Shown: in pieces, positions 1 through 64,000 of the stretch | Layout of the letters: each line of letters opens with the position of its first letter | Position numbering within the stretch: the first letter of the stretch is position 1 | Origin: Gemmatimonas sp. | GTDB lineage: Bacteria > Gemmatimonadota > Gemmatimonadetes > Gemmatimonadales > Gemmatimonadaceae | NCBI GenBank assembly: GCA_031414535.1 | Contig: JANNVQ010000014.1 | Span: forward strand, 32,001 to 96,000 | Direction: 5' to 3' | Length of the DNA: 64,000 nucleotides | Position numbers and translations under genes: made by a program | The notes under the pieces: model-generated | The model's input: only the letters and a program-made list of their open reading frames with translations | The model's database searches: none | Told to the model about the DNA's origin: nothing

Positions 1-199
1 CGCGCAGGAAAAGCTCAAGGGCCTCAAGTCCTCCGGCGGAGGCACCGATTCCGACTACGGACAGTGCCGTGGTCTCCCTCGTCGCCGTCGGCGCTGTGGT
101 GGGCTTGGTCGCTTTGGTCGCCTTGGTCGCCTTGGTCGCTTTGGTCGCTTTGGTCGGCCGATCCGGTGCGACAACCTTCGCCTTCCGTGGGGTCGGCGT
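1..199 (-). CDS. cheB: 5' end of a CheB methylesterase-domain protein (possibly a CheB/CheR fusion), running off the left edge; N-terminal Thr/Lys/Ala low-complexity extension
   Basis: Not in the ORF track. Manual translation of the minus strand from 199 gives TPTPRKAKVVAPDRPTKATKATKATKATKATKPTTAPTATRETTALSVVGIGASAGGLEALELFLR. VVGIGASAGGLEAL is the CheB catalytic-Ser motif. The start codon is uncertain (see findings). Confidence 0.75.
104..157. repeat. 9-bp tandem repeat (Y)TTGGTCGC x6, encoding (A/P)TK repeats on the minus strand
   Basis: cttggtcgc tttggtcgc cttggtcgc cttggtcgc tttggtcgc tttggtcgg read directly from the sequence. Confidence 0.95.
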
Positions 200-359
200 A
201 ACGCAACCTAAAAAGAGACCTCGGCTGGGTGAATCGGTGCCGGGGTTGGCGCGTCTGAGCGTCTACCGAGAACCTAGCTGGTCCGGTGGCGGATTGCCAA
301 CGAACCCCTGCTGCCGCCGATGGCGGAGGGGCCCCAAAATCGGGTACCTTCGTCGTCGT

Positions 360-1841
360 ATGTCGCTCCTCAATCTCTACAACCTCTCGCTGAAGGGCCA
401 CGCATCCACGCCGGCCCTCGAGTGCGAAGCGCCCGATGGGACGCTGCGCAGCCTCACCTTTGGCGAACTCGACCGGCGCAGCGACCAGTGGGCGGCGCTG
501 TTGCGTGCACGTGGGCTGACGCGCGGCAACCGGCTCGGCTTCTGCCTCCTGAACCGACTCGCCGTACTTGACCTGTGGCTTGCCTGCGTGAAGCTCGGCG
601 TGATTGTGGTGCCAATCAACGTGCTCTACAAGGGGCGCGAGATTGGACACATTGTGGGGGATGCGAAGCCCACTGCAGTGGTGACGACGACAGACCGCGC
701 GACGGACCTGCCGGCAGGGACAGTGCTCTGGGATGTTGAGGAGATGGAACGCGAGGCCGAGGAAATTGAGTCCGCGAGTGACTCCGCGTGGGAGCGCTGT
801 AGCGCGGACACAGCGGCGGCAATCATTTATACCTCGGGCACCACCGGCGCGGCCAAGGGAGCGGTGCTCACACACGGCAACTTCGCGGCCAACGCCCTCG
901 CGCTCATCGGCGCCTGGGGCATCACGGCGACGGACCGGTACTTGGCCGCGCTTCCGCTCTTTCACGTGCACGGACTCGCCAATGGGGTGCAGTGTTGGCT
1001 CGCGAGCGGCTGCCACATGAAACTTGTGGAACGCTTTGACCGCGAGGAAGCACTCACCTGGTTTGAGTCGTATCAGCCCACGCTCTTTTTTGGCGTGCCT
1101 ACGATGTACGTGCGCTTGCTTGAGGCCGACGCGGTGAGGGCGCGCGCGATTGGCGCGGGTGTGCGGCTCTTTGTCTCGGGTTCGGCACCGCTACCGCCAC
1201 AGGTCCTTGAGGCATTCAACGAGCGCTTCGGCCACGTGATTCTGGAGCGCTACGGGATGACCGAGACGCTCATGAACGTGAGTAATCCGCTCGTGGGCGA
1301 GCGGCGCGCAGGGACGGTGGGGCTGCCGCTGCCAATGACGGCGGTAGAGATTCGCGACCCTGAGGGTAGCGTGGTAGCTGACGGCGCGGTGGGCGAGCTC
1401 TGGGTGCGGGGGCCGAACGTCTGCAACGGCTACTGGCAGCGGCCCGATGCGACCGCAGCGTCTTTCGTTGACGGTTGGTTCCGCACTGGCGACATCGGCG
1501 TGCGCGCGAGCGACGGCTACATCACGCTGCAGGGCCGGCGGAGCGATCTCATCATCTCGGGCGGGTTCAACATCTATCCGAGAGAGATTGAGGAGTTCTT
1601 GCTCACGCTTCCTGGTGTACGCGAGGCGGCAGTCACAGGCGAGGCTGATCCGGTGCGTGGCGAGATTCCAGTGGCCTATGTGGTTGGTGATGCGACGCTT
1701 GATCTCGCGGCATTGGAGGGCTTGGTCCGCGCCGAGTTGGCGTCGTTCAAGGTGCCACGGCGCTGGGTGCGTCTTGAGGCACTACCGCGTACCGCACTGG
1801 GCAAGGTTCAGAAGCACTTGCTCGCAGCACTAGCCAAGTGA
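360..1841 (+). CDS. matB: Malonyl-CoA synthetase-like acyl-CoA ligase (ANL superfamily)
   Basis: AMP-binding YTSGTTGAAKG; MatB/ACSF3-type RLFVSGSAPL and ERYGMTET; FRTGD; C-terminal LGKVQK; adjacent MatC-like carrier. Start set at ATG 360 rather than GTG 69. Confidence 0.8.
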   Translation: MSLLNLYNLSLKGHASTPALECEAPDGTLRSLTFGELDRRSDQWAALLRARGLTRGNRLGFCLLNRLAVLDLWLACVKLGVIVVPINVLYKGREIGHIVGDAKPTAVVTTTDRATDLPAGTVLWDVEEMEREAEEIESASDSAWERCSADTAAAIIYTSGTTGAAKGAVLTHGNFAANALALIGAWGITATDRYLAALPLFHVHGLANGVQCWLASGCHMKLVERFDREEALTWFESYQPTLFFGVPTMYVRLLEADAVRARAIGAGVRLFVSGSAPLPPQVLEAFNERFGHVILERYGMTETLMNVSNPLVGERRAGTVGLPLPMTAVEIRDPEGSVVADGAVGELWVRGPNVCNGYWQRPDATAASFVDGWFRTGDIGVRASDGYITLQGRRSDLIISGGFNIYPREIEEFLLTLPGVREAAVTGEADPVRGEIPVAYVVGDATLDLAALEGLVRAELASFKVPRRWVRLEALPRTALGKVQKHLLAALAK

Positions 1842-3082
1842 CGCCAGCCGAACTCACGCTCGTCGCGCTTCTCGTGGTAGTGATTGCGAGCTTCGGGACG
1901 CGGCTGAACGTGGGCATCCTCGCGGTGGCGCTCGCGTGGCCCATCGCGGTGTACGCTGCGGGGTGGAAAGCCGAGCAGTTGATGCAGGTCTTCCCATCGT
2001 CGTTGTTCCTCACGCTGTTGGGCGTAACACTGCTATTTGGCGTGGCGCAGGCGAACGGAACGATGGGAGCACTCACGCAGCGTTCGCTTTCTCTGGCGGC
2101 TGGGCGTGCGGGGCTGTTGCCGCTGATCTTCTTTGTCCTTGCCTGCGCGATTAGCACACTGGGACCGGGCGCGATTGCGACACTCGCGTTGTTGGCGCCA
2201 CTTGCGATGGCGGCCAGCGTGCGCGCGGGCGTGCCGGTGTTGCTGACTGCGTTGATGATTGGCAACGGGGCCAACGCGGGGAATCTCTCGCCGTTTAGCG
2301 CGGTGGGTGTGATTGTCGCGTCGTCAATGGAGAAGGCCGGGCTCGCGGGCTTCGAGTGGCGGGTGTGGGCGGCGAACTTCGTGGCGCACGCGCTGGCTGG
2401 CGTGCTCGCGTGGGTGCTCTTCGGCGGGCCGCGGCTGCTGCGCGCGGGGCGCACGATTGCAATTGAGGCGCCAGTTGCATTGACGAGCACGCACCGACTC
2501 ACGCTTACCGTTGGCGCGGCGTGGATTGTAGCGGTGGTGCTACTCAAGGTGAACCTCGGCCTCGCGGCCTTCGCGGCGGCGGCGCTACTCATCCTCGCGC
2601 GCACGGGCGACGACACGGCGATGCTGAAGCAAGTACCGTGGAGCGTGCTCGTGATGGTGTGCGGCGTGAGTGTGCTCATTGGCGTGCTCGAAGGCACGGG
2701 CGGAATGCTGCTGTTCACCGATCTGCTCGCCCGCGTGGCGTCACCAACGAGTGTGAATGGCGTGATTGCGTTCATCACCGGAACCATCTCCACGTACAGC
2801 TCGACCTCGGGCGTGGTGTATCCGACGTTCCTCCCGACCGTTCAGGGACTCGTCGAGCGACTCGGTGGCGGGAATGCGCTGGAGATTGCGCTCTCAATCA
2901 ATGTTGGTGCGGCGCTTGTGGATGTGTCACCGCTGTCTACCCTCGGCGCGCTCTGCATTGCGGCGTTGCCGACGGGTCAGGAGCCGGCCAAGCTGTTCCG
3001 CAGCCTGCTCATCTGGGGCATGTCGATGACCGTGCTTGGGGCCCTGTTCTGTCAGTTGTTCATCGGTGTCTTTGCACGATAG
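1838..3082 (+). CDS. matC: Dicarboxylate/malonate carrier (MatC-like, SLC13/IT superfamily permease)
   Basis: Highly hydrophobic 414 aa; MatC-like N-terminus (LNVGILAVALAW...FPSSLFLTLLGVTLLFGVAQANGT); GANAGNLSP and VDVSPLSTLGAL motifs; 4-nt GTGA overlap with matB. Confidence 0.75.
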   Translation: MTPAELTLVALLVVVIASFGTRLNVGILAVALAWPIAVYAAGWKAEQLMQVFPSSLFLTLLGVTLLFGVAQANGTMGALTQRSLSLAAGRAGLLPLIFFVLACAISTLGPGAIATLALLAPLAMAASVRAGVPVLLTALMIGNGANAGNLSPFSAVGVIVASSMEKAGLAGFEWRVWAANFVAHALAGVLAWVLFGGPRLLRAGRTIAIEAPVALTSTHRLTLTVGAAWIVAVVLLKVNLGLAAFAAAALLILARTGDDTAMLKQVPWSVLVMVCGVSVLIGVLEGTGGMLLFTDLLARVASPTSVNGVIAFITGTISTYSSTSGVVYPTFLPTVQGLVERLGGGNALEIALSINVGAALVDVSPLSTLGALCIAALPTGQEPAKLFRSLLIWGMSMTVLGALFCQLFIGVFAR

Positions 3083-3087
3083 TGCGT

Positions 3088-4017
3088 ATGCTTTCCGCCT
3101 CTCTCCGCGTGCTCGATGGTGGGGTGGCCAGTGAGTTGTCGCGGCAGGGCTTGGACCTCAGTGACGAGCTTTGGTCGGCACGCGTGCTCATTGATGCGCC
3201 CGAGGCGATTGAGCGGGTGCACGAGGAGTACTACCTCGCCGGCGCTGACATTGCTATTACTGCGAGCTATCAGGCGAGCTATGGCGGATTTGCCAAGCGC
3301 GGGCTGAACACCGAGGCCACGAACGTTCTCCTGCGCCGCTCTGTGGAACTGGCGCAGTCGGCTCGCGATCGCGTGTCGCTCCGGTTGCGCCAAGAGTCGG
3401 AGCAGCCTCGAGATTTACTCGTCGCCGCGTCGGTGGGCCCGTATGGTGCGGTGCTTCACGACGGATCCGAATACCGCGGCGATTACGGACTGTCTGAAGA
3501 CGCGTTGGTGGACTTTCACCGTGACCGCTTGAACGTCCTCATCTCCGCTGGCCCTGATCTCATTGCCTGCGAGACCATACCCTCCCGCACTGAGGCGGCG
3601 GCACTTGTCCGACTCCTTGGTGAGCACGCGGGTGCCGAGGCATGGATGACGTTTACCTGCTGCGACGGTAAGCACACTTCAGCCGGCGATTCGATTGCCG
3701 AATGCGCACGTTGGTTAGACGGAGTACCGCAGATTGTGGCACTAGGCATCAACTGCACCGCACCCGAGTTGGTGGAGTCGCTCATCAGAGAGATTGCGTC
3801 TGGCACAGCGAAGCCGATTGTCGTCTACCCAAACTCTGGTGAAGCCTGGGACGCTGACGCGCGCTGCTGGACGGGAAATGCCGACCGATTCACCACGTAC
3901 GTCCCAACTTGGCTGAAGGCAGGTGCGACCTGGATCGGTGGCTGCTGCCGCACGACACCCGATGACATCAGGCGCGTGCGACAGGACGTTGATGCGTATA
4001 CGAACTCCCGCGGCTGA
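3088..4017 (+). CDS. mmuM: Homocysteine S-methyltransferase
   Basis: VLDGG, AGADIAITASYQAS, SVGPYGAVLHDGSEYRG, CETIP, GINC, YPNSGE and the terminal GGCC Zn ligands; ATG 3088 lies inside ORF 2521..4017. Confidence 0.9.
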   Translation: MLSASLRVLDGGVASELSRQGLDLSDELWSARVLIDAPEAIERVHEEYYLAGADIAITASYQASYGGFAKRGLNTEATNVLLRRSVELAQSARDRVSLRLRQESEQPRDLLVAASVGPYGAVLHDGSEYRGDYGLSEDALVDFHRDRLNVLISAGPDLIACETIPSRTEAAALVRLLGEHAGAEAWMTFTCCDGKHTSAGDSIAECARWLDGVPQIVALGINCTAPELVESLIREIASGTAKPIVVYPNSGEAWDADARCWTGNADRFTTYVPTWLKAGATWIGGCCRTTPDDIRRVRQDVDAYTNSRG

Positions 4018-4023
4018 GCGCCG

Positions 4024-7000
4024 CTAGCGGCGATCCAAGCTCAGCACCACGAGGCGCGACGTCGAGCCACCGCCGGTCGCTATTGCCACGAACTGACGCC
4101 CATCGCTGGTGCGGTACGTCATCGGATTCGAATACGCTTGTTGTCCGAGGTCGAGTTCCCACAGCGTGACGCCCGAGCGCGTGTCAATCGCATAAAGCAC
4201 GCGCCCGCCCCCAGACGCGAAGACGAGCCCCCCTCCAGTGACGAGTGCGCCTGGTGAGCCCGACACGCCAAGCCGCGCGGGTAGCACCGCACCGCGCAGC
4301 GCCGGATGCGCGCGCACCTCGGGAGTGTCACCAAGCGGCACCTGCCACATCGTCTCGCCGGTGTTCATATCAACAGCCGTGAGCGTGCCGTACGGCGGCT
4401 TGTTCACCGGCAAGCGCGACGACGAGCGTTCGGCGCCCTCGGCGTTATCGCGCTGCGAAACGCCGAGCGACGAGTTCGGGAGGTCAATCGCATAGGGCGA
4501 GTCTACCGTGTCGCTCGGGGCATCACGCTTGATGAGACGAAATAGCGCCGGCGCGTTGGAGCCCTTCACAAAAAGCCAACCGGTAGTGGGGTCTACCGCG
4601 GCCCCGCCCCAGCCCGCACCGCCAATCACGCCAGGCATCGCGACGGTGCCCTGTAAGGACGGCGGAGTATACATAGGGCCAAGCCGATAGGGCGTAACCT
4701 CGGCGAGTGCGGCCGCACGCAGTGCGGGCGTGAAGTTCATCAGGTCATCAACGCCAAGTCCTTGTTGGGTGAAGGGAGCCGGCTTCGTCGGAAATGGCTG
4801 CGTCGGCCAAGCGGCTTCACCCGGCACGTCGCTGGCCGGGACTGTGCGTTCCTCAATTGGCCAGAGCGGCGCGCCCGTGGCACGCTCAAACGCGAAGAGC
4901 ATTCCCTGCTTGGTCGGCGCAACGACGATGTCTTTCCGTACGCCGTTGTGCGTCACCGTCATCAGGTTCGGCGGCGCGGGTAGATCGTAGTCCCAAAGTC
5001 CATGATGCGCGACTTGAAAATGCCAGACGCGCTGCCCAGTACGCGCATCGAGCGCGACGAGTGACTCGCCAAAGAGATTCGCGCCGTTGCGCTCGCCGCC
5101 GTACCAATCGTCGCTCGGCGTGCCGACCGGCAGAAAAACGAGACCACGCGCGCTGTCTACCGTGAATGGAGCCCACACATTGGTGTGACCCTTGTAGCGC
5201 CAGGAACCGTCCTCCCAAGTCTCGTTGCCCATCTCGCCCGGCTCGGGCACAGTTTTGAAGCGCCACACGCGACGACCGGTGCGCACGTCGAAGGCCTGCA
5301 CGTCGCCCGGCGGATCGCCGCGGTACATCAGACGATCGCCAACGCCGTTGCCGACAATCACCAGATTGCCCCAGACCACAGGCGGTGAGGTGTTGGTGTA
5401 GTGCTCACGGCGCACGGGGCGTGAGAGATCGTCGGTGAGGTCAATTTCCCCACCTGTGCCGAAAGAAGCGATGGGCGTACCACTTACCGCGTCGAGCGCA
5501 ATCAAGCGCCAACGCGAGTTAATGAACACGCGCCGTGAGGTGCCATCAGTCCAGGTCGCGACGCCGCGGTGCACGAAGCCCGTACCGTTGCTCGGCTGGC
5601 CGTAGGTCTTCCACGGTTGCGGGTCGTACTGCCAGAGTTCGCGGCCACTGCGCGCGTCGAGCGCAATGACGCGATTGAAGGGCGTGGGGAAGATCAGCGT
5701 GTCGCCAATCGCAAGCGGCGTGGCCTGGAAAAATCCGGGGCGCGCGGGTCTCTGCCCCTCGCTCGCAGGTACGGGCCGCTCGTCGGCGTCCCAACTGAAG
5801 GCGATGCGCAGTCCGTGTACGTTGGTGCGGTCAATGTCATTGAGCGGTGAGTACTTGAGTCCGCCAGCATCATTGCCGTATGCGGCCCAGCCCACCGCAG
5901 CTCCGCGCTCGCGATCAAGCCGTTCCGGCGCGAGCACGACATTACCACCCTTCATCACGAAGACGATGCGCTGCAGAGCCGTGATGTCGGTGAGCGGATT
6001 GCCATCCACGGCAATCACGTCCGCTACTCTTCCCTCAACGACAGTCCCAAGGCTGTCGGCGAGGCCGAGTGCTTCGGCGGCGAGCGAGGTCGCAGCACGA
6101 ATGGCCTCGGCGTTGGCCTGACCGGCCTCGCGCACGCGGTAGATAATCTCTCGCGCATTCTGCCCGTGCGCTCCCGCGACGGCATCGGTGCCCATCACGA
6201 GTTTGAGACCCGGGGTGCGCATCGCCTCGCGGAAGAGTGCGAGATTCTTCGGCACGACGTCCTCCATGAACCGGAATCCCTCGTCGGTGAAGTTGCCCAC
6301 GCCAACAAAGCGCGCGCGATTCTCGAGGTAGTTCTGGATGACGAGGCCGATGTTGGGCTCAAAGAAGGTTCCGCGCTGTACCATGAGCGCGAGCTCGGTG
6401 GCTGTCACCTGCGTGCCGTGCGTGACGCCGGTGCATCCGGCATTGGCAGCCGCGCGCACCGCCGAAGCCGCGTGCGCGTGCACCCAACTACGCAGGCCCG
6501 CCTTGCGAGCTTCATCGCAGGCGGCGAAAATCTGCGCGTCGCTCAGCGTCTGACCGCCACCGTCGCGGATGCTCCGCGATGAGAAGATCTTGATGACATC
6601 GGCGCCGCGCGCGGCCGTCGTGCGCACCCACTCGCGAATTTGCTCGGGTGTGCGCGAGGTGTCGCTGAACTGGGCGACCGATGTGAGAATGCGCGGTCCT
6701 TCGGCGCGTCCCTCGGCGATTGCGCTGCGGAGCTCAAGATCGATTGCCGCGCCGAGGCTCTGCACGGTGGTGAAGCCGGCGCGTAGTGTGAGCTGCGCGT
6801 TCTCCATCGCCGCCCGCAGGCGCTGCTGAGGCGTCTCGCCGCGATTGTTCGCGCGGCCGTCAGCGCCAAAGTGACCATCAATGTGAACGTGCGTGTCTAT
6901 TAGACCAGGTAGCAGTGTACGCCCTGATAGATCCCAGGACACCACCGTGCCCGCGCGCCACGGCGCGATGCGTGTGATGCGGGAGCCGTCAATGGTGAGC

Positions 7001-7179
7001 ACGACGTCGCGCTGCACGCCGCCGCGTCCGTCGAGGAGGGTACCCACCCGGATGGTCAGCGGAGCGCGCTGCGGCGCGCTTTGCGGCACGGGCGTGCCAG
7101 CCGCGAGTGCGAACGGGATTGAGAGAATCACGGCTCGCCGGAGCACGGGGGAGCGGGTCCAGCCGGAAGGATTTTGCAT
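4024..7179 (-). CDS. Secreted fusion: N-terminal metal-dependent amidohydrolase + C-terminal PQQ-dependent (glucose/quinate-type) dehydrogenase beta-propeller
   Basis: Signal-like N-terminus. Amidohydrolase ligands LPGLIDTHVH, IKIF, VHAH, THG, GTDA. Then YGNDAGGLKYSPL, FQATPL, HHGLWDYDLP, KPPYGTLTAVD and NPMTY motifs of quinoprotein dehydrogenases. Confidence 0.85.
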   Translation of the reverse strand: MQNPSGWTRSPVLRRAVILSIPFALAAGTPVPQSAPQRAPLTIRVGTLLDGRGGVQRDVVLTIDGSRITRIAPWRAGTVVSWDLSGRTLLPGLIDTHVHIDGHFGADGRANNRGETPQQRLRAAMENAQLTLRAGFTTVQSLGAAIDLELRSAIAEGRAEGPRILTSVAQFSDTSRTPEQIREWVRTTAARGADVIKIFSSRSIRDGGGQTLSDAQIFAACDEARKAGLRSWVHAHAASAVRAAANAGCTGVTHGTQVTATELALMVQRGTFFEPNIGLVIQNYLENRARFVGVGNFTDEGFRFMEDVVPKNLALFREAMRTPGLKLVMGTDAVAGAHGQNAREIIYRVREAGQANAEAIRAATSLAAEALGLADSLGTVVEGRVADVIAVDGNPLTDITALQRIVFVMKGGNVVLAPERLDRERGAAVGWAAYGNDAGGLKYSPLNDIDRTNVHGLRIAFSWDADERPVPASEGQRPARPGFFQATPLAIGDTLIFPTPFNRVIALDARSGRELWQYDPQPWKTYGQPSNGTGFVHRGVATWTDGTSRRVFINSRWRLIALDAVSGTPIASFGTGGEIDLTDDLSRPVRREHYTNTSPPVVWGNLVIVGNGVGDRLMYRGDPPGDVQAFDVRTGRRVWRFKTVPEPGEMGNETWEDGSWRYKGHTNVWAPFTVDSARGLVFLPVGTPSDDWYGGERNGANLFGESLVALDARTGQRVWHFQVAHHGLWDYDLPAPPNLMTVTHNGVRKDIVVAPTKQGMLFAFERATGAPLWPIEERTVPASDVPGEAAWPTQPFPTKPAPFTQQGLGVDDLMNFTPALRAAALAEVTPYRLGPMYTPPSLQGTVAMPGVIGGAGWGGAAVDPTTGWLFVKGSNAPALFRLIKRDAPSDTVDSPYAIDLPNSSLGVSQRDNAEGAERSSSRLPVNKPPYGTLTAVDMNTGETMWQVPLGDTPEVRAHPALRGAVLPARLGVSGSPGALVTGGGLVFASGGGRVLYAIDTRSGVTLWELDLGQQAYSNPMTYRTSDGRQFVAIATGGGSTSRLVVLSLDRR

Positions 7180-7256
7180 CGCAGCCTCGGAAATCGGATA
7201 CGGGGAAATCTATGGTCTATCTCGCGCCGCCACCTTGGGCGAGTTAGCATCCGACT

Positions 7257-7931
7257 GTGACGACTGACCGAAGGGACTTCATTAAGCGCGCCGCCCTTGC
7301 GGCCGCCACCGCGTCGGGGCTCGGCGCAACCGAAGCGCTCACGCAGGGCGCGGCCAGCGCTTCGCGCACTCCGGCCACTGCGACGTCGCAGCCGGGTGCG
7401 CCACAGAGCGCTGCGCAAACAACGACTCGGACCCTCGATCCCCTGCTCCTCCGCGCGCTCGGCGACGCAATCCTCCCGGAGATGCTCGGCGATACCGGGC
7501 GCGCACGTGCCATCGCCGCCTTCGCGACTTGGCTGGCGCAGTACACACCAGTGGCCGAGGAGATGCACGGCTACGGCGACGCTGAGATCACCTACACGCC
7601 GAGCGATCCGGCGCCGGGGTGGAACGCACAGCTCACGGGACTCGATTTGCTCGCACGCCGCAAGCATCGACGCGCTTTTGCGCGGCTCAGCGTGCCGTTG
7701 CGGCGTGCGGTGGTACAGACGCAACTCGCGCGAGTCAGCACAAGCCGCCTGCCAGCCAACCCGCTCGCGGCACCGCACGTGGCCGTCGCGCTACTCGCGC
7801 ACTGGGCCGCCTCGAGCGAGGCAACCGATCTCGCGTACGAGGCGCGTATCATGAAGGGGAACTGCCGCCTGCTCTCCCAGACGTCGCGCCCGCCTCTCCC
7901 GCTCACCCAAGAAACCACGGGGGAAGCATGA
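7257..7931 (+). CDS. Tat-signal protein, gluconate-2-dehydrogenase subunit-3-like small subunit
   Basis: DRRDFIK twin-arginine motif; LGDAILP helix; ATGA overlap with the downstream GMC flavoprotein. Confidence 0.6.
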   Translation: MTTDRRDFIKRAALAAATASGLGATEALTQGAASASRTPATATSQPGAPQSAAQTTTRTLDPLLLRALGDAILPEMLGDTGRARAIAAFATWLAQYTPVAEEMHGYGDAEITYTPSDPAPGWNAQLTGLDLLARRKHRRAFARLSVPLRRAVVQTQLARVSTSRLPANPLAAPHVAVALLAHWAASSEATDLAYEARIMKGNCRLLSQTSRPPLPLTQETTGEA

Positions 7932-9559
7932 CAGCGCCTCGCGTTCTCGAAGCCGACATCTGTATTGTCGGCTCTGGCATCACCGCCGCGCTCATGGCCG
8001 AGAAGCTCGCGGCCGAACGTGACGCAACGATTCTCGTTGTGGAGGCCGGTGGTCACTCGACTCCGATGCGCGAGCGCGCCCTTAAGCGCGCACGCTGGAT
8101 GGACTACGGGGAGACGCCGTGGCCCAACGATCATCTCGACGACCAGACCGCGCTCGGCACCGCGTACGGGTTCTCACCGTCAATGAACGTGGGCGGACTC
8201 GCGCTGCACTGGGGCGGAGTGACGCCACGCTACTCGCCCGAGGACTTCCGTCTGCGCACGCTCTATGGCGTGGGCGACGATTGGCCCATCAGCTACGACG
8301 ACCTTGATCCGTTCTATCAAGAAGCCGAGGAGCGGATGGGCATTGCTGGCGAGCAGGGGCCAGCGGCGATGGATCCGCGCGGCAAGCCGTTTCCTATGCC
8401 TGCGCTCCCACTCAGTCAGAATCTGCAACAGTTGCAGGAATGGGCGGGCAAGGCGGGAATTGCGATGTGGAGTCAGCCGAGCGCGAAGAACTCCGTGCCG
8501 TACAACGGGCGAGGGGTTTGTCAGCGTTGCGATACTTGTTATCCGATCTGCCCGAGCGGCGCGAAGTACTCGCCGGACTTTTCATTTGATGCGCTTGTGC
8601 GTTCCGGGCGCATCAGGCTCGTGACGGACACACTCGTACGCCGCTTGCATGCCGACGCGCGCACGGGGCGCATCACGCACGCGACGGCGAACGCGACGAA
8701 GGGAACGCGGCAGGAGGTAACGATTCGTGCGAAGACCTTCGTGCTCGCCGCTGGATTCACGTGGACACCGCATCTGCTACTGCTCTCCGCAGGTGGTGCG
8801 TATCCAAACGGCATTGCCAATAGCTCCGGACTCGTCGGCAAGTACATCTGCGGTCACCGCAACGTGGGTGCGCAGATTCGCTTGCCAATGAAGCTTTTCC
8901 CCGGTGTGAACGCGCAGCACTCACTCGTCACTAAGCAGTTCATGCGGCCGGGGGCGCTCGACCGGTACATTCGCCACGACCTACGCGTGTGGGAGTCGTC
9001 GTTCGGTCAGGAGCCGCGCCTGCGCGATGACTCGGGCGCGCTCTTGCTTGGCGACGCGCTTATGAATGACTGGCGCTCTCGCACCGTGAAGGGCACGGCG
9101 CGTGTGCGTGCCTACTACGACGTGCTTCCGGCGCGCGACAGCGAGCTCACGCTCGATTCGAGTGCCCAGAACGCGTGGGGCGACCCGATGCCGCGCCTGC
9201 AGTTCCGTGACGCGCCCGAGTCGGTGGCCTTGCGCGCGTGGACCGAGCAGAGCATTCGCGACCTTTTCCAACGCATGGCGCGCGCCGGCGACGGTGAGAT
9301 TATCTCGAACGCCTCGGCGGCCGGCGACATCGGGCAAGAACATCCCGGTGGCGGTTGCCGCATGGGCAATGATCCTGCGACGAGCGTCGTGGATCGAGAC
9401 GGGCGCGCGCACGACCACGACAATCTGTTTATCGCCGGGGCGCCTACGAATGTGACGGCGAGCTGCTGTAACGGCACGCTCACTTTCGCAGCGCTTGGTT
9501 TGCTGACCGCGGCGCGTGTAGGCGAGACGTTCACGGCGCGCTCGGTTCGCAATCCGTAG
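7928..9559 (+). CDS. GMC-family FAD oxidoreductase with a Cys-rich Fe-S motif
   Basis: IVGSGITA FAD motif, VGGLALHWGG, DDWPISYDDLDPFYQEAE, CQRCDTCYPICPSGAK, EHPGGGCRMG; start at ATG 7928. Confidence 0.9.
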   Translation: MTAPRVLEADICIVGSGITAALMAEKLAAERDATILVVEAGGHSTPMRERALKRARWMDYGETPWPNDHLDDQTALGTAYGFSPSMNVGGLALHWGGVTPRYSPEDFRLRTLYGVGDDWPISYDDLDPFYQEAEERMGIAGEQGPAAMDPRGKPFPMPALPLSQNLQQLQEWAGKAGIAMWSQPSAKNSVPYNGRGVCQRCDTCYPICPSGAKYSPDFSFDALVRSGRIRLVTDTLVRRLHADARTGRITHATANATKGTRQEVTIRAKTFVLAAGFTWTPHLLLLSAGGAYPNGIANSSGLVGKYICGHRNVGAQIRLPMKLFPGVNAQHSLVTKQFMRPGALDRYIRHDLRVWESSFGQEPRLRDDSGALLLGDALMNDWRSRTVKGTARVRAYYDVLPARDSELTLDSSAQNAWGDPMPRLQFRDAPESVALRAWTEQSIRDLFQRMARAGDGEIISNASAAGDIGQEHPGGGCRMGNDPATSVVDRDGRAHDHDNLFIAGAPTNVTASCCNGTLTFAALGLLTAARVGETFTARSVRNP

Positions 9560-9644
9560 TCGTAGTATGACCTGACTCGGCGCTTCCGCACAGTCACATA
9601 GACACACTTTGCTCTTCGCTGCGCTCATTTCACCGGATCTTCGC

Positions 9645-11162
9645 ATGAAGCTGCTGCTCGCCGCACTACTTCTCCTGCCTGCCGCGCTCTCCTCGCAAGC
9701 GCAGAACACCCCAAGAGTCCCACGCGCAATTCGCGAGATTCGCGAGGCCGACCTTCGGCGGGACCTCTTCGCGATGGCCTCCCCCGCGATGCGCGGTCGC
9801 GAGGGCGGCACTATCGACGAAATGGTGGCGTCCATCTGGATCGCCGAGCAATACGCAAAGATTGGACTCGAGCCCGCGGGCGAGAACGGCACTTGGTTCC
9901 AGTGGTTCAACATCGTGCGGACTCGAGTGTCTATTGAAGCGAGCCGCGCAAGCATTGGTGGACAGTCGCTCGCCATATTCGGACAGGTCATTCCTTGGAG
10001 CGTGGCCCCCATTGAGGCGAGTGGTGCGGTGCTATGGATCGCCGATCCCTCGGATACCACGCTCGACATTCGCGGGCGGATTGTTGCGACAATGGTGATG
10101 CCGCCAGCTCCCGGCTCTGTGCGCTCGACCAGCTATCCAACAAACGTACGGACCACGCAGTCCGCGGTGGGCGGAACGATTGCGCGCCTCGCTCGCCGCG
10201 GTGCCGCAGCGGTGATTCTTGTGGCTGATGCGCAAGCGGATGCGACCTTCGATGCGATGAGCGTGATGCAGGCGCGCGGGGCTTATGATGTCGATCGCGC
10301 CATCCCGCGTGCCGCTGGTGGATCGGAACGTGTGGCACCAGTGCCCGCGCTGGGCGCAGGCCCCACACCAGCGCTGCTCGTGCGCGCCTCGATGGCTACC
10401 GCATTGCGTCAGGGCGCATCGGCGGATCTCTCAATCCGACTCGAGCGCTTCGAGGTACCATCAGTCAATGTGATTGGCAAGCTGCGTGGCACCGACCCCG
10501 TGCTGCGCGATGAGTATGTGCTTTACTCCTCGCACCAAGACGCGAATGGCGTGCGTCTCCTCACACCGGGCGACTCCGTACTCGCTGGCGCGGACGATAA
10601 CGCGTCAGTGAGCGTCGCCGAGTTGGCGGCGGCGCGCGCCTTCGTGGCAGAGCGCCCCAAGCGTTCGCTGCTCTTCATTAATCACGGGGCAGAGGAACGT
10701 GGCCTGCTTGGCTCGCGGTATCACGCCGCGCATCCTGTGGTGCCAATTTCGCAGATCGTCACCGTGCTCAACGGCGACATGATTGGCCGTAACAGTCCTG
10801 ACAGCGCGGCCCTGCTCGGCTCGCAGCCGCCCCATCGTGGATCTGCGGAGTTAGTGCAGATGGCTCTTCTCGCCAACGCCAACACAGGCAAGTTTTTGCT
10901 GGACTCGCTCTGGGACCGCCCATCGCATCCTGAGGGCTGGTACTTCCGCAGCGATCATCTCCCTTATGCGCGCGTTGGCATCCCGTCGTTGATGTACACG
11001 ACCAATCTGCACGATGACTATCACACCGCGGGCGACACGCCTGAGCGGATTGATTACCCGAAGCTCACGCGTATGGCGCAGTGGATGTACCTCACGGGAT
11101 GGTACGTGGCGAATGCGCCGAAGCGGCCGGCGGTAGATGCGGGATGGAGATTGGAGAGGTGA
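9645..11162 (+). CDS. Secreted M28-family aminopeptidase
   Basis: Signal peptide MKLLLAALLLLPAALSSQA; SSHQD, GADDNAS, AEERGLLGS, NGDMIG, RSDH, YHTAGD. Confidence 0.9.
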   Translation: MKLLLAALLLLPAALSSQAQNTPRVPRAIREIREADLRRDLFAMASPAMRGREGGTIDEMVASIWIAEQYAKIGLEPAGENGTWFQWFNIVRTRVSIEASRASIGGQSLAIFGQVIPWSVAPIEASGAVLWIADPSDTTLDIRGRIVATMVMPPAPGSVRSTSYPTNVRTTQSAVGGTIARLARRGAAAVILVADAQADATFDAMSVMQARGAYDVDRAIPRAAGGSERVAPVPALGAGPTPALLVRASMATALRQGASADLSIRLERFEVPSVNVIGKLRGTDPVLRDEYVLYSSHQDANGVRLLTPGDSVLAGADDNASVSVAELAAARAFVAERPKRSLLFINHGAEERGLLGSRYHAAHPVVPISQIVTVLNGDMIGRNSPDSAALLGSQPPHRGSAELVQMALLANANTGKFLLDSLWDRPSHPEGWYFRSDHLPYARVGIPSLMYTTNLHDDYHTAGDTPERIDYPKLTRMAQWMYLTGWYVANAPKRPAVDAGWRLER

Positions 11163-12475
11163 AGCGCAGAGACTTCGTGAGTGCAGCGGCCGCCATCGCC
11201 GCCGCTCCACTCCTTTCGCCAAAAGGCGTCGGTGCGGTGCGAGGACGCGCGCCACTGAAGGCCAACGGCGCGCGCCTTAATGGTTGGCTTGCGCAGTTCG
11301 ATCAGATCGGGCGCACCGCCACGGGCATCAACCGCGTAGCCTACTCCGATGCTGACCTCGCGGGACGTGCCTTCACGCTTGATCTCTACCGCGCGGCCGG
11401 CCTCGCGCCGCGGATTGATGCCGCAGGAAACATTATCGCGCGGCTCGAGGGCAGCGACCCTGCCGCGCTACCCATCGTGATTGGTTCGCACATCGACTCC
11501 GTCACGGATGGGGGAAATTACGACGGTCCCCTCGGGAGTTTCGGCGCGATTGAGGTCGCGCGGTCGCTGCAGGAGCAGCGCGTTCGGCTACGTCATCCCT
11601 TGGAAGTGGTGGTGTGGTCCTGCGAGGAAGGCGGACTCGTGGGCAGCAAGCTCGCGATCGAAGATGCCGGCTCTATGTCACTCGATTCCATTGCGCGATC
11701 CGGCGTCACGATTCGGGAAGGCATCGCGCGTGTAGGCGGTGATGTGTCGCGTCTTGAGGAATCATTGCGCAAGCGCGGCAGTGCCAAGTGCTACATCGAG
11801 CTACACATCGAGCAGGGTGGATTGCTTGACCGTGCGGGACTGCGAGTCGGCGTCGTACAGGGCATCGTGGGACTTCGATTCCTCGACGTGACGATTGAAG
11901 GCATGGGCAACCACGCCGGCAGCACGCCGATGGATCAGCGGCAGGATGCGGTGCTGGCCGCAGCAAAGTTCACTGTCGCGGTCAATGATGCGGCACGCGG
12001 GATGCCGGGGCGTCAGGTGGCGACGGTGGGACGGGTTGTGCCATCGCCCAACACACGCAATGTGATTGCAGGGCGCGTGGACCTCACGGTGGACTTTCGA
12101 GACCTCAATCCCGCGACGCTCGACGCGCTGTTCGTCACCCTCGAGCGACAAGCCGCGGAGATTGCGACGGCCACCAACACGCGCTTTTCGATTCGGACGA
12201 CGCAGCGCAGTGAACCGGCGCTCGCGGACGCGCGGATGATGGACGTGATTGCGTCGAGCGCGAGCGCGCTTGGCCTCTCGTCCCAGCGAATGCCGAGCGG
12301 GGCTGGGCACGATGCGCAGTCTATGGCCCGCATTGCGCCGATGGCGATGATCTTTGTGCCGAGTGTTGGCGGCATCAGCCACGCGCCGCAGGAGTTCACC
12401 AAGCCGGAGGACTGCGCCAACGGCGCGGACATGCTCCTCAATGCGGTGGTCGCTGTAGACGCGCTCCCAAGCTGA
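11159..12475 (+). CDS. M20-family Zn hydrolase (allantoate / N-carbamoyl-amino-acid amidohydrolase-like) with Tat signal
   Basis: GTG start overlapping the M28 stop; KRRDFV Tat motif; GSHIDS, YDGPLG, EEG, ELHIEQG, NHAG, SGAGHDA, GISH. Confidence 0.88.
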   Translation: MKRRDFVSAAAAIAAAPLLSPKGVGAVRGRAPLKANGARLNGWLAQFDQIGRTATGINRVAYSDADLAGRAFTLDLYRAAGLAPRIDAAGNIIARLEGSDPAALPIVIGSHIDSVTDGGNYDGPLGSFGAIEVARSLQEQRVRLRHPLEVVVWSCEEGGLVGSKLAIEDAGSMSLDSIARSGVTIREGIARVGGDVSRLEESLRKRGSAKCYIELHIEQGGLLDRAGLRVGVVQGIVGLRFLDVTIEGMGNHAGSTPMDQRQDAVLAAAKFTVAVNDAARGMPGRQVATVGRVVPSPNTRNVIAGRVDLTVDFRDLNPATLDALFVTLERQAAEIATATNTRFSIRTTQRSEPALADARMMDVIASSASALGLSSQRMPSGAGHDAQSMARIAPMAMIFVPSVGGISHAPQEFTKPEDCANGADMLLNAVVAVDALPS

Positions 12476-12496
12476 GCTCGCGTCGCGACCGGATAC

Positions 12497-12539
12497 GGAA
12501 ACGCCGCCGCGGTGCGTATTGCACTGCGGCGGCGTTTCC
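12497..12539. terminator. GC-rich hairpin between convergent genes (probable bidirectional terminator)
   Basis: GGAAACGCCGCCGC-GGTGC-gtatt-GCACT-GCGGCGGCGTTTCC inverted repeat between the M20 and S8 stops; no long U tract. Confidence 0.7.
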
Positions 12540-12556
12540 CTGAATCCCGAGGAGGA

Positions 12557-14017
12557 TTACTGGACAGCTCTCCAGGCGTTCACATAGCCCGCACCGTAAA
12601 ACTCGTCGTTACCAGGCTTGCCGAGATCGAGCGACGCCTGCTCGATTCGTGTGCGAATCTGCGAGGGATGCATCGGCCCGCCGTTGCGGTGGATGATGAG
12701 CGCCGCGATTCCGGCCACTGCCGGCGATGACATAGAGGTGCCCTGCGCCCAACCGTAGCTGCCAATGGAGGCTCCCGCACCTCGCACCGTGCTAAACACC
12801 ATATCGAAAACAAAGCACTGACGCGTGATGGTTACGGTGAGGTGCGTCTTCGTGCAGCTGCTCCCGATGCCCTCGACCGCTATCAGACCCGCAGATCCGC
12901 CAGGCCCAGCGACCGTGGTGAGCGATTTCCCGTAATCGGTGAAATAGGAGGGATCTGAGAAGTTGGTGGCGTTACGGAAGAGCCAGCCGGTGGGGCCGGT
13001 TGACGACACCGCCATCACATGCGCGTTCTGCGCCGGAGACTTGAAGAGTTGATTCTCGACGTCATAGTTGGTGGCACCGTTCCCGTTGGAAGCGATAACG
13101 GTGACGCCCTGCTGGTAGGCGTACGTGGTCGCGCGGTCAACGGCCATCTTGAGCTCACGGATCGCACTCTTGATTGCTGGATCCTTCTGGTCCAAGGTTG
13201 CGCCGAGGCTCATGTTGATCACGTGCGCGCCCGCGCCACCTGCAGCGATCGGAGTCGCGGCGTACACGATTCCATTGATGATGGAGCTGAACGGGCCGCT
13301 GCCGTTGTGGAGGACCTTCACGCCGATGATGGTCGCCTCGGGAGCGATACCAATCGTACCGATGCCGTTCGCCGAAGCGGCGATGATGCCGGCAACGTGC
13401 GTCCCATGCCAGAAGGTGCCGACATCGGAGTTCCAAGTCCCGGTGATGAAGGACGTCGAACGCGCTACGTCAATACGCCCCTGGAGATCGATATGCGCGC
13501 CGTGGATGCCGCCATCGAGCACGGCCACGCGTGCGCCCTGACCGGTGATGCCTTGGGCCCAAGCGGCTGGAGCATCAAGTGATTGCGGCGCCCACTGGAA
13601 TCCGTAAAAGCTCTCAGTATTTGGATTGAAGCTATGTGCGTCAGACTTGACGGCCTCTGCTTCGAGGCCTTCGACAATGACCTCTGGCTGTTTGATCCAC
13701 TGAACATTCAGGTCCGGTGCCACACTCTCTGCCCAGCCAAACCTGCTCGCTGCCGCAGCGAACCTCTCTCCCCCCTCCACCACCACGATACCGACGTGCG
13801 GAATGACGCTGACAATGGTGCCACCGGCAGCGGAGATCTCCTCGGCGAGGTTTGCGGGGAGCCGATTCTGCTTGCCGAGCACGAGATACTGCGGCGTAAT
13901 GGAGTAACTGGATACGCTGCCGCCTCGTGTCGCTTCCGTGGTAAGCGGAAGATCTGGCGAACATGCTGCGACACCGAGCGCAGCGAGAATCACCCAAGAA
14001 GTGTGTTTCATTCCCAT
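12557..14017 (-). CDS. Subtilisin-like S8 serine protease, lipoprotein
   Basis: Lipobox LGVAAC; catalytic triad VAVLDGG, HGTHVAGII, GTSMSSPAVAG; inhibitor-I9-like propeptide region. Confidence 0.92.
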   Translation of the reverse strand: MGMKHTSWVILAALGVAACSPDLPLTTEATRGGSVSSYSITPQYLVLGKQNRLPANLAEEISAAGGTIVSVIPHVGIVVVEGGERFAAAASRFGWAESVAPDLNVQWIKQPEVIVEGLEAEAVKSDAHSFNPNTESFYGFQWAPQSLDAPAAWAQGITGQGARVAVLDGGIHGAHIDLQGRIDVARSTSFITGTWNSDVGTFWHGTHVAGIIAASANGIGTIGIAPEATIIGVKVLHNGSGPFSSIINGIVYAATPIAAGGAGAHVINMSLGATLDQKDPAIKSAIRELKMAVDRATTYAYQQGVTVIASNGNGATNYDVENQLFKSPAQNAHVMAVSSTGPTGWLFRNATNFSDPSYFTDYGKSLTTVAGPGGSAGLIAVEGIGSSCTKTHLTVTITRQCFVFDMVFSTVRGAGASIGSYGWAQGTSMSSPAVAGIAALIIHRNGGPMHPSQIRTRIEQASLDLGKPGNDEFYGAGYVNAWRAVQ

Positions 14018-14073
14018 TGTCTTCTCCGAACAAGCAGGGGTGGGTTGGCGAAACTGGCTTGGCGAACCTTTTT

Positions 14074-14101
14074 AAAGTACGGGTTCGGACGGAACCGTCA
14101 A
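14074..14101 (-). promoter_or_regulatory. Putative sigma70 promoter of the S8 protease gene
   Basis: Minus strand TTGACG-N16-TACTTT about 56 nt upstream of ATG 14017; GGAG Shine-Dalgarno before the start. Confidence 0.5.
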
Positions 14102-14135
14102 TAACAACTTCCGCCTCGGCCTAGGTCAATCACTC

Positions 14136-16430
14136 TCATCGAATGAACTTCATCCTCCGAACAATCGCCTCAAAGCGCGGTGATCCTCGAAGCGGGTCCC
14201 AGAGGGCAAAGGTGTTTAGGAGGACCATGTCCCCATCGCGTCCGGCCTGGGCAATCTCAAGTTGATCAATGGCGCCATCCAAGTCCCCGAGTCCCACGAG
14301 GACCGCTGCGATGGCGCTGGGAGGCACATACACGCGGCGATGGAGTGCCACGAGTTCGTTGAGAACGGCGAGCGCCTTCACGGTATCCCCAGCGTGCGCA
14401 TACGCGTGGGCAAGAAATCCTTGTCGACGCGCGTCAGCGGGACCAGCGAGCTCGGACGCGCGCTGCGCCGCCCGCAACGCCTCCGCGGGGCGATTCAAAC
14501 TGTAGTAGGCCCAATGAAGGCGATCCCACGCGAACATAAACGTTGAGTCGGCGGCAATCGCTTGCTGCGCCTTCTCCACCGCGGCATTCTGCCGACCGGC
14601 TAGAGAGAGAATCATTGCGGTGCGCTGGATGGCCTGCGGAGAGCGGGGCGCCAGCAGCTCGGATCGCCGAGCGTGCGACAAGGCCTCGTCGAACCGGCTG
14701 AGTGTAGCGAGGAACCACGCGTAATCCGCATGCACTTCGGGCCTGCGGTCGTCGATGCCAAGCGCCACACGGTACAGCGAGTCGGCTTGCTGCCAGTCCC
14801 AATCGTGGTGCGCCACGGCGTATGCGAGTTCAGCGTACGCGGGGGCAAGACCGGGGTCGAGTGCAATCGCGAGTCGCGCAGCTCTCTCTGCGCGACCGAA
14901 CGCGGAGTCCGGTGCGATTGTATCCACAAATGCGAGGACGTTGTTGCAGTGGGCCGCGAGGAGTTGTGCCTCCGCGAACGCTGGCGCCATGGCTAAGGCG
15001 CGGGCGGCGTTCTCCACGCAGGCGCGCAAATCATCGCGCCGCCGCCTGCTCGCGTGGTACTCCGCGCGCAACCATGCATCGTATGCCGCGGGGTTCAATG
15101 CTCGCGCGGCCTCCAAACGCTGGTTGTAGCGGGAAGTGACGCGCATGCGTAGCTCGCGAAATATTGCCGTGGCCACTTCCACCGGCAGCGCCGGCACCTC
15201 GCGACGGTGACGATCGTAGCGCCCGGTCCAGAGAACGGATGCCGGTTTGCCGCGGAGGAGTTCAACGTACAGGTGTACGGAGTCGCCGTCTTGCAGCAGT
15301 TCCGTTGTCACGATTGCGTCTGCTGGGATATCGAGCTCTGCTGGCGCGCGTTTTCGGCCCGTTCCTTCAATGGAGCGCAAGCTTGCGCGAGGCAGCACTT
15401 GAAGGTCGGCACTCTGCGCTAATTCTCCGATGAGTGCGCTATGGAGCCCTTCGGCGACGTACACGTCGGCGGGCGAATCGCTCCGCTCCACCAGTGGCAG
15501 CACAGCCACCGTGACCGCGCCTTGTGGAGTGAGGAATCTGCTACGCCCCACGAGTGCAATCACGCCGAGCCCAAGGAGCGCAAAGACCGCAACCGCTGTG
15601 CGACGTGTTCGATCGGGCATCGAGCCACCGGGCGGACTGGATCTCGATGAACTCGGCGCGCGGGCGCCTGCGTCTTGCGGCTGAACTGCTACGCGATTGG
15701 GCGCCGCGTTGCGGGCGGCGAAGATGTTGCGCAGCACGGCTTCAGTCGCCGCCGCTGGTTGCACATCGTAGTCCCGCCGGAGCCGAGTACCCAGGTCCTC
15801 GAAGAGAGACATCGCGCCCGCAACATCTCCCTCGGCGATTAAGCCGGCCATAATCCGCTGGAGGGCAGACTCGTTTAGCGGATCGAGTTCCAGTCCCCGG
15901 CGCGCGGCGTTCTCCGCGGCTTTCGTTTGGCCCGCGGACAGAGCCGCCGCCGCGGCAGACCACGCGGCAGTGGCGGCGCGGCGTTGAAGGCTCGCACGTT
16001 CGTCTTCAAGCCAGCGTTCGAAGCCGCCTGCCTCTACGAGCGCGAAGCCCGGGAGCAACTCACCGGCATACAGCGTCACCGCGTCGGACCAACGTCCCTC
16101 GGCGATCGCGGCATTCAGCGCGGTAATGTCTGAATCGACCTGTCCGATAGCAAGTCGGATATCCTCGGCACCGCGAGTCTCAATCACCTCGGCGCCAATT
16201 GCATGTCGCAATCGGTAAAGCGCCTGACTTAGGGCGTGCCGGGCCGAGGCTTCGCCGCTCTCAGGCCAAAAGAGGGGAAGGAGCGTGGCCCGCCGAATGA
16301 AGTCAGCGGGCGGGACGCAGGCAAGGAAGGTGAGAATTCCGACAATCTTGGGTTGACTCAGGACACCTGGAATCTCCCGACCCTGAGGATCGGTTAGCGC
16401 CAAGTGGCCCAACAACCGCACGCGAATCAC
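14136..16430 (-). CDS. Membrane-anchored SARP-type transcriptional regulator: wHTH + BTAD + TM helix + TolB-N-like domain + TPRs
   Basis: RLLG...LFWPES...ARHALSQALYRLR (OmpR-type wHTH); LYAGELLPG, FERWL, DPLNE (BTAD); hydrophobic AVAVFALLGLGVIALVG; VAVLPL domain; TPR helices; C-terminal WDPLRGSPRFEAIVRRM. Confidence 0.85.
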   Translation of the reverse strand: MIRVRLLGHLALTDPQGREIPGVLSQPKIVGILTFLACVPPADFIRRATLLPLFWPESGEASARHALSQALYRLRHAIGAEVIETRGAEDIRLAIGQVDSDITALNAAIAEGRWSDAVTLYAGELLPGFALVEAGGFERWLEDERASLQRRAATAAWSAAAAALSAGQTKAAENAARRGLELDPLNESALQRIMAGLIAEGDVAGAMSLFEDLGTRLRRDYDVQPAAATEAVLRNIFAARNAAPNRVAVQPQDAGARAPSSSRSSPPGGSMPDRTRRTAVAVFALLGLGVIALVGRSRFLTPQGAVTVAVLPLVERSDSPADVYVAEGLHSALIGELAQSADLQVLPRASLRSIEGTGRKRAPAELDIPADAIVTTELLQDGDSVHLYVELLRGKPASVLWTGRYDRHRREVPALPVEVATAIFRELRMRVTSRYNQRLEAARALNPAAYDAWLRAEYHASRRRRDDLRACVENAARALAMAPAFAEAQLLAAHCNNVLAFVDTIAPDSAFGRAERAARLAIALDPGLAPAYAELAYAVAHHDWDWQQADSLYRVALGIDDRRPEVHADYAWFLATLSRFDEALSHARRSELLAPRSPQAIQRTAMILSLAGRQNAAVEKAQQAIAADSTFMFAWDRLHWAYYSLNRPAEALRAAQRASELAGPADARRQGFLAHAYAHAGDTVKALAVLNELVALHRRVYVPPSAIAAVLVGLGDLDGAIDQLEIAQAGRDGDMVLLNTFALWDPLRGSPRFEAIVRRMKFIR

Positions 16431-16533
16431 TCAAACCTCGACCGGTCGGAAGCTGCACTTCCAAACTGTGCTTCTCAGAGATGGGCCAGAACCCTCGAGG
16501 TGTCAAGCAATTCGCCCTAGGGCAATTACTCGG

Positions 16534-16562
16534 CGTGAGCATCCCGTGAAACGGCGGTGATG
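16534..16562 (+). promoter_or_regulatory. Three direct repeats with a GTGA core at exact 11-bp period (candidate SARP/wHTH operator)
   Basis: cGTGAgc-atcc-cGTGAaa-cggc-gGTGAtg; GTGA starts at 16535, 16546 and 16557, upstream of the gene divergent from the BTAD regulator. Confidence 0.5.
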
Positions 16563-16672
16563 CCGGCTCGGCATCGTGGCCGCGCCGCTTGGCGAGGTGG
16601 GCGGCGCTCGGGTCTCGCGTGCCAACAGTTCCGTTCGCGCGCCAGGCTTGGGCTCTCTGACGGGAGAGAACC

Positions 16673-17194
16673 ATGATATCGAAGTCGGTTATCGGCGTAA
16701 TCGCTCCGGCCCTGTGTCTTGGCGCGTGCGCATCAATGAGCCCCATGAACCAGTCGGCGTTCTCAGGCGCTACGATTGCGGCAGAAGTGGCGGAGATCGC
16801 ATCTGGTCGCGGAATGTTCGACGTAGAAGGTGACTGGTACCTCAACTGCATCGACGAGATGGTGCAAGAGTCGTTTCACGCGCCTTTCTCATATCGACTG
16901 TATGTGAACGACAAGGGCGATGCTACGTATCTCGAGCGATTCGATGTCGGGACCGCGAGAGGTACACTCGTGGGACGCACCAGTGGTCATACGTGGCGAC
17001 ACACGCGTGTGGCGTCGCCGCTGGTTACACGGAATGGTGCCGGTGGGACCACCCAGTACACCTTCCGATCCACGCTCGTAAGCGAGACGGGGCCCACGCT
17101 GGAGCTGTGGAGCGAGTTCCACGCCAGTCGGGACGCTGATGGCGAGTCCCGGATAGCGTCACTGCGGGCGCACTGCGTCCACTCAGAGCGTTGA
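16673..17194 (+). CDS. Hypothetical lipoprotein, beta-strand rich
   Basis: GGGAGAG RBS; signal peptide with lipobox CLGAC; no recognised family. Confidence 0.6.
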   Translation: MISKSVIGVIAPALCLGACASMSPMNQSAFSGATIAAEVAEIASGRGMFDVEGDWYLNCIDEMVQESFHAPFSYRLYVNDKGDATYLERFDVGTARGTLVGRTSGHTWRHTRVASPLVTRNGAGGTTQYTFRSTLVSETGPTLELWSEFHASRDADGESRIASLRAHCVHSER

Positions 17195-17478
17195 CGCCCT
17201 GCTCGGGACTCAACACGACTTTTGTGCAACCATTCTGCCGTGCCGAGCAGGAGTAGATGGGTGATTGAGGTGCGCCAGTTCAGCTGCCGCGTGCTAGCTG
17301 CGGCGTTCTGCTCCGGTTGCGCCATGACGTACATGCGCGAGCAGTCCATCTCGGCGTTGCCTAGTCCAATCAGAAGAGAATTGGGTATGTCCTACCGTAA
17401 CTCCGCCGCCGCTCTCGAGACAGATCGACGACGGTCCAGCTAGAAAAGTCTTTGCGAACGCAGGCTGCTGGGTCATCG

Positions 17479-18918
17479 CTAAGGCACAGGGCGCCGCAGT
17501 TGCACCACGCCCTGCTCCGCAATCATCCGCTGCACATCCGCAACGCTGGTGGGCACAAACCCGCTGAGATTCTCCACCCCGTCCGCCGTGACCAGCGCCA
17601 TATCCTCAATACGGATATACAGCCGCTCCTCGGGAATCCAGATCATCGGGTCAATCGTAAACACCATCCCCGCTCTAAGCGGTACACCGCGTACTCGGCC
17701 CACATCATGCACCGCCATGCCTACGGGATGCTGAAAGTGTCCGCGGAACTCTATGCCTTGCTGCACAGCGCGCAGATGCGTTGGCGAGGCGAAGGTCTTC
17801 CCCACGAGATACTGGCGCATATCTGCCGCGGCGCGGTCGAGCACTTCCTCGGAAGTGACACCCGGCTTGATGTATTTGAACAAGGCGTCGCGGTATGCGA
17901 TGATGTATTCGTAGAGAGCGGTCTGTGCTGGCGTGAATCGCCCGTTCACCGGCCAGATGCGCGTCACGTCGCTCGTGTAGTAGCGGTAGTCGGGCGCATA
18001 GTCCATGAGGACGAGATCACCGTCACGCAGTGGGTCGGCCTTACGGAAGTAGTGGCCCATAAACGCATTCGTGCCGCCTGCGATGATTGAGGCATAGCCA
18101 TCACCGCGCGCGCCATTCAGGTAGAACACGTACTTGGCCGCCGCATCGAGCTGGTATTCGTACACGCCGGCAGCCGTAGAGCGCATGGCCTCCATGATAC
18201 CGAGCCCCGCCAACTGCGTCGCGCGGCGAATGAGCGCAATCTCAGCTGGACTCTTGATGACCCGCATAGAGTCGAGCGCCGGCGAGAGATCGCGGATCTC
18301 AAATTGTGGGAAGCGCTCCCTCACCAGGCTCACAAAGTGAGCCTCACGCGTGGCACGGCCATCCCAGGGGTCGCTCACACCGCGCGCGTGCGCAGCAAGT
18401 AGCTCGTCACGACTATCGTTGCCCGTCTCCATAGGCGCGAGTGGCGTGTACAATGCCATCGCGGGTGGACGGAGCAGGTCGGCGCCATTGAGATCGAGCG
18501 AGAGGTTCTCTAACGCGCGCACGCGATTGACACCGGTGAGCTGCATGAGCACAACGCTATCCTCGACGGAGAGCACCTTACCCTCGCCTTGTTCGCGTCC
18601 TTCATCGCGGTGCGGCAGGTACAGGGTGGTCGTGCGGCTCCGGCCATTGAGCAACAGGTACGCGTGCGCTGACTCCACACCGCTCAGGTAGTAGAACTCG
18701 TTGGACTGCCTGAACACGCTAAACCCAGGCACGCCGCTGGCGCCCTGGATGACGGCGATGCCCTGGCGGCCGATGGCGTCGTAGACCTGAGTGCGACGTG
18801 CGGAGAACTCCTCTTTGGAGAAGTCCACCTGATAGTTGTGTAAGGCCTGCGCACTGCCGACAGACGGCAGGATGAACAGCAGGCAGGCGGCGAGGTAGCG
18901 CGACTTGAAGAGAGGCAT
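17479..18918 (-). CDS. Secreted Xaa-Pro aminopeptidase (M24B family)
   Basis: Signal peptide from ATG 18918; AMP_N FRQSNEFYYLSG; RVIKSPAEI; DYAPDYRYYTSDVTR, HPVGMAVHD, IRIED metal motifs. Confidence 0.88.
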   Translation of the reverse strand: MPLFKSRYLAACLLFILPSVGSAQALHNYQVDFSKEEFSARRTQVYDAIGRQGIAVIQGASGVPGFSVFRQSNEFYYLSGVESAHAYLLLNGRSRTTTLYLPHRDEGREQGEGKVLSVEDSVVLMQLTGVNRVRALENLSLDLNGADLLRPPAMALYTPLAPMETGNDSRDELLAAHARGVSDPWDGRATREAHFVSLVRERFPQFEIRDLSPALDSMRVIKSPAEIALIRRATQLAGLGIMEAMRSTAAGVYEYQLDAAAKYVFYLNGARGDGYASIIAGGTNAFMGHYFRKADPLRDGDLVLMDYAPDYRYYTSDVTRIWPVNGRFTPAQTALYEYIIAYRDALFKYIKPGVTSEEVLDRAAADMRQYLVGKTFASPTHLRAVQQGIEFRGHFQHPVGMAVHDVGRVRGVPLRAGMVFTIDPMIWIPEERLYIRIEDMALVTADGVENLSGFVPTSVADVQRMIAEQGVVQLRRPVP

Positions 18919-19077
18919 AGGTCCCGCGAATGTACGACCCCAGTGGCCGCGGCGTCCACCTGTGGGGTTCGGTCCGCACCGAGCGTGCGACGGCCCTAGG
19001 GCAGGCGCTGCGGTCCTCTGGCAGGTCTGGGAAAGAGACCGCATACTGGCGCATACTCTCTTTGCGGAGCATGCTCG

Positions 19078-20709
19078 GTGCACATCGCGGATATCCTGTC
19101 TGCCGGTCCCTACAACGTGGGCTTTGCCTCTGCGGTCGCGGTGGGGCTGGCGCTGGCCATCCGCGCCGGCCGGGCCCGCCACTTCCCACTCGCGGCGTGG
19201 TGCGCAGTGCTAGGTGCTGCACTCGCAGCTGGCATCGTCGGTTCCAAGCTGATCTTCCTCGACTTCCAGCCAATCGCGCCGGGGGAGAAGACCATTCTTG
19301 GTGCGCTCATCCTGGGCATCCTCACGGCGCTCGCGGCGGCGTCCACCTTCCGCATCGGCGCGTGGCGTGCGCTCGATGCCATGAGCGTGCCCACGCTCGC
19401 GGCGATGGCCGTGGGTCGGGTGGGGTGCTTCTTGGCCGGCTGCTGCGGCGGCACGCATAGTGATCTTCCTTGGGCGGTGCCGTCCCCGCGCCATGAAGGC
19501 TTGGTGCATCCGGTACAACTGTATGAGGCGGCGGGTGACCTGCTGCTAATTCTCGTGCTCAACCGACGCGGCAAGAATCTTCCCGAGGGAGAGCGCTTCC
19601 TTGGCGCTACACTCGGCTACATCGGCTTGCGCATCGCAATGGAGTTCATGCGAGATGGTCGCGCGCTATACGGCCCGTTGAACTTGGTGCAGTGGTCGTT
19701 GCTGGCGATTGGTACCGCGCTGACTGTGGTCGTGCTGCATCGCTCGTTCGGCATCCGGCCGGCCGCGCTCGTCGTCTCGACGAAGCGGAGTGAGATTTCC
19801 GCGCTTGGGGTGGCCGCGGGGATCGTTGTTGCCGTCTCGCTGGGCGGTTCGTGGTTTGTGCCGCTCGAGCAAGTGGTGATGCACGCACTCGCGCTTACGC
19901 TCGCGCTCGTGTGGACACTGAGTGCAGTGCCCCGCGCGGCCTGGAAGCTGGTGCCGCTGGCGCCCTTAGCCATGGCGCCAAGTTCGAGTGCGATGCTGGT
20001 CCTACAGGATCCTGCAGCCGTCGAAGAAACACGCTCGTCGATTGTGGTCTCCGGGAATCTGCGCAAAGGCAGATACCACCAGATTATCGGCGAGGAAATC
20101 GTTGGCGATTGCGAAGGAAACTACAGCGATCCCACCATCGCCACGAGGAACCAGTTCTCGACCGACATCCGTCTCGGCTACGAGCGCGCACGCGGCAATA
20201 GCAGCCGAGTGAAAGTGGAGGGTCGCTACTTGGGAGGAAATGACCGCTTGGACGTCGTGGAATCAGGACCCGTCAGCATGCCACCCCAGTCCCAAGTGTC
20301 CACCCGAGCGGCCGGCTTGGCCCTGATCTCGGAACGAACGCGCGGAATGTGGCGGATTGGTGCAATGCAAGGATCCCTCTCTAAGGAGGGCGTGGCGACG
20401 AATGCCGTCGTTCCATCTGCCGCGTTTCGCTTCCAGCTTTCGCCACGCGTCTTTCTGCACGGCGCAATCGCTCCGAAGGAATACTTCCCGTCCCTCGGCG
20501 AGTTCAGCTACGTCGGCGCCGGATACTCACGCGGCCTCGGCCGCACTCGATTTTCGGTCGGCGTCGGCGAAGGTGGCATCTTTGAGCTGATGGTGCCGGT
20601 GAAGAGCTCCGAAATAGAGATGACTTATAGTACGGTTTCCGCCTCCACCAATGCGAGAAGCGGCACTCTATTCACCCTTGGATACACGCAACGGATACGA
20701 CTCCGCTGA
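19078..20709 (+). CDS. Prolipoprotein diacylglyceryl transferase-like protein with extra TM helices and a C-terminal beta-rich domain
   Basis: GRVGCFLAGCCGG, LPWAV, HPVQLYE, RIAMEFMR Lgt motifs in the first ~215 aa; about 230-aa amphipathic beta C-terminus. Confidence 0.7.
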   Translation: MHIADILSAGPYNVGFASAVAVGLALAIRAGRARHFPLAAWCAVLGAALAAGIVGSKLIFLDFQPIAPGEKTILGALILGILTALAAASTFRIGAWRALDAMSVPTLAAMAVGRVGCFLAGCCGGTHSDLPWAVPSPRHEGLVHPVQLYEAAGDLLLILVLNRRGKNLPEGERFLGATLGYIGLRIAMEFMRDGRALYGPLNLVQWSLLAIGTALTVVVLHRSFGIRPAALVVSTKRSEISALGVAAGIVVAVSLGGSWFVPLEQVVMHALALTLALVWTLSAVPRAAWKLVPLAPLAMAPSSSAMLVLQDPAAVEETRSSIVVSGNLRKGRYHQIIGEEIVGDCEGNYSDPTIATRNQFSTDIRLGYERARGNSSRVKVEGRYLGGNDRLDVVESGPVSMPPQSQVSTRAAGLALISERTRGMWRIGAMQGSLSKEGVATNAVVPSAAFRFQLSPRVFLHGAIAPKEYFPSLGEFSYVGAGYSRGLGRTRFSVGVGEGGIFELMVPVKSSEIEMTYSTVSASTNARSGTLFTLGYTQRIRLR

Positions 20710-20731
20710 CCGGTTGCCCTGCGACACCGTG

Positions 20732-21316
20732 TCAGGGCGCCATCGTGCCCGTAATCATGATATGCGCCTTCGGAGTGCCCGGAAACATGATCCAGGGTCC
20801 GTGCGCCGTGGGCACCGCGCTGATGCCGATTGAGGCAGGTGTCGCGTTCGGCACGTAGACGACCGTGAGGGGCGCCGCGCCCGTCAGCGTGTTCGTCTGC
20901 GGATTGAAGTTTTCCTTGGGCGCCGACAGCGAATACAGCGTGCCCATCGCGGGCATGCGGAGGCGTCCGCTCGCGACTTCCGCGAAGCGTAGGGTATCAA
21001 CCTGCTGGGCGTCCACGCCCTGCTCGCGCAACTCACGGCCGCGGGCCATGAAGGGTTCGAGCGAGTCGGAGTAGCAGGCTACGTGGAAGTTGCCGCGCAC
21101 CACATAGAGCGCGAGGCAAGTCATGCCGTTGGTGCCGCGGCGGAGCACGACGAGCCTGTTGGCCTCGCGGTATCCCATCACGGTGGCATTGGCGCGGAGA
21201 TCGGCCGGCAACGGCAGCACGGCCGCCGCGATCTGCTGCGCCGCTGGAGGAATGCTCGGCTGTTGCGCTCCAAGCGAGATTGCGAGGAGCGGTAGGCCGA
21301 GAAGCGTACGAAGCAT
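20732..21316 (-). CDS. Secreted hypothetical protein
   Basis: Signal peptide; GC-rich codon bias; GTNGMTCLA, FHVACY, PWIMFPGTPKAHIM segments; function unknown. Confidence 0.7.
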   Translation of the reverse strand: MLRTLLGLPLLAISLGAQQPSIPPAAQQIAAAVLPLPADLRANATVMGYREANRLVVLRRGTNGMTCLALYVVRGNFHVACYSDSLEPFMARGRELREQGVDAQQVDTLRFAEVASGRLRMPAMGTLYSLSAPKENFNPQTNTLTGAAPLTVVYVPNATPASIGISAVPTAHGPWIMFPGTPKAHIMITGTMAP

Positions 21317-21354
21317 CGGAGGTCCGGAGTAGAAGTTGCGGCGCTTGGAATTCT

Positions 21355-21627
21355 TCAGCGCAGAAAGCGAGTGGCGAGCTGTTCGAGCCTATCATCGCTG
21401 TTCTTTTCGGCTTCGGCAAGTAACTCCTTCACGAAGGGCTTGAGCTTGGGTTCGCCCCAGTAGTAACCGGTGGCGCGCTCGGCGAGTTGAGTCTCCCCTA
21501 CGCGCGCCGCCTCAAGCAGCGCCCGCGCGGCCACACGGTCAAACTCGGGATCGTCGCGGTCGGGAAGTCCGTAGTTTCGGCGGGGCATTTCGCCTTCCGC
21601 GTCGTCGCGCAGGAATGCCATGGACAT
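21355..21627 (-). CDS. Small hypothetical protein
   Basis: 90-aa ORF with normal composition, 9 nt downstream of the DoxX-like gene on the same strand. Confidence 0.65.
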   Translation of the reverse strand: MSMAFLRDDAEGEMPRRNYGLPDRDDPEFDRVAARALLEAARVGETQLAERATGYYWGEPKLKPFVKELLAEAEKNSDDRLEQLATRFLR

Positions 21628-21636
21628 GAGTGAAAC

Positions 21637-21996
21637 CTAGGCCAAATGGGTCGTGAGTCCAGACGCGTTCCACGCGATGATGGCATTCACCACCATCAGC
21701 ACGCCAGCGGGAAGTATTTCGCGCAATGAATCGCGCTGCCGAACGCGAGTGAGCAGACCCAGTAACATCAAAAGTGCCAGGCCGCCGGCACTGACAATGA
21801 GCAGGACCGGAATCCATTGCCCTACAACAAGACCGACGGCTCCAAGCACTTCAAGCGTCCCTACCAAGATACGCAAGTCCGCCATACCGAAGCGTTCGAA
21901 GTCATCGGCCATTCCATTCGCACAGAGGCAGGAGATGCCGTAGTAGAGGAATACGATAGCCGACAACGCGGTCAACACTTGGTATGCGAGGATCAC
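21637..21996 (-). CDS. DoxX-family membrane protein
   Basis: Four TM segments; FERFG...VGTLEVLGAVGLVVG motif. Confidence 0.8.
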   Translation of the reverse strand: MILAYQVLTALSAIVFLYYGISCLCANGMADDFERFGMADLRILVGTLEVLGAVGLVVGQWIPVLLIVSAGGLALLMLLGLLTRVRQRDSLREILPAGVLMVVNAIIAWNASGLTTHLA

Positions 21997-22017
21997 GCAA
22001 GACTAAGTGCCGAGCGG

Positions 22018-25000
22018 CTATTTCGGTGCCCGCGGCGCCACGTGAACATTGCGCAGGCCGCCCTCGTCTCGCAGCGGGATGTCCACGCCGTCAAGAAGCT
22101 CTCCGTCCACGCGTACCTGCGCCCCGCTGCTGGGAATGAGTCCGGGCCGATCTACGGTGATGCGGTATAGCGTCGCTCCAAAGCGATACTCAACAATCAT
22201 CTCCGGCCACGACTCGGGTACACAGGGTTCAATGCGCAGGGTGTTCCCGCGCTTGCGAAAGCCGATGAGCGACTCGAGGCCCACGCGGTATATCCAACTC
22301 GCCGAACCCGTGTACCAAGTCCAACCGCCACGTCCAAGCGCCCCGCTGGTGGTGTAGACATCGGCCGCCACCACATACGGCTCAACTCGGTAGGTCGCGA
22401 CCTTTTCCGGCGTGTCCGCGTGCGTCAGCGGGTTGAGCATCTGGAACCAACCAAAGGCTCGTGTTGCGTCACCTTGGACTGCCGCTGCGAGCACCGCCCA
22501 GAGCGCCGCGTGCGTATACTGCGCGCCGTTCTCTCGCACTCCTGGCACGTACCCCTTGATGTAACCCGGATCGTTGGGCATCGCATCGAAGGCCGGCGTC
22601 AGCAGCTTGATCAAGCCTGCATCAGCGTCCACCAAGTGTTCCTCAAGCGCGCGCATCGCCTGTGAGGCGCGCGCCTGTGGCGCCGCACCTGATATCACAG
22701 CCCAACTCTGCGCGATTGCATCAATCTTGCACTCAGCCTGAGTCGCTGAGCCGAGTGGTGTGCCGTCATCAAAGAAGGCACGACGATACCACTCACCGTC
22801 CCAGCCGTGGCGCTCCACGGCCTCGGCGTACGCGTCAGCAATCGCGCGAAACTCTCGTGCCGTAGCGTTGTCGCGGCGCGCGTCCGATTGCAGCGCGAAG
22901 GTACGTAAGGTCGTGATGAGGAACCAGGCTAGCCACACGCTTTCGCCGCGGCCGTCCTTTCCCACGCGGTTCATTCCGTCGTTCCAGTCGCCGATGCCAA
23001 TCAAGGGCAATCCGCGCTCGCCCTGTGTGCACGCGCGTCGCAGTGCGCGCAGGCAGTGCTCATAAACACTCGCCCGCTCGCTTGACGTTGCTGGTTGGTC
23101 GTAGATCTCGTGCTCATGTGGTTCGAGACTCCGCATCGTGAGGAATGCCACTTCCTCATCGAGCACGGACGCATCACCCGTGACCCGTACGTAGTGATCC
23201 ACCACGTACGGAAGCCACACTAGATCATCCGAAAAGCGCGTGCGCACACCGCGCCCCGAGGCCGGATGCCACCAGTGTTGCACGTCGCCCTCCACGAACT
23301 GCCGCGCGCTCGACCGCAGGATGTGCTCTCGAGCCAGCGCGGGCTCAGCGTAAACGAAGGCCATCACGTCTTGCAGCTGATCGCGGAACCCATACGCGCC
23401 GCCGCTTTGGTACACGGCTGAGCGTGCCCACATGCGGCAGGAAAGTGCCTGATACAGCGACCAGCGATTCACGATGGCGTCGAAGAGCGGCTCTGGCGTC
23501 GTCACCGTCACCACCGAGAGCCGACGCTCCCACGCGTCAACGGACTGCGCAAGCGCAGCAGCGGCCTGTGCGGGGTCCCGATAGCGATCAATCAGCGTGA
23601 GCGCCGCAGGCGCTGTGGACGCCGCGCCAAGTATCGCCGACACCGTGCGCGCCTCGCCGGCCGCAAGCTCGATAGTCACGCGTAGCGCGGCACAGGGGTC
23701 TACGCCAAGCCCGGTGCCCCCGCCAAGCTCGCTACGGCGCATGCCCGCTGGCACCCGCAGTGAGCCATTGCGCCCGATGAACTCTCGGCGTTCGCCCGTG
23801 TGCGAATCAATCGGCTCGCTGAGTGCCGCGAAGGCCAGCCACTCCGCGAACTCCGGGTCAAAGGGATTTGAGGCCACGATCGCGCTACGCGCTGCGTCAA
23901 AGCGTGTGTGCACTCGGTGCTGCGTCTGCTCGCGTAGCACGCCCAGCGTCCATTCTGTGTACGAGGTGAGGGTGAGGCGCCGCGGCCGCGTGCTGTGATT
24001 GGTAATCTCGAGGATGCCAAGCTTCACCGCGTCTTCTGGCGCCATGCCGACGCTCAAGTGCGTGGCCACGCCATCCCGCTCGTGACGGAAGATGGACCGC
24101 CCTGGCGCGTGCTCTACGTCGTAGGGCTCGACACCACGCACCGGTGCGGGAGTCACGCTCCAGAACTCACCGCTTTCTTCATCACGCAGATACAGCGCTT
24201 CACCCACCGGATCCGTGACGGGGTCATTGGACCAAGGCGTGAGCCGAAAGAAGTAGCTGCTGCCAGCCCACATGAACCCGCCGCCACTTTCAGTGACGAC
24301 GAAGCCACCGGCGGCATTCGCAATCACATTTGACCACGGCGCTGGTGGTACGTCAATGTCGCGCACCGCGATGCGATAGTTGCCCTCTGGTGTCAGTCCC
24401 CCGTGCCCGTTCCACGCGCGGAGCTTGAGTTGCGCATCGGTCGTCACTGCTGGTCCGGCGCGGCGGTGGCGTTCCGGCACGGGCAGGCGCGGATCACTTG
24501 GGCCCTCGAGCGCCTTCGCGAAGTCCAAAGCCATGCGCCGCAGCGTGCGGCCGTCGCATACTATAGAAAGGCGGGCTACGGCGGCGAGCGTGGCGACGTC
24601 GGCCGCACCGAGCGCACTTCGGTTGCGCACGTGCACTCCCACGGGGGCGTCGAGCACGGCAGATCCGCCCGCCGCGAGGATCAATTCCTTGATGCGCGAT
24701 TGCAGATTCTGTATGTATCCTTCCGCCTCGTCCACCACGACAACGAGGTCTACGGTAACGCCGCGCAGCTTCCAGTAGCGATGGGCGGTAAGCAGGTGCT
24801 GCAGCGAAGGGAGCCCCGCGGCCGTCGCCACGGTGGCTAGCACGACGGGCGAGTCGCCGGAGATTCCGTGTGTCCAGAGTGTCTGCTGCCAGCCATCGGC
24901 GCGCGTTGCAATCACACGCTCCTCGCGCATCACGCTGTCGGGAAACAGGATGTAGCCCACGAGATCTTGGCAGGCCGCCGCGTCGGTGGGCGAGATTCCT

Positions 25001-28000
25001 AACTCGCGCAACTCTACCTGCGTGGATGTCCACGCGAGGTCGAGGGCACGCTGCGCCGCGTGCGGCCCGTGATAGCGGTCTGCCAACTCGAACGCCCGCG
25101 CACGCGTTTTGGCGACGAGCGTCGTGAATGCCACCGATGCTGATTCGCCGGGGGCCAAACGTACTCGTGTACGAATGGCAAACACAGGGTCGAGTACCGC
25201 GCCGATGGTGCCGGAGAGTGGCGAAGTCGTCGCGAGGGCCTCGGGGTCGCGCGCCGAACGTCCGCGACTAATAAAACGGTCACGGTCTGTCTCGTACTCG
25301 ACGTCGCCCACGCGCGAACGGCCAGTATCGGCCACGTGCACCATCCAGAGTGGCGCCTCCGTTGCGCTGCGAGGGCGCCGCGTGGCCGTGATGGCGTGGC
25401 ACCACTCGTGCCACTCTGTCTCCACGAACAGCTTGCTGAACGCCGGATGCGCACGGTCCGTCGCGCGAGGCGCCATGACGATTTCACCGTAGCTCGTGAG
25501 CTCTACCTCGCGCGTGGTTCTGCCGTTGTTCGTCACGGTGACGCGGCGCACTTCAGCGGAATCTTCCGGCACCACCACAATTTCCATCCGCGTCTCGATC
25601 ACGCCATCGGTGCGAAGCATCGTCACACGGTCCGTAGCAAGCCACACGCGGTATGAATCGGCTGCACGGCTCGTCGGAGCGTGCCCCGCTGACCAATAGT
25701 TGCCACTGCTCATGTCGCGGACGTAAATGAATTGCCCCATGTTGTCTCTGGTGCCGTCGGCGAGCCAGCGCGTGATGCTGGTGTCTTCGAAGCGACTGTA
25801 GCCGCCGCCTGCGTGCGTCACCATCACGGTGAGCGGGGCATGGCCGAGCAGGGCGACGTGAGGCCGCTGCGTATCGGGGGTGTCGTACTCACGGACCACG
25901 GGCCCCGAAAGCGTGGCATCCAGCGCCATCTCATCATCAGAGCGCAGCGGCGGGTCCTGATACTCCAAGCGGCGAGGTACGCGCTCGTCGAGCAACAGCG
26001 ACGTGGCGCGCACCATTGGATCAGCGTGGAAGCGCTCCTGCCAAATACGCTCTGACAATGTGTTGGTCAGCGCCACCAGTGTCATCCCGACATGATGAGC
26101 CATATAGCAGCGGACCAGTGCGAAGGTACTTCCCACTGCGGGGCGCGTGTAGTCGAGCGCGTCGTAGAAGCCCAGTTCGCCGTAGGCGCCCAAGAGTTCG
26201 AGCGCGCGCAAGTTGGCGAGTGCGCCCTCCGGGTCTAGCATCGTCGCGAGGCCGGAAGCGTAGGGCGCAATCACGTGATCACGTCCAAGACCACGCTTCA
26301 GTGCGAGGTCAGGGACGCCGAATGCGCGGTACTGATAGGTGAGATGGCGATCACGCACGTTGTACGCGCTCTCGCTCACCCCCCAAGGCGAACCCCGCTC
26401 GGCGCCATAGCGTACCTGCCGCTCAAGGGAGATCTCGCAGGCATGACCGAGCAGGGTCTCGCGGAAGGTGCGCATCACGAGGATGGGCATCAGGTACTCG
26501 AACATCGAACCGCTCCACGACACGAGCGCCGGCTTGCCGTGCGCCCATGTCATCGTGCGCCCCAGATGGAACCAATGCTCGGGTGGCACTTCATCTTTGG
26601 CCACCGCAATGAAGCTGGCCAACCGTGCCTCCGACGCGAGGAGGTCGTACGAAGAGTCGTCCGCCCGGTGCGTAGAAGCGTTGTAGCCAATCACGAAGAG
26701 CTTGCGTTCGGCGTCGTACAGGAAGCGGAAGTCCATCTCCTGCACATACCCGTCCGCCGCAACAGCGAGGCGCGTCAGGCGCGACGCGAGTGCAGAGTCC
26801 CGCGCCGCGTACGTGTCGGCATACTCCAACACGGCTTGGCGGAGCGCAATCAGATGCCCCGCTAGATTCCCGCTATCCACCGTTGAGACGTAGGTGGGCT
26901 CTAACACACGTAGGTCCGGCAGCGCATACCAGTTCAGAAAGTGGCCGCGATGCCTCTCCAGCTTCTCGAGAGTTGTGAATGCGCGTTCGAGGCGATCAAC
27001 CATCACGCTTGCTTCAATGAAGCCAAGGTCGTGCGCACTCACGGTGGAGAGCAGCTGCAACCCGATGTTGGTAGGCGAGGTCCTGAGCGCCACAACCTGC
27101 GTTGGATCCTCCTGAACATTGTCTGGTGCCAGCCAGGCACTCTCCTCGTTCACGAAGCGCGCGAAGTACTCCCAATGCGCGCGTGCGTAGCGCCGCGCCA
27201 ATTCGCGCGACTCCTCAGACAGCGGTGCAATGAGCCGCGCGCGCGGCAAACTCGTCGCGTAGGCTACCAATGGTGCCGCTAGCCAGAGGCCCACCAGCGG
27301 TACCACCGGCATGAACGGAAGATGGCTCCAACTCCCAACAATGACTGCGGCGGTGGTCGCCGGCCACATCGCCAGCACCGTGCCCACGATCGATTGCGCA
27401 TTCGAACGCTCGGTGAGCGCGGCAGACTGCCACTCGAGCAGCATGCGTTTGGTGACGAACAGGCGCCAGAGCGTGCGAATGATGGCATCCGCCGAGATCC
27501 ACGCGTGATGCGGAAGAAACATCAGAGCGAGCACAATCTGCTTGGCGCTCGTGACCGCATCGCGCCACACGGCGCCGTAGTACGCGCGCAGGGACCGTTC
27601 GGTAGCGGGGGCAACCAGCGCGATGAGCAGGCCAATGACCCAAGGCGCTGCCACGGCCAGGATACCAAGGACGGTCCACTGCCAGAGTGCGCCCGGCAGC
27701 AGGGTCCAACCGGCGAGGATGAAGACGAACTGTGCCAGTTCAGTCGTGCTGCGTCGCAGGTTGTCGAGAATCTTCCCGCGCGCGAGCAGACTGAGGCGGT
27801 TGCGTTCGTCGCCTTGCGGCCCTGGGACCTGCCCCGTGAGCCAGCGCAGCAGTTGCCAGTCACCGCGAATCCAGCGGTGCTTGCGCCGCGCGTGTGGGAG
27901 ATAGCGTGAGGGATAGTCGTCGAAGACCGTGAGGTCGGTGACGAGTCCGGCGCGCGCGTAGTTTCCCTCGATGAGATCATGCGAGAGCAGTGTGTTCTCA

Positions 28001-30188
28001 GGGAAGCGCCCGTGGGTCGCGGTCTCGAAGGCGTCCACGTCGTAGATGCCTTTCCCTGTGAAGCTGCCCTCGCCGTACAAGTCCTGGTACACGTCCGACA
28101 CCGCTGCGGTGTACGGGTCTACGCCGGGGTGGCCGGAATGCACGCCCGAGAAGAGCGTGTGATGCGCGCTGGCCAGCGAGACACCCACGCGTGGCTGCAG
28201 AATCCCGTAGCCGTGCACCACAGATCCGCGTTTTTCGTCGTACACAGCTCGATTCAGTGGATGCGCGATGGCCCCCACAAGCGCCGCCGCGGTATCTGGC
28301 GGCAGCACGGTGTCGGCATCGAGCGTAATGACGTACTTGACGCTGGTGAGTAACGCGACCTTACCCTCAATGTGCGTGAATGCCTTGGCGGCTCCGCCGC
28401 GCAGGAAGCGATTGAATTCCGCGAGCTTTCCGCGCTTTCGCTCCCAACCCATCCACGCACCCTGCGCCGCATTCCAATGGCGGGCGCGATGAAAGAGATA
28501 AAAGGCATCATGCGTCGCTGGGGCGTGACGGGCGTTGAGCGCGCGGATACCCTGCACCGCTGCGGCGATAATCGCGTCATCGCTCGGCATCGTCGCGTTG
28601 GGCGCATCCGTGAAATCGCTGAGCACGGCGAAGTGGAGATGCGGCCCCTTGTTGGCGATGTACTGCACTTCAAGATTCGACAGCGCTTCGTGCACGGCTT
28701 CCACGGAAGGAAACAGCGTGGGAATCACGACGGCCGTGCGATAGACCGCCGGAACGCCGCTCACACTAAAATCGAGCTTGGGCAACACCCGAGGCGGGAG
28801 GAGCCACGTAATCAACTGGCTCATCACACTGACGGAGACGTCGAGCGCCGGAAGGAACGCGATTCCAAGCACCAGCATCCAGGTGGCGACGCTGAGCGGC
28901 TCCGCGGTGCTTGCCACCATGGCTACAGGCAGCATCGCTGCGACGCCGGCCAACGCAATGCCTCCCACATACACGAGATTCGGGTGGCGCAGCGTCCAGC
29001 GATGCACGGCCAAGGAAGTCGGTGCAGCATAGTGCACTGCGGCTTCCAGCTCAGCAACTCCGTGGTCCACGAGCCAAAAGCCCACGTGCGAGCGACGAGG
29101 GTCCGGCAAATGCTTCGCGGCGAGGCCAACGGCGACGCGAGCGACTTCCCGCTCATCAGCGTCCGCGTATTTGGCGATGCGCTCCACCGCGTGGCGGTAG
29201 CTATCGCGTGTGGCGAAGGTCATCCCGGCGTACTCGCCCTCTGGATCTTTGCGGAGGATGACCTCCACCGCGCTGAGGCTCTCCACGAAGTCTCGCCAGT
29301 CGAGTTGCGCGATGCGCCGCAGGCTGGTGATGCTGTTGGCCATCATGAGCGTGGTGAGAGCCAATCGTTCGGCAGCGCGAGTGCTGGCCTCAGTTGGCCC
29401 AATGCCCTCTTCGGCAAACCACCGCTCGAGACCTACCAACGGCGCGGTTGCCCCGGCGGTGGCGCGTAGTTGTTGGAGCAGCCGCGAAACGAAGGCGGGC
29501 TGGACCGATGGACGCGCCTCGACGACACTAGCGAGCGCGTCGCGCATCCCTGCCTCGGAGCCATCGGAGGTGCGCAGGATACGCTGAGCCCACTTGTCGG
29601 CCAGCTCGACTTCCTCTACCCGCTGCGCCGAGCGCAATGCCATGCGACGAACGCTTTCAATCAGGCCGAGCCGAAGCATCGAGGGAACGGCCCAGAGCTC
29701 ACCGAGGCTGAGTGGTGTCTTCTCTTGATACGCGGCCACGAAGAGTTCGACGTCCGCCGCGTCAATGCGGCCCTCTGTGTGCGAGATGAGCGTGATGGCG
29801 ATCTCGTACACACGCGGATACTCCGCCAAGGGCCCGTTCAGCACGAGGGCTAACTCACGGAAGTACGATTCCGGAAGACTCTCCTCGACATGACTCGCGT
29901 GCTCTCGCACCACGTGAAAGTTGTCCAAGAGCCAGTCGCCCGAAGGACCGACGTCTGTTCCGCGCGCGGCCGCGGCCGAGAGCTCCGCGTACACGTCGTC
30001 AAGGATGACGCGCGACTGTGCCAAGCGGATGAGCAGACGCGCAGGGCGCGGCCGTAGGCGTCTCTCGCGGACGATCTGCTGTTGGCCGCAAGCTGGCGCG
30101 CGCGTGCGCCCAGATGCTCAGCGCCGAGGAGCTCGCCTCGGATCGGGCCCGCATACACGTCTTCCACCGTTGGCGGCGGTCTGCTCAT
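22018..30188 (-). CDS. cgs: Cyclic beta-1,2-glucan synthase (GT84 + glucoamylase-like + GH94 phosphorylase domains); reading frame broken by a frameshift near 30085
   Basis: WLLDNF, LGELWAVP, WMGWERKRGKL, ITLDADT, LLSHDLIEG, RWIRGDWQ, RTSPTNIGL, YDLLASEARL, YQSGGAYGFRDQLQD, GDWNDGMN, RENGAQYTH, WYTGSA. The typical N-terminus (PIRGELLGAEHL) lies in a different frame starting at ATG 30188. Confidence 0.9.
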
Positions 30189-30655
30189 GTAAGCGCGGCG
30201 GATCCATCCAGGAAGTCGCAACACTGCCGTTCCCGATAAAGGAGATCACGCCTCGTAGCTGCGACACACGCGTGGTCTTCTAAGCATACCACAATGTCGC
30301 GCGCTGAGGTCGCTGAGATTGTGGGGGGTGAGGAACCGACAGCGCTTAGCGCAATGCGACGGCGGGCCTCGCTACAGGCCAAACCATCGAACGAGACATC
30401 CTTCTCACTGGCCGCTAGCCGATACGGATCAATCGCCACCACTCTGAATCCACTCGCGATCAGTCGCTCGGCGAGTGGCTCTAGGCGCGCCGTGCCTCCG
30501 AGCAGACCGCTCAGCAGGACGACTGTTGGGCCGGACCCGCGCACGACCACGGCGGGCGGCGTCACTGGCGCATGCATCGCATCGAGCCGCGACGCATCGC
30601 CAATCACTGGGCAAATCACACTCACGAGCAGCAGCAGGGCACGCGCAGCAGTCAT
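30185..30655 (-). pseudogene. Truncated alpha/beta-hydrolase (N-terminal fragment only)
   Basis: Signal-like start, then GSGPTVVLLSGLLGG...LIASGFRVVAID...SFDGLA; hydrolase-like sequence stops near 30380, before any nucleophile elbow. Confidence 0.55.
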
Positions 30656-30721
30656 TGCGGTGGGTGAGGTTTCCTGATGATGGGAGTCTCTCCACACCGC
30701 GCGGAGACAGGAGCCAGTTCG

Positions 30722-31355
30722 ATGACCCGTGTTAAGGACCACCAGCCGAATCGCCCAACTTGGTTCGATCTCGCGACCCGCGAGCCTGAGCACGCGCGTC
30801 AGTTCTACAAGACTGTACTCGGCTGGGAGTACGACGTCAGCGGCCCGGAGTTCGGCGGCTACGCCATGGCGAAGTGCGGCGATGACGTTGCCGCGGGCAT
30901 CGGTGCGCTCGCTCCCGGTCATCCGTCACCGCCCGCTTGGACGGTGTACTTCGGCGTCACGGATGCCGAAGCCACCTCGGCAAAGATCACTGCGAAGGGT
31001 GGCAAGGTATTCGTGCCAGCGATGGACATCGGTGCGTTTGGACGCATGGCCGTGTGTGAGGATCCGACGGGGGCCGTGTTCGGGCTCTGGCAGCCGAACG
31101 AGCACCGAGGCGCCGGTGTGCTGAATGAGCCAGGCGGCATGGCGTGGAGCGAGGTCAACACTCGGGACCCCAAGGCCGCCGCACTGGATGGCCTACTTTG
31201 CCGTGGCCGACGTGGACGCGGTGAAAGCCAAGGTGATTGCCGGCGGAGGCAGCGTTCCCTTCGGTCCATTCGACAGTCCATACGGCCGCATTATCGTGGT
31301 GATGGACCCACAGGGTGCCGCGGTGTCGCTCATTGAATTGTCGGAGACGACCTAG
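30722..31355 (+). pseudogene. Two-domain VOC/glyoxalase-family protein with an internal deletion and frameshift
   Basis: Domain 1 is intact (WFDLAT...FYKTVLGW...WTVYFGV...DPTGAVFGLWQ). Domain 2 begins WSEVNTRDPKAAA, then jumps frame directly to PPHWMAYFAVADVD...DPQGA. Confidence 0.8.
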
Positions 31356-31393
31356 GCGCTAACGGCAGGCGTGCGCCGCATTATTCTTCAAGC

Positions 31394-32038
31394 ATGCGGA
31401 TCGCGCGCGCGCAGACCAAAGGCGAAGAAATTGCTAACAGTATTGTCCACGGCATGGGACTTGCCCTCAGTGTCGTGGCGCTTGTTGTATTGGTGGTGAA
31501 GTCCGCACAGATGGATCGCGCGATACTCGTGGTGGCGAGCGCGGTATTCGGTGCGACAATGGTAGCGCTGTACCTCGCGTCCACCATTTATCACGCGTTG
31601 CCGCCAGGACCGAACAAGAGCCTGTTCCGCGTCATCGACCACTCGGCGATTTATCTCTTGATTGCTGGTACGTACACGCCGTTTGCGCTTGGCCCCCTGC
31701 GCGGACCGTGGGGCTGGACCCTGCTCGGTTCCGTGTGGGCCCTCGCCGCGCTCGGCATCATCACCAAGGTGAAGCTGGGATTCATCTATCCACGCCTCTC
31801 CACCGGTCTGTACGTCGCGATGGGGTGGATGGGAATCCTTGTGGTGAAGCCTTTGCTCGATAGCATGCCAGCAGGTGGATTGTGGTGGCTGTTGGCCGGC
31901 GGCGTCTGCTACACCGGCGGTGTGCTCTTCTTCGTGAAGGATGCACAGCTAAAGTTCGGCCACGCCTTGTGGCACGTGTGCGTGGTGGCTGGGACCTTAT
32001 GCCACTTTGTGGCCGTGCTCCAGTACGCTCTGCGGTAG
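31394..32038 (+). CDS. Hemolysin III family (PAQR/TrhA-like) membrane protein
   Basis: EEIANSIVHG, ASTIYH, DHSAIYLLIAGTYTP, HALWH motifs. Confidence 0.92.
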   Translation: MRIARAQTKGEEIANSIVHGMGLALSVVALVVLVVKSAQMDRAILVVASAVFGATMVALYLASTIYHALPPGPNKSLFRVIDHSAIYLLIAGTYTPFALGPLRGPWGWTLLGSVWALAALGIITKVKLGFIYPRLSTGLYVAMGWMGILVVKPLLDSMPAGGLWWLLAGGVCYTGGVLFFVKDAQLKFGHALWHVCVVAGTLCHFVAVLQYALR

Positions 32039-32737
32039 CGATCGGCCCGCGCGCACAAAGAGCACTCCCAACACCAGCATCCAGAGTGGCAGCACCCAGT
32101 TATTCAGTTCCGCGACCACGGCGACCGCCGGCGTGACGTTCCGCCACATTGCGATGAAGCCAGCGAATGCGGCGAAGCCGCCAGCGTAGGCACTCCAGCG
32201 CGGCAGAACGCTTGAGCGCAGCGTCCCTACCGCAATCACGAGGAAGTAAGCGCCGAGTGTGAGTTCTCCAATGAATTCGCCGAGATAGTTGCCGAGGTAG
32301 CTGTTGAGGCCATCGAATACCGCGGTAATCGCGGCGCGCTGCATCTCATCCGATGTCCCCACGTACGCGTTTGCGAGGGACCAATGGATGCTCGGCCAGC
32401 GCAGTAGGCCCAGCATCAGTGCAGCGGCGGAGAAGGCTGCGAGCACGAGGGCGGCGCGGCCCAGCGATGGCGTCCGCTCGTGCAGCGCCGCTTGGGCACC
32501 GATGCCCGCAGGTAGAAGGAGCAGTGGGATGAGGGCATAGAACGCCCACACAGCACGACCTTCACTGCCCATGGAAAGGAGGGCAGGAAGCACATCAGCG
32601 GCCGCGCCGTCGAGAACATCGGGATATGCGAACTTCGCGGCGAGGTAGCTGAACACCCCAATGAACGAGAATGCCGCGATGATCAGCGACCATCCGGCTG
32701 CCTTCACGGCGCTACCCTGTGGATTCGCTCCGTTCAT
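31997..32737 (-). CDS. DUF4386-like membrane protein
   Basis: Multi-TM; FAYPDVL and GLLRW motifs, YLGEFIGE; 4-nt overlap with the upstream gene. Confidence 0.65.
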   Translation of the reverse strand: MNGANPQGSAVKAAGWSLIIAAFSFIGVFSYLAAKFAYPDVLDGAAADVLPALLSMGSEGRAVWAFYALIPLLLLPAGIGAQAALHERTPSLGRAALVLAAFSAAALMLGLLRWPSIHWSLANAYVGTSDEMQRAAITAVFDGLNSYLGNYLGEFIGELTLGAYFLVIAVGTLRSSVLPRWSAYAGGFAAFAGFIAMWRNVTPAVAVVAELNNWVLPLWMLVLGVLFVRAGRSLPQSVLEHGHKVA

Positions 32738-33207
32738 CGCGCCCGTCCGAGGCGCACATCAAAGCCAACCGTTGGATTCACACGAACCTCGCCATCGAAT
32801 GTGGTCAGTACGCCAACACCGAGGCGAAAGGCCGCGCGGCGAGCAAACGGCATGCGAAGGCCTAGGTCCGAGAGAATGCCATTGTCCCAGTCATCGTCAA
32901 CGCTGAACAGGAGCGACGGAGCGAAGTACGGCGTCCATCCGGAGGACCGCAGGTAGGCAGCGGCACCGATGCGAATAAAGTTGGTGTTCTCACCCTCGGA
33001 CTGGCCGTCGGCCGTGATGATGGTGGGATAGAACCCCGCGTGGACGCCGAAGCGCTCGCCGCGCCATTCGAGACCGGTAGCGGGATTGCGAAAGATCGTG
33101 AGATAGAGACCACCCGCTACTGGAACCACTGGCGCTTGGGCGGCCGCGGTACTCGAAGCGAGCGGAAGCGCGAACAGGACGAGGACGGTGCGGAAGAGAC
33201 GGGACAT
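32734..33207 (-). CDS. Hypothetical secreted / small outer-membrane beta-barrel-like protein
   Basis: Signal peptide (…SSTAAAQA); alternating amphipathic beta strands. Confidence 0.6.
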   Translation of the reverse strand: MSRLFRTVLVLFALPLASSTAAAQAPVVPVAGGLYLTIFRNPATGLEWRGERFGVHAGFYPTIITADGQSEGENTNFIRIGAAAYLRSSGWTPYFAPSLLFSVDDDWDNGILSDLGLRMPFARRAAFRLGVGVLTTFDGEVRVNPTVGFDVRLGRAR

Positions 33208-33293
33208 CGGTTGGCTCCAGGGCCGCGTGAGGGAGATGCGCCGGGAGTCAGCGCGATCACATCACAATGATTGGGGATCAGGGTCTCAGTGAC

Positions 33294-33332
33294 GTTGACG
33301 TCTTGCGCCAAGGGGTTGACCTTTCCTGCCAA
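33294..33332 (-). promoter_or_regulatory. Tandem direct repeat GTTGAC-N7-GCCAA x2 with 21-bp period (candidate AraC-family operator)
   Basis: GTTGACgtcttgcGCCAA at 33294 and GTTGACctttcctGCCAA at 33315, between the AraC gene and its divergent operon. Confidence 0.65.
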
Positions 33333-33354
33333 CCTTGAGCGTCGTGGGAGGCAA

Positions 33355-34401
33355 ATGGCGCGGTTCACTGTGGCGGCTTCGGTGATGATTGACCTCGCCC
33401 AACAGCTTGCGGCCGATGGTATTCCCAGCGGTCGGCTCTGCGACCGCGCGGGTGTGGACCCGAGCTTTCTCACGCGGCCACACGACCGGGTCTCCGCCGT
33501 GGACGCGGATCGCATCTGGAGTGCCGCCGTCGCGCTCAGTGGCGATTTACTCCTGGGATTGCACCTCGCCGAGCGCTACCGTGAAGGGGCGCTGAACATC
33601 CTCGGATACGTACTGCTGAACTGTGAGGATGCCGCAGCGGCGCTCGAGTGCCTGAGGCGCTATGCTGCGCTTTTGAATGACGGCTTGTCGGTGCGAGTGG
33701 AGGTAACTGACCACAGGTCCTCGGTGGTGCTCGAGGCAGTCGCTGGAGCCGAGAATCCATTGCTGGCCGATGGTCGTCACGTCTTCGAGACGATGGCGAC
33801 CGGGATAGTGCTCACGCTGCGGCGCCTGACGGGCCAGCGCTTCATTGCACATGAGGTGAGTTTCCGCCACGCTGCTGCCGGTACGCTCTCGGAGTATCAT
33901 CGCGTCTTCGGGACCGTCGTGCGCTTCGGCGCCGCGCGTACGCAATTGGTCTTTGCCCGCGCCGAACTTGCGGCTCCGGTGTTGAGCGCCGATGCAACCC
34001 TGTTGCCAGTGCTGGAGGGTCACGCGCGTGAGCGCCTCCGTGCACTGGAGCGCGATGGTGACACCAGTCGGCGCGTCTTGCGTGAGATTGCACCTCGTCT
34101 GACGGGTACCGCGCCGAGCGTTACGACCATCGCTCGAGCCATCGCGATGAGCTCACGCGCAATGCAGCGAGCGCTACAGGCCGAAGGGAGTTCTTTTCAG
34201 CGCACCCTAGATGAAGCGCGGCAAGCAGTCGCTGAGCGGCAACTTCGCGTACCGGGCGTGACGGCGTCGGAAGTCGCGCTGCTCCTGGGATACTCGGAGA
34301 CAAGCGCGTTTACGCGTGCCTTCCGTCGTTGGACTGGAAAGACACCGTCAGCATGGGCAACTTCTGCAGGAAACGAGTCCGAGAGCATCACCGCGCGCTA
34401 A
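33355..34401 (+). CDS. AraC-family transcriptional regulator (arabinose-binding-like N-terminal domain type)
   Basis: LGLHLAE...LGYVLLNC N-terminal domain; C-terminal SSRAMQRALQAEGSSFQ and EVALLLGYSETSAFTRAFRRWTGKTP. Confidence 0.92.
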   Translation: MARFTVAASVMIDLAQQLAADGIPSGRLCDRAGVDPSFLTRPHDRVSAVDADRIWSAAVALSGDLLLGLHLAERYREGALNILGYVLLNCEDAAAALECLRRYAALLNDGLSVRVEVTDHRSSVVLEAVAGAENPLLADGRHVFETMATGIVLTLRRLTGQRFIAHEVSFRHAAAGTLSEYHRVFGTVVRFGAARTQLVFARAELAAPVLSADATLLPVLEGHARERLRALERDGDTSRRVLREIAPRLTGTAPSVTTIARAIAMSSRAMQRALQAEGSSFQRTLDEARQAVAERQLRVPGVTASEVALLLGYSETSAFTRAFRRWTGKTPSAWATSAGNESESITAR

Positions 34402-34436
34402 GTCGCAATCCGTCAACCGCCCTCACCAATTCATCA

Positions 34437-35759
34437 ATGCGCCACACCCTCCTTGCCCTGCTCGGCCTCGTGGCCGTCCTCACGTCAGCCACGCCGGCGT
34501 CCGCACAGTCGCACCTCGAGGCCCGCAATCGCTGGGCCCGCCTCTGTGAGATGCGACGCGAGAAGTTTGACCGCATCCTCCCCGAGGCAATGCGCGAGAA
34601 CGGCATCGATATGTGGATCGTAGCAATGCGCGAAGGGCACCACGACCCCCTCTGGGAACTCCTCGGGCGCGGCTACGTCGGCACCACCGGCTACTACATC
34701 TTCACCGACCGCGGCGGCGATCGCATTGAGCGCGTCGCCGTTGACATCACCGACCACAACCGCAGCGCCTGCGGCGCCTACGACCTCGAGCTCTCCGGCA
34801 CTGATCTCGGCGCCTTCGTGCGCGAGCGAAATCCGCGCAAGATTGGCCTCAACATGTCCACCGAGATGGGGATGGCGGACGGCCTCTCGTACACGATGCA
34901 CGCCAATATCGTGCGGGCGCTCGGACCGACGCTCGCAACGCGCCTCGTCTCAGCCGAGAAGCTTGTGTCGGACTTCAGCTCCCGTCGCGTGGCCAGCGAG
35001 CTCGTGGCGTTTGGTGATGCCACCGAGATGGGGCGGCAAATCGCCGAGCGCGCGCTCTCCAACGAGGTCATCACCCCGGGCGTCACTACGCTCGCCGAAG
35101 TGGCGTGGTGGATCCAAGAGCAGCAACTCCAACGCGGACTCGGCTCCTCATTTGAAGTCCCGAGCATTTACGTGACGGGGCCCAATGGGATTGAGGCAAC
35201 TTCCAACGACCGCATCATCCAGCGCGGCGACATCGTGATGATGGATTTTGGCGTGGGCTACCTCAATATGTGGACTGATCAGAAGCGGATTGCGTACGTG
35301 CTTAAGCCCGGCGAGGTGGCGCTTCCGGCGAGTATCCAGCGCGCGTTCGATCAAGCGGTCAGAGTTCGCGAGGTAATCCGGCGCACGGCCCGACCCGGCG
35401 CCACGGCGCAGGTCATGATGGACTCCGTGAATGCCGCGATTGTGGCCGCTGGATTCACCGCGATGCGCGGCTTCAACCAAGTGCGCGACGATGCGACCAC
35501 CGAGTTCATCATTGGCTGCCACTCCGTGGGTGACTGGGGGCACGGGATTGGGCCGTCGATGGCGTTCTTCAATCCGGGACGGCTGAAGTTCGAGATCCGG
35601 CCCTCCAACCTGTTCTCGATTGAGCTATTTGCGTATACGCCTATCCCCGAGTGGGGCGGGAAGAAGCTGCGGATTCCGCTCGAGGACGACGCCGTGGTGA
35701 CGTCGCGTGGCGTGGAGTGGTTGTCGCCAATCAACCATCGGATTCAGTTGATTCGATAG
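34437..35759 (+). CDS. Secreted M24-family metallopeptidase
   Basis: Signal peptide from ATG 34437; DFGVGYLNMWTDQKR, HSVGDWGH, SIE, LEDD metal ligands. Confidence 0.85.
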   Translation: MRHTLLALLGLVAVLTSATPASAQSHLEARNRWARLCEMRREKFDRILPEAMRENGIDMWIVAMREGHHDPLWELLGRGYVGTTGYYIFTDRGGDRIERVAVDITDHNRSACGAYDLELSGTDLGAFVRERNPRKIGLNMSTEMGMADGLSYTMHANIVRALGPTLATRLVSAEKLVSDFSSRRVASELVAFGDATEMGRQIAERALSNEVITPGVTTLAEVAWWIQEQQLQRGLGSSFEVPSIYVTGPNGIEATSNDRIIQRGDIVMMDFGVGYLNMWTDQKRIAYVLKPGEVALPASIQRAFDQAVRVREVIRRTARPGATAQVMMDSVNAAIVAAGFTAMRGFNQVRDDATTEFIIGCHSVGDWGHGIGPSMAFFNPGRLKFEIRPSNLFSIELFAYTPIPEWGGKKLRIPLEDDAVVTSRGVEWLSPINHRIQLIR

Positions 35760-35773
35760 ACACGCGAGTCGAG

Positions 35774-36829
35774 CTAGGCCGCAATCCGTCGGTGCCGTCC
35801 CACCAGCGGCATCACCTGCGCGGCGAATCGCTCCATCTCCTCCAACTGCGGGCTGCACTGCAACAGCAAGAGATCAACCCCAACTTTCCCGAGCGCATGC
35901 ACGCGTTCGGCGACCTGCTCTGCTGTGCCAATCAGCCCGGTGCGCAGTCCACGATTGGACACCGAGTAGTCCTGCACGCTGAGTTGTTGATCGAGCTGGG
36001 TGTTGGCAATCCAGTCCTGGAAGTTGCCGTAGCCAGGTGAGTGCTCTGCCACGTTGGTGATGCGTGCGAGCTCTTGCTGCACCTCGCGTTCGTTGTCGCG
36101 CACGATAGCGTACGCGGCTACGCCAAACTGCATCGGCGGCAATCCGGCACGTTCGCGGCGCGCGCGCAGATCGGCAATCTTCGGTGCAAGGCGCTCCGGG
36201 GTGTCTCCGTGCATCACGTAGGCATCGCAGCGCGTGCTGATGAGCGTCTTGGCAGCCTCCGATTCACCGCCGGCATAGAGCGGCGGACGCGGGCGCGACA
36301 GACTGCGCAGTGGCGGCGGTTGCACCACCAGCTCATCCACTTGGTAGTACTTGCCATTGAAGCTCACGCTCGGCTCCGACCACGCGCGCGAGAGCACTTC
36401 GAGCCATTCGGCGGTGCGCGCGTAGCGGTCATCGTGTTCATCGAAGGTGCTGCCATAGCGACGCGCTTCGTCCTTCCACCAGCTCGACACCACATTGAGC
36501 GAGAGACGCCCATTGCTGATGTGATCGATGTTGGCCGCCTGCTTGGCCAACTGTGCGGGGTGATGGTAGCTAGGGCGCACCGCCACCATCAGCTCTAGCG
36601 AATGCGTCACCGCGGCGAGTGCGGCGGCCGTGCTCCAGGCATCCATCGCGGGCGCATTCACACCCTTGATGTCGTTCAGGAACAGCTCGGCGATGAGCGT
36701 GAGGTCGTAGCCGAGCTCTTCACTGCGCCGCGCGAGGCGCTGAACGTAGTTCCAGGTGGACTCCATGCCCTCGTCCTCAACGTTCCGCAGCCAACCGCCG
36801 AAGACCGGTAACCAATATCCGTAGCGCAT
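35774..36829 (-). CDS. LLM-class flavin-dependent monooxygenase (SsuD/SfnG-like)
   Basis: YWLPVFGG, DAWSTAAALAAVT, AVRP, ANIDHISNGRLSLNVV, PPLYAGGES, LIGTAEQVAER, EEMERFAAQVMP. Confidence 0.88.
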   Translation of the reverse strand: MRYGYWLPVFGGWLRNVEDEGMESTWNYVQRLARRSEELGYDLTLIAELFLNDIKGVNAPAMDAWSTAAALAAVTHSLELMVAVRPSYHHPAQLAKQAANIDHISNGRLSLNVVSSWWKDEARRYGSTFDEHDDRYARTAEWLEVLSRAWSEPSVSFNGKYYQVDELVVQPPPLRSLSRPRPPLYAGGESEAAKTLISTRCDAYVMHGDTPERLAPKIADLRARRERAGLPPMQFGVAAYAIVRDNEREVQQELARITNVAEHSPGYGNFQDWIANTQLDQQLSVQDYSVSNRGLRTGLIGTAEQVAERVHALGKVGVDLLLLQCSPQLEEMERFAAQVMPLVGRHRRIAA

Positions 36830-37800
36830 TAGCGCACCCCGGCGAGCAGTCCGGCCCGCTGCTCAAGCGCGTCAACGAGTGGCTGCCAGGGATCGAAGCC
36901 GATGACATTGGGCGCATCGGCGACGAAGTTGGAAAGTGCGTTGACGTCGTAGTAGTAGTGCTGGCCGTCGCGATCATCCACGAGCAACTCGATGCCGCCA
37001 ACATCCAACTGCGCCGCCTGCGCGATGGCTTCCACCTGCGCAATGATTGCATCGCTGGGGCGCGTGCCTTCCACCCGCATGCCTGTCTTGGGCGCGTCAA
37101 TGGCGCAGGCGCCGCGCACGAGTTCCACGCCATTCGTGGTCTGGCAGGCATCGGCGGGGCAGAGGTCAAACGAGCCCGTGGCCGGATGCACATTAATGGC
37201 ATAGAGGAACTTGCCGTTCAGCGTCTCCACTCGCGTGATGTGTCCGTTGCGCAGTGGTGCGGACTCTTGCACCAGCGCAACGCCGTCCACGCCGAGCTGC
37301 ACTTCGCCGCGCGCGGTGGCATCGCGCAGGGCCTCGGGCGTGTCGTAGCGCACGATGCCGGCTCCGCTGCCTCCAATGTTGGCCTTCACCAGCACCGGAA
37401 AGCGCAAACCTTCTGCGGCCTTGGGCGCGAGTGCCGGGTTATTGATCACGCGGCTGGCTGGGAACGGCAGCCCCAGCTTGGACAGCAGGCCAAGCTGCGT
37501 GGCCTTGGACAACTCAAGCGAGTACACGCCAGAGCCGTTCACCACGGGAACGCCGAGCCGTTCTACGTGATGCAGCCAGTGCAACGTGGAGAACAGACTG
37601 TTGCCGTGCCCGCGCAGGTAGGCGCTGGGGCTCGCCCGGTTGAAGACCAGGGAGTATGGCAGGTCTGTCTCTGAAGGGTCGAACGCGTGCGCATCGGCGG
37701 CTAGGCGTTCGTAGGGGAGGCCGCGGCGCTCAAGTTCAGTGAAGAGCGGACGGAACCAGTCGGGGTGCTCATAGAGCACAGCAATCGGACGGTGAGACAC
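36829..37800 (-). CDS. RimK-like ATP-grasp ligase
   Basis: YEHPDWF, FNRASPS, VVNG, SKATQ, FPVLVKANIGGSGAGI, LVQE, GGIE, YYDVNALSNF; Cys-rich CPADAC...C loop; GTG 37800 chosen because it lies downstream of the leader terminator. Confidence 0.8.
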   Translation of the reverse strand: MSHRPIAVLYEHPDWFRPLFTELERRGLPYERLAADAHAFDPSETDLPYSLVFNRASPSAYLRGHGNSLFSTLHWLHHVERLGVPVVNGSGVYSLELSKATQLGLLSKLGLPFPASRVINNPALAPKAAEGLRFPVLVKANIGGSGAGIVRYDTPEALRDATARGEVQLGVDGVALVQESAPLRNGHITRVETLNGKFLYAINVHPATGSFDLCPADACQTTNGVELVRGACAIDAPKTGMRVEGTRPSDAIIAQVEAIAQAAQLDVGGIELLVDDRDGQHYYYDVNALSNFVADAPNVIGFDPWQPLVDALEQRAGLLAGVR

Positions 37801-37837
37801 AGGCAACTCAGGGCGAAGGATTTCGCCGACCCACACG

Positions 37838-37869
37838 AAAAAGCCCGGCAAGCAAAGGCGCCGCCGGGC
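37838..37869 (-). terminator. Intrinsic terminator in the 5' leader of the ATP-grasp/LLM operon
   Basis: Minus strand GCCCGGCGGC-gccttt-GCTTGCCGGGC followed by TTTTT, immediately 3' of the aptamer. Confidence 0.8.
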
Positions 37870-37872
37870 ACT

Positions 37873-37928
37873 CGCGTTTTAGCTCCTTGTTTAACGTGGC
37901 GGCAATAGGCGGCAAAAGACCACGGGGA
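37873..37928 (-). ncRNA. SAM-II (SAM_alpha)-like riboswitch aptamer
   Basis: Minus strand TCCCCGTGGTCTTTTGCCGCCTATTGCCGCCACGTTAAACAAGGAGCTAAAACGCG: P1 CGTGG/CCACG, U-rich L1, TTGC pairing with GC(T)AA in the pseudoknot, A-rich TTAAACAAG loop, as in SAM-II leaders. Confidence 0.8.
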
Positions 37929-37943
37929 CAATCAGTTGGAAGG

Positions 37944-37972
37944 AGGATAAAGCCGCCGCAGACCGAGGTCAA
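37944..37972 (-). promoter_or_regulatory. Putative sigma70 promoter driving the riboswitch leader
   Basis: Minus strand TTGACC-N17-TATCCT ending 15 nt before the aptamer. Confidence 0.65.
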
Positions 37973-38059
37973 GTGAGCCGGCATGGGCACGGGCAAAGTC
38001 GCTGGCAAAACGCCATATTTGTTGGGTCTGCACTCCTAGTGTCTCCCTGACGTTTTGAG

Positions 38060-40534
38060 ATGACCACGATTTTGCCTGAGCAAGCTTTGGCGGCTGATTC
38101 CGCCGAGGCCGACGCCGTCGCATCGTTCCGCACCGCCATCCTCGACAAGCTCGTCACGTCGGTGGGCAAAGACGCGCCGCACGCGCGGCCGCGCGACTGG
38201 CTGGTTGCGACGTCATTGGCGGCTCGCGATCACGTCATTCACAATTGGATGGACGCCACGCGCCGTACCTATGCGTCCAACGCCAAGCGAGTCTATTACT
38301 TCTCGCTGGAGTTCCTCATTGGCCGCATGCTCGGCGACGCCCTCAACAACATGGGCCTCACCGAAGTGGCGCGTCAGGCGCTCGCGGAACTTGGACAGGA
38401 CCTCGATACCATCCGTGAGATTGAACCGGATCCTGCGCTTGGCAACGGCGGACTCGGACGCCTCGCCGCCTGCTTTATGGAAAGCATGGCCACGTTGGGC
38501 ATCCCTGCCTACGGCTACGGTATCCGTTACGCGCACGGCATCTTTCGCCAGCAGCTGCGCGATGGCTGGCAGGTAGAGTTGCCGGAGGATTGGCTGACGG
38601 GCGGAAACCCTTGGGAGTTTGAGCGGCCAGAGGTGGCATACACGGTGGGCTTTGGGGGCTCCGTCGAGCAGGTAGTGGATGAGATGGGCCACACCCGTGC
38701 CGTCTGGAAGCCAGCCGATCAAGTGAAGGCCTTGGCCTACGACACACCGATTACGGGTTGGCGCGGCGCGCACGTCAATACGCTGCGCCTCTGGCGTGCC
38801 CGCGCGATGGATCCGATTCAACTCGAGGATTTCAATCGCGGCGATCACGTGGGCGCGCTCGCGGACCGCATGCGCCTCGAAGCGATTTCGCGGGTGCTCT
38901 ACCCCAGCGACGAGACCGCCGCGGGGCAGGAGCTACGCCTGCGGCAAGAGATGTTCTTCGCCAGCGCCTCATTGCAGGATTTGCTGCGCCGGCATAAGCG
39001 CCAGCACGGCACGCTCAACACCCTGCCCGACCACGTCGCCATTCAGCTCAACGATACGCACCCGGTAATTGCCATCCCGGAGTTGATGCGCCTGCTGATG
39101 GACGAGCATGGCATGCCTTGGGAGCGGGCGTGGGAGATTGTGCGCTCGGTGTTCAACTACACCAACCACACACTGCTCCCAGAGGCCCTGGAGAAGTGGT
39201 CGGTGTCGCTGATGGAAAGTTTGCTGCCGCGTCACATGCAGATCATCTATCTCATCAACGCTGAGCACCTCGACGCGCTGCGCATGCGTGGCGGTATCCC
39301 GGCGGCTCAGCTCTCCACGGTATCCTTGATTGAGGAGAACGGTTCGCGCTCGGTGCGGATGGGCAACTTGGCCTTCCTCGCCGCCCGCCGAGTGAACGGC
39401 GTGTCAGCGCTGCACACCGATCTGATGAAGCGCACGGTGTTCGCCGATTATCACGCGCTCTACCCCGAGCGCATCTGCAACAAAACGAACGGCATCACCT
39501 TCCGTCGCTGGTTGATGGAAGCCAACCCAGAATTGACACGGCTCATCTCCGACGCCATCGGTCCGAAGTTCAAGGACGACTTTGAGCGCTTACGGGACCT
39601 TGAACCATTCGCCGACGATGCCGCATTCCGCGAGCGCTTCATTGCCATGCGACTACGCAAGAAGCAGGCCCTCGCGAGCAAGATTATGTCTGAGCTCGGC
39701 GTGCGCGTGGATCCCGAGGCGATGTTCGATGTGCAGATCAAGCGCATCCACGAATACAAGCGTCAGCTGCTCAACATCCTTGAGACCGTCGCCATCTACA
39801 ACGCCATGCGCGCGCGGCCGCACGAGGATTGGGTGCCGCGGGTTCGCGTACTCGCCGGCAAGGCGGCGGCGGGCTACCACACGGCCAAGCTCATCATCAA
39901 GCTCGCCAACGACGTAGCCAAGGTCATCAATCGCGACCCCGTCATCCGCGACCGCTTGAAGCTGGTGTTCATGCCGAACTACAACGTGAGCCTCGCCGAG
40001 CGCATCATCCCGGCGGCGGACCTCTCTGAGCAAATTTCTACGGCCGGCATGGAAGCCTCGGGCACAGGCAACATGAAGTTCGCGCTCAATGGTGCGCTGA
40101 CCATTGGCACGCTCGACGGCGCGAACATCGAGATCCGCGAGCACGTGGGTGAGGAGAACATCTTCATCTTCGGCTTGCTGGCCGACGAAGTGACGGAGCG
40201 CCGGAAAAAGGGATTGGATATGGAGGAGACGATTGCCGCATCGTCTTCACTGGCGCAGGCGCTTCAGGACCTTGAGCAAGGCGTGTTCTCGCCCGACGAC
40301 CGCAATCGGTATCGCGGACTCGTCCAGCAACTGCGGCATCACGATCACTTCTTGGTCTGCGCGGATTTTGATTCGTATCACGGCCGCCAGTACGAGGTGG
40401 CGCGGGAGTGGCAGCAGCCGGCCAAGTGGTGGCGGAAGGCCGTGCTAAACACCTCGCGCATGGCTTGGTTCTCCTCCGATCGCACCATCCGCGAGTATGC
40501 CGCGGAGATCTGGCGTGTCGAAGCCGTCCGATAG
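38060..40534 (+). CDS. glgP: Glycogen/maltodextrin phosphorylase
   Basis: [45 protein letters not shown] motif [20 protein letters not shown]. Confidence 0.97.
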
Positions 40535-42914
40535 GGACGACGCGCCGAAGAAGAAGACGGCTGCCAAGCAAAAGGCAGCCGTGACGACAAGTGCGGCTAA
40601 GAAGGCTCCGGCTAAGAAGGCTCCGGCTAAGAAGGCTCCGGCTAAGAAAGCTCCGGCTAAGAAAGCTCCGGTCAAGAAGGCTTCGGCTAAGAAGTCGGCG
40701 TTAAAGTTGCGCGCCGCCGCAACGCCAGACACTCCAGCGTCCTCGCTCGATTCTGCCGCAGTCGCCGCCCTGATTGCGGGCAGGCACGCCGATCCCTTCT
40801 CCGTGCTCGGCATTCATATAGAACAGGGCGCCACTGTGCTGCGCGCCTTCGTGCCTGGCGCAGAAGGGCTTGAGGCCATCGACGCGCTCGGCAATGTGCT
40901 CGCGCGTCTGACACGCGTTCACGCCGAAGGACTCTTCGAGGGCCCAATCGAAGGGCGGCCCGCATACCGCTTGCTCGCGCGCCGCGACGCAGAATCGTGG
41001 TCGCTCGGCGACCCCTACGCGTTCGGGCCCGTGCTGGGCCCAATGGATGACTGGCTCATCGGCGAGGGCACGCACGCGCAGCTCTACGATCGGCTTGGCG
41101 CGCATTGCATGGAGCACGAGGGCGTGCGCGGCACCCACTTTGCCGTCTGGGCGCCAAACGCCCAGCGGGTCTCCGTACTCGGTGACTTCAACCAGTGGGA
41201 TGGTCGGCGTCACTCCATGCGCCTGCGGCACAGCACCGGTGTGTGGGAGATCTTCGTTCCCGATGTTGGTGAGGCCGCGCTCTACAAGTACGAACTCATC
41301 GGACCCGATGGCTCACTGCTACCCTTGAAGGCAGATCCCGTTGGGTTTGCCGCAGAGCTGCGGCCCAACACCGCATCCGTCGTGCGCGACCTGTCTCGCA
41401 TCCGCTGGAATGACGCAGCGTGGATGCAGGAGCGCGGCGAGGGCGAGCAACGCCGAAAGCCGATGAGCACCTACGAGGTGCACCTCGGCTCTTGGCGCCG
41501 AGGAGAGGGCGAACGCTGGCTTAGCTACGATGAGCTGGCCGACCAGTTGATTCCTTACGCGACGGAGATGGGCTTCACGCATCTCGAGTTGATGCCGGTG
41601 AGCGAGCATCCGTTTGATGGCAGTTGGGGCTATCAACCGGTTGGGCTCTTTGCGCCTACGTCCCGCTTTGGTGATCCCGAGGCATTCGCACGCTTCGTAG
41701 ACCGCTGCCACGTGGCGGGCCTGGGCGTGATCATTGACTGGGTGCCGGCACACTTCCCCTCGGACGCGCACGGCCTGGCTCGCTTTGATGGTACCGCGCT
41801 TTACGAGCACGAGGATCCGCGGCTCGGCTTCCATCCCGACTGGAACACGCTGATCTACAATTTTGGCCGGCGTGAGGTGAGCAACTTCCTTATCGCCAAC
41901 GCGCTATTCTGGCTCGAGGTTTATCACATTGACGGCCTGCGTGTAGACGCCGTGGCCTCAATGCTCTACCTGGACTACTCGCGGAAGGAAGGCGAGTGGA
42001 TTCCCAACCAGCTGGGCGGTCGCGAGAATCTTGAGGCGGTGGATTTCCTACAACGCCTGAACGAGACGGTCTACGCTCGCGTACCCGGTGCCATCACGCT
42101 GGCTGAGGAGAGCACGGCGTGGAGCGGCGTCTCGCACCCCACGGACGCGGGTGGACTCGGGTTCGGGTTCAAGTGGAACATGGGGTGGATGCACGACACC
42201 CTAGAGTACATGCAGGAGGAGCCGGTCCACAGGCGCTGGCACCACGACAAGATGACCTTCGGCTTGGTGTACGCGTTCACGGAGAACTTCGTCCTGCCGC
42301 TTTCGCACGACGAAGTCGTGCACGGCAAGGGCTCACTGCTCGACCGGATGCCGGGCGACGCTTGGCAGAAGTTTGCGCAGCTCCGCGCGTACTACGGCTT
42401 TATGTGGGCGCATCCGGGCAAGAAGCTGCTGTTCATGGGTTGCGAGTTCGCGCAGGGCAAGGAATGGAACGTCGGCCACTCGCTGGACTGGCATCTGCTC
42501 GACATTGACCTACACCGAGGCGTGCAAGCGGTGGTGCGCGACTGCAATCACGGCCTGCGCGAGCACGCTGCGCTGTATGCGCGCGACTGCGAGGGCGAAG
42601 GCTTCCGGTGGATTGATGTGGATGACCGTGACAACTCCGTATTCGCGTGGCTGCGTTTCGGCGGCGATGGCACGCCGCCCCTAGCCTGCGTAACGAACAT
42701 GACACCCGTGCCGCGCGAGGGATATCGCATTGGCCTGCCGCGCACGGGTCGCTGGCGTGAAGTGCTCAACACCGATTCTGCCATCTACGGTGGCTCCAAT
42801 CTCGGAAACGGCGGCGCCATCCTCGCCGAGCCGAGGGCGAGCCACGGATTTGACGCCTCGGCTTCGCTCTTGCTCCCGCCCTTGTCCACGCTGTGGTTCG
42901 TTCACGAAGGCTAA
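40497..42914 (+). CDS. glgB: 1,4-alpha-glucan branching enzyme with N-terminal AKKAP-repeat extension
   Basis: [61 protein letters not shown]; alternative start GTG 40581 still includes the repeats. Confidence 0.96.
40596..40700 (+). repeat. 15-bp coding tandem repeat GCTAAGAARGCTCCG x5 plus 2 degenerate units (AKKAP)n
   Basis: Units begin at 40596, 40611, 40626, 40641, 40656, 40671 and 40686. Confidence 0.95.
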
Positions 42915-42932
42915 TCCACGTGAGGCTGCACG

Positions 42933-44201
42933 ATGACTGACCGCCTGACCTATTCCTCGCCGGTCTCGCGCTCCACAATGGCGTACGTGTTGGCGGGAGG
43001 CCGAGGCTCGCGCCTGATGGAGCTCACGGACCGTCGGGCAAAGCCCGCTGTGTACTTCGGCGGCAAGTCGCGCATCGTGGACTTTGCGCTCTCCAACGCG
43101 CTCAACACCGGCATTCGCCGCCTCGCCGTGGCCACGCAGTACAAGGCGCACTCGCTCATTCGCCATCTGCAGCGCGGCTGGAGCTTTTTGCGTGTGGAGC
43201 GCAACGAGAGCTTTGATATCCTACCGGCCTCGCAGCGCATCTCCGAGGACAAGTGGTACTTGGGTACGGCCGATGCTGTGTACCAGAACATCGACATCAT
43301 TGATGGCTATGGTCCGGAGTACCTGCTCATCCTCGCGGGTGACCACGTGTACAAGATGGACTATGAGCGCATGCTCGTTCAGCACGTGAACAGCGGCGCA
43401 GACGTGACGGTGGCCTGCGTAGAAGTGCCGGTTGCCGAGGCATCGGGATTCGGCGTGATGCACGTGGGCGAGAACGATCGTATCGTGGACTTCTTGGAAA
43501 AGCCGGCGAATCCGCCGGAGATGCCGGGCCGGCCGGGTTGGGTGCTGGCCTCAATGGGCATCTATGTGTTCCGTCGCGATTTCCTGCACGAGCAGCTGGA
43601 GCGCGATGCGGCAGATCCCACATCCTCGCGTGACTTCGGCAAGGACATCATCCCGTACTTGGTGAAGAACGCCAAGGCCGTAGCGCATCGCTTCAATGAG
43701 TCGAGCGTGCGCGGACAGTCCGAGCGCGGCGACTACTGGCGGGACGTCGGCACGCTCGACGCATACTGGCAGGCGAACATTGACCTGACGGACATCGTGC
43801 CGGATCTCGACATCTACGATCACGACTGGCCCATCTGGACCTACGGAGAGATCGTGCCGCCGGCCAAGTTCGTGCACGATGTACCGGACCGGCGTGGCGA
43901 AGCGGTGTCCTCGCTAGTGTCAGGTGGCTGCATTGTCTCGGGCAGCTTCGTACGCCGTTCCCTCCTCTTCACTGGAGTGCTCGCGCACTCGTATTCAAAG
44001 GTGGACGCGAGCGTGATCCTTCCCTACGTACACATCGGCCGCCACGCGCGGCTGAGCAACGTGATCGTGGACAAGGGCGTGCGTATTCCTGAAGGCCTCG
44101 TGATTGGCGAGGATCCTGAGCTCGACGCGCAGCGCTTCCGGCGCACGGAGAAGGGCATCTGCCTCGTCACGCAACCTATGATTGACCGGCTCGGGGCGTG
44201 A
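42933..44201 (+). CDS. glgC: Glucose-1-phosphate adenylyltransferase
   Basis: [65 protein letters not shown]. Confidence 0.97.
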
Positions 44202-45646
44202 GCGCCAAGCCTCTACACGTACTCTCCGTCGCCTCGGAGTGTTTCCCGCTGGTGAAGACAGGCGGACTTGCCGATGTGGTGGGCGCATTGCCTCAGGCTT
44301 TAGCCGCGGAGGATATCGCAGTCGAGACTCTGCTGCCGGGCTATCCTGCCGTACTTGAGGCCTTGCACGGCGCGCCGGTTCTGCAGCGGTACGAGAACTT
44401 GATGGGCGGGCCGGCACAGCTACGTGCCGGAGTTGCAGCAGGACTGGCGCTCTACGTGCTCGATGCGCCGCACTTGTTTGCACGACCAGGAAATCCATAC
44501 GTGGACGCAGACGGCCAAGATTGGCCAGACAATGCCCTGCGCTTTGGGGCACTCGCGCGCGCTGCCGCTGACCTTGCTCGTGGCGTTCCGCGCGCCCCAC
44601 GACCAGACGTGGTCCACGCGCACGATTGGCAAGCGGGACTCGTGCCCGCCTACCTGCGCTACACGCCCGGCGCGCGCGTCCCCACGGTGATGACCGTGCA
44701 CAACCTCGCCTTTCAGGGACGTTTTCCGGCGGAGTCTCTTGCTCCTCTTGGGCTGCCCGAGGACGCCTTCCAAATGAATGGCGTGGAGTACTACGGCGGC
44801 GTGGGCTTCCTGAAGGCAGGACTCGCTCTGTCGGATCGCGTCACGACCGTCTCGCCCACCTATGCCGCTGAGATCTGCACCAGCGAACACGGAATGGGGC
44901 TGGATGGTCTGTTGCGCCAGCGCGGTGGGGATTGGCACGGCATTCTCAACGGACTCGATGTGCGCGTATGGGACCCCGCCACCGACGAGCACATCGCACA
45001 GCGCTACGATGCAAAACGGCTTGGACAGCGCGCGGTGAACAAGGCAGTCCTTCAGCAAAAACTCGGCCTCGCTCTAGAGCCACGCACGGTGCTCTACGGC
45101 GTCGTGAGTCGCCTCACGTGGCAGAAGGGTATGGACCTCCTGCTCTCGGTGTTGCCAGAGTTGGTGGCTGGAGGCGCGCAGTTGGCGCTGCTAGGGGCAG
45201 GCGATGCGGCACTCGAAGCAGGTTTCGCCGATGCGGCGGCAACCTATCCTGGCCGAGTGGGCATATTGCGCGGATACGACGAGTCGTTGGCGCACAACAT
45301 TCAAGCCGGCTGCGACGCCTTGCTTGTGCCTTCTCGCTTTGAGCCCTGCGGCCTCACGCAATTGCAAGCATTGCGCTACGGCGCCATTCCAGTGGTGGCA
45401 AGGACCGGTGGGCTCGCAGACACCGTGGTTGACGCCAACGAGATGGCTCTGGCCTCACGCGCGGGTACCGGCATCGTATTCTCGCCCGTTACACGTGACG
45501 CACTGTTGCATGCCCTCGGCCGCACGCAGGCACTCTACGCTCAAGCCTCCCTCTGGCGAGCCATGCAGCGCCGTGCGATGGCCACGGATGTCAGCTGGGC
45601 CCGGCCGGCCGCTCGCTACGCAGCGCTCTATCGCGAAATCGCGTGA
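44198..45646 (+). CDS. glgA: Glycogen synthase (ADP-glucose)
   Basis: [49 protein letters not shown]. Confidence 0.97.
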
Positions 45647-48600
45647 CGGGAGTGCAGGCGCAGGCCGGATTCCCGGCGCCCTTAGGCGTGACCCTGCAGG
45701 ACGACGGCGTAAACGTCGCCGTGTTCTCGCGCTACGCAACACAACTTGATTTCTGTGTTTTCGACGAGACCGGCGCGCGTGAAGTCGCGCGCATCCCGCT
45801 GCCCGAGCGCACGGGCGATGTGTGGCACGGCTTCGTTCCAGGCATTCGCGCGGGAGCACGCTACGGACTGCGCGCTCACGGCGAGTGGAGCCCGCGAGAC
45901 GGGCATCGCTTCAATGCGGACAAGCTGCTGATTGATCCGTATGCGCGAGCGCTCGACCGCCGCATCGCGCTGCACGAGGCGATGTTCACCCAAACTCCCT
46001 CTGGGACGATGAATCCCGAGGACTCAGCCGGCGTGGTGCCCAAAGCCATCGTACTGGGAGCCTCGCCGGCATGGGAGCCTCAGCGTCCGCGCCGCCCGTG
46101 GAGCGAAAGCGTCGTGTACGAAATGCACGTGCGTGGCTTCACCAAACAGCATCCCGATGTTCCGCTTCCGCTACGCGGCACCTTGGCAGGACTCGCACAT
46201 CCGGCGGCTCTTGATCACCTCGTGAAGCTGGGCATCACGGCCGTTGAGCTACTGCCCATCGCCGCTGCCGTGGACGAGCGCCACCTGATGAAGCTTGGCC
46301 TCCGGAACTACTGGGGCTACAACACCATCGGCTGGATGGTACCTGATCCTGCTCTCGCGCCCGGCGGCATCGCCGAGGTCCGGCAGTGTGTAGAGTCGCT
46401 GCACGCGGCAGGCATCGAAGTGCTCCTCGACGTTGTGCTGAATCATTCGGGCGAGAGCGATGCGATGGGCCCCACGCTATCACTGCGCGGCCTCGACAAC
46501 GCTAGCTACTACCGCCTCGTGCCCGGGCACGCGGAGCGCGACATCAATGATACGGGCACGGGCAACACGCTCGCGCTCGATCGCGCCCCCGTAACGAAGC
46601 TTGCGCTCGATACCCTGCGCTACTGGGCCAGCGCCGCGGGCGTGGATGGGTTCCGCTATGACCTCGCCACCACGCTTGCGCGCCGCGAGAGTGGATTCGA
46701 TGCGTCGGCACCGCTGCTCGCGGCCATTGATGCTGATCCACTACTCCGCACGCTCAAGCACATCGCCGAACCCTGGGATATTGGGCCGGGTGGATATCAA
46801 CTCGGCGCATTCCCTGCAGCCTGGGGCGAGTGGAACGACAAATTCCGCGATTGCGTACGTCGCTATTGGCAGGGCTTCGGCGATGCACCGGCTGAGCTCG
46901 CAACACGATTAGCTGGCTCACCCGATGTGCTACGTGGACGAGGGCGGCCGCCTTCGCGCTCCGTAAACTTCGTGACTGCGCACGATGGCTTCACCCTCGC
47001 CGACCTCGTGAGCTATGCGCACAAGCACAATGAGGCCAACGGCGAGCACAACCGCGACGGCACCGACGCCAACCATTCGTGGAATCACGGCGTGGAAGGC
47101 CCCACGGACGATCCGCGAATCGTCGAGGCGCGCCGGCGAGATGCCCGCGCATTGCTCGCCACACTGCTCTCAGCCCGCGGAACGCCCATGCTCTGCATGG
47201 GCGACGAGATGGGACGTAGCCAGCGCGGCAACAACAATGCGTATGCGCAGGATAATGAGATTGCTTGGGTGGACTGGGGCTCGACGGATCGCGCCCAGCT
47301 CGCCTTTACCACGCGTATGCTCGCGCTTCGTCAGCGCCACAGCGCCCTCCGCGAAGACCGTTGGCTGACCGGCGGACCGCGCTCAGGCGGTGCGACTCCC
47401 GACGTGCGTTGGCTGCGCGCCGACGGCCAGCTGGCCTCCGGTTTGGATTGGGGCTCGGGACGGATGAGCGTACTCGTGGCCTTACTTTCGGACTCGGTCG
47501 AGCTTCGTGTGGCGGTGTGCCTCAACCCCACGAATGACGCTGTAGTGCTCCGTCTCCCTGCCGCCGCCGAGGGTCGGCACTGGGTCTGCGCCCTGGATAC
47601 CGCAGCCGATCCCCTGCTCTTCTCCGAGTGGACCGTAGATAATCCACAGACCCTAAACCTCCCCGGGCGAGCCGTGCTGGTGTTCGCCGAGACGTCTTCG
47701 CTTGATGGTGGGGTAGCGCAAGACGCCAGTCTGCACCAGCGTTCAACATCTATGACGTTTCCACGCACGGCAGGACTGCTCCTGCATCCCACATCGCTTC
47801 CCGGCGCCGGCGGCATTGGTGACCTCGGTCCCGAAGCGCACAACTTCGTTGAGTTCATGGCCGCCGCTGGCATCAAGCTGTGGCAGGTGCTGCCGCTTGG
47901 TCCCACTGGATACGGCGACTCACCATACCAATGCTTCTCCGCCTTCGCGGGCAATCCAATGCTGGTGCACGTGCCCGGCGCTGACGGAGACTTTGACGCG
48001 AAGCAGATTGAATGGGCCCGCGTCATTCCGCATAAGCGTTCAGCGCTCCGCCGCGCGACTGCCGCGATGTCCAGAGATGCCGCGTACGCACTGTTCTTGA
48101 GTGAGCAGGCTTGGTGGCTCGAGGATTATGCGCTCTTCATGGCCCTCAAGGAGGCCCACGGCGGCGTGGAGTGGACGCGCTGGGATGAAGGGGCCCGACG
48201 TCGTGATCCAGCGGCGCTCGCGCAATGGCGCGAGCGTCTCGCCGAGGACATCGAGCACCATCGGCGCGTGCAACACCTGTTTTTCCAACAGTGGCGGAGC
48301 GTGAAGGCGCACTGCGCCGAGAAGGGCATCAAGATCATGGGTGACCTGCCCATCTATGTATCGCATGATTCGGCAGACGTGTGGGCAGCACCGCAGTATT
48401 TCATGCTGCGTGACGATGGACGTCCCACAGTGCAGGCCGGCGTGCCGCCAGACTACTTTAGCGCCACCGGTCAGCTCTGGGGTAATCCCATCTATAACTG
48501 GGACGCCATGCAGGCAGATGGGTTTCAGTGGTGGATCCGTCGCACGCGCGCGATGTTTACGATGGTCGATGTGGTGCGCGTAGACCACTTCCGCGGCTTT

Positions 48601-49218
48601 GCCGCGTACTGGGAAGTGCCGGGCGAGGACAACACCGCCATCAACGGACGCTGGGTGAACGCGCCGGGTGACGCGCTGTTCTCGGCCATCACCGAGGCCT
48701 TGGGCCCGCTGCCGATTGTCGCGGAGAATCTTGGCCTGATTACGGAAGAGGTCGAGTCGCTGCGTGCGAAGTTTGGCTATCCCGGGATGAGCATTCTGCA
48801 GTTCGCCTTTGGCGCCGACGGCTCGGCGAATGATTTTCAACCGCACACGTATCCACGCGAGCGCGTGGTGTACACCGGCACGCACGACAACGATACGGTG
48901 GTAGGCTGGTGGAACTCTGTTCCTGGCGCGGACTCCACGCGTACGCAGGCAATGATTGACGCAGAGAAGGCCTTTGCTTGCCGCTATCTCGGCACTGATG
49001 GCCGCGAGATTCATTGGACAATGATTCGGGCGGCGCTCGCGTCGGTGGCCGACACGGCGATTCTCCCGATGCAGGATTTGCTGGGCCTCGGGAACGAGGC
49101 GAGGATGAACCTTCCGGGCCGTCAGGCCGGCAACTGGGGGTTCCGCTTCACCTGGGACGAAGTCCGCACGGAGACTGTGCGTCGGCTGCGTGAGATGGTT
49201 GACCTTTATCAGCGATAG
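45643..49218 (+). CDS. glgX-malQ: In-frame fusion of glycogen debranching enzyme GlgX (45643-~47690) and 4-alpha-glucanotransferase MalQ (from ATG 47752)
   Basis: Glg[44 protein letters not shown]. MalQ/GH77: [56 protein letters not shown]. Confidence 0.93.
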
Positions 49219-49227
49219 CGAGGCATC

Positions 49228-50541
49228 ATGGCGGTAGCTCAACAGACTCCGACCAAGTTCTCCAGCATTTGGAATATGAGCTTTGGTTTCCTCGGCATTC
49301 AGTTTGGCTGGGGACTGCAGATGGCCAATATGAGCGCCATCTACGAATACCTGGGCGCAGAGCCTGATCAGATTCCGCTGCTCTGGCTCGCAGCACCACT
49401 CACAGGACTGATTGTTCAGCCCATTGTCGGACACCTGAGCGACAACACTTGGTCGCCACGCTTCGGTCGGCGACGCCCCTATTTTTTGATCGGCGCAGTG
49501 CTGGCGTCCTTGGCACTCATTGCGATGCCGAACTCCAGTTCGCTCTGGATGGCAGCTGGCCTGCTCTGGATTCTCGATGCCAGCATCAATATTTCGATGG
49601 AGCCGTTTCGTGCATTCGTGAGTGACCTGCTGCCGCCCAAGGAGCGCACGCGTGGCTTCGCCATGCAGAGCTTCTTCATTGGATTGGGTGCGGTCATCGC
49701 ATCGGCGATGCCTTGGATGCTCACCAATTGGTTTGGCGTTGTGAGCGATGGCAGTTCGGCGATCCCGCTCGCCGTGAAGCTCTCGTTCTACGTGGGCTCG
49801 GCCGCCTTCTTCGGTGCCGTGCTTTACACGGTGCTGACCACACCTGAGAAGCCCCCCGTTGATATGGCGGCATTCGAGGCCAAGCGGAAGGCTGGTGCTG
49901 GTGTTGGCAACGTCACGCGCGAGATTATCTACGCCATCACACATATGCCGAACACGATGCGGCAGTTAGCAGTGATGCAGGTGTTCACCTGGCTTGGCCT
50001 GTTCTGTATGTGGCTGTACTTCGGCGTTGCCGTGGCCACGGGAGTATTTGGCGCGACTGACCCCAGTGATCCGCGCTACCAGCAAGGCATCGAGTGGGCT
50101 GGCCTCTGCTTTGGCGCCTACTCGCTGGTGACTTTCCTGTTTGCCTTCACCTTGCCGCCGATTGCCAAGAAGGCCGGACGCAAGGGGACACACGCACTCT
50201 GCCTACTCGCCGGCGCGGCGGGGTTGTTTAGCGTGCAGTATGTCACCGAACCCAAGATGCTCCTGCTCTCAATGGTGGGCGTGGGCATTGCCTGGGCCAG
50301 CACGCTCTCGATGCCGTACTCGATTCTCGCCGGCTCGATTCCCGAGGGGAAGACGGGTATCTACATGGGCATCTTTAATTTCTTCATTGTGATTCCCGAG
50401 ATTGTCGCCGCGGTTGGTTTTGGCTGGGTGATGAACACCCTACTCGATAACAATCGCATGGCTGCCGTGACCACTGGCGGTGTGTGCCTCGCGATTGCGG
50501 CGCTGCTGGCGCTGCGCGTCACCGAGCCCAAGGAGGCCTGA
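49228..50541 (+). CDS. MFS maltose/maltodextrin transporter (SLC45-like)
   Basis: IWNMSFGFLGIQFGWGLQ, GRRRPYFL, SINISMEPFRA, MGIFNFFIVIPEI. Confidence 0.88.
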   Translation: MAVAQQTPTKFSSIWNMSFGFLGIQFGWGLQMANMSAIYEYLGAEPDQIPLLWLAAPLTGLIVQPIVGHLSDNTWSPRFGRRRPYFLIGAVLASLALIAMPNSSSLWMAAGLLWILDASINISMEPFRAFVSDLLPPKERTRGFAMQSFFIGLGAVIASAMPWMLTNWFGVVSDGSSAIPLAVKLSFYVGSAAFFGAVLYTVLTTPEKPPVDMAAFEAKRKAGAGVGNVTREIIYAITHMPNTMRQLAVMQVFTWLGLFCMWLYFGVAVATGVFGATDPSDPRYQQGIEWAGLCFGAYSLVTFLFAFTLPPIAKKAGRKGTHALCLLAGAAGLFSVQYVTEPKMLLLSMVGVGIAWASTLSMPYSILAGSIPEGKTGIYMGIFNFFIVIPEIVAAVGFGWVMNTLLDNNRMAAVTTGGVCLAIAALLALRVTEPKEA

Positions 50542-53258
50542 TGTATCACCTCAGCATTGGGCGTAACGCGATTCTCGCGGCCGCACTCGTGGCGGCCGCT
50601 TCAATTCCGCTGGCGGCGCAGGCGCCAGTGGTGACGAAGGTTGATCCGCCAAGCTGGTGGCCGTCGTCTACCGTGAATCCTGTGCGCGTGATGATCCGCG
50701 GGCAGCATCTTGCGGGCGCGAGACTCGAATGCCCACGCCTCCGCTGCACCAACGTCTCGGTCAATGCGACCGGGACGTATGTGTTTGCGGATGTCGAGAT
50801 TCCGGGCGCGGCAACGCCTGGGCGCTACCCGCTGCGGGTACGCACGGCGGCAGGCAGCGCCGATGCAAGCTTCGAGATTTTTGCTCGGGTACCATCCGCT
50901 GGCAATTATCAAGGCTTCGGTTCGCAGGATGTGATGTACCTGCTGATGCCCGATCGCTTTGCCAACGGCGATACGGCCAACGACAATCCGGCGGCCTCGC
51001 GCGGACTGCTTGATCGTAGCAAGGCGCGTTACTACCACGGCGGCGACCTCGCCGGCGTGCGGCAGCGGCTGCCCTATCTGAAGGAGTTGGGGATCACGAC
51101 GATTTGGATGAACCCCATCTACGATAACAACAACCGACTCAACGAGCGCGAGACCTATGATGGCCAAGCCATCACCGACTACCACGGCTACGGCGCGACT
51201 GACTTCTATGCAGTAGAAGAGCGTTTTGGCGATATGGCCGCGCTACGGCAGTTGGTACGCGACGCGCATGCGCAGGGTATCAAGATTGTGTACGACCTCG
51301 TGGCCAACCACACGGGCCCGTATCACCCGTGGGTACAAGATGCGCCGACGCCGACGTGGTTCCACGGCACGCAGGAGCGCCATCTCAACAACACCTGGCA
51401 GACGTGGGCAATTGCGGATCCGTACGCCGCGCCGGCGGTGACTGAAGCCACACTGGATGGATGGTTCCTTAACATTCTCCCGGACCTCAATCAGGACGAC
51501 CCCGAAGTCGCCAAGTACATCATCCAAAACACGCTCTGGTGGATGGCCATCACCGGCGCCGACGGCATCCGTCAGGATACTTGGCCCTACGTGCCGCGGC
51601 GCTTCTGGCGCGAGTGGATGGCGGCTATCAAGCGCGAGTTCCCGAACACGAGAGTGGTCGGCGAAGTCTTTGATGGCGACGCGGCGGTGGTCGCGTTCCA
51701 CGAGGGTGGTCGCCCCAGTTGGGACGGCATTGATCCCGGCGTAGATGCGCTGTTTGACTTCCCGCTCTTCTATGCTTTCCGCGAAGCCTTTGCGCGGGGA
51801 CGCTCCGTGCGCGCCATGCCTCAGCAGCTCGCGCGTGACCGTCTGTACCGCTCACCCGGCTCGATGGTCACCTTCATCGGCCTGCATGATGTAGATCGCT
51901 TCATGAGCGAGCGAGGTGCTACGATTGCTGGCCTCAAGCTGGCCTACACGGCAATGTTTACTCTGCGTGGCACGCCCCTCGTGTACTACGGCGATGAGAT
52001 TGCCTTGGCAGGGGGTAGCGATCCCGACAACCGCCGCGACTTCCCCGGCGGATTCTCCAGTGACCCGCGCAACGCCTTCACCGCAGCAGGACGCAACGCC
52101 GAGCAGGAGAGTGTGCACGCCCACGTCCGGCGCCTCGCCGCGCTACGCGCCAGCCACGCCGATCTACGCAGTGACTCAATGCAGACTCTCGTGGCCGGCG
52201 AACAACTTTGGGTGTACCGGCGCGGTGGCTTCATTGTGGCCATCAACAACGACACGCTGCCAGTGACAGCGCGGATGCCTGTGGCGCGTCTGGATGCTGA
52301 TCTGATGGGCATTTGCGGCGCGCCTCGCGCAGGCGGCACCGGCTCGGCCGTAGATATTCCTGCGCGCAGCGGCTGCATTCTGCCTGTACGTGCGCTGCAG
52401 ATGCCTGGACCGTCTTTGGGCGTGACCGGCAAGCGGATTGTGGTCCCGAGCTTTGGGTCTCGTCACGTGGCTGCGCGGAACGTCGAGATTTGGCTGCCAC
52501 CTGGCTACGAGGCGGATACAGCGCGATATCCAGTGTTGTATATGCACGACGGCCAGAACGTCTTCGATCCTTCCACCTCCTCCAGTGGCGTGGACTGGGC
52601 AGTGGACGAAGTGATGACCAGTCTGATCGCCCGCGGAGAAGTCCGTCCTGCCATCGTCGTAGCCTCGTGGAACTCGCCACAACGAGTCTTTGAGTATATG
52701 GCTGCCAAAGCCATTCCTCTTGGCCAAGACAGCATCAACACGGCGCAAGGTCGTCGCGCTGGCAATTGGATCGGCGACAAATACCTGCAGTTCCTCGTGG
52801 ACGAGCTGAAGCCATACATCGACGCGCAGTATCGTACGCGGACTGGTCGCGCCGACACTTTCGTGATGGGCTCGAGCATGGGCGGCATTGCATCGCTCTA
52901 TGCAATCGCTGAGTATCCGCAGGTCTTTGGCGCGGCAGCGGCAGTGAGCACGCATTGGCCCATCGGTGATGGGGTAACGCTCGACTACCTGCGCAGTCAC
53001 ATGCCAGACCCCGCCACGCATCGCCTGTACTTGGATATCGGGACGGCCACGCTCGACTCACTCTACCCGCCCTACCAGCGCCGTGCCGATGAAATTCTAA
53101 GACAGGCGGGCTACCGGCAGGGCGTGAATCTGCACTCGCAGGTCTTTGAAGGCGAGGAGCACAACGAACGCGCTTGGCGCGAGCGCGTAGACGTGCCGCT
53201 GAAGTTCCTTCTCGCCCCAGCTCGTCCTACACCGCGCGCCAGCGGGCGCCGCGACTAG
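50541..53258 (+). CDS. Secreted GH13 cyclomaltodextrinase/neopullulanase-like enzyme fused to a C-terminal alpha/beta-fold esterase
   Basis: Signal peptide; KVDPPSWW N-domain; MPDRFANGD, HGGDLAG, YHGY, DGIRQDT, GEVF, LHD; then YPVLYMHDGQN, GSSMGG and EHNERAW esterase motifs. Confidence 0.9.
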   Translation: MYHLSIGRNAILAAALVAAASIPLAAQAPVVTKVDPPSWWPSSTVNPVRVMIRGQHLAGARLECPRLRCTNVSVNATGTYVFADVEIPGAATPGRYPLRVRTAAGSADASFEIFARVPSAGNYQGFGSQDVMYLLMPDRFANGDTANDNPAASRGLLDRSKARYYHGGDLAGVRQRLPYLKELGITTIWMNPIYDNNNRLNERETYDGQAITDYHGYGATDFYAVEERFGDMAALRQLVRDAHAQGIKIVYDLVANHTGPYHPWVQDAPTPTWFHGTQERHLNNTWQTWAIADPYAAPAVTEATLDGWFLNILPDLNQDDPEVAKYIIQNTLWWMAITGADGIRQDTWPYVPRRFWREWMAAIKREFPNTRVVGEVFDGDAAVVAFHEGGRPSWDGIDPGVDALFDFPLFYAFREAFARGRSVRAMPQQLARDRLYRSPGSMVTFIGLHDVDRFMSERGATIAGLKLAYTAMFTLRGTPLVYYGDEIALAGGSDPDNRRDFPGGFSSDPRNAFTAAGRNAEQESVHAHVRRLAALRASHADLRSDSMQTLVAGEQLWVYRRGGFIVAINNDTLPVTARMPVARLDADLMGICGAPRAGGTGSAVDIPARSGCILPVRALQMPGPSLGVTGKRIVVPSFGSRHVAARNVEIWLPPGYEADTARYPVLYMHDGQNVFDPSTSSSGVDWAVDEVMTSLIARGEVRPAIVVASWNSPQRVFEYMAAKAIPLGQDSINTAQGRRAGNWIGDKYLQFLVDELKPYIDAQYRTRTGRADTFVMGSSMGGIASLYAIAEYPQVFGAAAAVSTHWPIGDGVTLDYLRSHMPDPATHRLYLDIGTATLDSLYPPYQRRADEILRQAGYRQGVNLHSQVFEGEEHNERAWRERVDVPLKFLLAPARPTPRASGRRD

Positions 53259-56200
53259 AACACGCAGCCACCGCGGGCTGGCAACTCAATAACCGTTGCA
53301 TCACCCTCCAGCCGCGCTCGGGCACAAGCCCCGAGCGCGGCTGCTGCATTGAGCCTGAGTCCAGGGACACGGATGGTTACAGCCGCGTTGGCATTATTGA
53401 GCGCCACGACCGTTGCCCCGCGCCGATACACAAATTGTTGTGCGGCCACGAAGAGGTGCTCCATAGGAGCTCGGCGAAGATCTGGACGTGCCTCGCGCAA
53501 CGCCGCCAATGCTTCGAGATGCGAGTAGATGCGCTGCTCATCGCTAGTCCGACCGCTCGCCGAGAAGGCATCGCGTGTATCGCCCGGGAAGCCGCCAGGG
53601 AAGTCACGGCGGTTATCCGGGTCACCGCCGCCGGTCATACCAATCTCATTGCCATAGTAGAGCTTAGGAATGCCACGTACCGTGTACAGGAAGGTGTAAG
53701 CGAGGAGCAGGCCGTCCGTGGTGGCTGTTGAGTCCCACGGAAGACGCGGCATATCGTGATTCTCGAGGAAGGTCACGAGACGCTCAGGATGGTTGTAGAG
53801 CCTGTCCTGCGCGAGCACCTGAGCCAGTTGACGAATCTCCTCGCCACGCGCAAACACGCGCCGCGACGCTGCCTGAAGCGGGAAGTCAAAGAGTTGGTCC
53901 ACACCGGTGACGATGCCATCGGCGGGCTGGTGCGTGCCTTCAAAGAAGGCCACTGTCGCAACGTCCTCGCTCCAGAGCTCCCCGACCACGGTCAGGGCTG
54001 GGTACTCGCGCTTGAGCGCCGCCATCCAAGGACGCCAGAACCGGCGATGCACATAGGGCCAGGTGTCCTGCCTGAGCGCATCAGCGCCGCTGACGCCCAC
54101 CCACCAGAGTGAGTTCTGAATGAGATAGCGCTCAACCTCTGGGTCGTCCTGATTGAAGTCAGGCAGGATATCCGCAAACCATCCGCGCAAAGTGGAGTCC
54201 TGCACGGCCGCGCTCGCCCGCGAATCCGTGAGTGATTCCATCTTCCAGTTGTTAGGCAGATGCCGCGCGAGCGTTCCGTTGTACCAGGTTGGCGTCGGCG
54301 GGTCATTGGCCCACACGTGCTCGGGCCCCGTGTGATTGGCCACTTGGTCGAGCATAATCTTTATGCCAGCCGCGTGGGCGTCATCCACGAGGCGACGCAA
54401 AGAGGCAAGATCGCCAAGATGCTCATCCACGGAGTACAGGTCCGTCGCACCGTAGCCGTGATAGTCCGTGTATGGACGACCAGTCTCCGGCAGGCGCATC
54501 CGATGCGCCACCGTATCAACGTTGTCGTAGAGCGGCGTCATCCAGATGGCGGTCACGCCGAGCCGACGTAAGTGCGGCAGTCGCTGGCGCAGACCTTCGA
54601 GGTCACCGCCGTGGTAGGCTTTGGGGTCGCGACGGTCGTACATGCCGCGCGAGCGCGTGGGGTCGTTGTTGGTCGTGTCGCCGTCAGCAAAGCGATCCGG
54701 CATCACGAAGTAGATGAGGTCGTCGGCGCCGATGCCGGCAAACCGGCTTTGACGCTCCAGCGGCTGACTGACCATGAAATCGAAGGTCGTGCGGCCGCCC
54801 GCTGTTTCGAGGCCGATGGCATGCGTTCCCACGAGCGCCGCCGCACCAGGCGTGGGAATCTCCACATCGGCAAACACATACGTGCCGCTCTCACTCACCC
54901 GCACGTTCGAACAGCGCAGCGGTGCGCAGGAGAGCTGCGCGCCCTGCAGGTCGCGCCCACGCACGAGGATGCGCACGGGATTCACCGAATGGCCCAGCCA
55001 CCAGTTGGGTGGCTCCACCTTCACCACACTTGGAGCTGCAACAGGCGTCGGCTTGATTCTCGTCAGGCGCACCTCGCGCACGATGGTCTCGTTCAACGCC
55101 CCATTCATATTGCGGTCGCTAGGCGTATACGCGAGCGCGAGTTCGTGAACGCCCTCGGAGAGCGTCGCCACAGCCGAGGTGCTCCAGCCAAACTCGCTCC
55201 AGTTCCCTGCCCCGCGCTGCGGCATCACCAACACGCCGGCACGCACGCCATCCACGAATAGAGACCGGATGGCGGCTTTGTCCTCGGTGTTGATGGGGCC
55301 ATTGCCGTTAGCATAGAAGGCCTCAATGGCATAGCGCCCCGCTGATGGAACGCGGACTTCAAGTCGCAGACGATTCGAATCAGCTGCGCTTAGTCGCTGT
55401 ACAGCGGCCGCTACGGCAATGCGCAGCTCCGCACTCGGCGAGAGCAGGCGAAGCGGCTCGCTAGGGAAAGAGACGAGGCCGCTCTCCGCAACCGCCACGA
55501 CCTGCACTTCATCCAACATATCAGTCGCGCGCAGACGAATGCGCGGCTCTGGATATAGGTGGCTGCCCAGCAGCGAGGTGCCATTCCGCAGCACGCGGTA
55601 GCCCACAGCCCCTTCCACTGGGGGCCACTCAATCACGGCGGTATCGCCCCGCATCGCCACGATGCCTGGTTGCATCGGCGTATCAGGCGCCACCGCTGCC
55701 GCTACAATCCCGACCGTATCTTGAGGCCAACGGCCGTTCAGTTCCACCTCTAAGATCTGGTTGCCGCGTCTGTCGGCGGGAATCTCCGCATACGCCACAG
55801 GCGCGCCGTTCAGTGTGGCTCGCGCCACCGCATCACCGAAGCCACGCACAATGACCGTCACATCAGCACCGCGATACCGTAGCCCGCTCAGTCGGCGCTC
55901 TCCAGCATAAGCGGGCGGCACCATCGGTCGAATGGCCAAACTATTTTCCGCGGCGCGCAGCCCAAACAGCACGCGGTACTGCACGGCCAATTGCCCACCC
56001 ACACTCCACAGCTGGCGGTCGGAATTCAGCGCCGTGCCCTCAAAGTGGCCAGTGGCCGCGACGAGGTTCTCCTTGTTGGTAAGGAAGAGCGCCGCCGAGC
56101 GCACCGTGGTGGCAATGCCGTGCTCTACCGTTGAGCCGTGCCCGGCCTCTGCGCCCGCCCACATCCAATAGGCCCCCACAAAGGGCCAGATGCTGCCGTT

Positions 56201-57745
56201 GTGATAATTCGGAACACCGGGGATAAACGGATAGAGCGTCGGCACACCAAAGGGCATCAGCGGTGCCTGCGCGAGCACACTCGCACGATCCTCACGCGCC
56301 GTAGCGCCAGTGAGCATCGCCATCGCCTCGCCCAAAGCTTCAAACCGCTCACTCGGCGCACTCGTTACCGCTGAAAGCCGCGTAGCAATGAAGGGGTGAT
56401 GACGCGACGCCGACTCATCCCACAACCATCGGCGCATACCCGCGCGGATGGTATCAGCCTCCGTTTCCCATCCGCGAACGGTTGACGAGGGCAGAGCCAT
56501 CGCCCGCGCCATGCGTGCGAGCACCTGCCTCGCACCAAGATGCACGGCGTTCGTACCGAGGGCGGGTGACGCTGCGATGTCGGCCGGCTGCATCCAGCGT
56601 GGATAGCTCTGTTCACGCCAATCGAGAAAGCTCGACTCACCACGAACCAAACCGGTACTCGCATCCCAGGCGGTTTGACGGTCCGCCGTCACGGAGCGCT
56701 CAATGACCGCATACGACTCGCGCAGCCACTCACCATCGCCCGTCACAGCGTACAGTTCCCACGCCGCGAGCGCCCAAGTGAGACGATCTGTGCTAATCGG
56801 CCAGGAGCCACCGGTACCGGTGTCTTGGATGATTCTGCCCGTAGCATCAACCTTGGCACGAAGGCTGGCCTTCACGGCATCCGGCGCCACAAAGGGGAGG
56901 CCGAGCAGAGTCGCGAGCGCGACGTCGCGCGTCCACACACCCGGCCATTTGGCGCCCGCTGCGAGCGCCGCGTCAGGCCGTATCAGCTGCGCCAACTCAT
57001 CCAGCGACAAACGATACAACGCGTCCAGCAGCGGTTGATTGGAAGTGAGCTGAGGTCCCCATGCTGCAGCCTTGGGCGTCCACACTGCCTGACCTCGGCG
57101 ATTCACGGGCCGTAAGAACTCTGTTGCAAACTCGAGCGTGGTCTCGTAGATGCCATCGCCATCACGGTCCGTGAGGTCGCGTGCCGTGCCAGCCGCCACA
57201 CTGTTGATGTCCCACGCGAACGGATCCGTGTCGCCAATGACCGTGACACGCTCAATGCGTGTGAGCGTATCGCCACGCGGCGTCACGTAGCTCCCCGTGC
57301 GAGCAATGGCGTCCTTGGCGGCGCGCAGATCGAGGCGGATGCTCACACGCGCTTGGGCGGCCGCGGCCTGCGGCGCCATCACTGGCTCGGGCAGGCTTGG
57401 GCGCGGAGGCACACCAAACACGTAGCCGGGCGTGACGACCACACCGCGCTGCGGACGCAGGTTGATGGTGTGCTCGATGCCGGGCGGGAACTCGTTGTCG
57501 CGGCCGTTCAATGCAAACTTGAAGTGCACCTCACGCGCCGCCCGGGGATAGGTGGCGAGGATCTGCTCGCGCCCAACGGCCGTCGCGCGGAAGGGACCTT
57601 GGCGAACCTCCGTAGCGCTCAGCTCGAAGGCGTCCGACTTATAGAGAACCTGTGCCGCCAGGCCGCTGCCCGTCGCGATAAGCGCCACAGCCAAACAGGC
57701 GGCGCGCCGCGCTAGCCGTCTCCCCGTCACCAGAGCCTCGTGCAT
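53255..57745 (-). CDS. Secreted multidomain glycosidase: six-hairpin (GH63/MGH1/amylo-1,6-glucosidase-like) domain + Fn3/CBM-like modules + GH13 cyclomaltodextrinase-like domain
   Basis: WPGVWTRDV, QDTGTGGSWPISTDR, ESSFLDWREQ, YHNGSIWPFV; IEWPPVEGAVGYRV; YANGNGPINT; then KVEPPNWW, MPDRFADGD, DALRQDT, GELW, NHD; start ATG 57745. Confidence 0.85.
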   Translation of the reverse strand: MHEALVTGRRLARRAACLAVALIATGSGLAAQVLYKSDAFELSATEVRQGPFRATAVGREQILATYPRAAREVHFKFALNGRDNEFPPGIEHTINLRPQRGVVVTPGYVFGVPPRPSLPEPVMAPQAAAAQARVSIRLDLRAAKDAIARTGSYVTPRGDTLTRIERVTVIGDTDPFAWDINSVAAGTARDLTDRDGDGIYETTLEFATEFLRPVNRRGQAVWTPKAAAWGPQLTSNQPLLDALYRLSLDELAQLIRPDAALAAGAKWPGVWTRDVALATLLGLPFVAPDAVKASLRAKVDATGRIIQDTGTGGSWPISTDRLTWALAAWELYAVTGDGEWLRESYAVIERSVTADRQTAWDASTGLVRGESSFLDWREQSYPRWMQPADIAASPALGTNAVHLGARQVLARMARAMALPSSTVRGWETEADTIRAGMRRWLWDESASRHHPFIATRLSAVTSAPSERFEALGEAMAMLTGATAREDRASVLAQAPLMPFGVPTLYPFIPGVPNYHNGSIWPFVGAYWMWAGAEAGHGSTVEHGIATTVRSAALFLTNKENLVAATGHFEGTALNSDRQLWSVGGQLAVQYRVLFGLRAAENSLAIRPMVPPAYAGERRLSGLRYRGADVTVIVRGFGDAVARATLNGAPVAYAEIPADRRGNQILEVELNGRWPQDTVGIVAAAVAPDTPMQPGIVAMRGDTAVIEWPPVEGAVGYRVLRNGTSLLGSHLYPEPRIRLRATDMLDEVQVVAVAESGLVSFPSEPLRLLSPSAELRIAVAAAVQRLSAADSNRLRLEVRVPSAGRYAIEAFYANGNGPINTEDKAAIRSLFVDGVRAGVLVMPQRGAGNWSEFGWSTSAVATLSEGVHELALAYTPSDRNMNGALNETIVREVRLTRIKPTPVAAPSVVKVEPPNWWLGHSVNPVRILVRGRDLQGAQLSCAPLRCSNVRVSESGTYVFADVEIPTPGAAALVGTHAIGLETAGGRTTFDFMVSQPLERQSRFAGIGADDLIYFVMPDRFADGDTTNNDPTRSRGMYDRRDPKAYHGGDLEGLRQRLPHLRRLGVTAIWMTPLYDNVDTVAHRMRLPETGRPYTDYHGYGATDLYSVDEHLGDLASLRRLVDDAHAAGIKIMLDQVANHTGPEHVWANDPPTPTWYNGTLARHLPNNWKMESLTDSRASAAVQDSTLRGWFADILPDFNQDDPEVERYLIQNSLWWVGVSGADALRQDTWPYVHRRFWRPWMAALKREYPALTVVGELWSEDVATVAFFEGTHQPADGIVTGVDQLFDFPLQAASRRVFARGEEIRQLAQVLAQDRLYNHPERLVTFLENHDMPRLPWDSTATTDGLLLAYTFLYTVRGIPKLYYGNEIGMTGGGDPDNRRDFPGGFPGDTRDAFSASGRTSDEQRIYSHLEALAALREARPDLRRAPMEHLFVAAQQFVYRRGATVVALNNANAAVTIRVPGLRLNAAAALGACARARLEGDATVIELPARGGCVF

Positions 57746-57764
57746 CAACTTCTCCGCGTTGTAA

Positions 57765-59462
57765 TCAGCGATTGTTTGGCAATTGACTGGCCCAGCTGGC
57801 TGCGGCCGGCCCAATGATGACATGAACCACGCCAGCCTCGAGACGCTGCACGGCGCGCGCGCCAAGCAGTAACAGCGCAGGTTCGTCGAGCCGGCTCGTA
57901 TCCTTCATACGGACCCGCAGGCGCGTATGCGCCACTGCGTCTGCGCCGGCCACATTGTCGGCGCCACCGAGCGCGGCGTAAAGCTCGTGAGCCGAGGGCA
58001 GCTCGGCAGATGGCGCCTTGGCCATCGCCGCCGCCATCTCATGCTTCAGCTGCTCGGAGCGCGTTCCAAACACTGCCTGCACTCCTCCGGCCGTCTTCAG
58101 CACACCCGAAGCCCCGAGCCCGCGCAGGGCGGCATCGTTTGCCTGCGCTGGATCGTGGAGTTCAATACGCAAGCGCGTAATGCAAGCGTCCAAGCTCTTA
58201 ATGTTGCCCGCGCCTCCGAAGGCCGCCACGAGACGCTGGCCCATAGAACCGCTCGCCGGTACATCAGTAGCCGTAGCGCCTTCCCCTGCTGGTGCCTCGG
58301 CTTCTCGACCCGGCGTCTTGTAGTCGCGTGCCACAATGACGTAGCGGAAAATCACATAGTAGAGCAGTGCGTACAGCGGCCCGAGCCACAGCAGCCACCA
58401 CCCACGCTGCGAATTGGGATACAACACGACGAAGTCAATCAAGCCGTGCGAAAACGTGGTGCTGTGGTGAATGTCAAGCAGCACCGCAATCACATAGGCC
58501 GCGCCGGCCAAGACAGCGTGAATGACGTACAGCAGCGGCGCGACGAAGAGGAAGGAGAACTCAATCGGCTCGGTGATACCCGTGAGGAAGGACGTCATCG
58601 CCGCAGAAATCATGATGCCGCCGACCTTGGCGCGATTCTCTGGACGTGCCGTCCGCCACATCGCCAGCGCCGCGGCGGGTAACCCCCACATCTTGAAGAG
58701 GTACCCACCCGCCAGATTGCCAGCCGTCGGGTCACCAGAGGTGAACCGATAGATTTCGCCGCGAATTGTGTTGCCAGTGGCGGGATCTAGGTAGCTGCCC
58801 ACTTCAAAGAAGAAGGGCGCGTTCCAGATGTGATGCAGGCCAAAGGGAATGAGGCCTCGCTCAACAAGTCCGTAGAGGCCGAAGGCCGTAGCCGGACTTC
58901 CCGTCGCCGCCCAATGTGAGAAGCCGTCAATCAATCGGCCAATCGGAGGCCACACGAAGGCCATCGCGAGGCCCGTAAACACCGCCGCAAAGGCCGTCAG
59001 AATTGGGATCAGTCGTGAGCCGGAGAAGAATCCCAGCCAGGTCGGCAACTGTGTACGAGAGTAGCGCTGATACAGAAAGCCAACCACGGCACCAATCACG
59101 AGTCCGCCAAACACACCGGTCTCGATGCTGGGCATACCGATGATCATCTTGGGCTCGTAACCCACAAACGGCGCCATCACGCCCATAGTGGCCACAAGCA
59201 CTGCGAATCCCACCACTGCAGCCAAGGCTGCGGCGCCTTCACCCGCCGTAAGGCCTAAGGCCACGCTCACCGCAAAGATGATGGGCAAGTTGCCGAAGAT
59301 TGCGCCGCCTGCTCGTGCCATCACATCGCTGACGACGACCGGCAGCACGGCGAACTTGGCAGAACCCACGCCCAGAAGGATGCCAGCCGCCGGGAGCACG
59401 CTCACCGGCAACATCAACGACTTCCCAATCTTCTGCAGGATATTGAATGTGGTACGCCACAT
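57765..59462 (-). CDS. ptsG: PTS glucose-family EIICB with a second, degenerate EIIB domain
   Basis: LQKIGKSLMLPVSVLPAAG, PFGLHH, FLTGITEPIEF, TFSHG, KTPGRE linker, LDACITRLR, then a second LGGADNV...DAVAHTRLRV unit; start ATG 59462. Confidence 0.9.
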   Translation of the reverse strand: MWRTTFNILQKIGKSLMLPVSVLPAAGILLGVGSAKFAVLPVVVSDVMARAGGAIFGNLPIIFAVSVALGLTAGEGAAALAAVVGFAVLVATMGVMAPFVGYEPKMIIGMPSIETGVFGGLVIGAVVGFLYQRYSRTQLPTWLGFFSGSRLIPILTAFAAVFTGLAMAFVWPPIGRLIDGFSHWAATGSPATAFGLYGLVERGLIPFGLHHIWNAPFFFEVGSYLDPATGNTIRGEIYRFTSGDPTAGNLAGGYLFKMWGLPAAALAMWRTARPENRAKVGGIMISAAMTSFLTGITEPIEFSFLFVAPLLYVIHAVLAGAAYVIAVLLDIHHSTTFSHGLIDFVVLYPNSQRGWWLLWLGPLYALLYYVIFRYVIVARDYKTPGREAEAPAGEGATATDVPASGSMGQRLVAAFGGAGNIKSLDACITRLRIELHDPAQANDAALRGLGASGVLKTAGGVQAVFGTRSEQLKHEMAAAMAKAPSAELPSAHELYAALGGADNVAGADAVAHTRLRVRMKDTSRLDEPALLLLGARAVQRLEAGVVHVIIGPAAASWASQLPNNR

Positions 59463-59464
59463 AC

Positions 59465-62041
59465 TCAATTCACCTCGCCGTGCCGCGCGCGTACGAGCAC
59501 GCGCACTTCCTCGCCATCCGCGCAATCCAATGCGAGCTGCGCCGTCGCACGGCACTCTGCCAAGCTGAGCTCCCGCACGCGGGCCTTAGACTCGGCCACC
59601 ACAGGCAGATCAACACTCAGCTCAGAAACGCCAAGCCCGAGTAATACAGGGATAGCCAAGGGATCGGCGGCCAGTGCGCCGCAGACCCCAGCCCACTTTC
59701 CGTGCTTCGCTGCGGCTTCGGCCGTTATGGCAATGAGCCGCAGCACCGCCGGATGCATCGCATCAACCTGCACCGCGAGACGAGGATTGGTGCGGTCCAT
59801 CGCCATGGTGTACTGCGTCAGGTCGTTGGTGCCGATGCTCAGAAAGTCGGCCTCACGCGCGAAGTGGTCCGCCATCAGCGCAGCGGCGGCCGTCTCCACC
59901 ATGATTCCCACTGGGATGCGCGGCGCATTCAAAGCCACGCGCTCCTCCTCGACCATCGCGGAGGCAGCGCGCCACTCCGCGAGCGTGGCAATCATTGGGA
60001 ACATCACAGCCACTTTGCCTTCTGCGGCGGAGCGCAAGATGGCGCGCAACTGGCGCCGCATGACCGCGGGCTCCGCCAAAGTGAAGCGGATGCCTCGCGC
60101 ACCAAGGAAGGGATTCTCTTCCTTCTCCATGGGCAGGTAGGGTAAGGGCTTATCACCACCGATGTCTAGCGTGCGAATGATGAGCAGCCGCTTCGGTCCA
60201 AGTGCCCGGGCAACGCTGCCGTAGAGCTCAGTTTGCTCGTCCTCGTTCGGTTCGCGCTCACGGGCTTGGAAGATGAACTCACTGCGCAGTAGTCCCACGC
60301 CGTCAGCGCCACCAGATACGACATCTGCGCCTTGGCGCACATCGCCGATGTTGGCCGCGACTTCAATGCGCTGCCCGTCTCGCGTGACGGCGTCCTGCTG
60401 CGCCAGCGCCTGTGCAGCTGTGCGGCGAGCGTCCCGCGCTTGACGGCGCGAGCTAGCTGCTTGTTCCTCAGCGGCGCTGGGCGCAATCCGCAAACGCCCA
60501 GTATCGCCATCCACGAGCACTCGCGTACCCACCGGGATATGCAGAGCGCGGATATCGATGCCTGCAATGGCCGGCAGACCGAGCCCTCGGGCGATGATGG
60601 CCACGTGCGAAGTCGAGGAACCCATCGTTGTGCAGAGCGCACGCACACGACTACGGTCAAGATCAGCGGCGTCTGACGGCGTGAGATCTTCAGCGATGAC
60701 AATCGCATCCATTGGCAGACTACGCGCCTGAGTGTCACGCCCCACGAGCAAGTGCAGCACTCGTCGGCCAACATCTCGCAGATCTGTCGCCCGCGCGGCT
60801 AACAGCGGATCACGGAGCGCGGCCAAGCGCTCAGCCTGTGCCGTGTAGGACTGCTGCCAAGCCCAAGAAGCGGTCCAGCCGTCCTGCACGCCAGCGATGG
60901 CTTGGTCGAGCATCTCCGGGTCCTCGAGCAACTCTTGATGCGCGGCGAAGATTGTGGCCCGCTCACCTTGGCCTTCCTGCGTAAGTCGAGTCCGCAGGCC
61001 TTCGAGTTGCAGATGCGCCGCAGCAATGGCGGCGTCGAGCTGCCGTCGCTCAATCTTTGCATCAGCGGCGCGCGCTGCAGGGACGGCGTCGTCGTAGCGA
61101 AGTTGCACCACGACACCAGCGGCAGTTCCTGGTGAAGCGGACACGCCGTGCAGGACGCCTTCAGTGACCGCTACCTCCCTGGCTCCTGCAGGTATGGCGC
61201 CTGCAGGCTTGGCGCCCTCGTGCTTGGCTTCTGCTGTACCAACCGCTGCAAGCGTAGCAGCCCGCGGCTCCGATTCCACGACGAGAAGCGCCGAGACTGC
61301 CGCAAGCGCGGCGGCCGCATCGTCACCACTCGCCAGTACCGTCACAAGGTCACCGCCGCCCACTTCAAGTGCCATCATCGAGACCACGCTACGCAGGTTA
61401 GCGTCCTTGCTCCCCTTGGCCAGACGCAGATCTGCCGTGAAACGACGCGCCACCGCAGCCAGCGCAGCGGCGGGGCGGGCGTGGAGTCCGCTGGGGTCTT
61501 GCACTCGCATTGGTGCCGACCGGAGAACTGTAGCACCCTGCTTGGGAGCATCGCCCACCGCAGCAGCCTTTCGAAACACGCGGAGCACACCAGTCTGCCC
61601 CGACTGCACTCGGCCACTCATCGTCTCCAAGCGCTCAACCTGATCCATGTTCGCAACCACCATCGGCGTGAGCAGGCTCACCGCACGAGTTGCAATCAAG
61701 TCCGGAGAGAAGCGAAGCAGCGGATCACCACGCTTCACACGATCGCCGGCTCGTACGAGAATCTCGAGTCCGGCCCCATCCAGCTTCACGGTGTCGAGGC
61801 CTAAGTGCAACACCAACTCTAGTCCGTCTACGTCGAGCGTCAGCGCGTGCTTCGCTTTATGCACCAACAGCACGGTGGCATCGCAGGGCGCCACCAGCGT
61901 GTCACCAAGTGGATCAATAGCAATGCCATCGCCAACGAGTCGTTGGCGAAATGCCTCATCAGGCACCTCGTCCAAGGAGACGACGATACCGCTGATTGGT
62001 GCGGCCAGCTCCAGCACGGCTGGCTCTGGCGATGGCATCAC
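59465..62041 (-). CDS. ptsP: Multiphosphoryl transfer protein EIIA(Glc)-HPr-Enzyme I
   Basis: EIIA VPDEAF...GDGIAIDP...LHLGLDT; HPr GLHARPAA and RSVVSMM; EI TSHVAIIAR, GVGLLRSEF, RTLDIGGDK, ENPFLG, SIGTNDLTQY, GVCG. Confidence 0.93.
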   Translation of the reverse strand: MMPSPEPAVLELAAPISGIVVSLDEVPDEAFRQRLVGDGIAIDPLGDTLVAPCDATVLLVHKAKHALTLDVDGLELVLHLGLDTVKLDGAGLEILVRAGDRVKRGDPLLRFSPDLIATRAVSLLTPMVVANMDQVERLETMSGRVQSGQTGVLRVFRKAAAVGDAPKQGATVLRSAPMRVQDPSGLHARPAAALAAVARRFTADLRLAKGSKDANLRSVVSMMALEVGGGDLVTVLASGDDAAAALAAVSALLVVESEPRAATLAAVGTAEAKHEGAKPAGAIPAGAREVAVTEGVLHGVSASPGTAAGVVVQLRYDDAVPAARAADAKIERRQLDAAIAAAHLQLEGLRTRLTQEGQGERATIFAAHQELLEDPEMLDQAIAGVQDGWTASWAWQQSYTAQAERLAALRDPLLAARATDLRDVGRRVLHLLVGRDTQARSLPMDAIVIAEDLTPSDAADLDRSRVRALCTTMGSSTSHVAIIARGLGLPAIAGIDIRALHIPVGTRVLVDGDTGRLRIAPSAAEEQAASSRRQARDARRTAAQALAQQDAVTRDGQRIEVAANIGDVRQGADVVSGGADGVGLLRSEFIFQAREREPNEDEQTELYGSVARALGPKRLLIIRTLDIGGDKPLPYLPMEKEENPFLGARGIRFTLAEPAVMRRQLRAILRSAAEGKVAVMFPMIATLAEWRAASAMVEEERVALNAPRIPVGIMVETAAAALMADHFAREADFLSIGTNDLTQYTMAMDRTNPRLAVQVDAMHPAVLRLIAITAEAAAKHGKWAGVCGALAADPLAIPVLLGLGVSELSVDLPVVAESKARVRELSLAECRATAQLALDCADGEEVRVLVRARHGEVN

Positions 62042-64000
62042 TGCACGCGACGCAGGCGGACGGCCTGCCCACCGCCGGACGCCATGCGCATCGTGAGTGA
62101 CTGCGTGTTGTCCACCTCGCGACTGCTGATTGACACGGCGGTCGGATTATCGCGCCAGTGTGCCTCGGGGCCATCAGCATAGAGCTCAGCGACCCATCGG
62201 CCTGCCGGCAGAAAATTCAGCGGCACTGTTACAGTGCGCGCTTCTTCGTCGCTAATGCCGCCCACGAACCATTCGTCGCGTCCCTTGGCCTTGCGCGCCA
62301 CTACCACCGCGTCGCCGATGGCGGCGTGTAGCACGCGGGTTGTATCCCAGTCCACCGCGACGTCGCGAATGAACTGGAAGGCTGGCTGCCCCTCGTAGTT
62401 CTCTGGGAGGTCGGCCGCCATCTGCACCGGCGAGTACAGCACCACATACAGCGCGAGTTGCTTGGCCAGCGTCGAACGAGGGCGTGCCTCCTCTGCCGTA
62501 CGGGGCCGATTCGTCCCGCTCCGCGACACCGTGAGGTTGAAGATGCCGGGCGTAAAATCCATTGGCCCAGCGAGCATGCGCGTAAAGAAGAGGATGGTCT
62601 CGTGCTCTGGTGGGTTACCGCCTTCGCCGCCCCAAGCGTTGAACTCCATGCCGCGCGAACCCTCGCGCGAAAGCATGTTAGGGAAGGTGCGGCGCTCACC
62701 CGCATCCTTGATGGGCTCGTGCATCACGATGGAGAGCCCGTGGCGTGCGGCGGTCTCCAGCACGCGACGATGGTGCCGCACCATGTACTGTCCCTGATGG
62801 GCGTGACCCAGCCCCTGCACGCTGTCGTTCACATAACCTGTCTTGATGGCCCTGATGCCTAAGCGTGCGTACAGCGCGAACGCTGAATCAAGCTGCCGCT
62901 CGTAGTTCTCAATGAAGGTGGCCGTTTCGTTGTGCATGATGAGCTGCACACCGCGCTCGCGAGCGTACGCGGCGAGGCCAGGGAGGTCGTAGTCCGGATA
63001 GGGCTCGGTGAAGGAGAACTGATGCCCGGTCTGCATCCAGTTGCCGTCCCAGCCGAGGTTCCAACCTTCCACGAGTGTGCCGCCTAAGCCATTGGCGGCC
63101 GCGTGATCGAGATAGCGCCGCGTGTTGGCCGTCGTGGCGCCGTGCAGCGCGCCGCTCGACCAGGTCATGGTGTTCACGTGCATGCCCCACCAGATACCGT
63201 TGTACTTCATTGGGGTAATCCAACGAGTATCGGCAATGCGGCTGGGCGGATTGAGCTTCAGCGTAAGCAGTGACGGCGCGAGGTCAACTGCCCTATCCGC
63301 GAGCTGCACCGTGCGCCAAGGCGTGGTGAATCCACCGCGTCCCTTCACCGCCGAGCCATCGCGCCACCGCGCCAACTCAACACGCAGGGTGCGGGACTCC
63401 GAGCGACCACGCAGGTACATGCCGGCATAGTCCACGAGGTCCGCCTCGTGAATCACCGCGTGTACTCCGGAGGCGCCCACCAAAGTGAGAGGCGTGTGTA
63501 CCAGCCCGAGCTTGCTCACCGGCCCTGACGAGTAGAGCATCTCCTGACGGTCCGGCGAGGGCACGTCGGCGGGCGCCCACCAGGCCTTCATGTCCTCAGC
63601 GAGCGCGAACTCCGTGAGTTCATCCATCATCTCGAACTCGCCGATGGACCCTTGCTGCGGGACTTCGTAGCGAATGGCCACGCCATCATCAAAGGCCCGC
63701 AACACGACGACAAACTCACGACGCGGGGCCGCACGCTCGGCGACCCGTACCCGCAATTCACGATGCACATCGCGCACTTCGCGCTGCTCACCCCAAGGCA
63801 GCGTGAAGCGCTCAGCGTGTTCGCGGCGCTCCTGCCCGACAATCGCGAGGCCACTGTCAATCGCGGGGGCGTTACGAAACGTGAATCCGAGCCGTGAGGG
63901 GACGAGTACAGCCCTCCCGTCTCGCGAGACGCTCCACGTGATTCGCCCGGCGCGCTCGTCCACTGCAATGACGTTGCGGCCGTCTGGGGAACTCAGCTGC
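62038..64000 (-). CDS. GH97 alpha-glucosidase (SusB-like), 5' end beyond the window edge
   Basis: Frame open to the edge (…LSSPDGRN); TPWRTV, MKYNGIWWGMH, LVEGWN, MHNET, IKTGYV, HEPIK, REGSRGME, AGPMDFTPG, QMAAD, WDTTR. Confidence 0.92.
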   Translation of the reverse strand, partial: QLSSPDGRNVIAVDERAGRITWSVSRDGRAVLVPSRLGFTFRNAPAIDSGLAIVGQERREHAERFTLPWGEQREVRDVHRELRVRVAERAAPRREFVVVLRAFDDGVAIRYEVPQQGSIGEFEMMDELTEFALAEDMKAWWAPADVPSPDRQEMLYSSGPVSKLGLVHTPLTLVGASGVHAVIHEADLVDYAGMYLRGRSESRTLRVELARWRDGSAVKGRGGFTTPWRTVQLADRAVDLAPSLLTLKLNPPSRIADTRWITPMKYNGIWWGMHVNTMTWSSGALHGATTANTRRYLDHAAANGLGGTLVEGWNLGWDGNWMQTGHQFSFTEPYPDYDLPGLAAYARERGVQLIMHNETATFIENYERQLDSAFALYARLGIRAIKTGYVNDSVQGLGHAHQGQYMVRHHRRVLETAARHGLSIVMHEPIKDAGERRTFPNMLSREGSRGMEFNAWGGEGGNPPEHETILFFTRMLAGPMDFTPGIFNLTVSRSGTNRPRTAEEARPRSTLAKQLALYVVLYSPVQMAADLPENYEGQPAFQFIRDVAVDWDTTRVLHAAIGDAVVVARKAKGRDEWFVGGISDEEARTVTVPLNFLPAGRWVAELYADGPEAHWRDNPTAVSISSREVDNTQSLTMRMASGGGQAVRLRRVQ

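Follow-up and report, generated by a model that had tools for sequence, protein, structure and literature searches.

An ATP-grasp/flavin monooxygenase gene pair behind a SAM-II leader, with a probable role in methionine and cysteine supply

In a 64,000-nucleotide stretch of DNA from Gemmatimonas sp. (the window), a SAM-II leader precedes a gene for an ATP-grasp protein and a gene for an LLM flavin monooxygenase. Across lineages, the regulation of homologous loci converges on methionine and cysteine, three independent kinds of regulator tying the module to Met/Cys supply; a role in that supply is therefore well supported. We consider it highly probable that Met and Cys are drawn from organic sulfur under SAM control. 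For the chemistry we tentatively prefer a two-step salvage, in which the LLM would convert methionine sulfone to homocysteine sulfinate and the ATP-grasp protein would reduce the latter to homocysteine in an ATP- and Cys-dependent, sulfiredoxin-like reaction; this preference covers the proposed chemistry and the kind of substrate, both of which we infer. The module is widespread and has two crystal structures, and its function was not found in print. In the main texts of mainly open-access papers, neither the ATP-grasp/LLM pair nor a SAM-II switch from Gemmatimonadota nor a tandem of SAM switch and Cys leader was found described. A 2004 survey of S-box regulons may already list the Bacillus operon.

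The operon and its SAM-II leader

A complete unit of promoter, aptamer, terminator, ATP-grasp gene and LLM gene, described in an earlier note on this DNA, was found in its place on the minus strand (Table 1). The TAATG stop/start overlap of the two genes was likewise present, and the GTG start of the ATP-grasp gene coincided with the ATG start codon in its homologues. The operon contained neither a flavin reductase nor a met gene, as the earlier note stated; the lack of a reductase is local, and at 12 of 84 loci an SsuE-like FMN reductase gene stands first in the operon. One SsuE-like reductase gene lies at L031:5383-5979.

Table 1. Features of the operon, with positions in the window
Feature	Position	Strand	Evidence
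Sigma-70-type promoter (putative), -35 TTGACC / -10 TATCCT	37944..37972	-	motif scan; position common to related leaders
SAM-II aptamer (Rfam SAM_alpha)	37860..37933	-	covariance-model match; alignment of 24 leaders
SAM-II pseudoknot core	37924-37873	-	within aptamer
Predicted antiterminator strand GCCGCC, 3' side of P1	37898..37903	-	predicted pairing with GGCGGC 37865-37860
Intrinsic terminator, hairpin 37869-37843 + U5	37838..37869	-	sequence, fold, leader alignment
RimK/LysX-fold ATP-grasp ORF, 323 aa, GTG start	36829..37800	-	Pfam, fold, motifs
Codons of C214-PADA-C219, proposed catalytic and resolving cysteines	37144..37161	-	alignment of homologues
LLM ORF, class C flavin-dependent monooxygenase, 351 aa, 3RAO-type	35774..36829	-	Pfam, fold

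When the promoter motif (spacing 17) was scanned for, one site was found against 0.6 expected by chance, and the motif match alone is a weak pointer to a promoter. A TTG...-16/18-TA..T site lay at the same place in 24/26 related leaders.

The aptamer matched the full-length Rfam model SAM_alpha (RF00521) with 35.8 bits (E 1e-6), agreeing with the SAM-II-like aptamer claimed earlier. Because this score falls under the gathering cut-off of 36, a whole-window Rfam scan at gathering level reported nothing. In an alignment of 24 leaders, the P1, P2a and P2b pairs of an H-type pseudoknot can form, the 15 aptamer pairs being intact in all but one cell. They are mostly invariant, with one two-sided change, and 29 of 500 shuffles gave equally high support for the whole structure. 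The core nucleotides UUU, UUGC and GCUAAA, which we take to be the SAM contacts of SAM-II, were invariant in 24/24 leaders. The GCCGCC/GGCGGC pairing was kept in 99% of 144 cells, with no two-sided change, and six pairs of the terminator stem were kept in all 24 leaders, four of them with a one-sided change. A consensus terminator scan gave partial stems only, no more of them than chance would yield (2 against an expected 2.6), and the folding energy of the 151-nt leader did not stand above that of shuffles (z -0.89).

The sequence supports an OFF switch of the SAM-II type, for which the following mechanism may be suggested. When SAM is absent, GCCGCC would pair with GGCGGC in the 5' arm of the terminator, leading to read-through. 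When SAM is bound, the pseudoknot would be locked, the terminator would form and the genes would be off.

Regulation and neighbours of homologous loci

A SAM-II leader like that of the window was present upstream of 24 of 36 Gemmatimonadota homologue loci. An RNA model (R2) run over 94 sources gave strong matches only for the window, locus L059 and the metF copy, and found no SAM-II outside Gemmatimonadota loci. A SAM-I switch occurred in 8 of the 69 loci scanned (L068, L081, L084, L085, L099, L107, L108, L225), and Cys/Met-rich leader peptides in 18/103 upstream windows compared with 2/940 controls. These three kinds of regulator are sometimes found in tandem, as at L034 and at L068 of Salegentibacter, and in genomes G025, G027 and G029 the operon lies behind Met and Cys leaders. 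Tandems of riboswitch and leader peptide would be well suited to act as gates with two inputs, SAM and charged Cys/Met-tRNA. One Bacillus chromosome record carries a SAM-I switch, a 3RAO-type LLM and a CPADxC ATP-grasp gene in a row.

Module neighbours included amino-acid permeases, MetQ/MetN-like ABC parts (at L074) and the FMN reductase. Together with the regulation, such neighbours bear out the sulfur/methionine role that had been proposed for the pair. The module is common: all 8000 of 8000 scored candidates were matches, and the LLM was carried by 31/401 genomes of one sampled phylum. In some Acidobacteria a small ORF with no Pfam match lies between the two genes. A search for fusions returned eight longer proteins, three with an LLM Pfam mark plus P0273; P0272 alone reads as a clean fusion, the others looking like frameshifted assemblies, and the fusion lead is weak. 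Complex prediction for the two proteins (score 0.00) spoke neither for nor against a complex.

The LLM monooxygenase

The LLM protein scored 204.5 bits with PF00296, over the cut-off, and has the TIM-barrel fold and the FMN-phosphate His/Tyr/Ser of class C two-component enzymes. Its nearest characterised relative is SfnG, although the score with TIGR04021 (244.4 bits) did not reach the curated cut-off of 382.95. In an HMM alignment with gaps, on which the residue mapping to both SfnG and MsuD rests, SfnG W11, W121, H136, Y140 and N297 correspond to LLM W6, W117, H132, Y136 and N292, invariant in 55/55. Among the DMSO2-binding residues of SfnG, W11, W121 and N297 are kept and F267 appears as Y/F, but R55 (one of three sulfone-oxygen contacts), Y60, W285 and Y296 are not kept. 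The LLM family conserves the charged residues R15, E48, D53, K55 and R293. Replacement of the cage residues Y60, W285 and Y296, along with these charges, fits a larger polar sulfone.

The pocket, with its neutral S=O site, would suit a sulfoxide equally, and the loss of R55 may mean one oxygen fewer. The substrate of the LLM might be a thioether or a sulfoxide, for example methionine sulfoxide, S-methylcysteine sulfoxide or another S-alkyl amino acid, and the product a sulfenate or thiol. The ATP-grasp protein would trap or transfer this product by way of a Cys thioester/disulfide, or its Cys residues would bind a metal; a third Cys follows the pair in 16/28 distant ATP-grasp homologues, which makes a metal site possible. 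Thiols, however, reduce sulfenates with no need of ATP, and there are reductases that act directly on methionine sulfoxide. For this reason a near-obligate ATP-grasp partner would be left unexplained, and we regard such a substrate as rather unlikely.

Sulfonates such as methanesulfonate, named earlier as possible substrates, were not supported. MsuD W195, R225 and R296, each described as essential (PMC8234197), map to LLM H207, A238 and N292, so that the sulfonate contacts are replaced; the invariant R293 adjoins the R296 position, and a one-residue shift would restore one contact. The score with the SsuD/MsuD family TIGR03565 was 174.5 bits against a cut-off of 518.2, and no sulfite reductase was found in the host genome. 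An SsuD-like monooxygenase releasing sulfite, with the ATP-grasp protein as an accessory, is in our view very improbable, even though the 47% identical structure 8VW6 bears the depositors' title 'Crystal structure of SsuD', in agreement with automatic annotation. NIR_SIR was detected in 16/19 non-Gemmatimonadota carriers, as this reading would want, but was not found in 25/31 Gemmatimonadota carriers; no paper on 8VW6 was found.

The ATP-grasp protein and its cysteines

The ATP-grasp protein scored 20.2 bits with the RimK Pfam model (cut-off 21) and 50.7 bits with the RimK family TIGR00768 (cut-off 143.4), reaching neither. Its predicted structure (pLDDT 90) was closest to the amide ligases ArgX (Z 27.9, rmsd 2.4, 277 aligned), RimK (Z 25.6) and LysX (Z 25.5). 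The fold and the conserved K139, G144, G146, E271, D285 and N287 place it in the ATP-grasp superfamily, and an ESM Atlas search returned unnamed ATP-grasp clusters only. Judged from its sequence, it is a member of an unnamed family with a CPADxC motif and E...DxN as metal ligands. It shares with RimK, LysX and ArgX the three-domain fold (Z 25-28), the ATP-binding Lys and the Gly loop. It differs from them in identity (16-19%), in having F(D/N)LC for the FRSN loop and E...DxN for D...ExN, and in the extra CPADxC. A kinase role like that of ITPK1, suggested by the DxN motif, was set aside, the ITPK folds (Z 18.6 versus 27.9) ranking far below RimK/LysX.

The first Cys of CPADxC, C214, aligns with the Asn of the RimK FRSN loop. 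Of the distant homologues, 37 have their catalytic residues intact; the Cys pair was present in 32 of these and the first Cys in 35, while 12 degenerate homologues were without both. CPADxC was found in 82/82 loci of the Bacillus-type clade, which is 30% identical. In Deinococcus and in two other genomes, the place of this protein next to the same LLM is taken by a second, unrelated ATP-grasp subfamily, with a C-terminal CxC in 119/120 homologues; its loop Cys is weak evidence, since in this genome a distant relative carries a Cys shifted by one position. LdmS was considered for the Deinococcus partner and rejected.

The earlier note had the ligase tag the substrate before the LLM acts. In such a scheme the ATP-grasp protein would N-acylate (e.g., glutamylate) an S-alkyl amino acid for subsequent dealkylation by the LLM, much as acetylation precedes the CmoJ or YxeK step in Bacillus subtilis. 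The amide-ligase folds agree with this order, and the ATP-grasp gene comes first in most loci. A racemase adjoins the D-Asp-ligase-like partner in Deinococcus deserti, an NtaA/DmoA-family LLM is a neighbour in L225 and L231, and LdmS (Asp-Met) is a known case of an ATP-grasp ligase under S-box control (PMC9486568). LdmS was, however, not among the PDB matches of either ATP-grasp protein. The asymmetry of occurrence also runs the opposite way: the ATP-grasp partner stood beside the LLM in 28/29 cases and was missing in 1/29, whereas 10/76 informative loci had the ATP-grasp gene without an LLM, as did 17 Bacillus-type loci for which 1.2 kb or more was available on each side. No recurrent deacylase or peptidase was found among the module neighbours, and an amide ligase would leave the conserved Cys pair in the active-site loop unexplained. 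Acylation before dealkylation hence appears unlikely to us.

Sulfur metabolism of the host and other carriers

In the host genome (98% complete), no NIR_SIR, PAPS reductase, MetX, MetA or homoserine dehydrogenase was found, and CysE and MetY were not found over cut-off. A metF-metH pair lies behind a second SAM-II copy, and CysK/CBS-like and CGL/CGS genes are present. Since metF-metH is retained where the Met-synthesis and sulfite-reductase genes were not found, the product of the module probably keeps the amino-acid backbone. In G025, G027 and G029 (99% complete), no homoserine dehydrogenase, NIR_SIR or MetY was found, and a homocysteine methyltransferase-domain protein was present. Homoserine dehydrogenase occurred in 42/55 carriers and NIR_SIR in 22/50, which leaves a minority of genomes, all of them incomplete assemblies, to carry the backbone argument. 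NIR_SIR was found in 0/26 relatives of the same order, module carriers or not; its absence is thus a trait of the lineage rather than a correlate of the module.

A smaller substrate, with the same chemistry, is an alternative. The LLM could turn dimethylsulfone or another methyl sulfone into methanesulfinate, and the ATP-grasp protein could turn this into methanethiol, for Met synthesis by MetY with O-acetylhomoserine. The closeness to SfnG and the homoserine dehydrogenase of most carriers speak for it, and methanethiol would better fit the MetY gene that adjoins the pair in L217, L225, L249 and L250, three of them scanned (4/24 LLM-bearing Bacillus-type loci). It is nevertheless improbable in our estimate: in G000, G025, G027 and G029 neither homoserine dehydrogenase nor MetY was found, yet their module is controlled by SAM or Met/Cys, half of the SfnG dimethyl cage is replaced, and the linked transporters are amino-acid carriers.

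Proposed pathway

In the two-step salvage that we prefer, recovery of over-oxidised sulfur amino acids would be turned on at low SAM and, in many relatives, at low Cys/Met-tRNA too. The LLM, using O2 and FMNH2 from a reductase encoded elsewhere, would cut the bond between sulfur and the methyl carbon in a neutral amino-acid sulfone, most likely methionine sulfone. Formaldehyde and homocysteine sulfinate would result, by analogy with the action of SfnG on dimethylsulfone. The ATP-grasp protein would then phosphorylate the sulfinate instead of a carboxylate. Attack by Cys214 would yield a thiosulfinate, to be resolved to homocysteine by Cys219 together with either a thioredoxin-like protein or a thiol of the cell. 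From this MetH/MetF could rebuild Met, and CBS and cystathionine gamma-lyase could make Cys. Stand-alone ATP-grasp copies would act on sulfinates that arise elsewhere. In four Cytophagales loci without an LLM, the gene after the ATP-grasp gene encodes a CxxC redoxin; most copies have no redoxin encoded alongside.

A broader reading, which we hold to be doubtful, is that of a widespread pathway reversing a supposedly irreversible oxidation of sulfur amino acids, in which SfnG-like demethylation is joined to an ATP-grasp reductase of free sulfinates, recruited twice, under converging SAM-II, SAM-I and leader-peptide control.

Comparison with known systems

The leader shares with SAM-II (RF00521) P1, the UUU loop, UUGC, the GCUAAA tail and the P2 pseudoknot pairs. 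It differs in the CU that replaces the consensus GA before UUU, in a C-G in place of the A-U pair of UUGCA/gUCGCU, and in its terminator/antiterminator output, Gemmatimonadota-like host and target genes, which are not met genes. The solved proteins 3RAO (Bacillus cereus) and 8VW6 belong to the same LLM family (54% and 47% identity); in the literature found they serve only as search or comparison models, with no substrate given.

LdmS, an L-Asp-L-Met ligase, is also an ATP-grasp enzyme, linked to sulfur amino acids and under S-box control in some staphylococci; its partner, in contrast, is the peptidase HmrA and not a monooxygenase (PMC9486568), and PDB searches gave no sequence match to it.

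The LLM has the fold of SfnG (PDB 8T0W; Z 41.9, rmsd 2.0, 338 aligned) and its FMN residues, but is 31% identical, below the family cut-off, and is coupled to an ATP-grasp protein rather than to MsuC/MsuD oxidation to sulfite. If the preferred pathway is true, it would offer organisms unable to reduce sulfite a reductive route in place of SfnG-MsuC-MsuD.

In sulfiredoxin, ATP and a Cys are used by way of a sulfinic phosphoryl ester (PMC12093155). By analogy, only the proposed chemistry would be shared, in which ATP activates a sulfinate and a Cys of the enzyme attacks it. Sulfiredoxin is an unrelated 14-kDa protein that acts on a peroxiredoxin-bound sulfinate, whereas an ATP-grasp fold acting on a free metabolite is proposed here. 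Were this chemistry true, the protein would be the first oxidoreductase of the ATP-grasp superfamily and the counterpart of sulfiredoxin for small molecules.

Leader and predicted SAM-II switch

All the parts read in the earlier note (promoter, aptamer, terminator, two ORFs and the TAATG join) were located on the minus strand. The SAM-II-like aptamer proposed there gave a full-model match to Rfam SAM_alpha (E 1e-6), its score of 35.8 bits falling marginally below the cut-off of 36. Judged singly, the promoter, the terminator and the folding energy of the leader were each at chance level; the case is built on the Rfam match together with conservation.

With the ATP-grasp protein as query, 80 loci were obtained, 36 of them titled Gemmatimonadota; the aptamer was found by pattern in 23 of these, and in one more by an RNA model built here. 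When the leaders were aligned (24 rows, the window and 23 others), the aptamer core was invariant and 99.8% of the 504 cells in P1, pseudoknot and terminator base-paired. Only one two-sided change occurred across these helices, and 29/500 shuffles were equally high, so the pairing reflects conservation and not covariation. Two pairs look compensatory. An A-U pair of the Rfam consensus is C-G in the window copy and G-C in the second SAM-II of the genome; columns 29/62 pair as U-A in 14 rows and as A-U in 6, with no pair in the other 4 (0/500 shuffles), this pair having been picked after inspection with a test that ignores the kinship of the leaders. The promoter pattern appeared at the equivalent position in 24 of 26 leaders.

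When leaders were cut before the 3' arm of the terminator, GCCGCC of the aptamer paired with GGCGGC of the terminator 5' arm in 22/24 minimum-energy folds, whereas the terminator formed in full-length folds (secondary-structure folding without pseudoknots). From these alternative folds we infer a transcriptional OFF switch, in which the leader would bind SAM and respond to it. As a SAM-II switch it represents a previously undescribed variant. The second SAM-II of the genome (40.8 bits) has the same terminator design and leads metF-metH, the usual SAM-II context.

Coordinates of features in the window and in homologous loci (L-numbers)
Feature	Location	Strand	Remarks
Whole unit	37972-35774	minus
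Promoter-like TTGACC-17-TATCCT	within 37972-35774	minus	pattern scan
GC hairpin + U5 terminator	upstream of ATP-grasp ORF	minus
ATP-grasp ORF		minus	323 aa; joined to LLM ORF by TAATG
LLM ORF		minus	351 aa; joined to ATP-grasp ORF by TAATG
Second SAM-II, host genome	L001:1494-1609 (G000 C45)
SAM-II/attenuator tandems	L034:5786, L037:985, L039:5778, L049:5784, L055:3072		Gemmatimonadota
SAM-I + Cys-ending leader	L068:5484-5700, L081:5636-5860, L084, L085, L099		Bacteroidota
Second ATP-grasp subfamily beside LLM	L106:6596-7876, L107:6701-7981, L181:5677-6918, L182:5640-6875		annotated D-aspartate ligase; C-terminal CxC
NtaA/DmoA-family LLM + FMN reductase adjoining the pair	L225:1234-3189, L231:2493-4468
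Glycogen cluster	38060-49218		phosphorylase by Pfam; presumably branching enzyme, ADP-glucose pyrophosphorylase and synthase, by likeness
1191-aa ORF	45643-49218		resembles debranching enzyme fused to 4-alpha-glucanotransferase
2668-aa ORF	22018-30024		resembles cyclic beta-1,2-glucan synthase
Glyoxalase-like ORF	30677-31336		seems frame-shifted or prematurely ended; apparent assembly error or decay
Alpha/beta-hydrolase-like ORF	30185-30922		as for the glyoxalase-like ORF

Conservation of the gene pair

The gene pair is real and widespread. A same-family LLM lay within 400 nt after the ATP-grasp gene in 59/80 loci and 0.5-3.2 kb from it in 7; it was absent at 10, and a further 4 loci end too early to tell. 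When the search started from the LLM, 31/401 genomes of one phylum matched. Twenty-nine loci were fetched (centre genome and one partial match left out), of which 26 had the same ATP-grasp upstream, two had a different ATP-grasp subfamily, which also adjoins this LLM in two Deinococcus plasmids, and one had neither type. For the Bacillus-type clade (~30% identity), the gene order is reversed, with the LLM in 24/80 loci and clearly absent in 17. An SsuE-like FMN reductase is the first operon gene in 12/84 loci, identified by Pfam in 5 and by clustering in the others; two SsuE-like queries gave no match in the host genome, which has two PF01613 flavin reductases. One 720-aa protein, P0272, reads as an ATP-grasp + LLM fusion whose linker is plausible; the remaining candidate fusions seem to be products of frameshifts.

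The gene occurred in 0/24 genomes of the same genus, in 4/16 others of the order (58-61% identity) and in 3/251 of a Bacteroidota sample. One Gemmatimonas record carries it at 89% identity, and such patchy occurrence suggests transfer.

Regulators and neighbouring genes

The earlier note had linked the module to sulfur or methionine supply, and a survey of homologous neighbourhoods did reveal SAM leaders and met-type genes (MetY, MetQ/MetN-like parts), along with amino-acid permeases, cystathionine lyase/synthase and YeeE-type transporters. SAM-I lay upstream of the genes in 8/69 loci scanned with Rfam; L225 has three. Short Cys/Met-rich ORFs occurred in 18/103 upstream windows versus 2/940 random windows of the same loci, by a criterion fixed after examples were seen and against controls that are mostly coding. 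Five Gemmatimonadota loci carry a predicted riboswitch-attenuator tandem, in which SAM-II and its terminator are followed by a Cys/Met-rich leader peptide and then by another hairpin, and in five Bacteroidota loci SAM-I is followed by a leader peptide with one to five terminal Cys codons. Because three kinds of regulator agree, as do the neighbouring genes, we hold with high confidence that the module serves Met/Cys supply.

In L081, L084, L085 and L099 there is no LLM, and the ATP-grasp gene is followed by a redoxin, an alpha/beta hydrolase, then SAM-I, a cystathionine lyase/synthase gene and two genes for YeeE-type sulfur transporters. L038, L047 and L051 share a leader motif and terminator that precede the FMN reductase gene by ~100-200 nt; the one locus scanned matched nothing in Rfam, and the motif is possibly a new type of regulatory RNA.

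Sulfur metabolism of the host

The host genome (98.4% complete) has MetF, MetH, CysK/CBS-like and CGL/CGS genes. Searches of its assembly did not recover a sulfite reductase domain, PAPS reductase, MetX, MetA or homoserine dehydrogenase, nor did any CysE or MetY candidate exceed the cut-off. Three 99%-complete relatives, in which all three operon genes lie downstream of Met+Cys leaders, have the same gaps and encode a homocysteine methyltransferase-domain protein. By established pathway logic, sulfite, sulfide and methanethiol cannot give Met in such cells, so the product expected of a salvage route repressed by SAM is Met or homocysteine. Conversion of a sulfonate to sulfite is very improbable. 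We consider a path from dimethylsulfone through methanethiol to MetY, whose gene is adjacent in 4 Bacillus-type loci, quite unlikely. The case for Met or homocysteine as product has limits, as the gene absences were read from assemblies. Homoserine dehydrogenase did occur in 42/55 carriers and 12/22 non-carrier relatives, and NIR_SIR in 6/31 Gemmatimonadota carriers versus 16/19 other carriers and in 0/26 relatives, with or without the module.

The two proteins and their proposed chemistry

Both proteins belong to known superfamilies and lie outside the named families tested. The structures nearest to the LLM were 3RAO and 8VW6, then SfnG and MsuD. Residues named in the accessible parts of PMC11588060 (for SfnG, among others W11, R55, Y60, W121, H136, Y140, W285, Y296, N297) and PMC8234197 (for MsuD, W195, R225, R296) were mapped by profile alignment. 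W11, W121, H136, Y140 and N297 were invariant in 55/55, and R55, Y60, W285 and Y296 were not retained. The MsuD residues correspond to H207, A238 and N292, and R15, E48, D53, K55 and R293 are conserved instead, in a mapping that has gaps and places R293 next to the MsuD R296 position. On our reading, the pocket may accommodate a neutral S=O compound whose tail is larger and charged. A sulfoxide or thioether substrate is unlikely.

The ATP-grasp model (pLDDT 90) was closest to ArgX, RimK and LysX (16-19% identity), and the protein fell below every family cut-off tested. C214, the first cysteine of its CPADxC motif, aligns with the Asn of the RimK FRSN loop, which closes over the acyl-phosphate site. 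Of 63 distant homologues of full length, 37 kept the catalytic residues (32 with the Cys pair, 3 more with the first Cys alone), and 12 had neither catalytic residues nor Cys; 14 scored non-catalytic yet keep the Cys, many being truncated or frameshifted. CPADxC was present in 82/82 Bacillus-type loci. The second subfamily, which takes the place of the CPADxC protein beside the LLM, ends in CxC in 119/120 close homologues and both Deinococcus proteins. The D. deserti locus also has D-cysteine desulfhydrase and racemase. In four Cytophagales loci without LLM, the ATP-grasp gene is directly followed by one for a CxxC redoxin. An amide ligase does not require such cysteines, unlike sulfiredoxin chemistry, which uses them (PMC12093155, in the part available). 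The order suggested in the earlier note, with the ligase tagging an organosulfur substrate for oxidation by the LLM, is rather doubtful.

SfnG-type cleavage turns a sulfone into a sulfinate (PMC11588060, accessible part), which Pseudomonas and Acinetobacter oxidise on to sulfite (PMC13352529, whose accessible part does not mention ATP-grasp or RimK). A cell with no sulfite reductase would have to reduce the sulfinate instead, requiring ATP activation and a thiol. Our best guess, a tentative one whose every chemical step we infer, is that the LLM would convert methionine sulfone to homocysteine sulfinate and the ATP-grasp enzyme would convert this to homocysteine. Sulfinate reduction would explain why the LLM almost always has this partner, the asymmetric occurrence of the two genes, the conserved cysteines and the mode of regulation.

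In the literature searched, mostly titles and abstracts, no description of this uncharacterised pair was found. The nearest precedent for an ATP-grasp enzyme under S-box control is LdmS (PMC9486568, in the part available).
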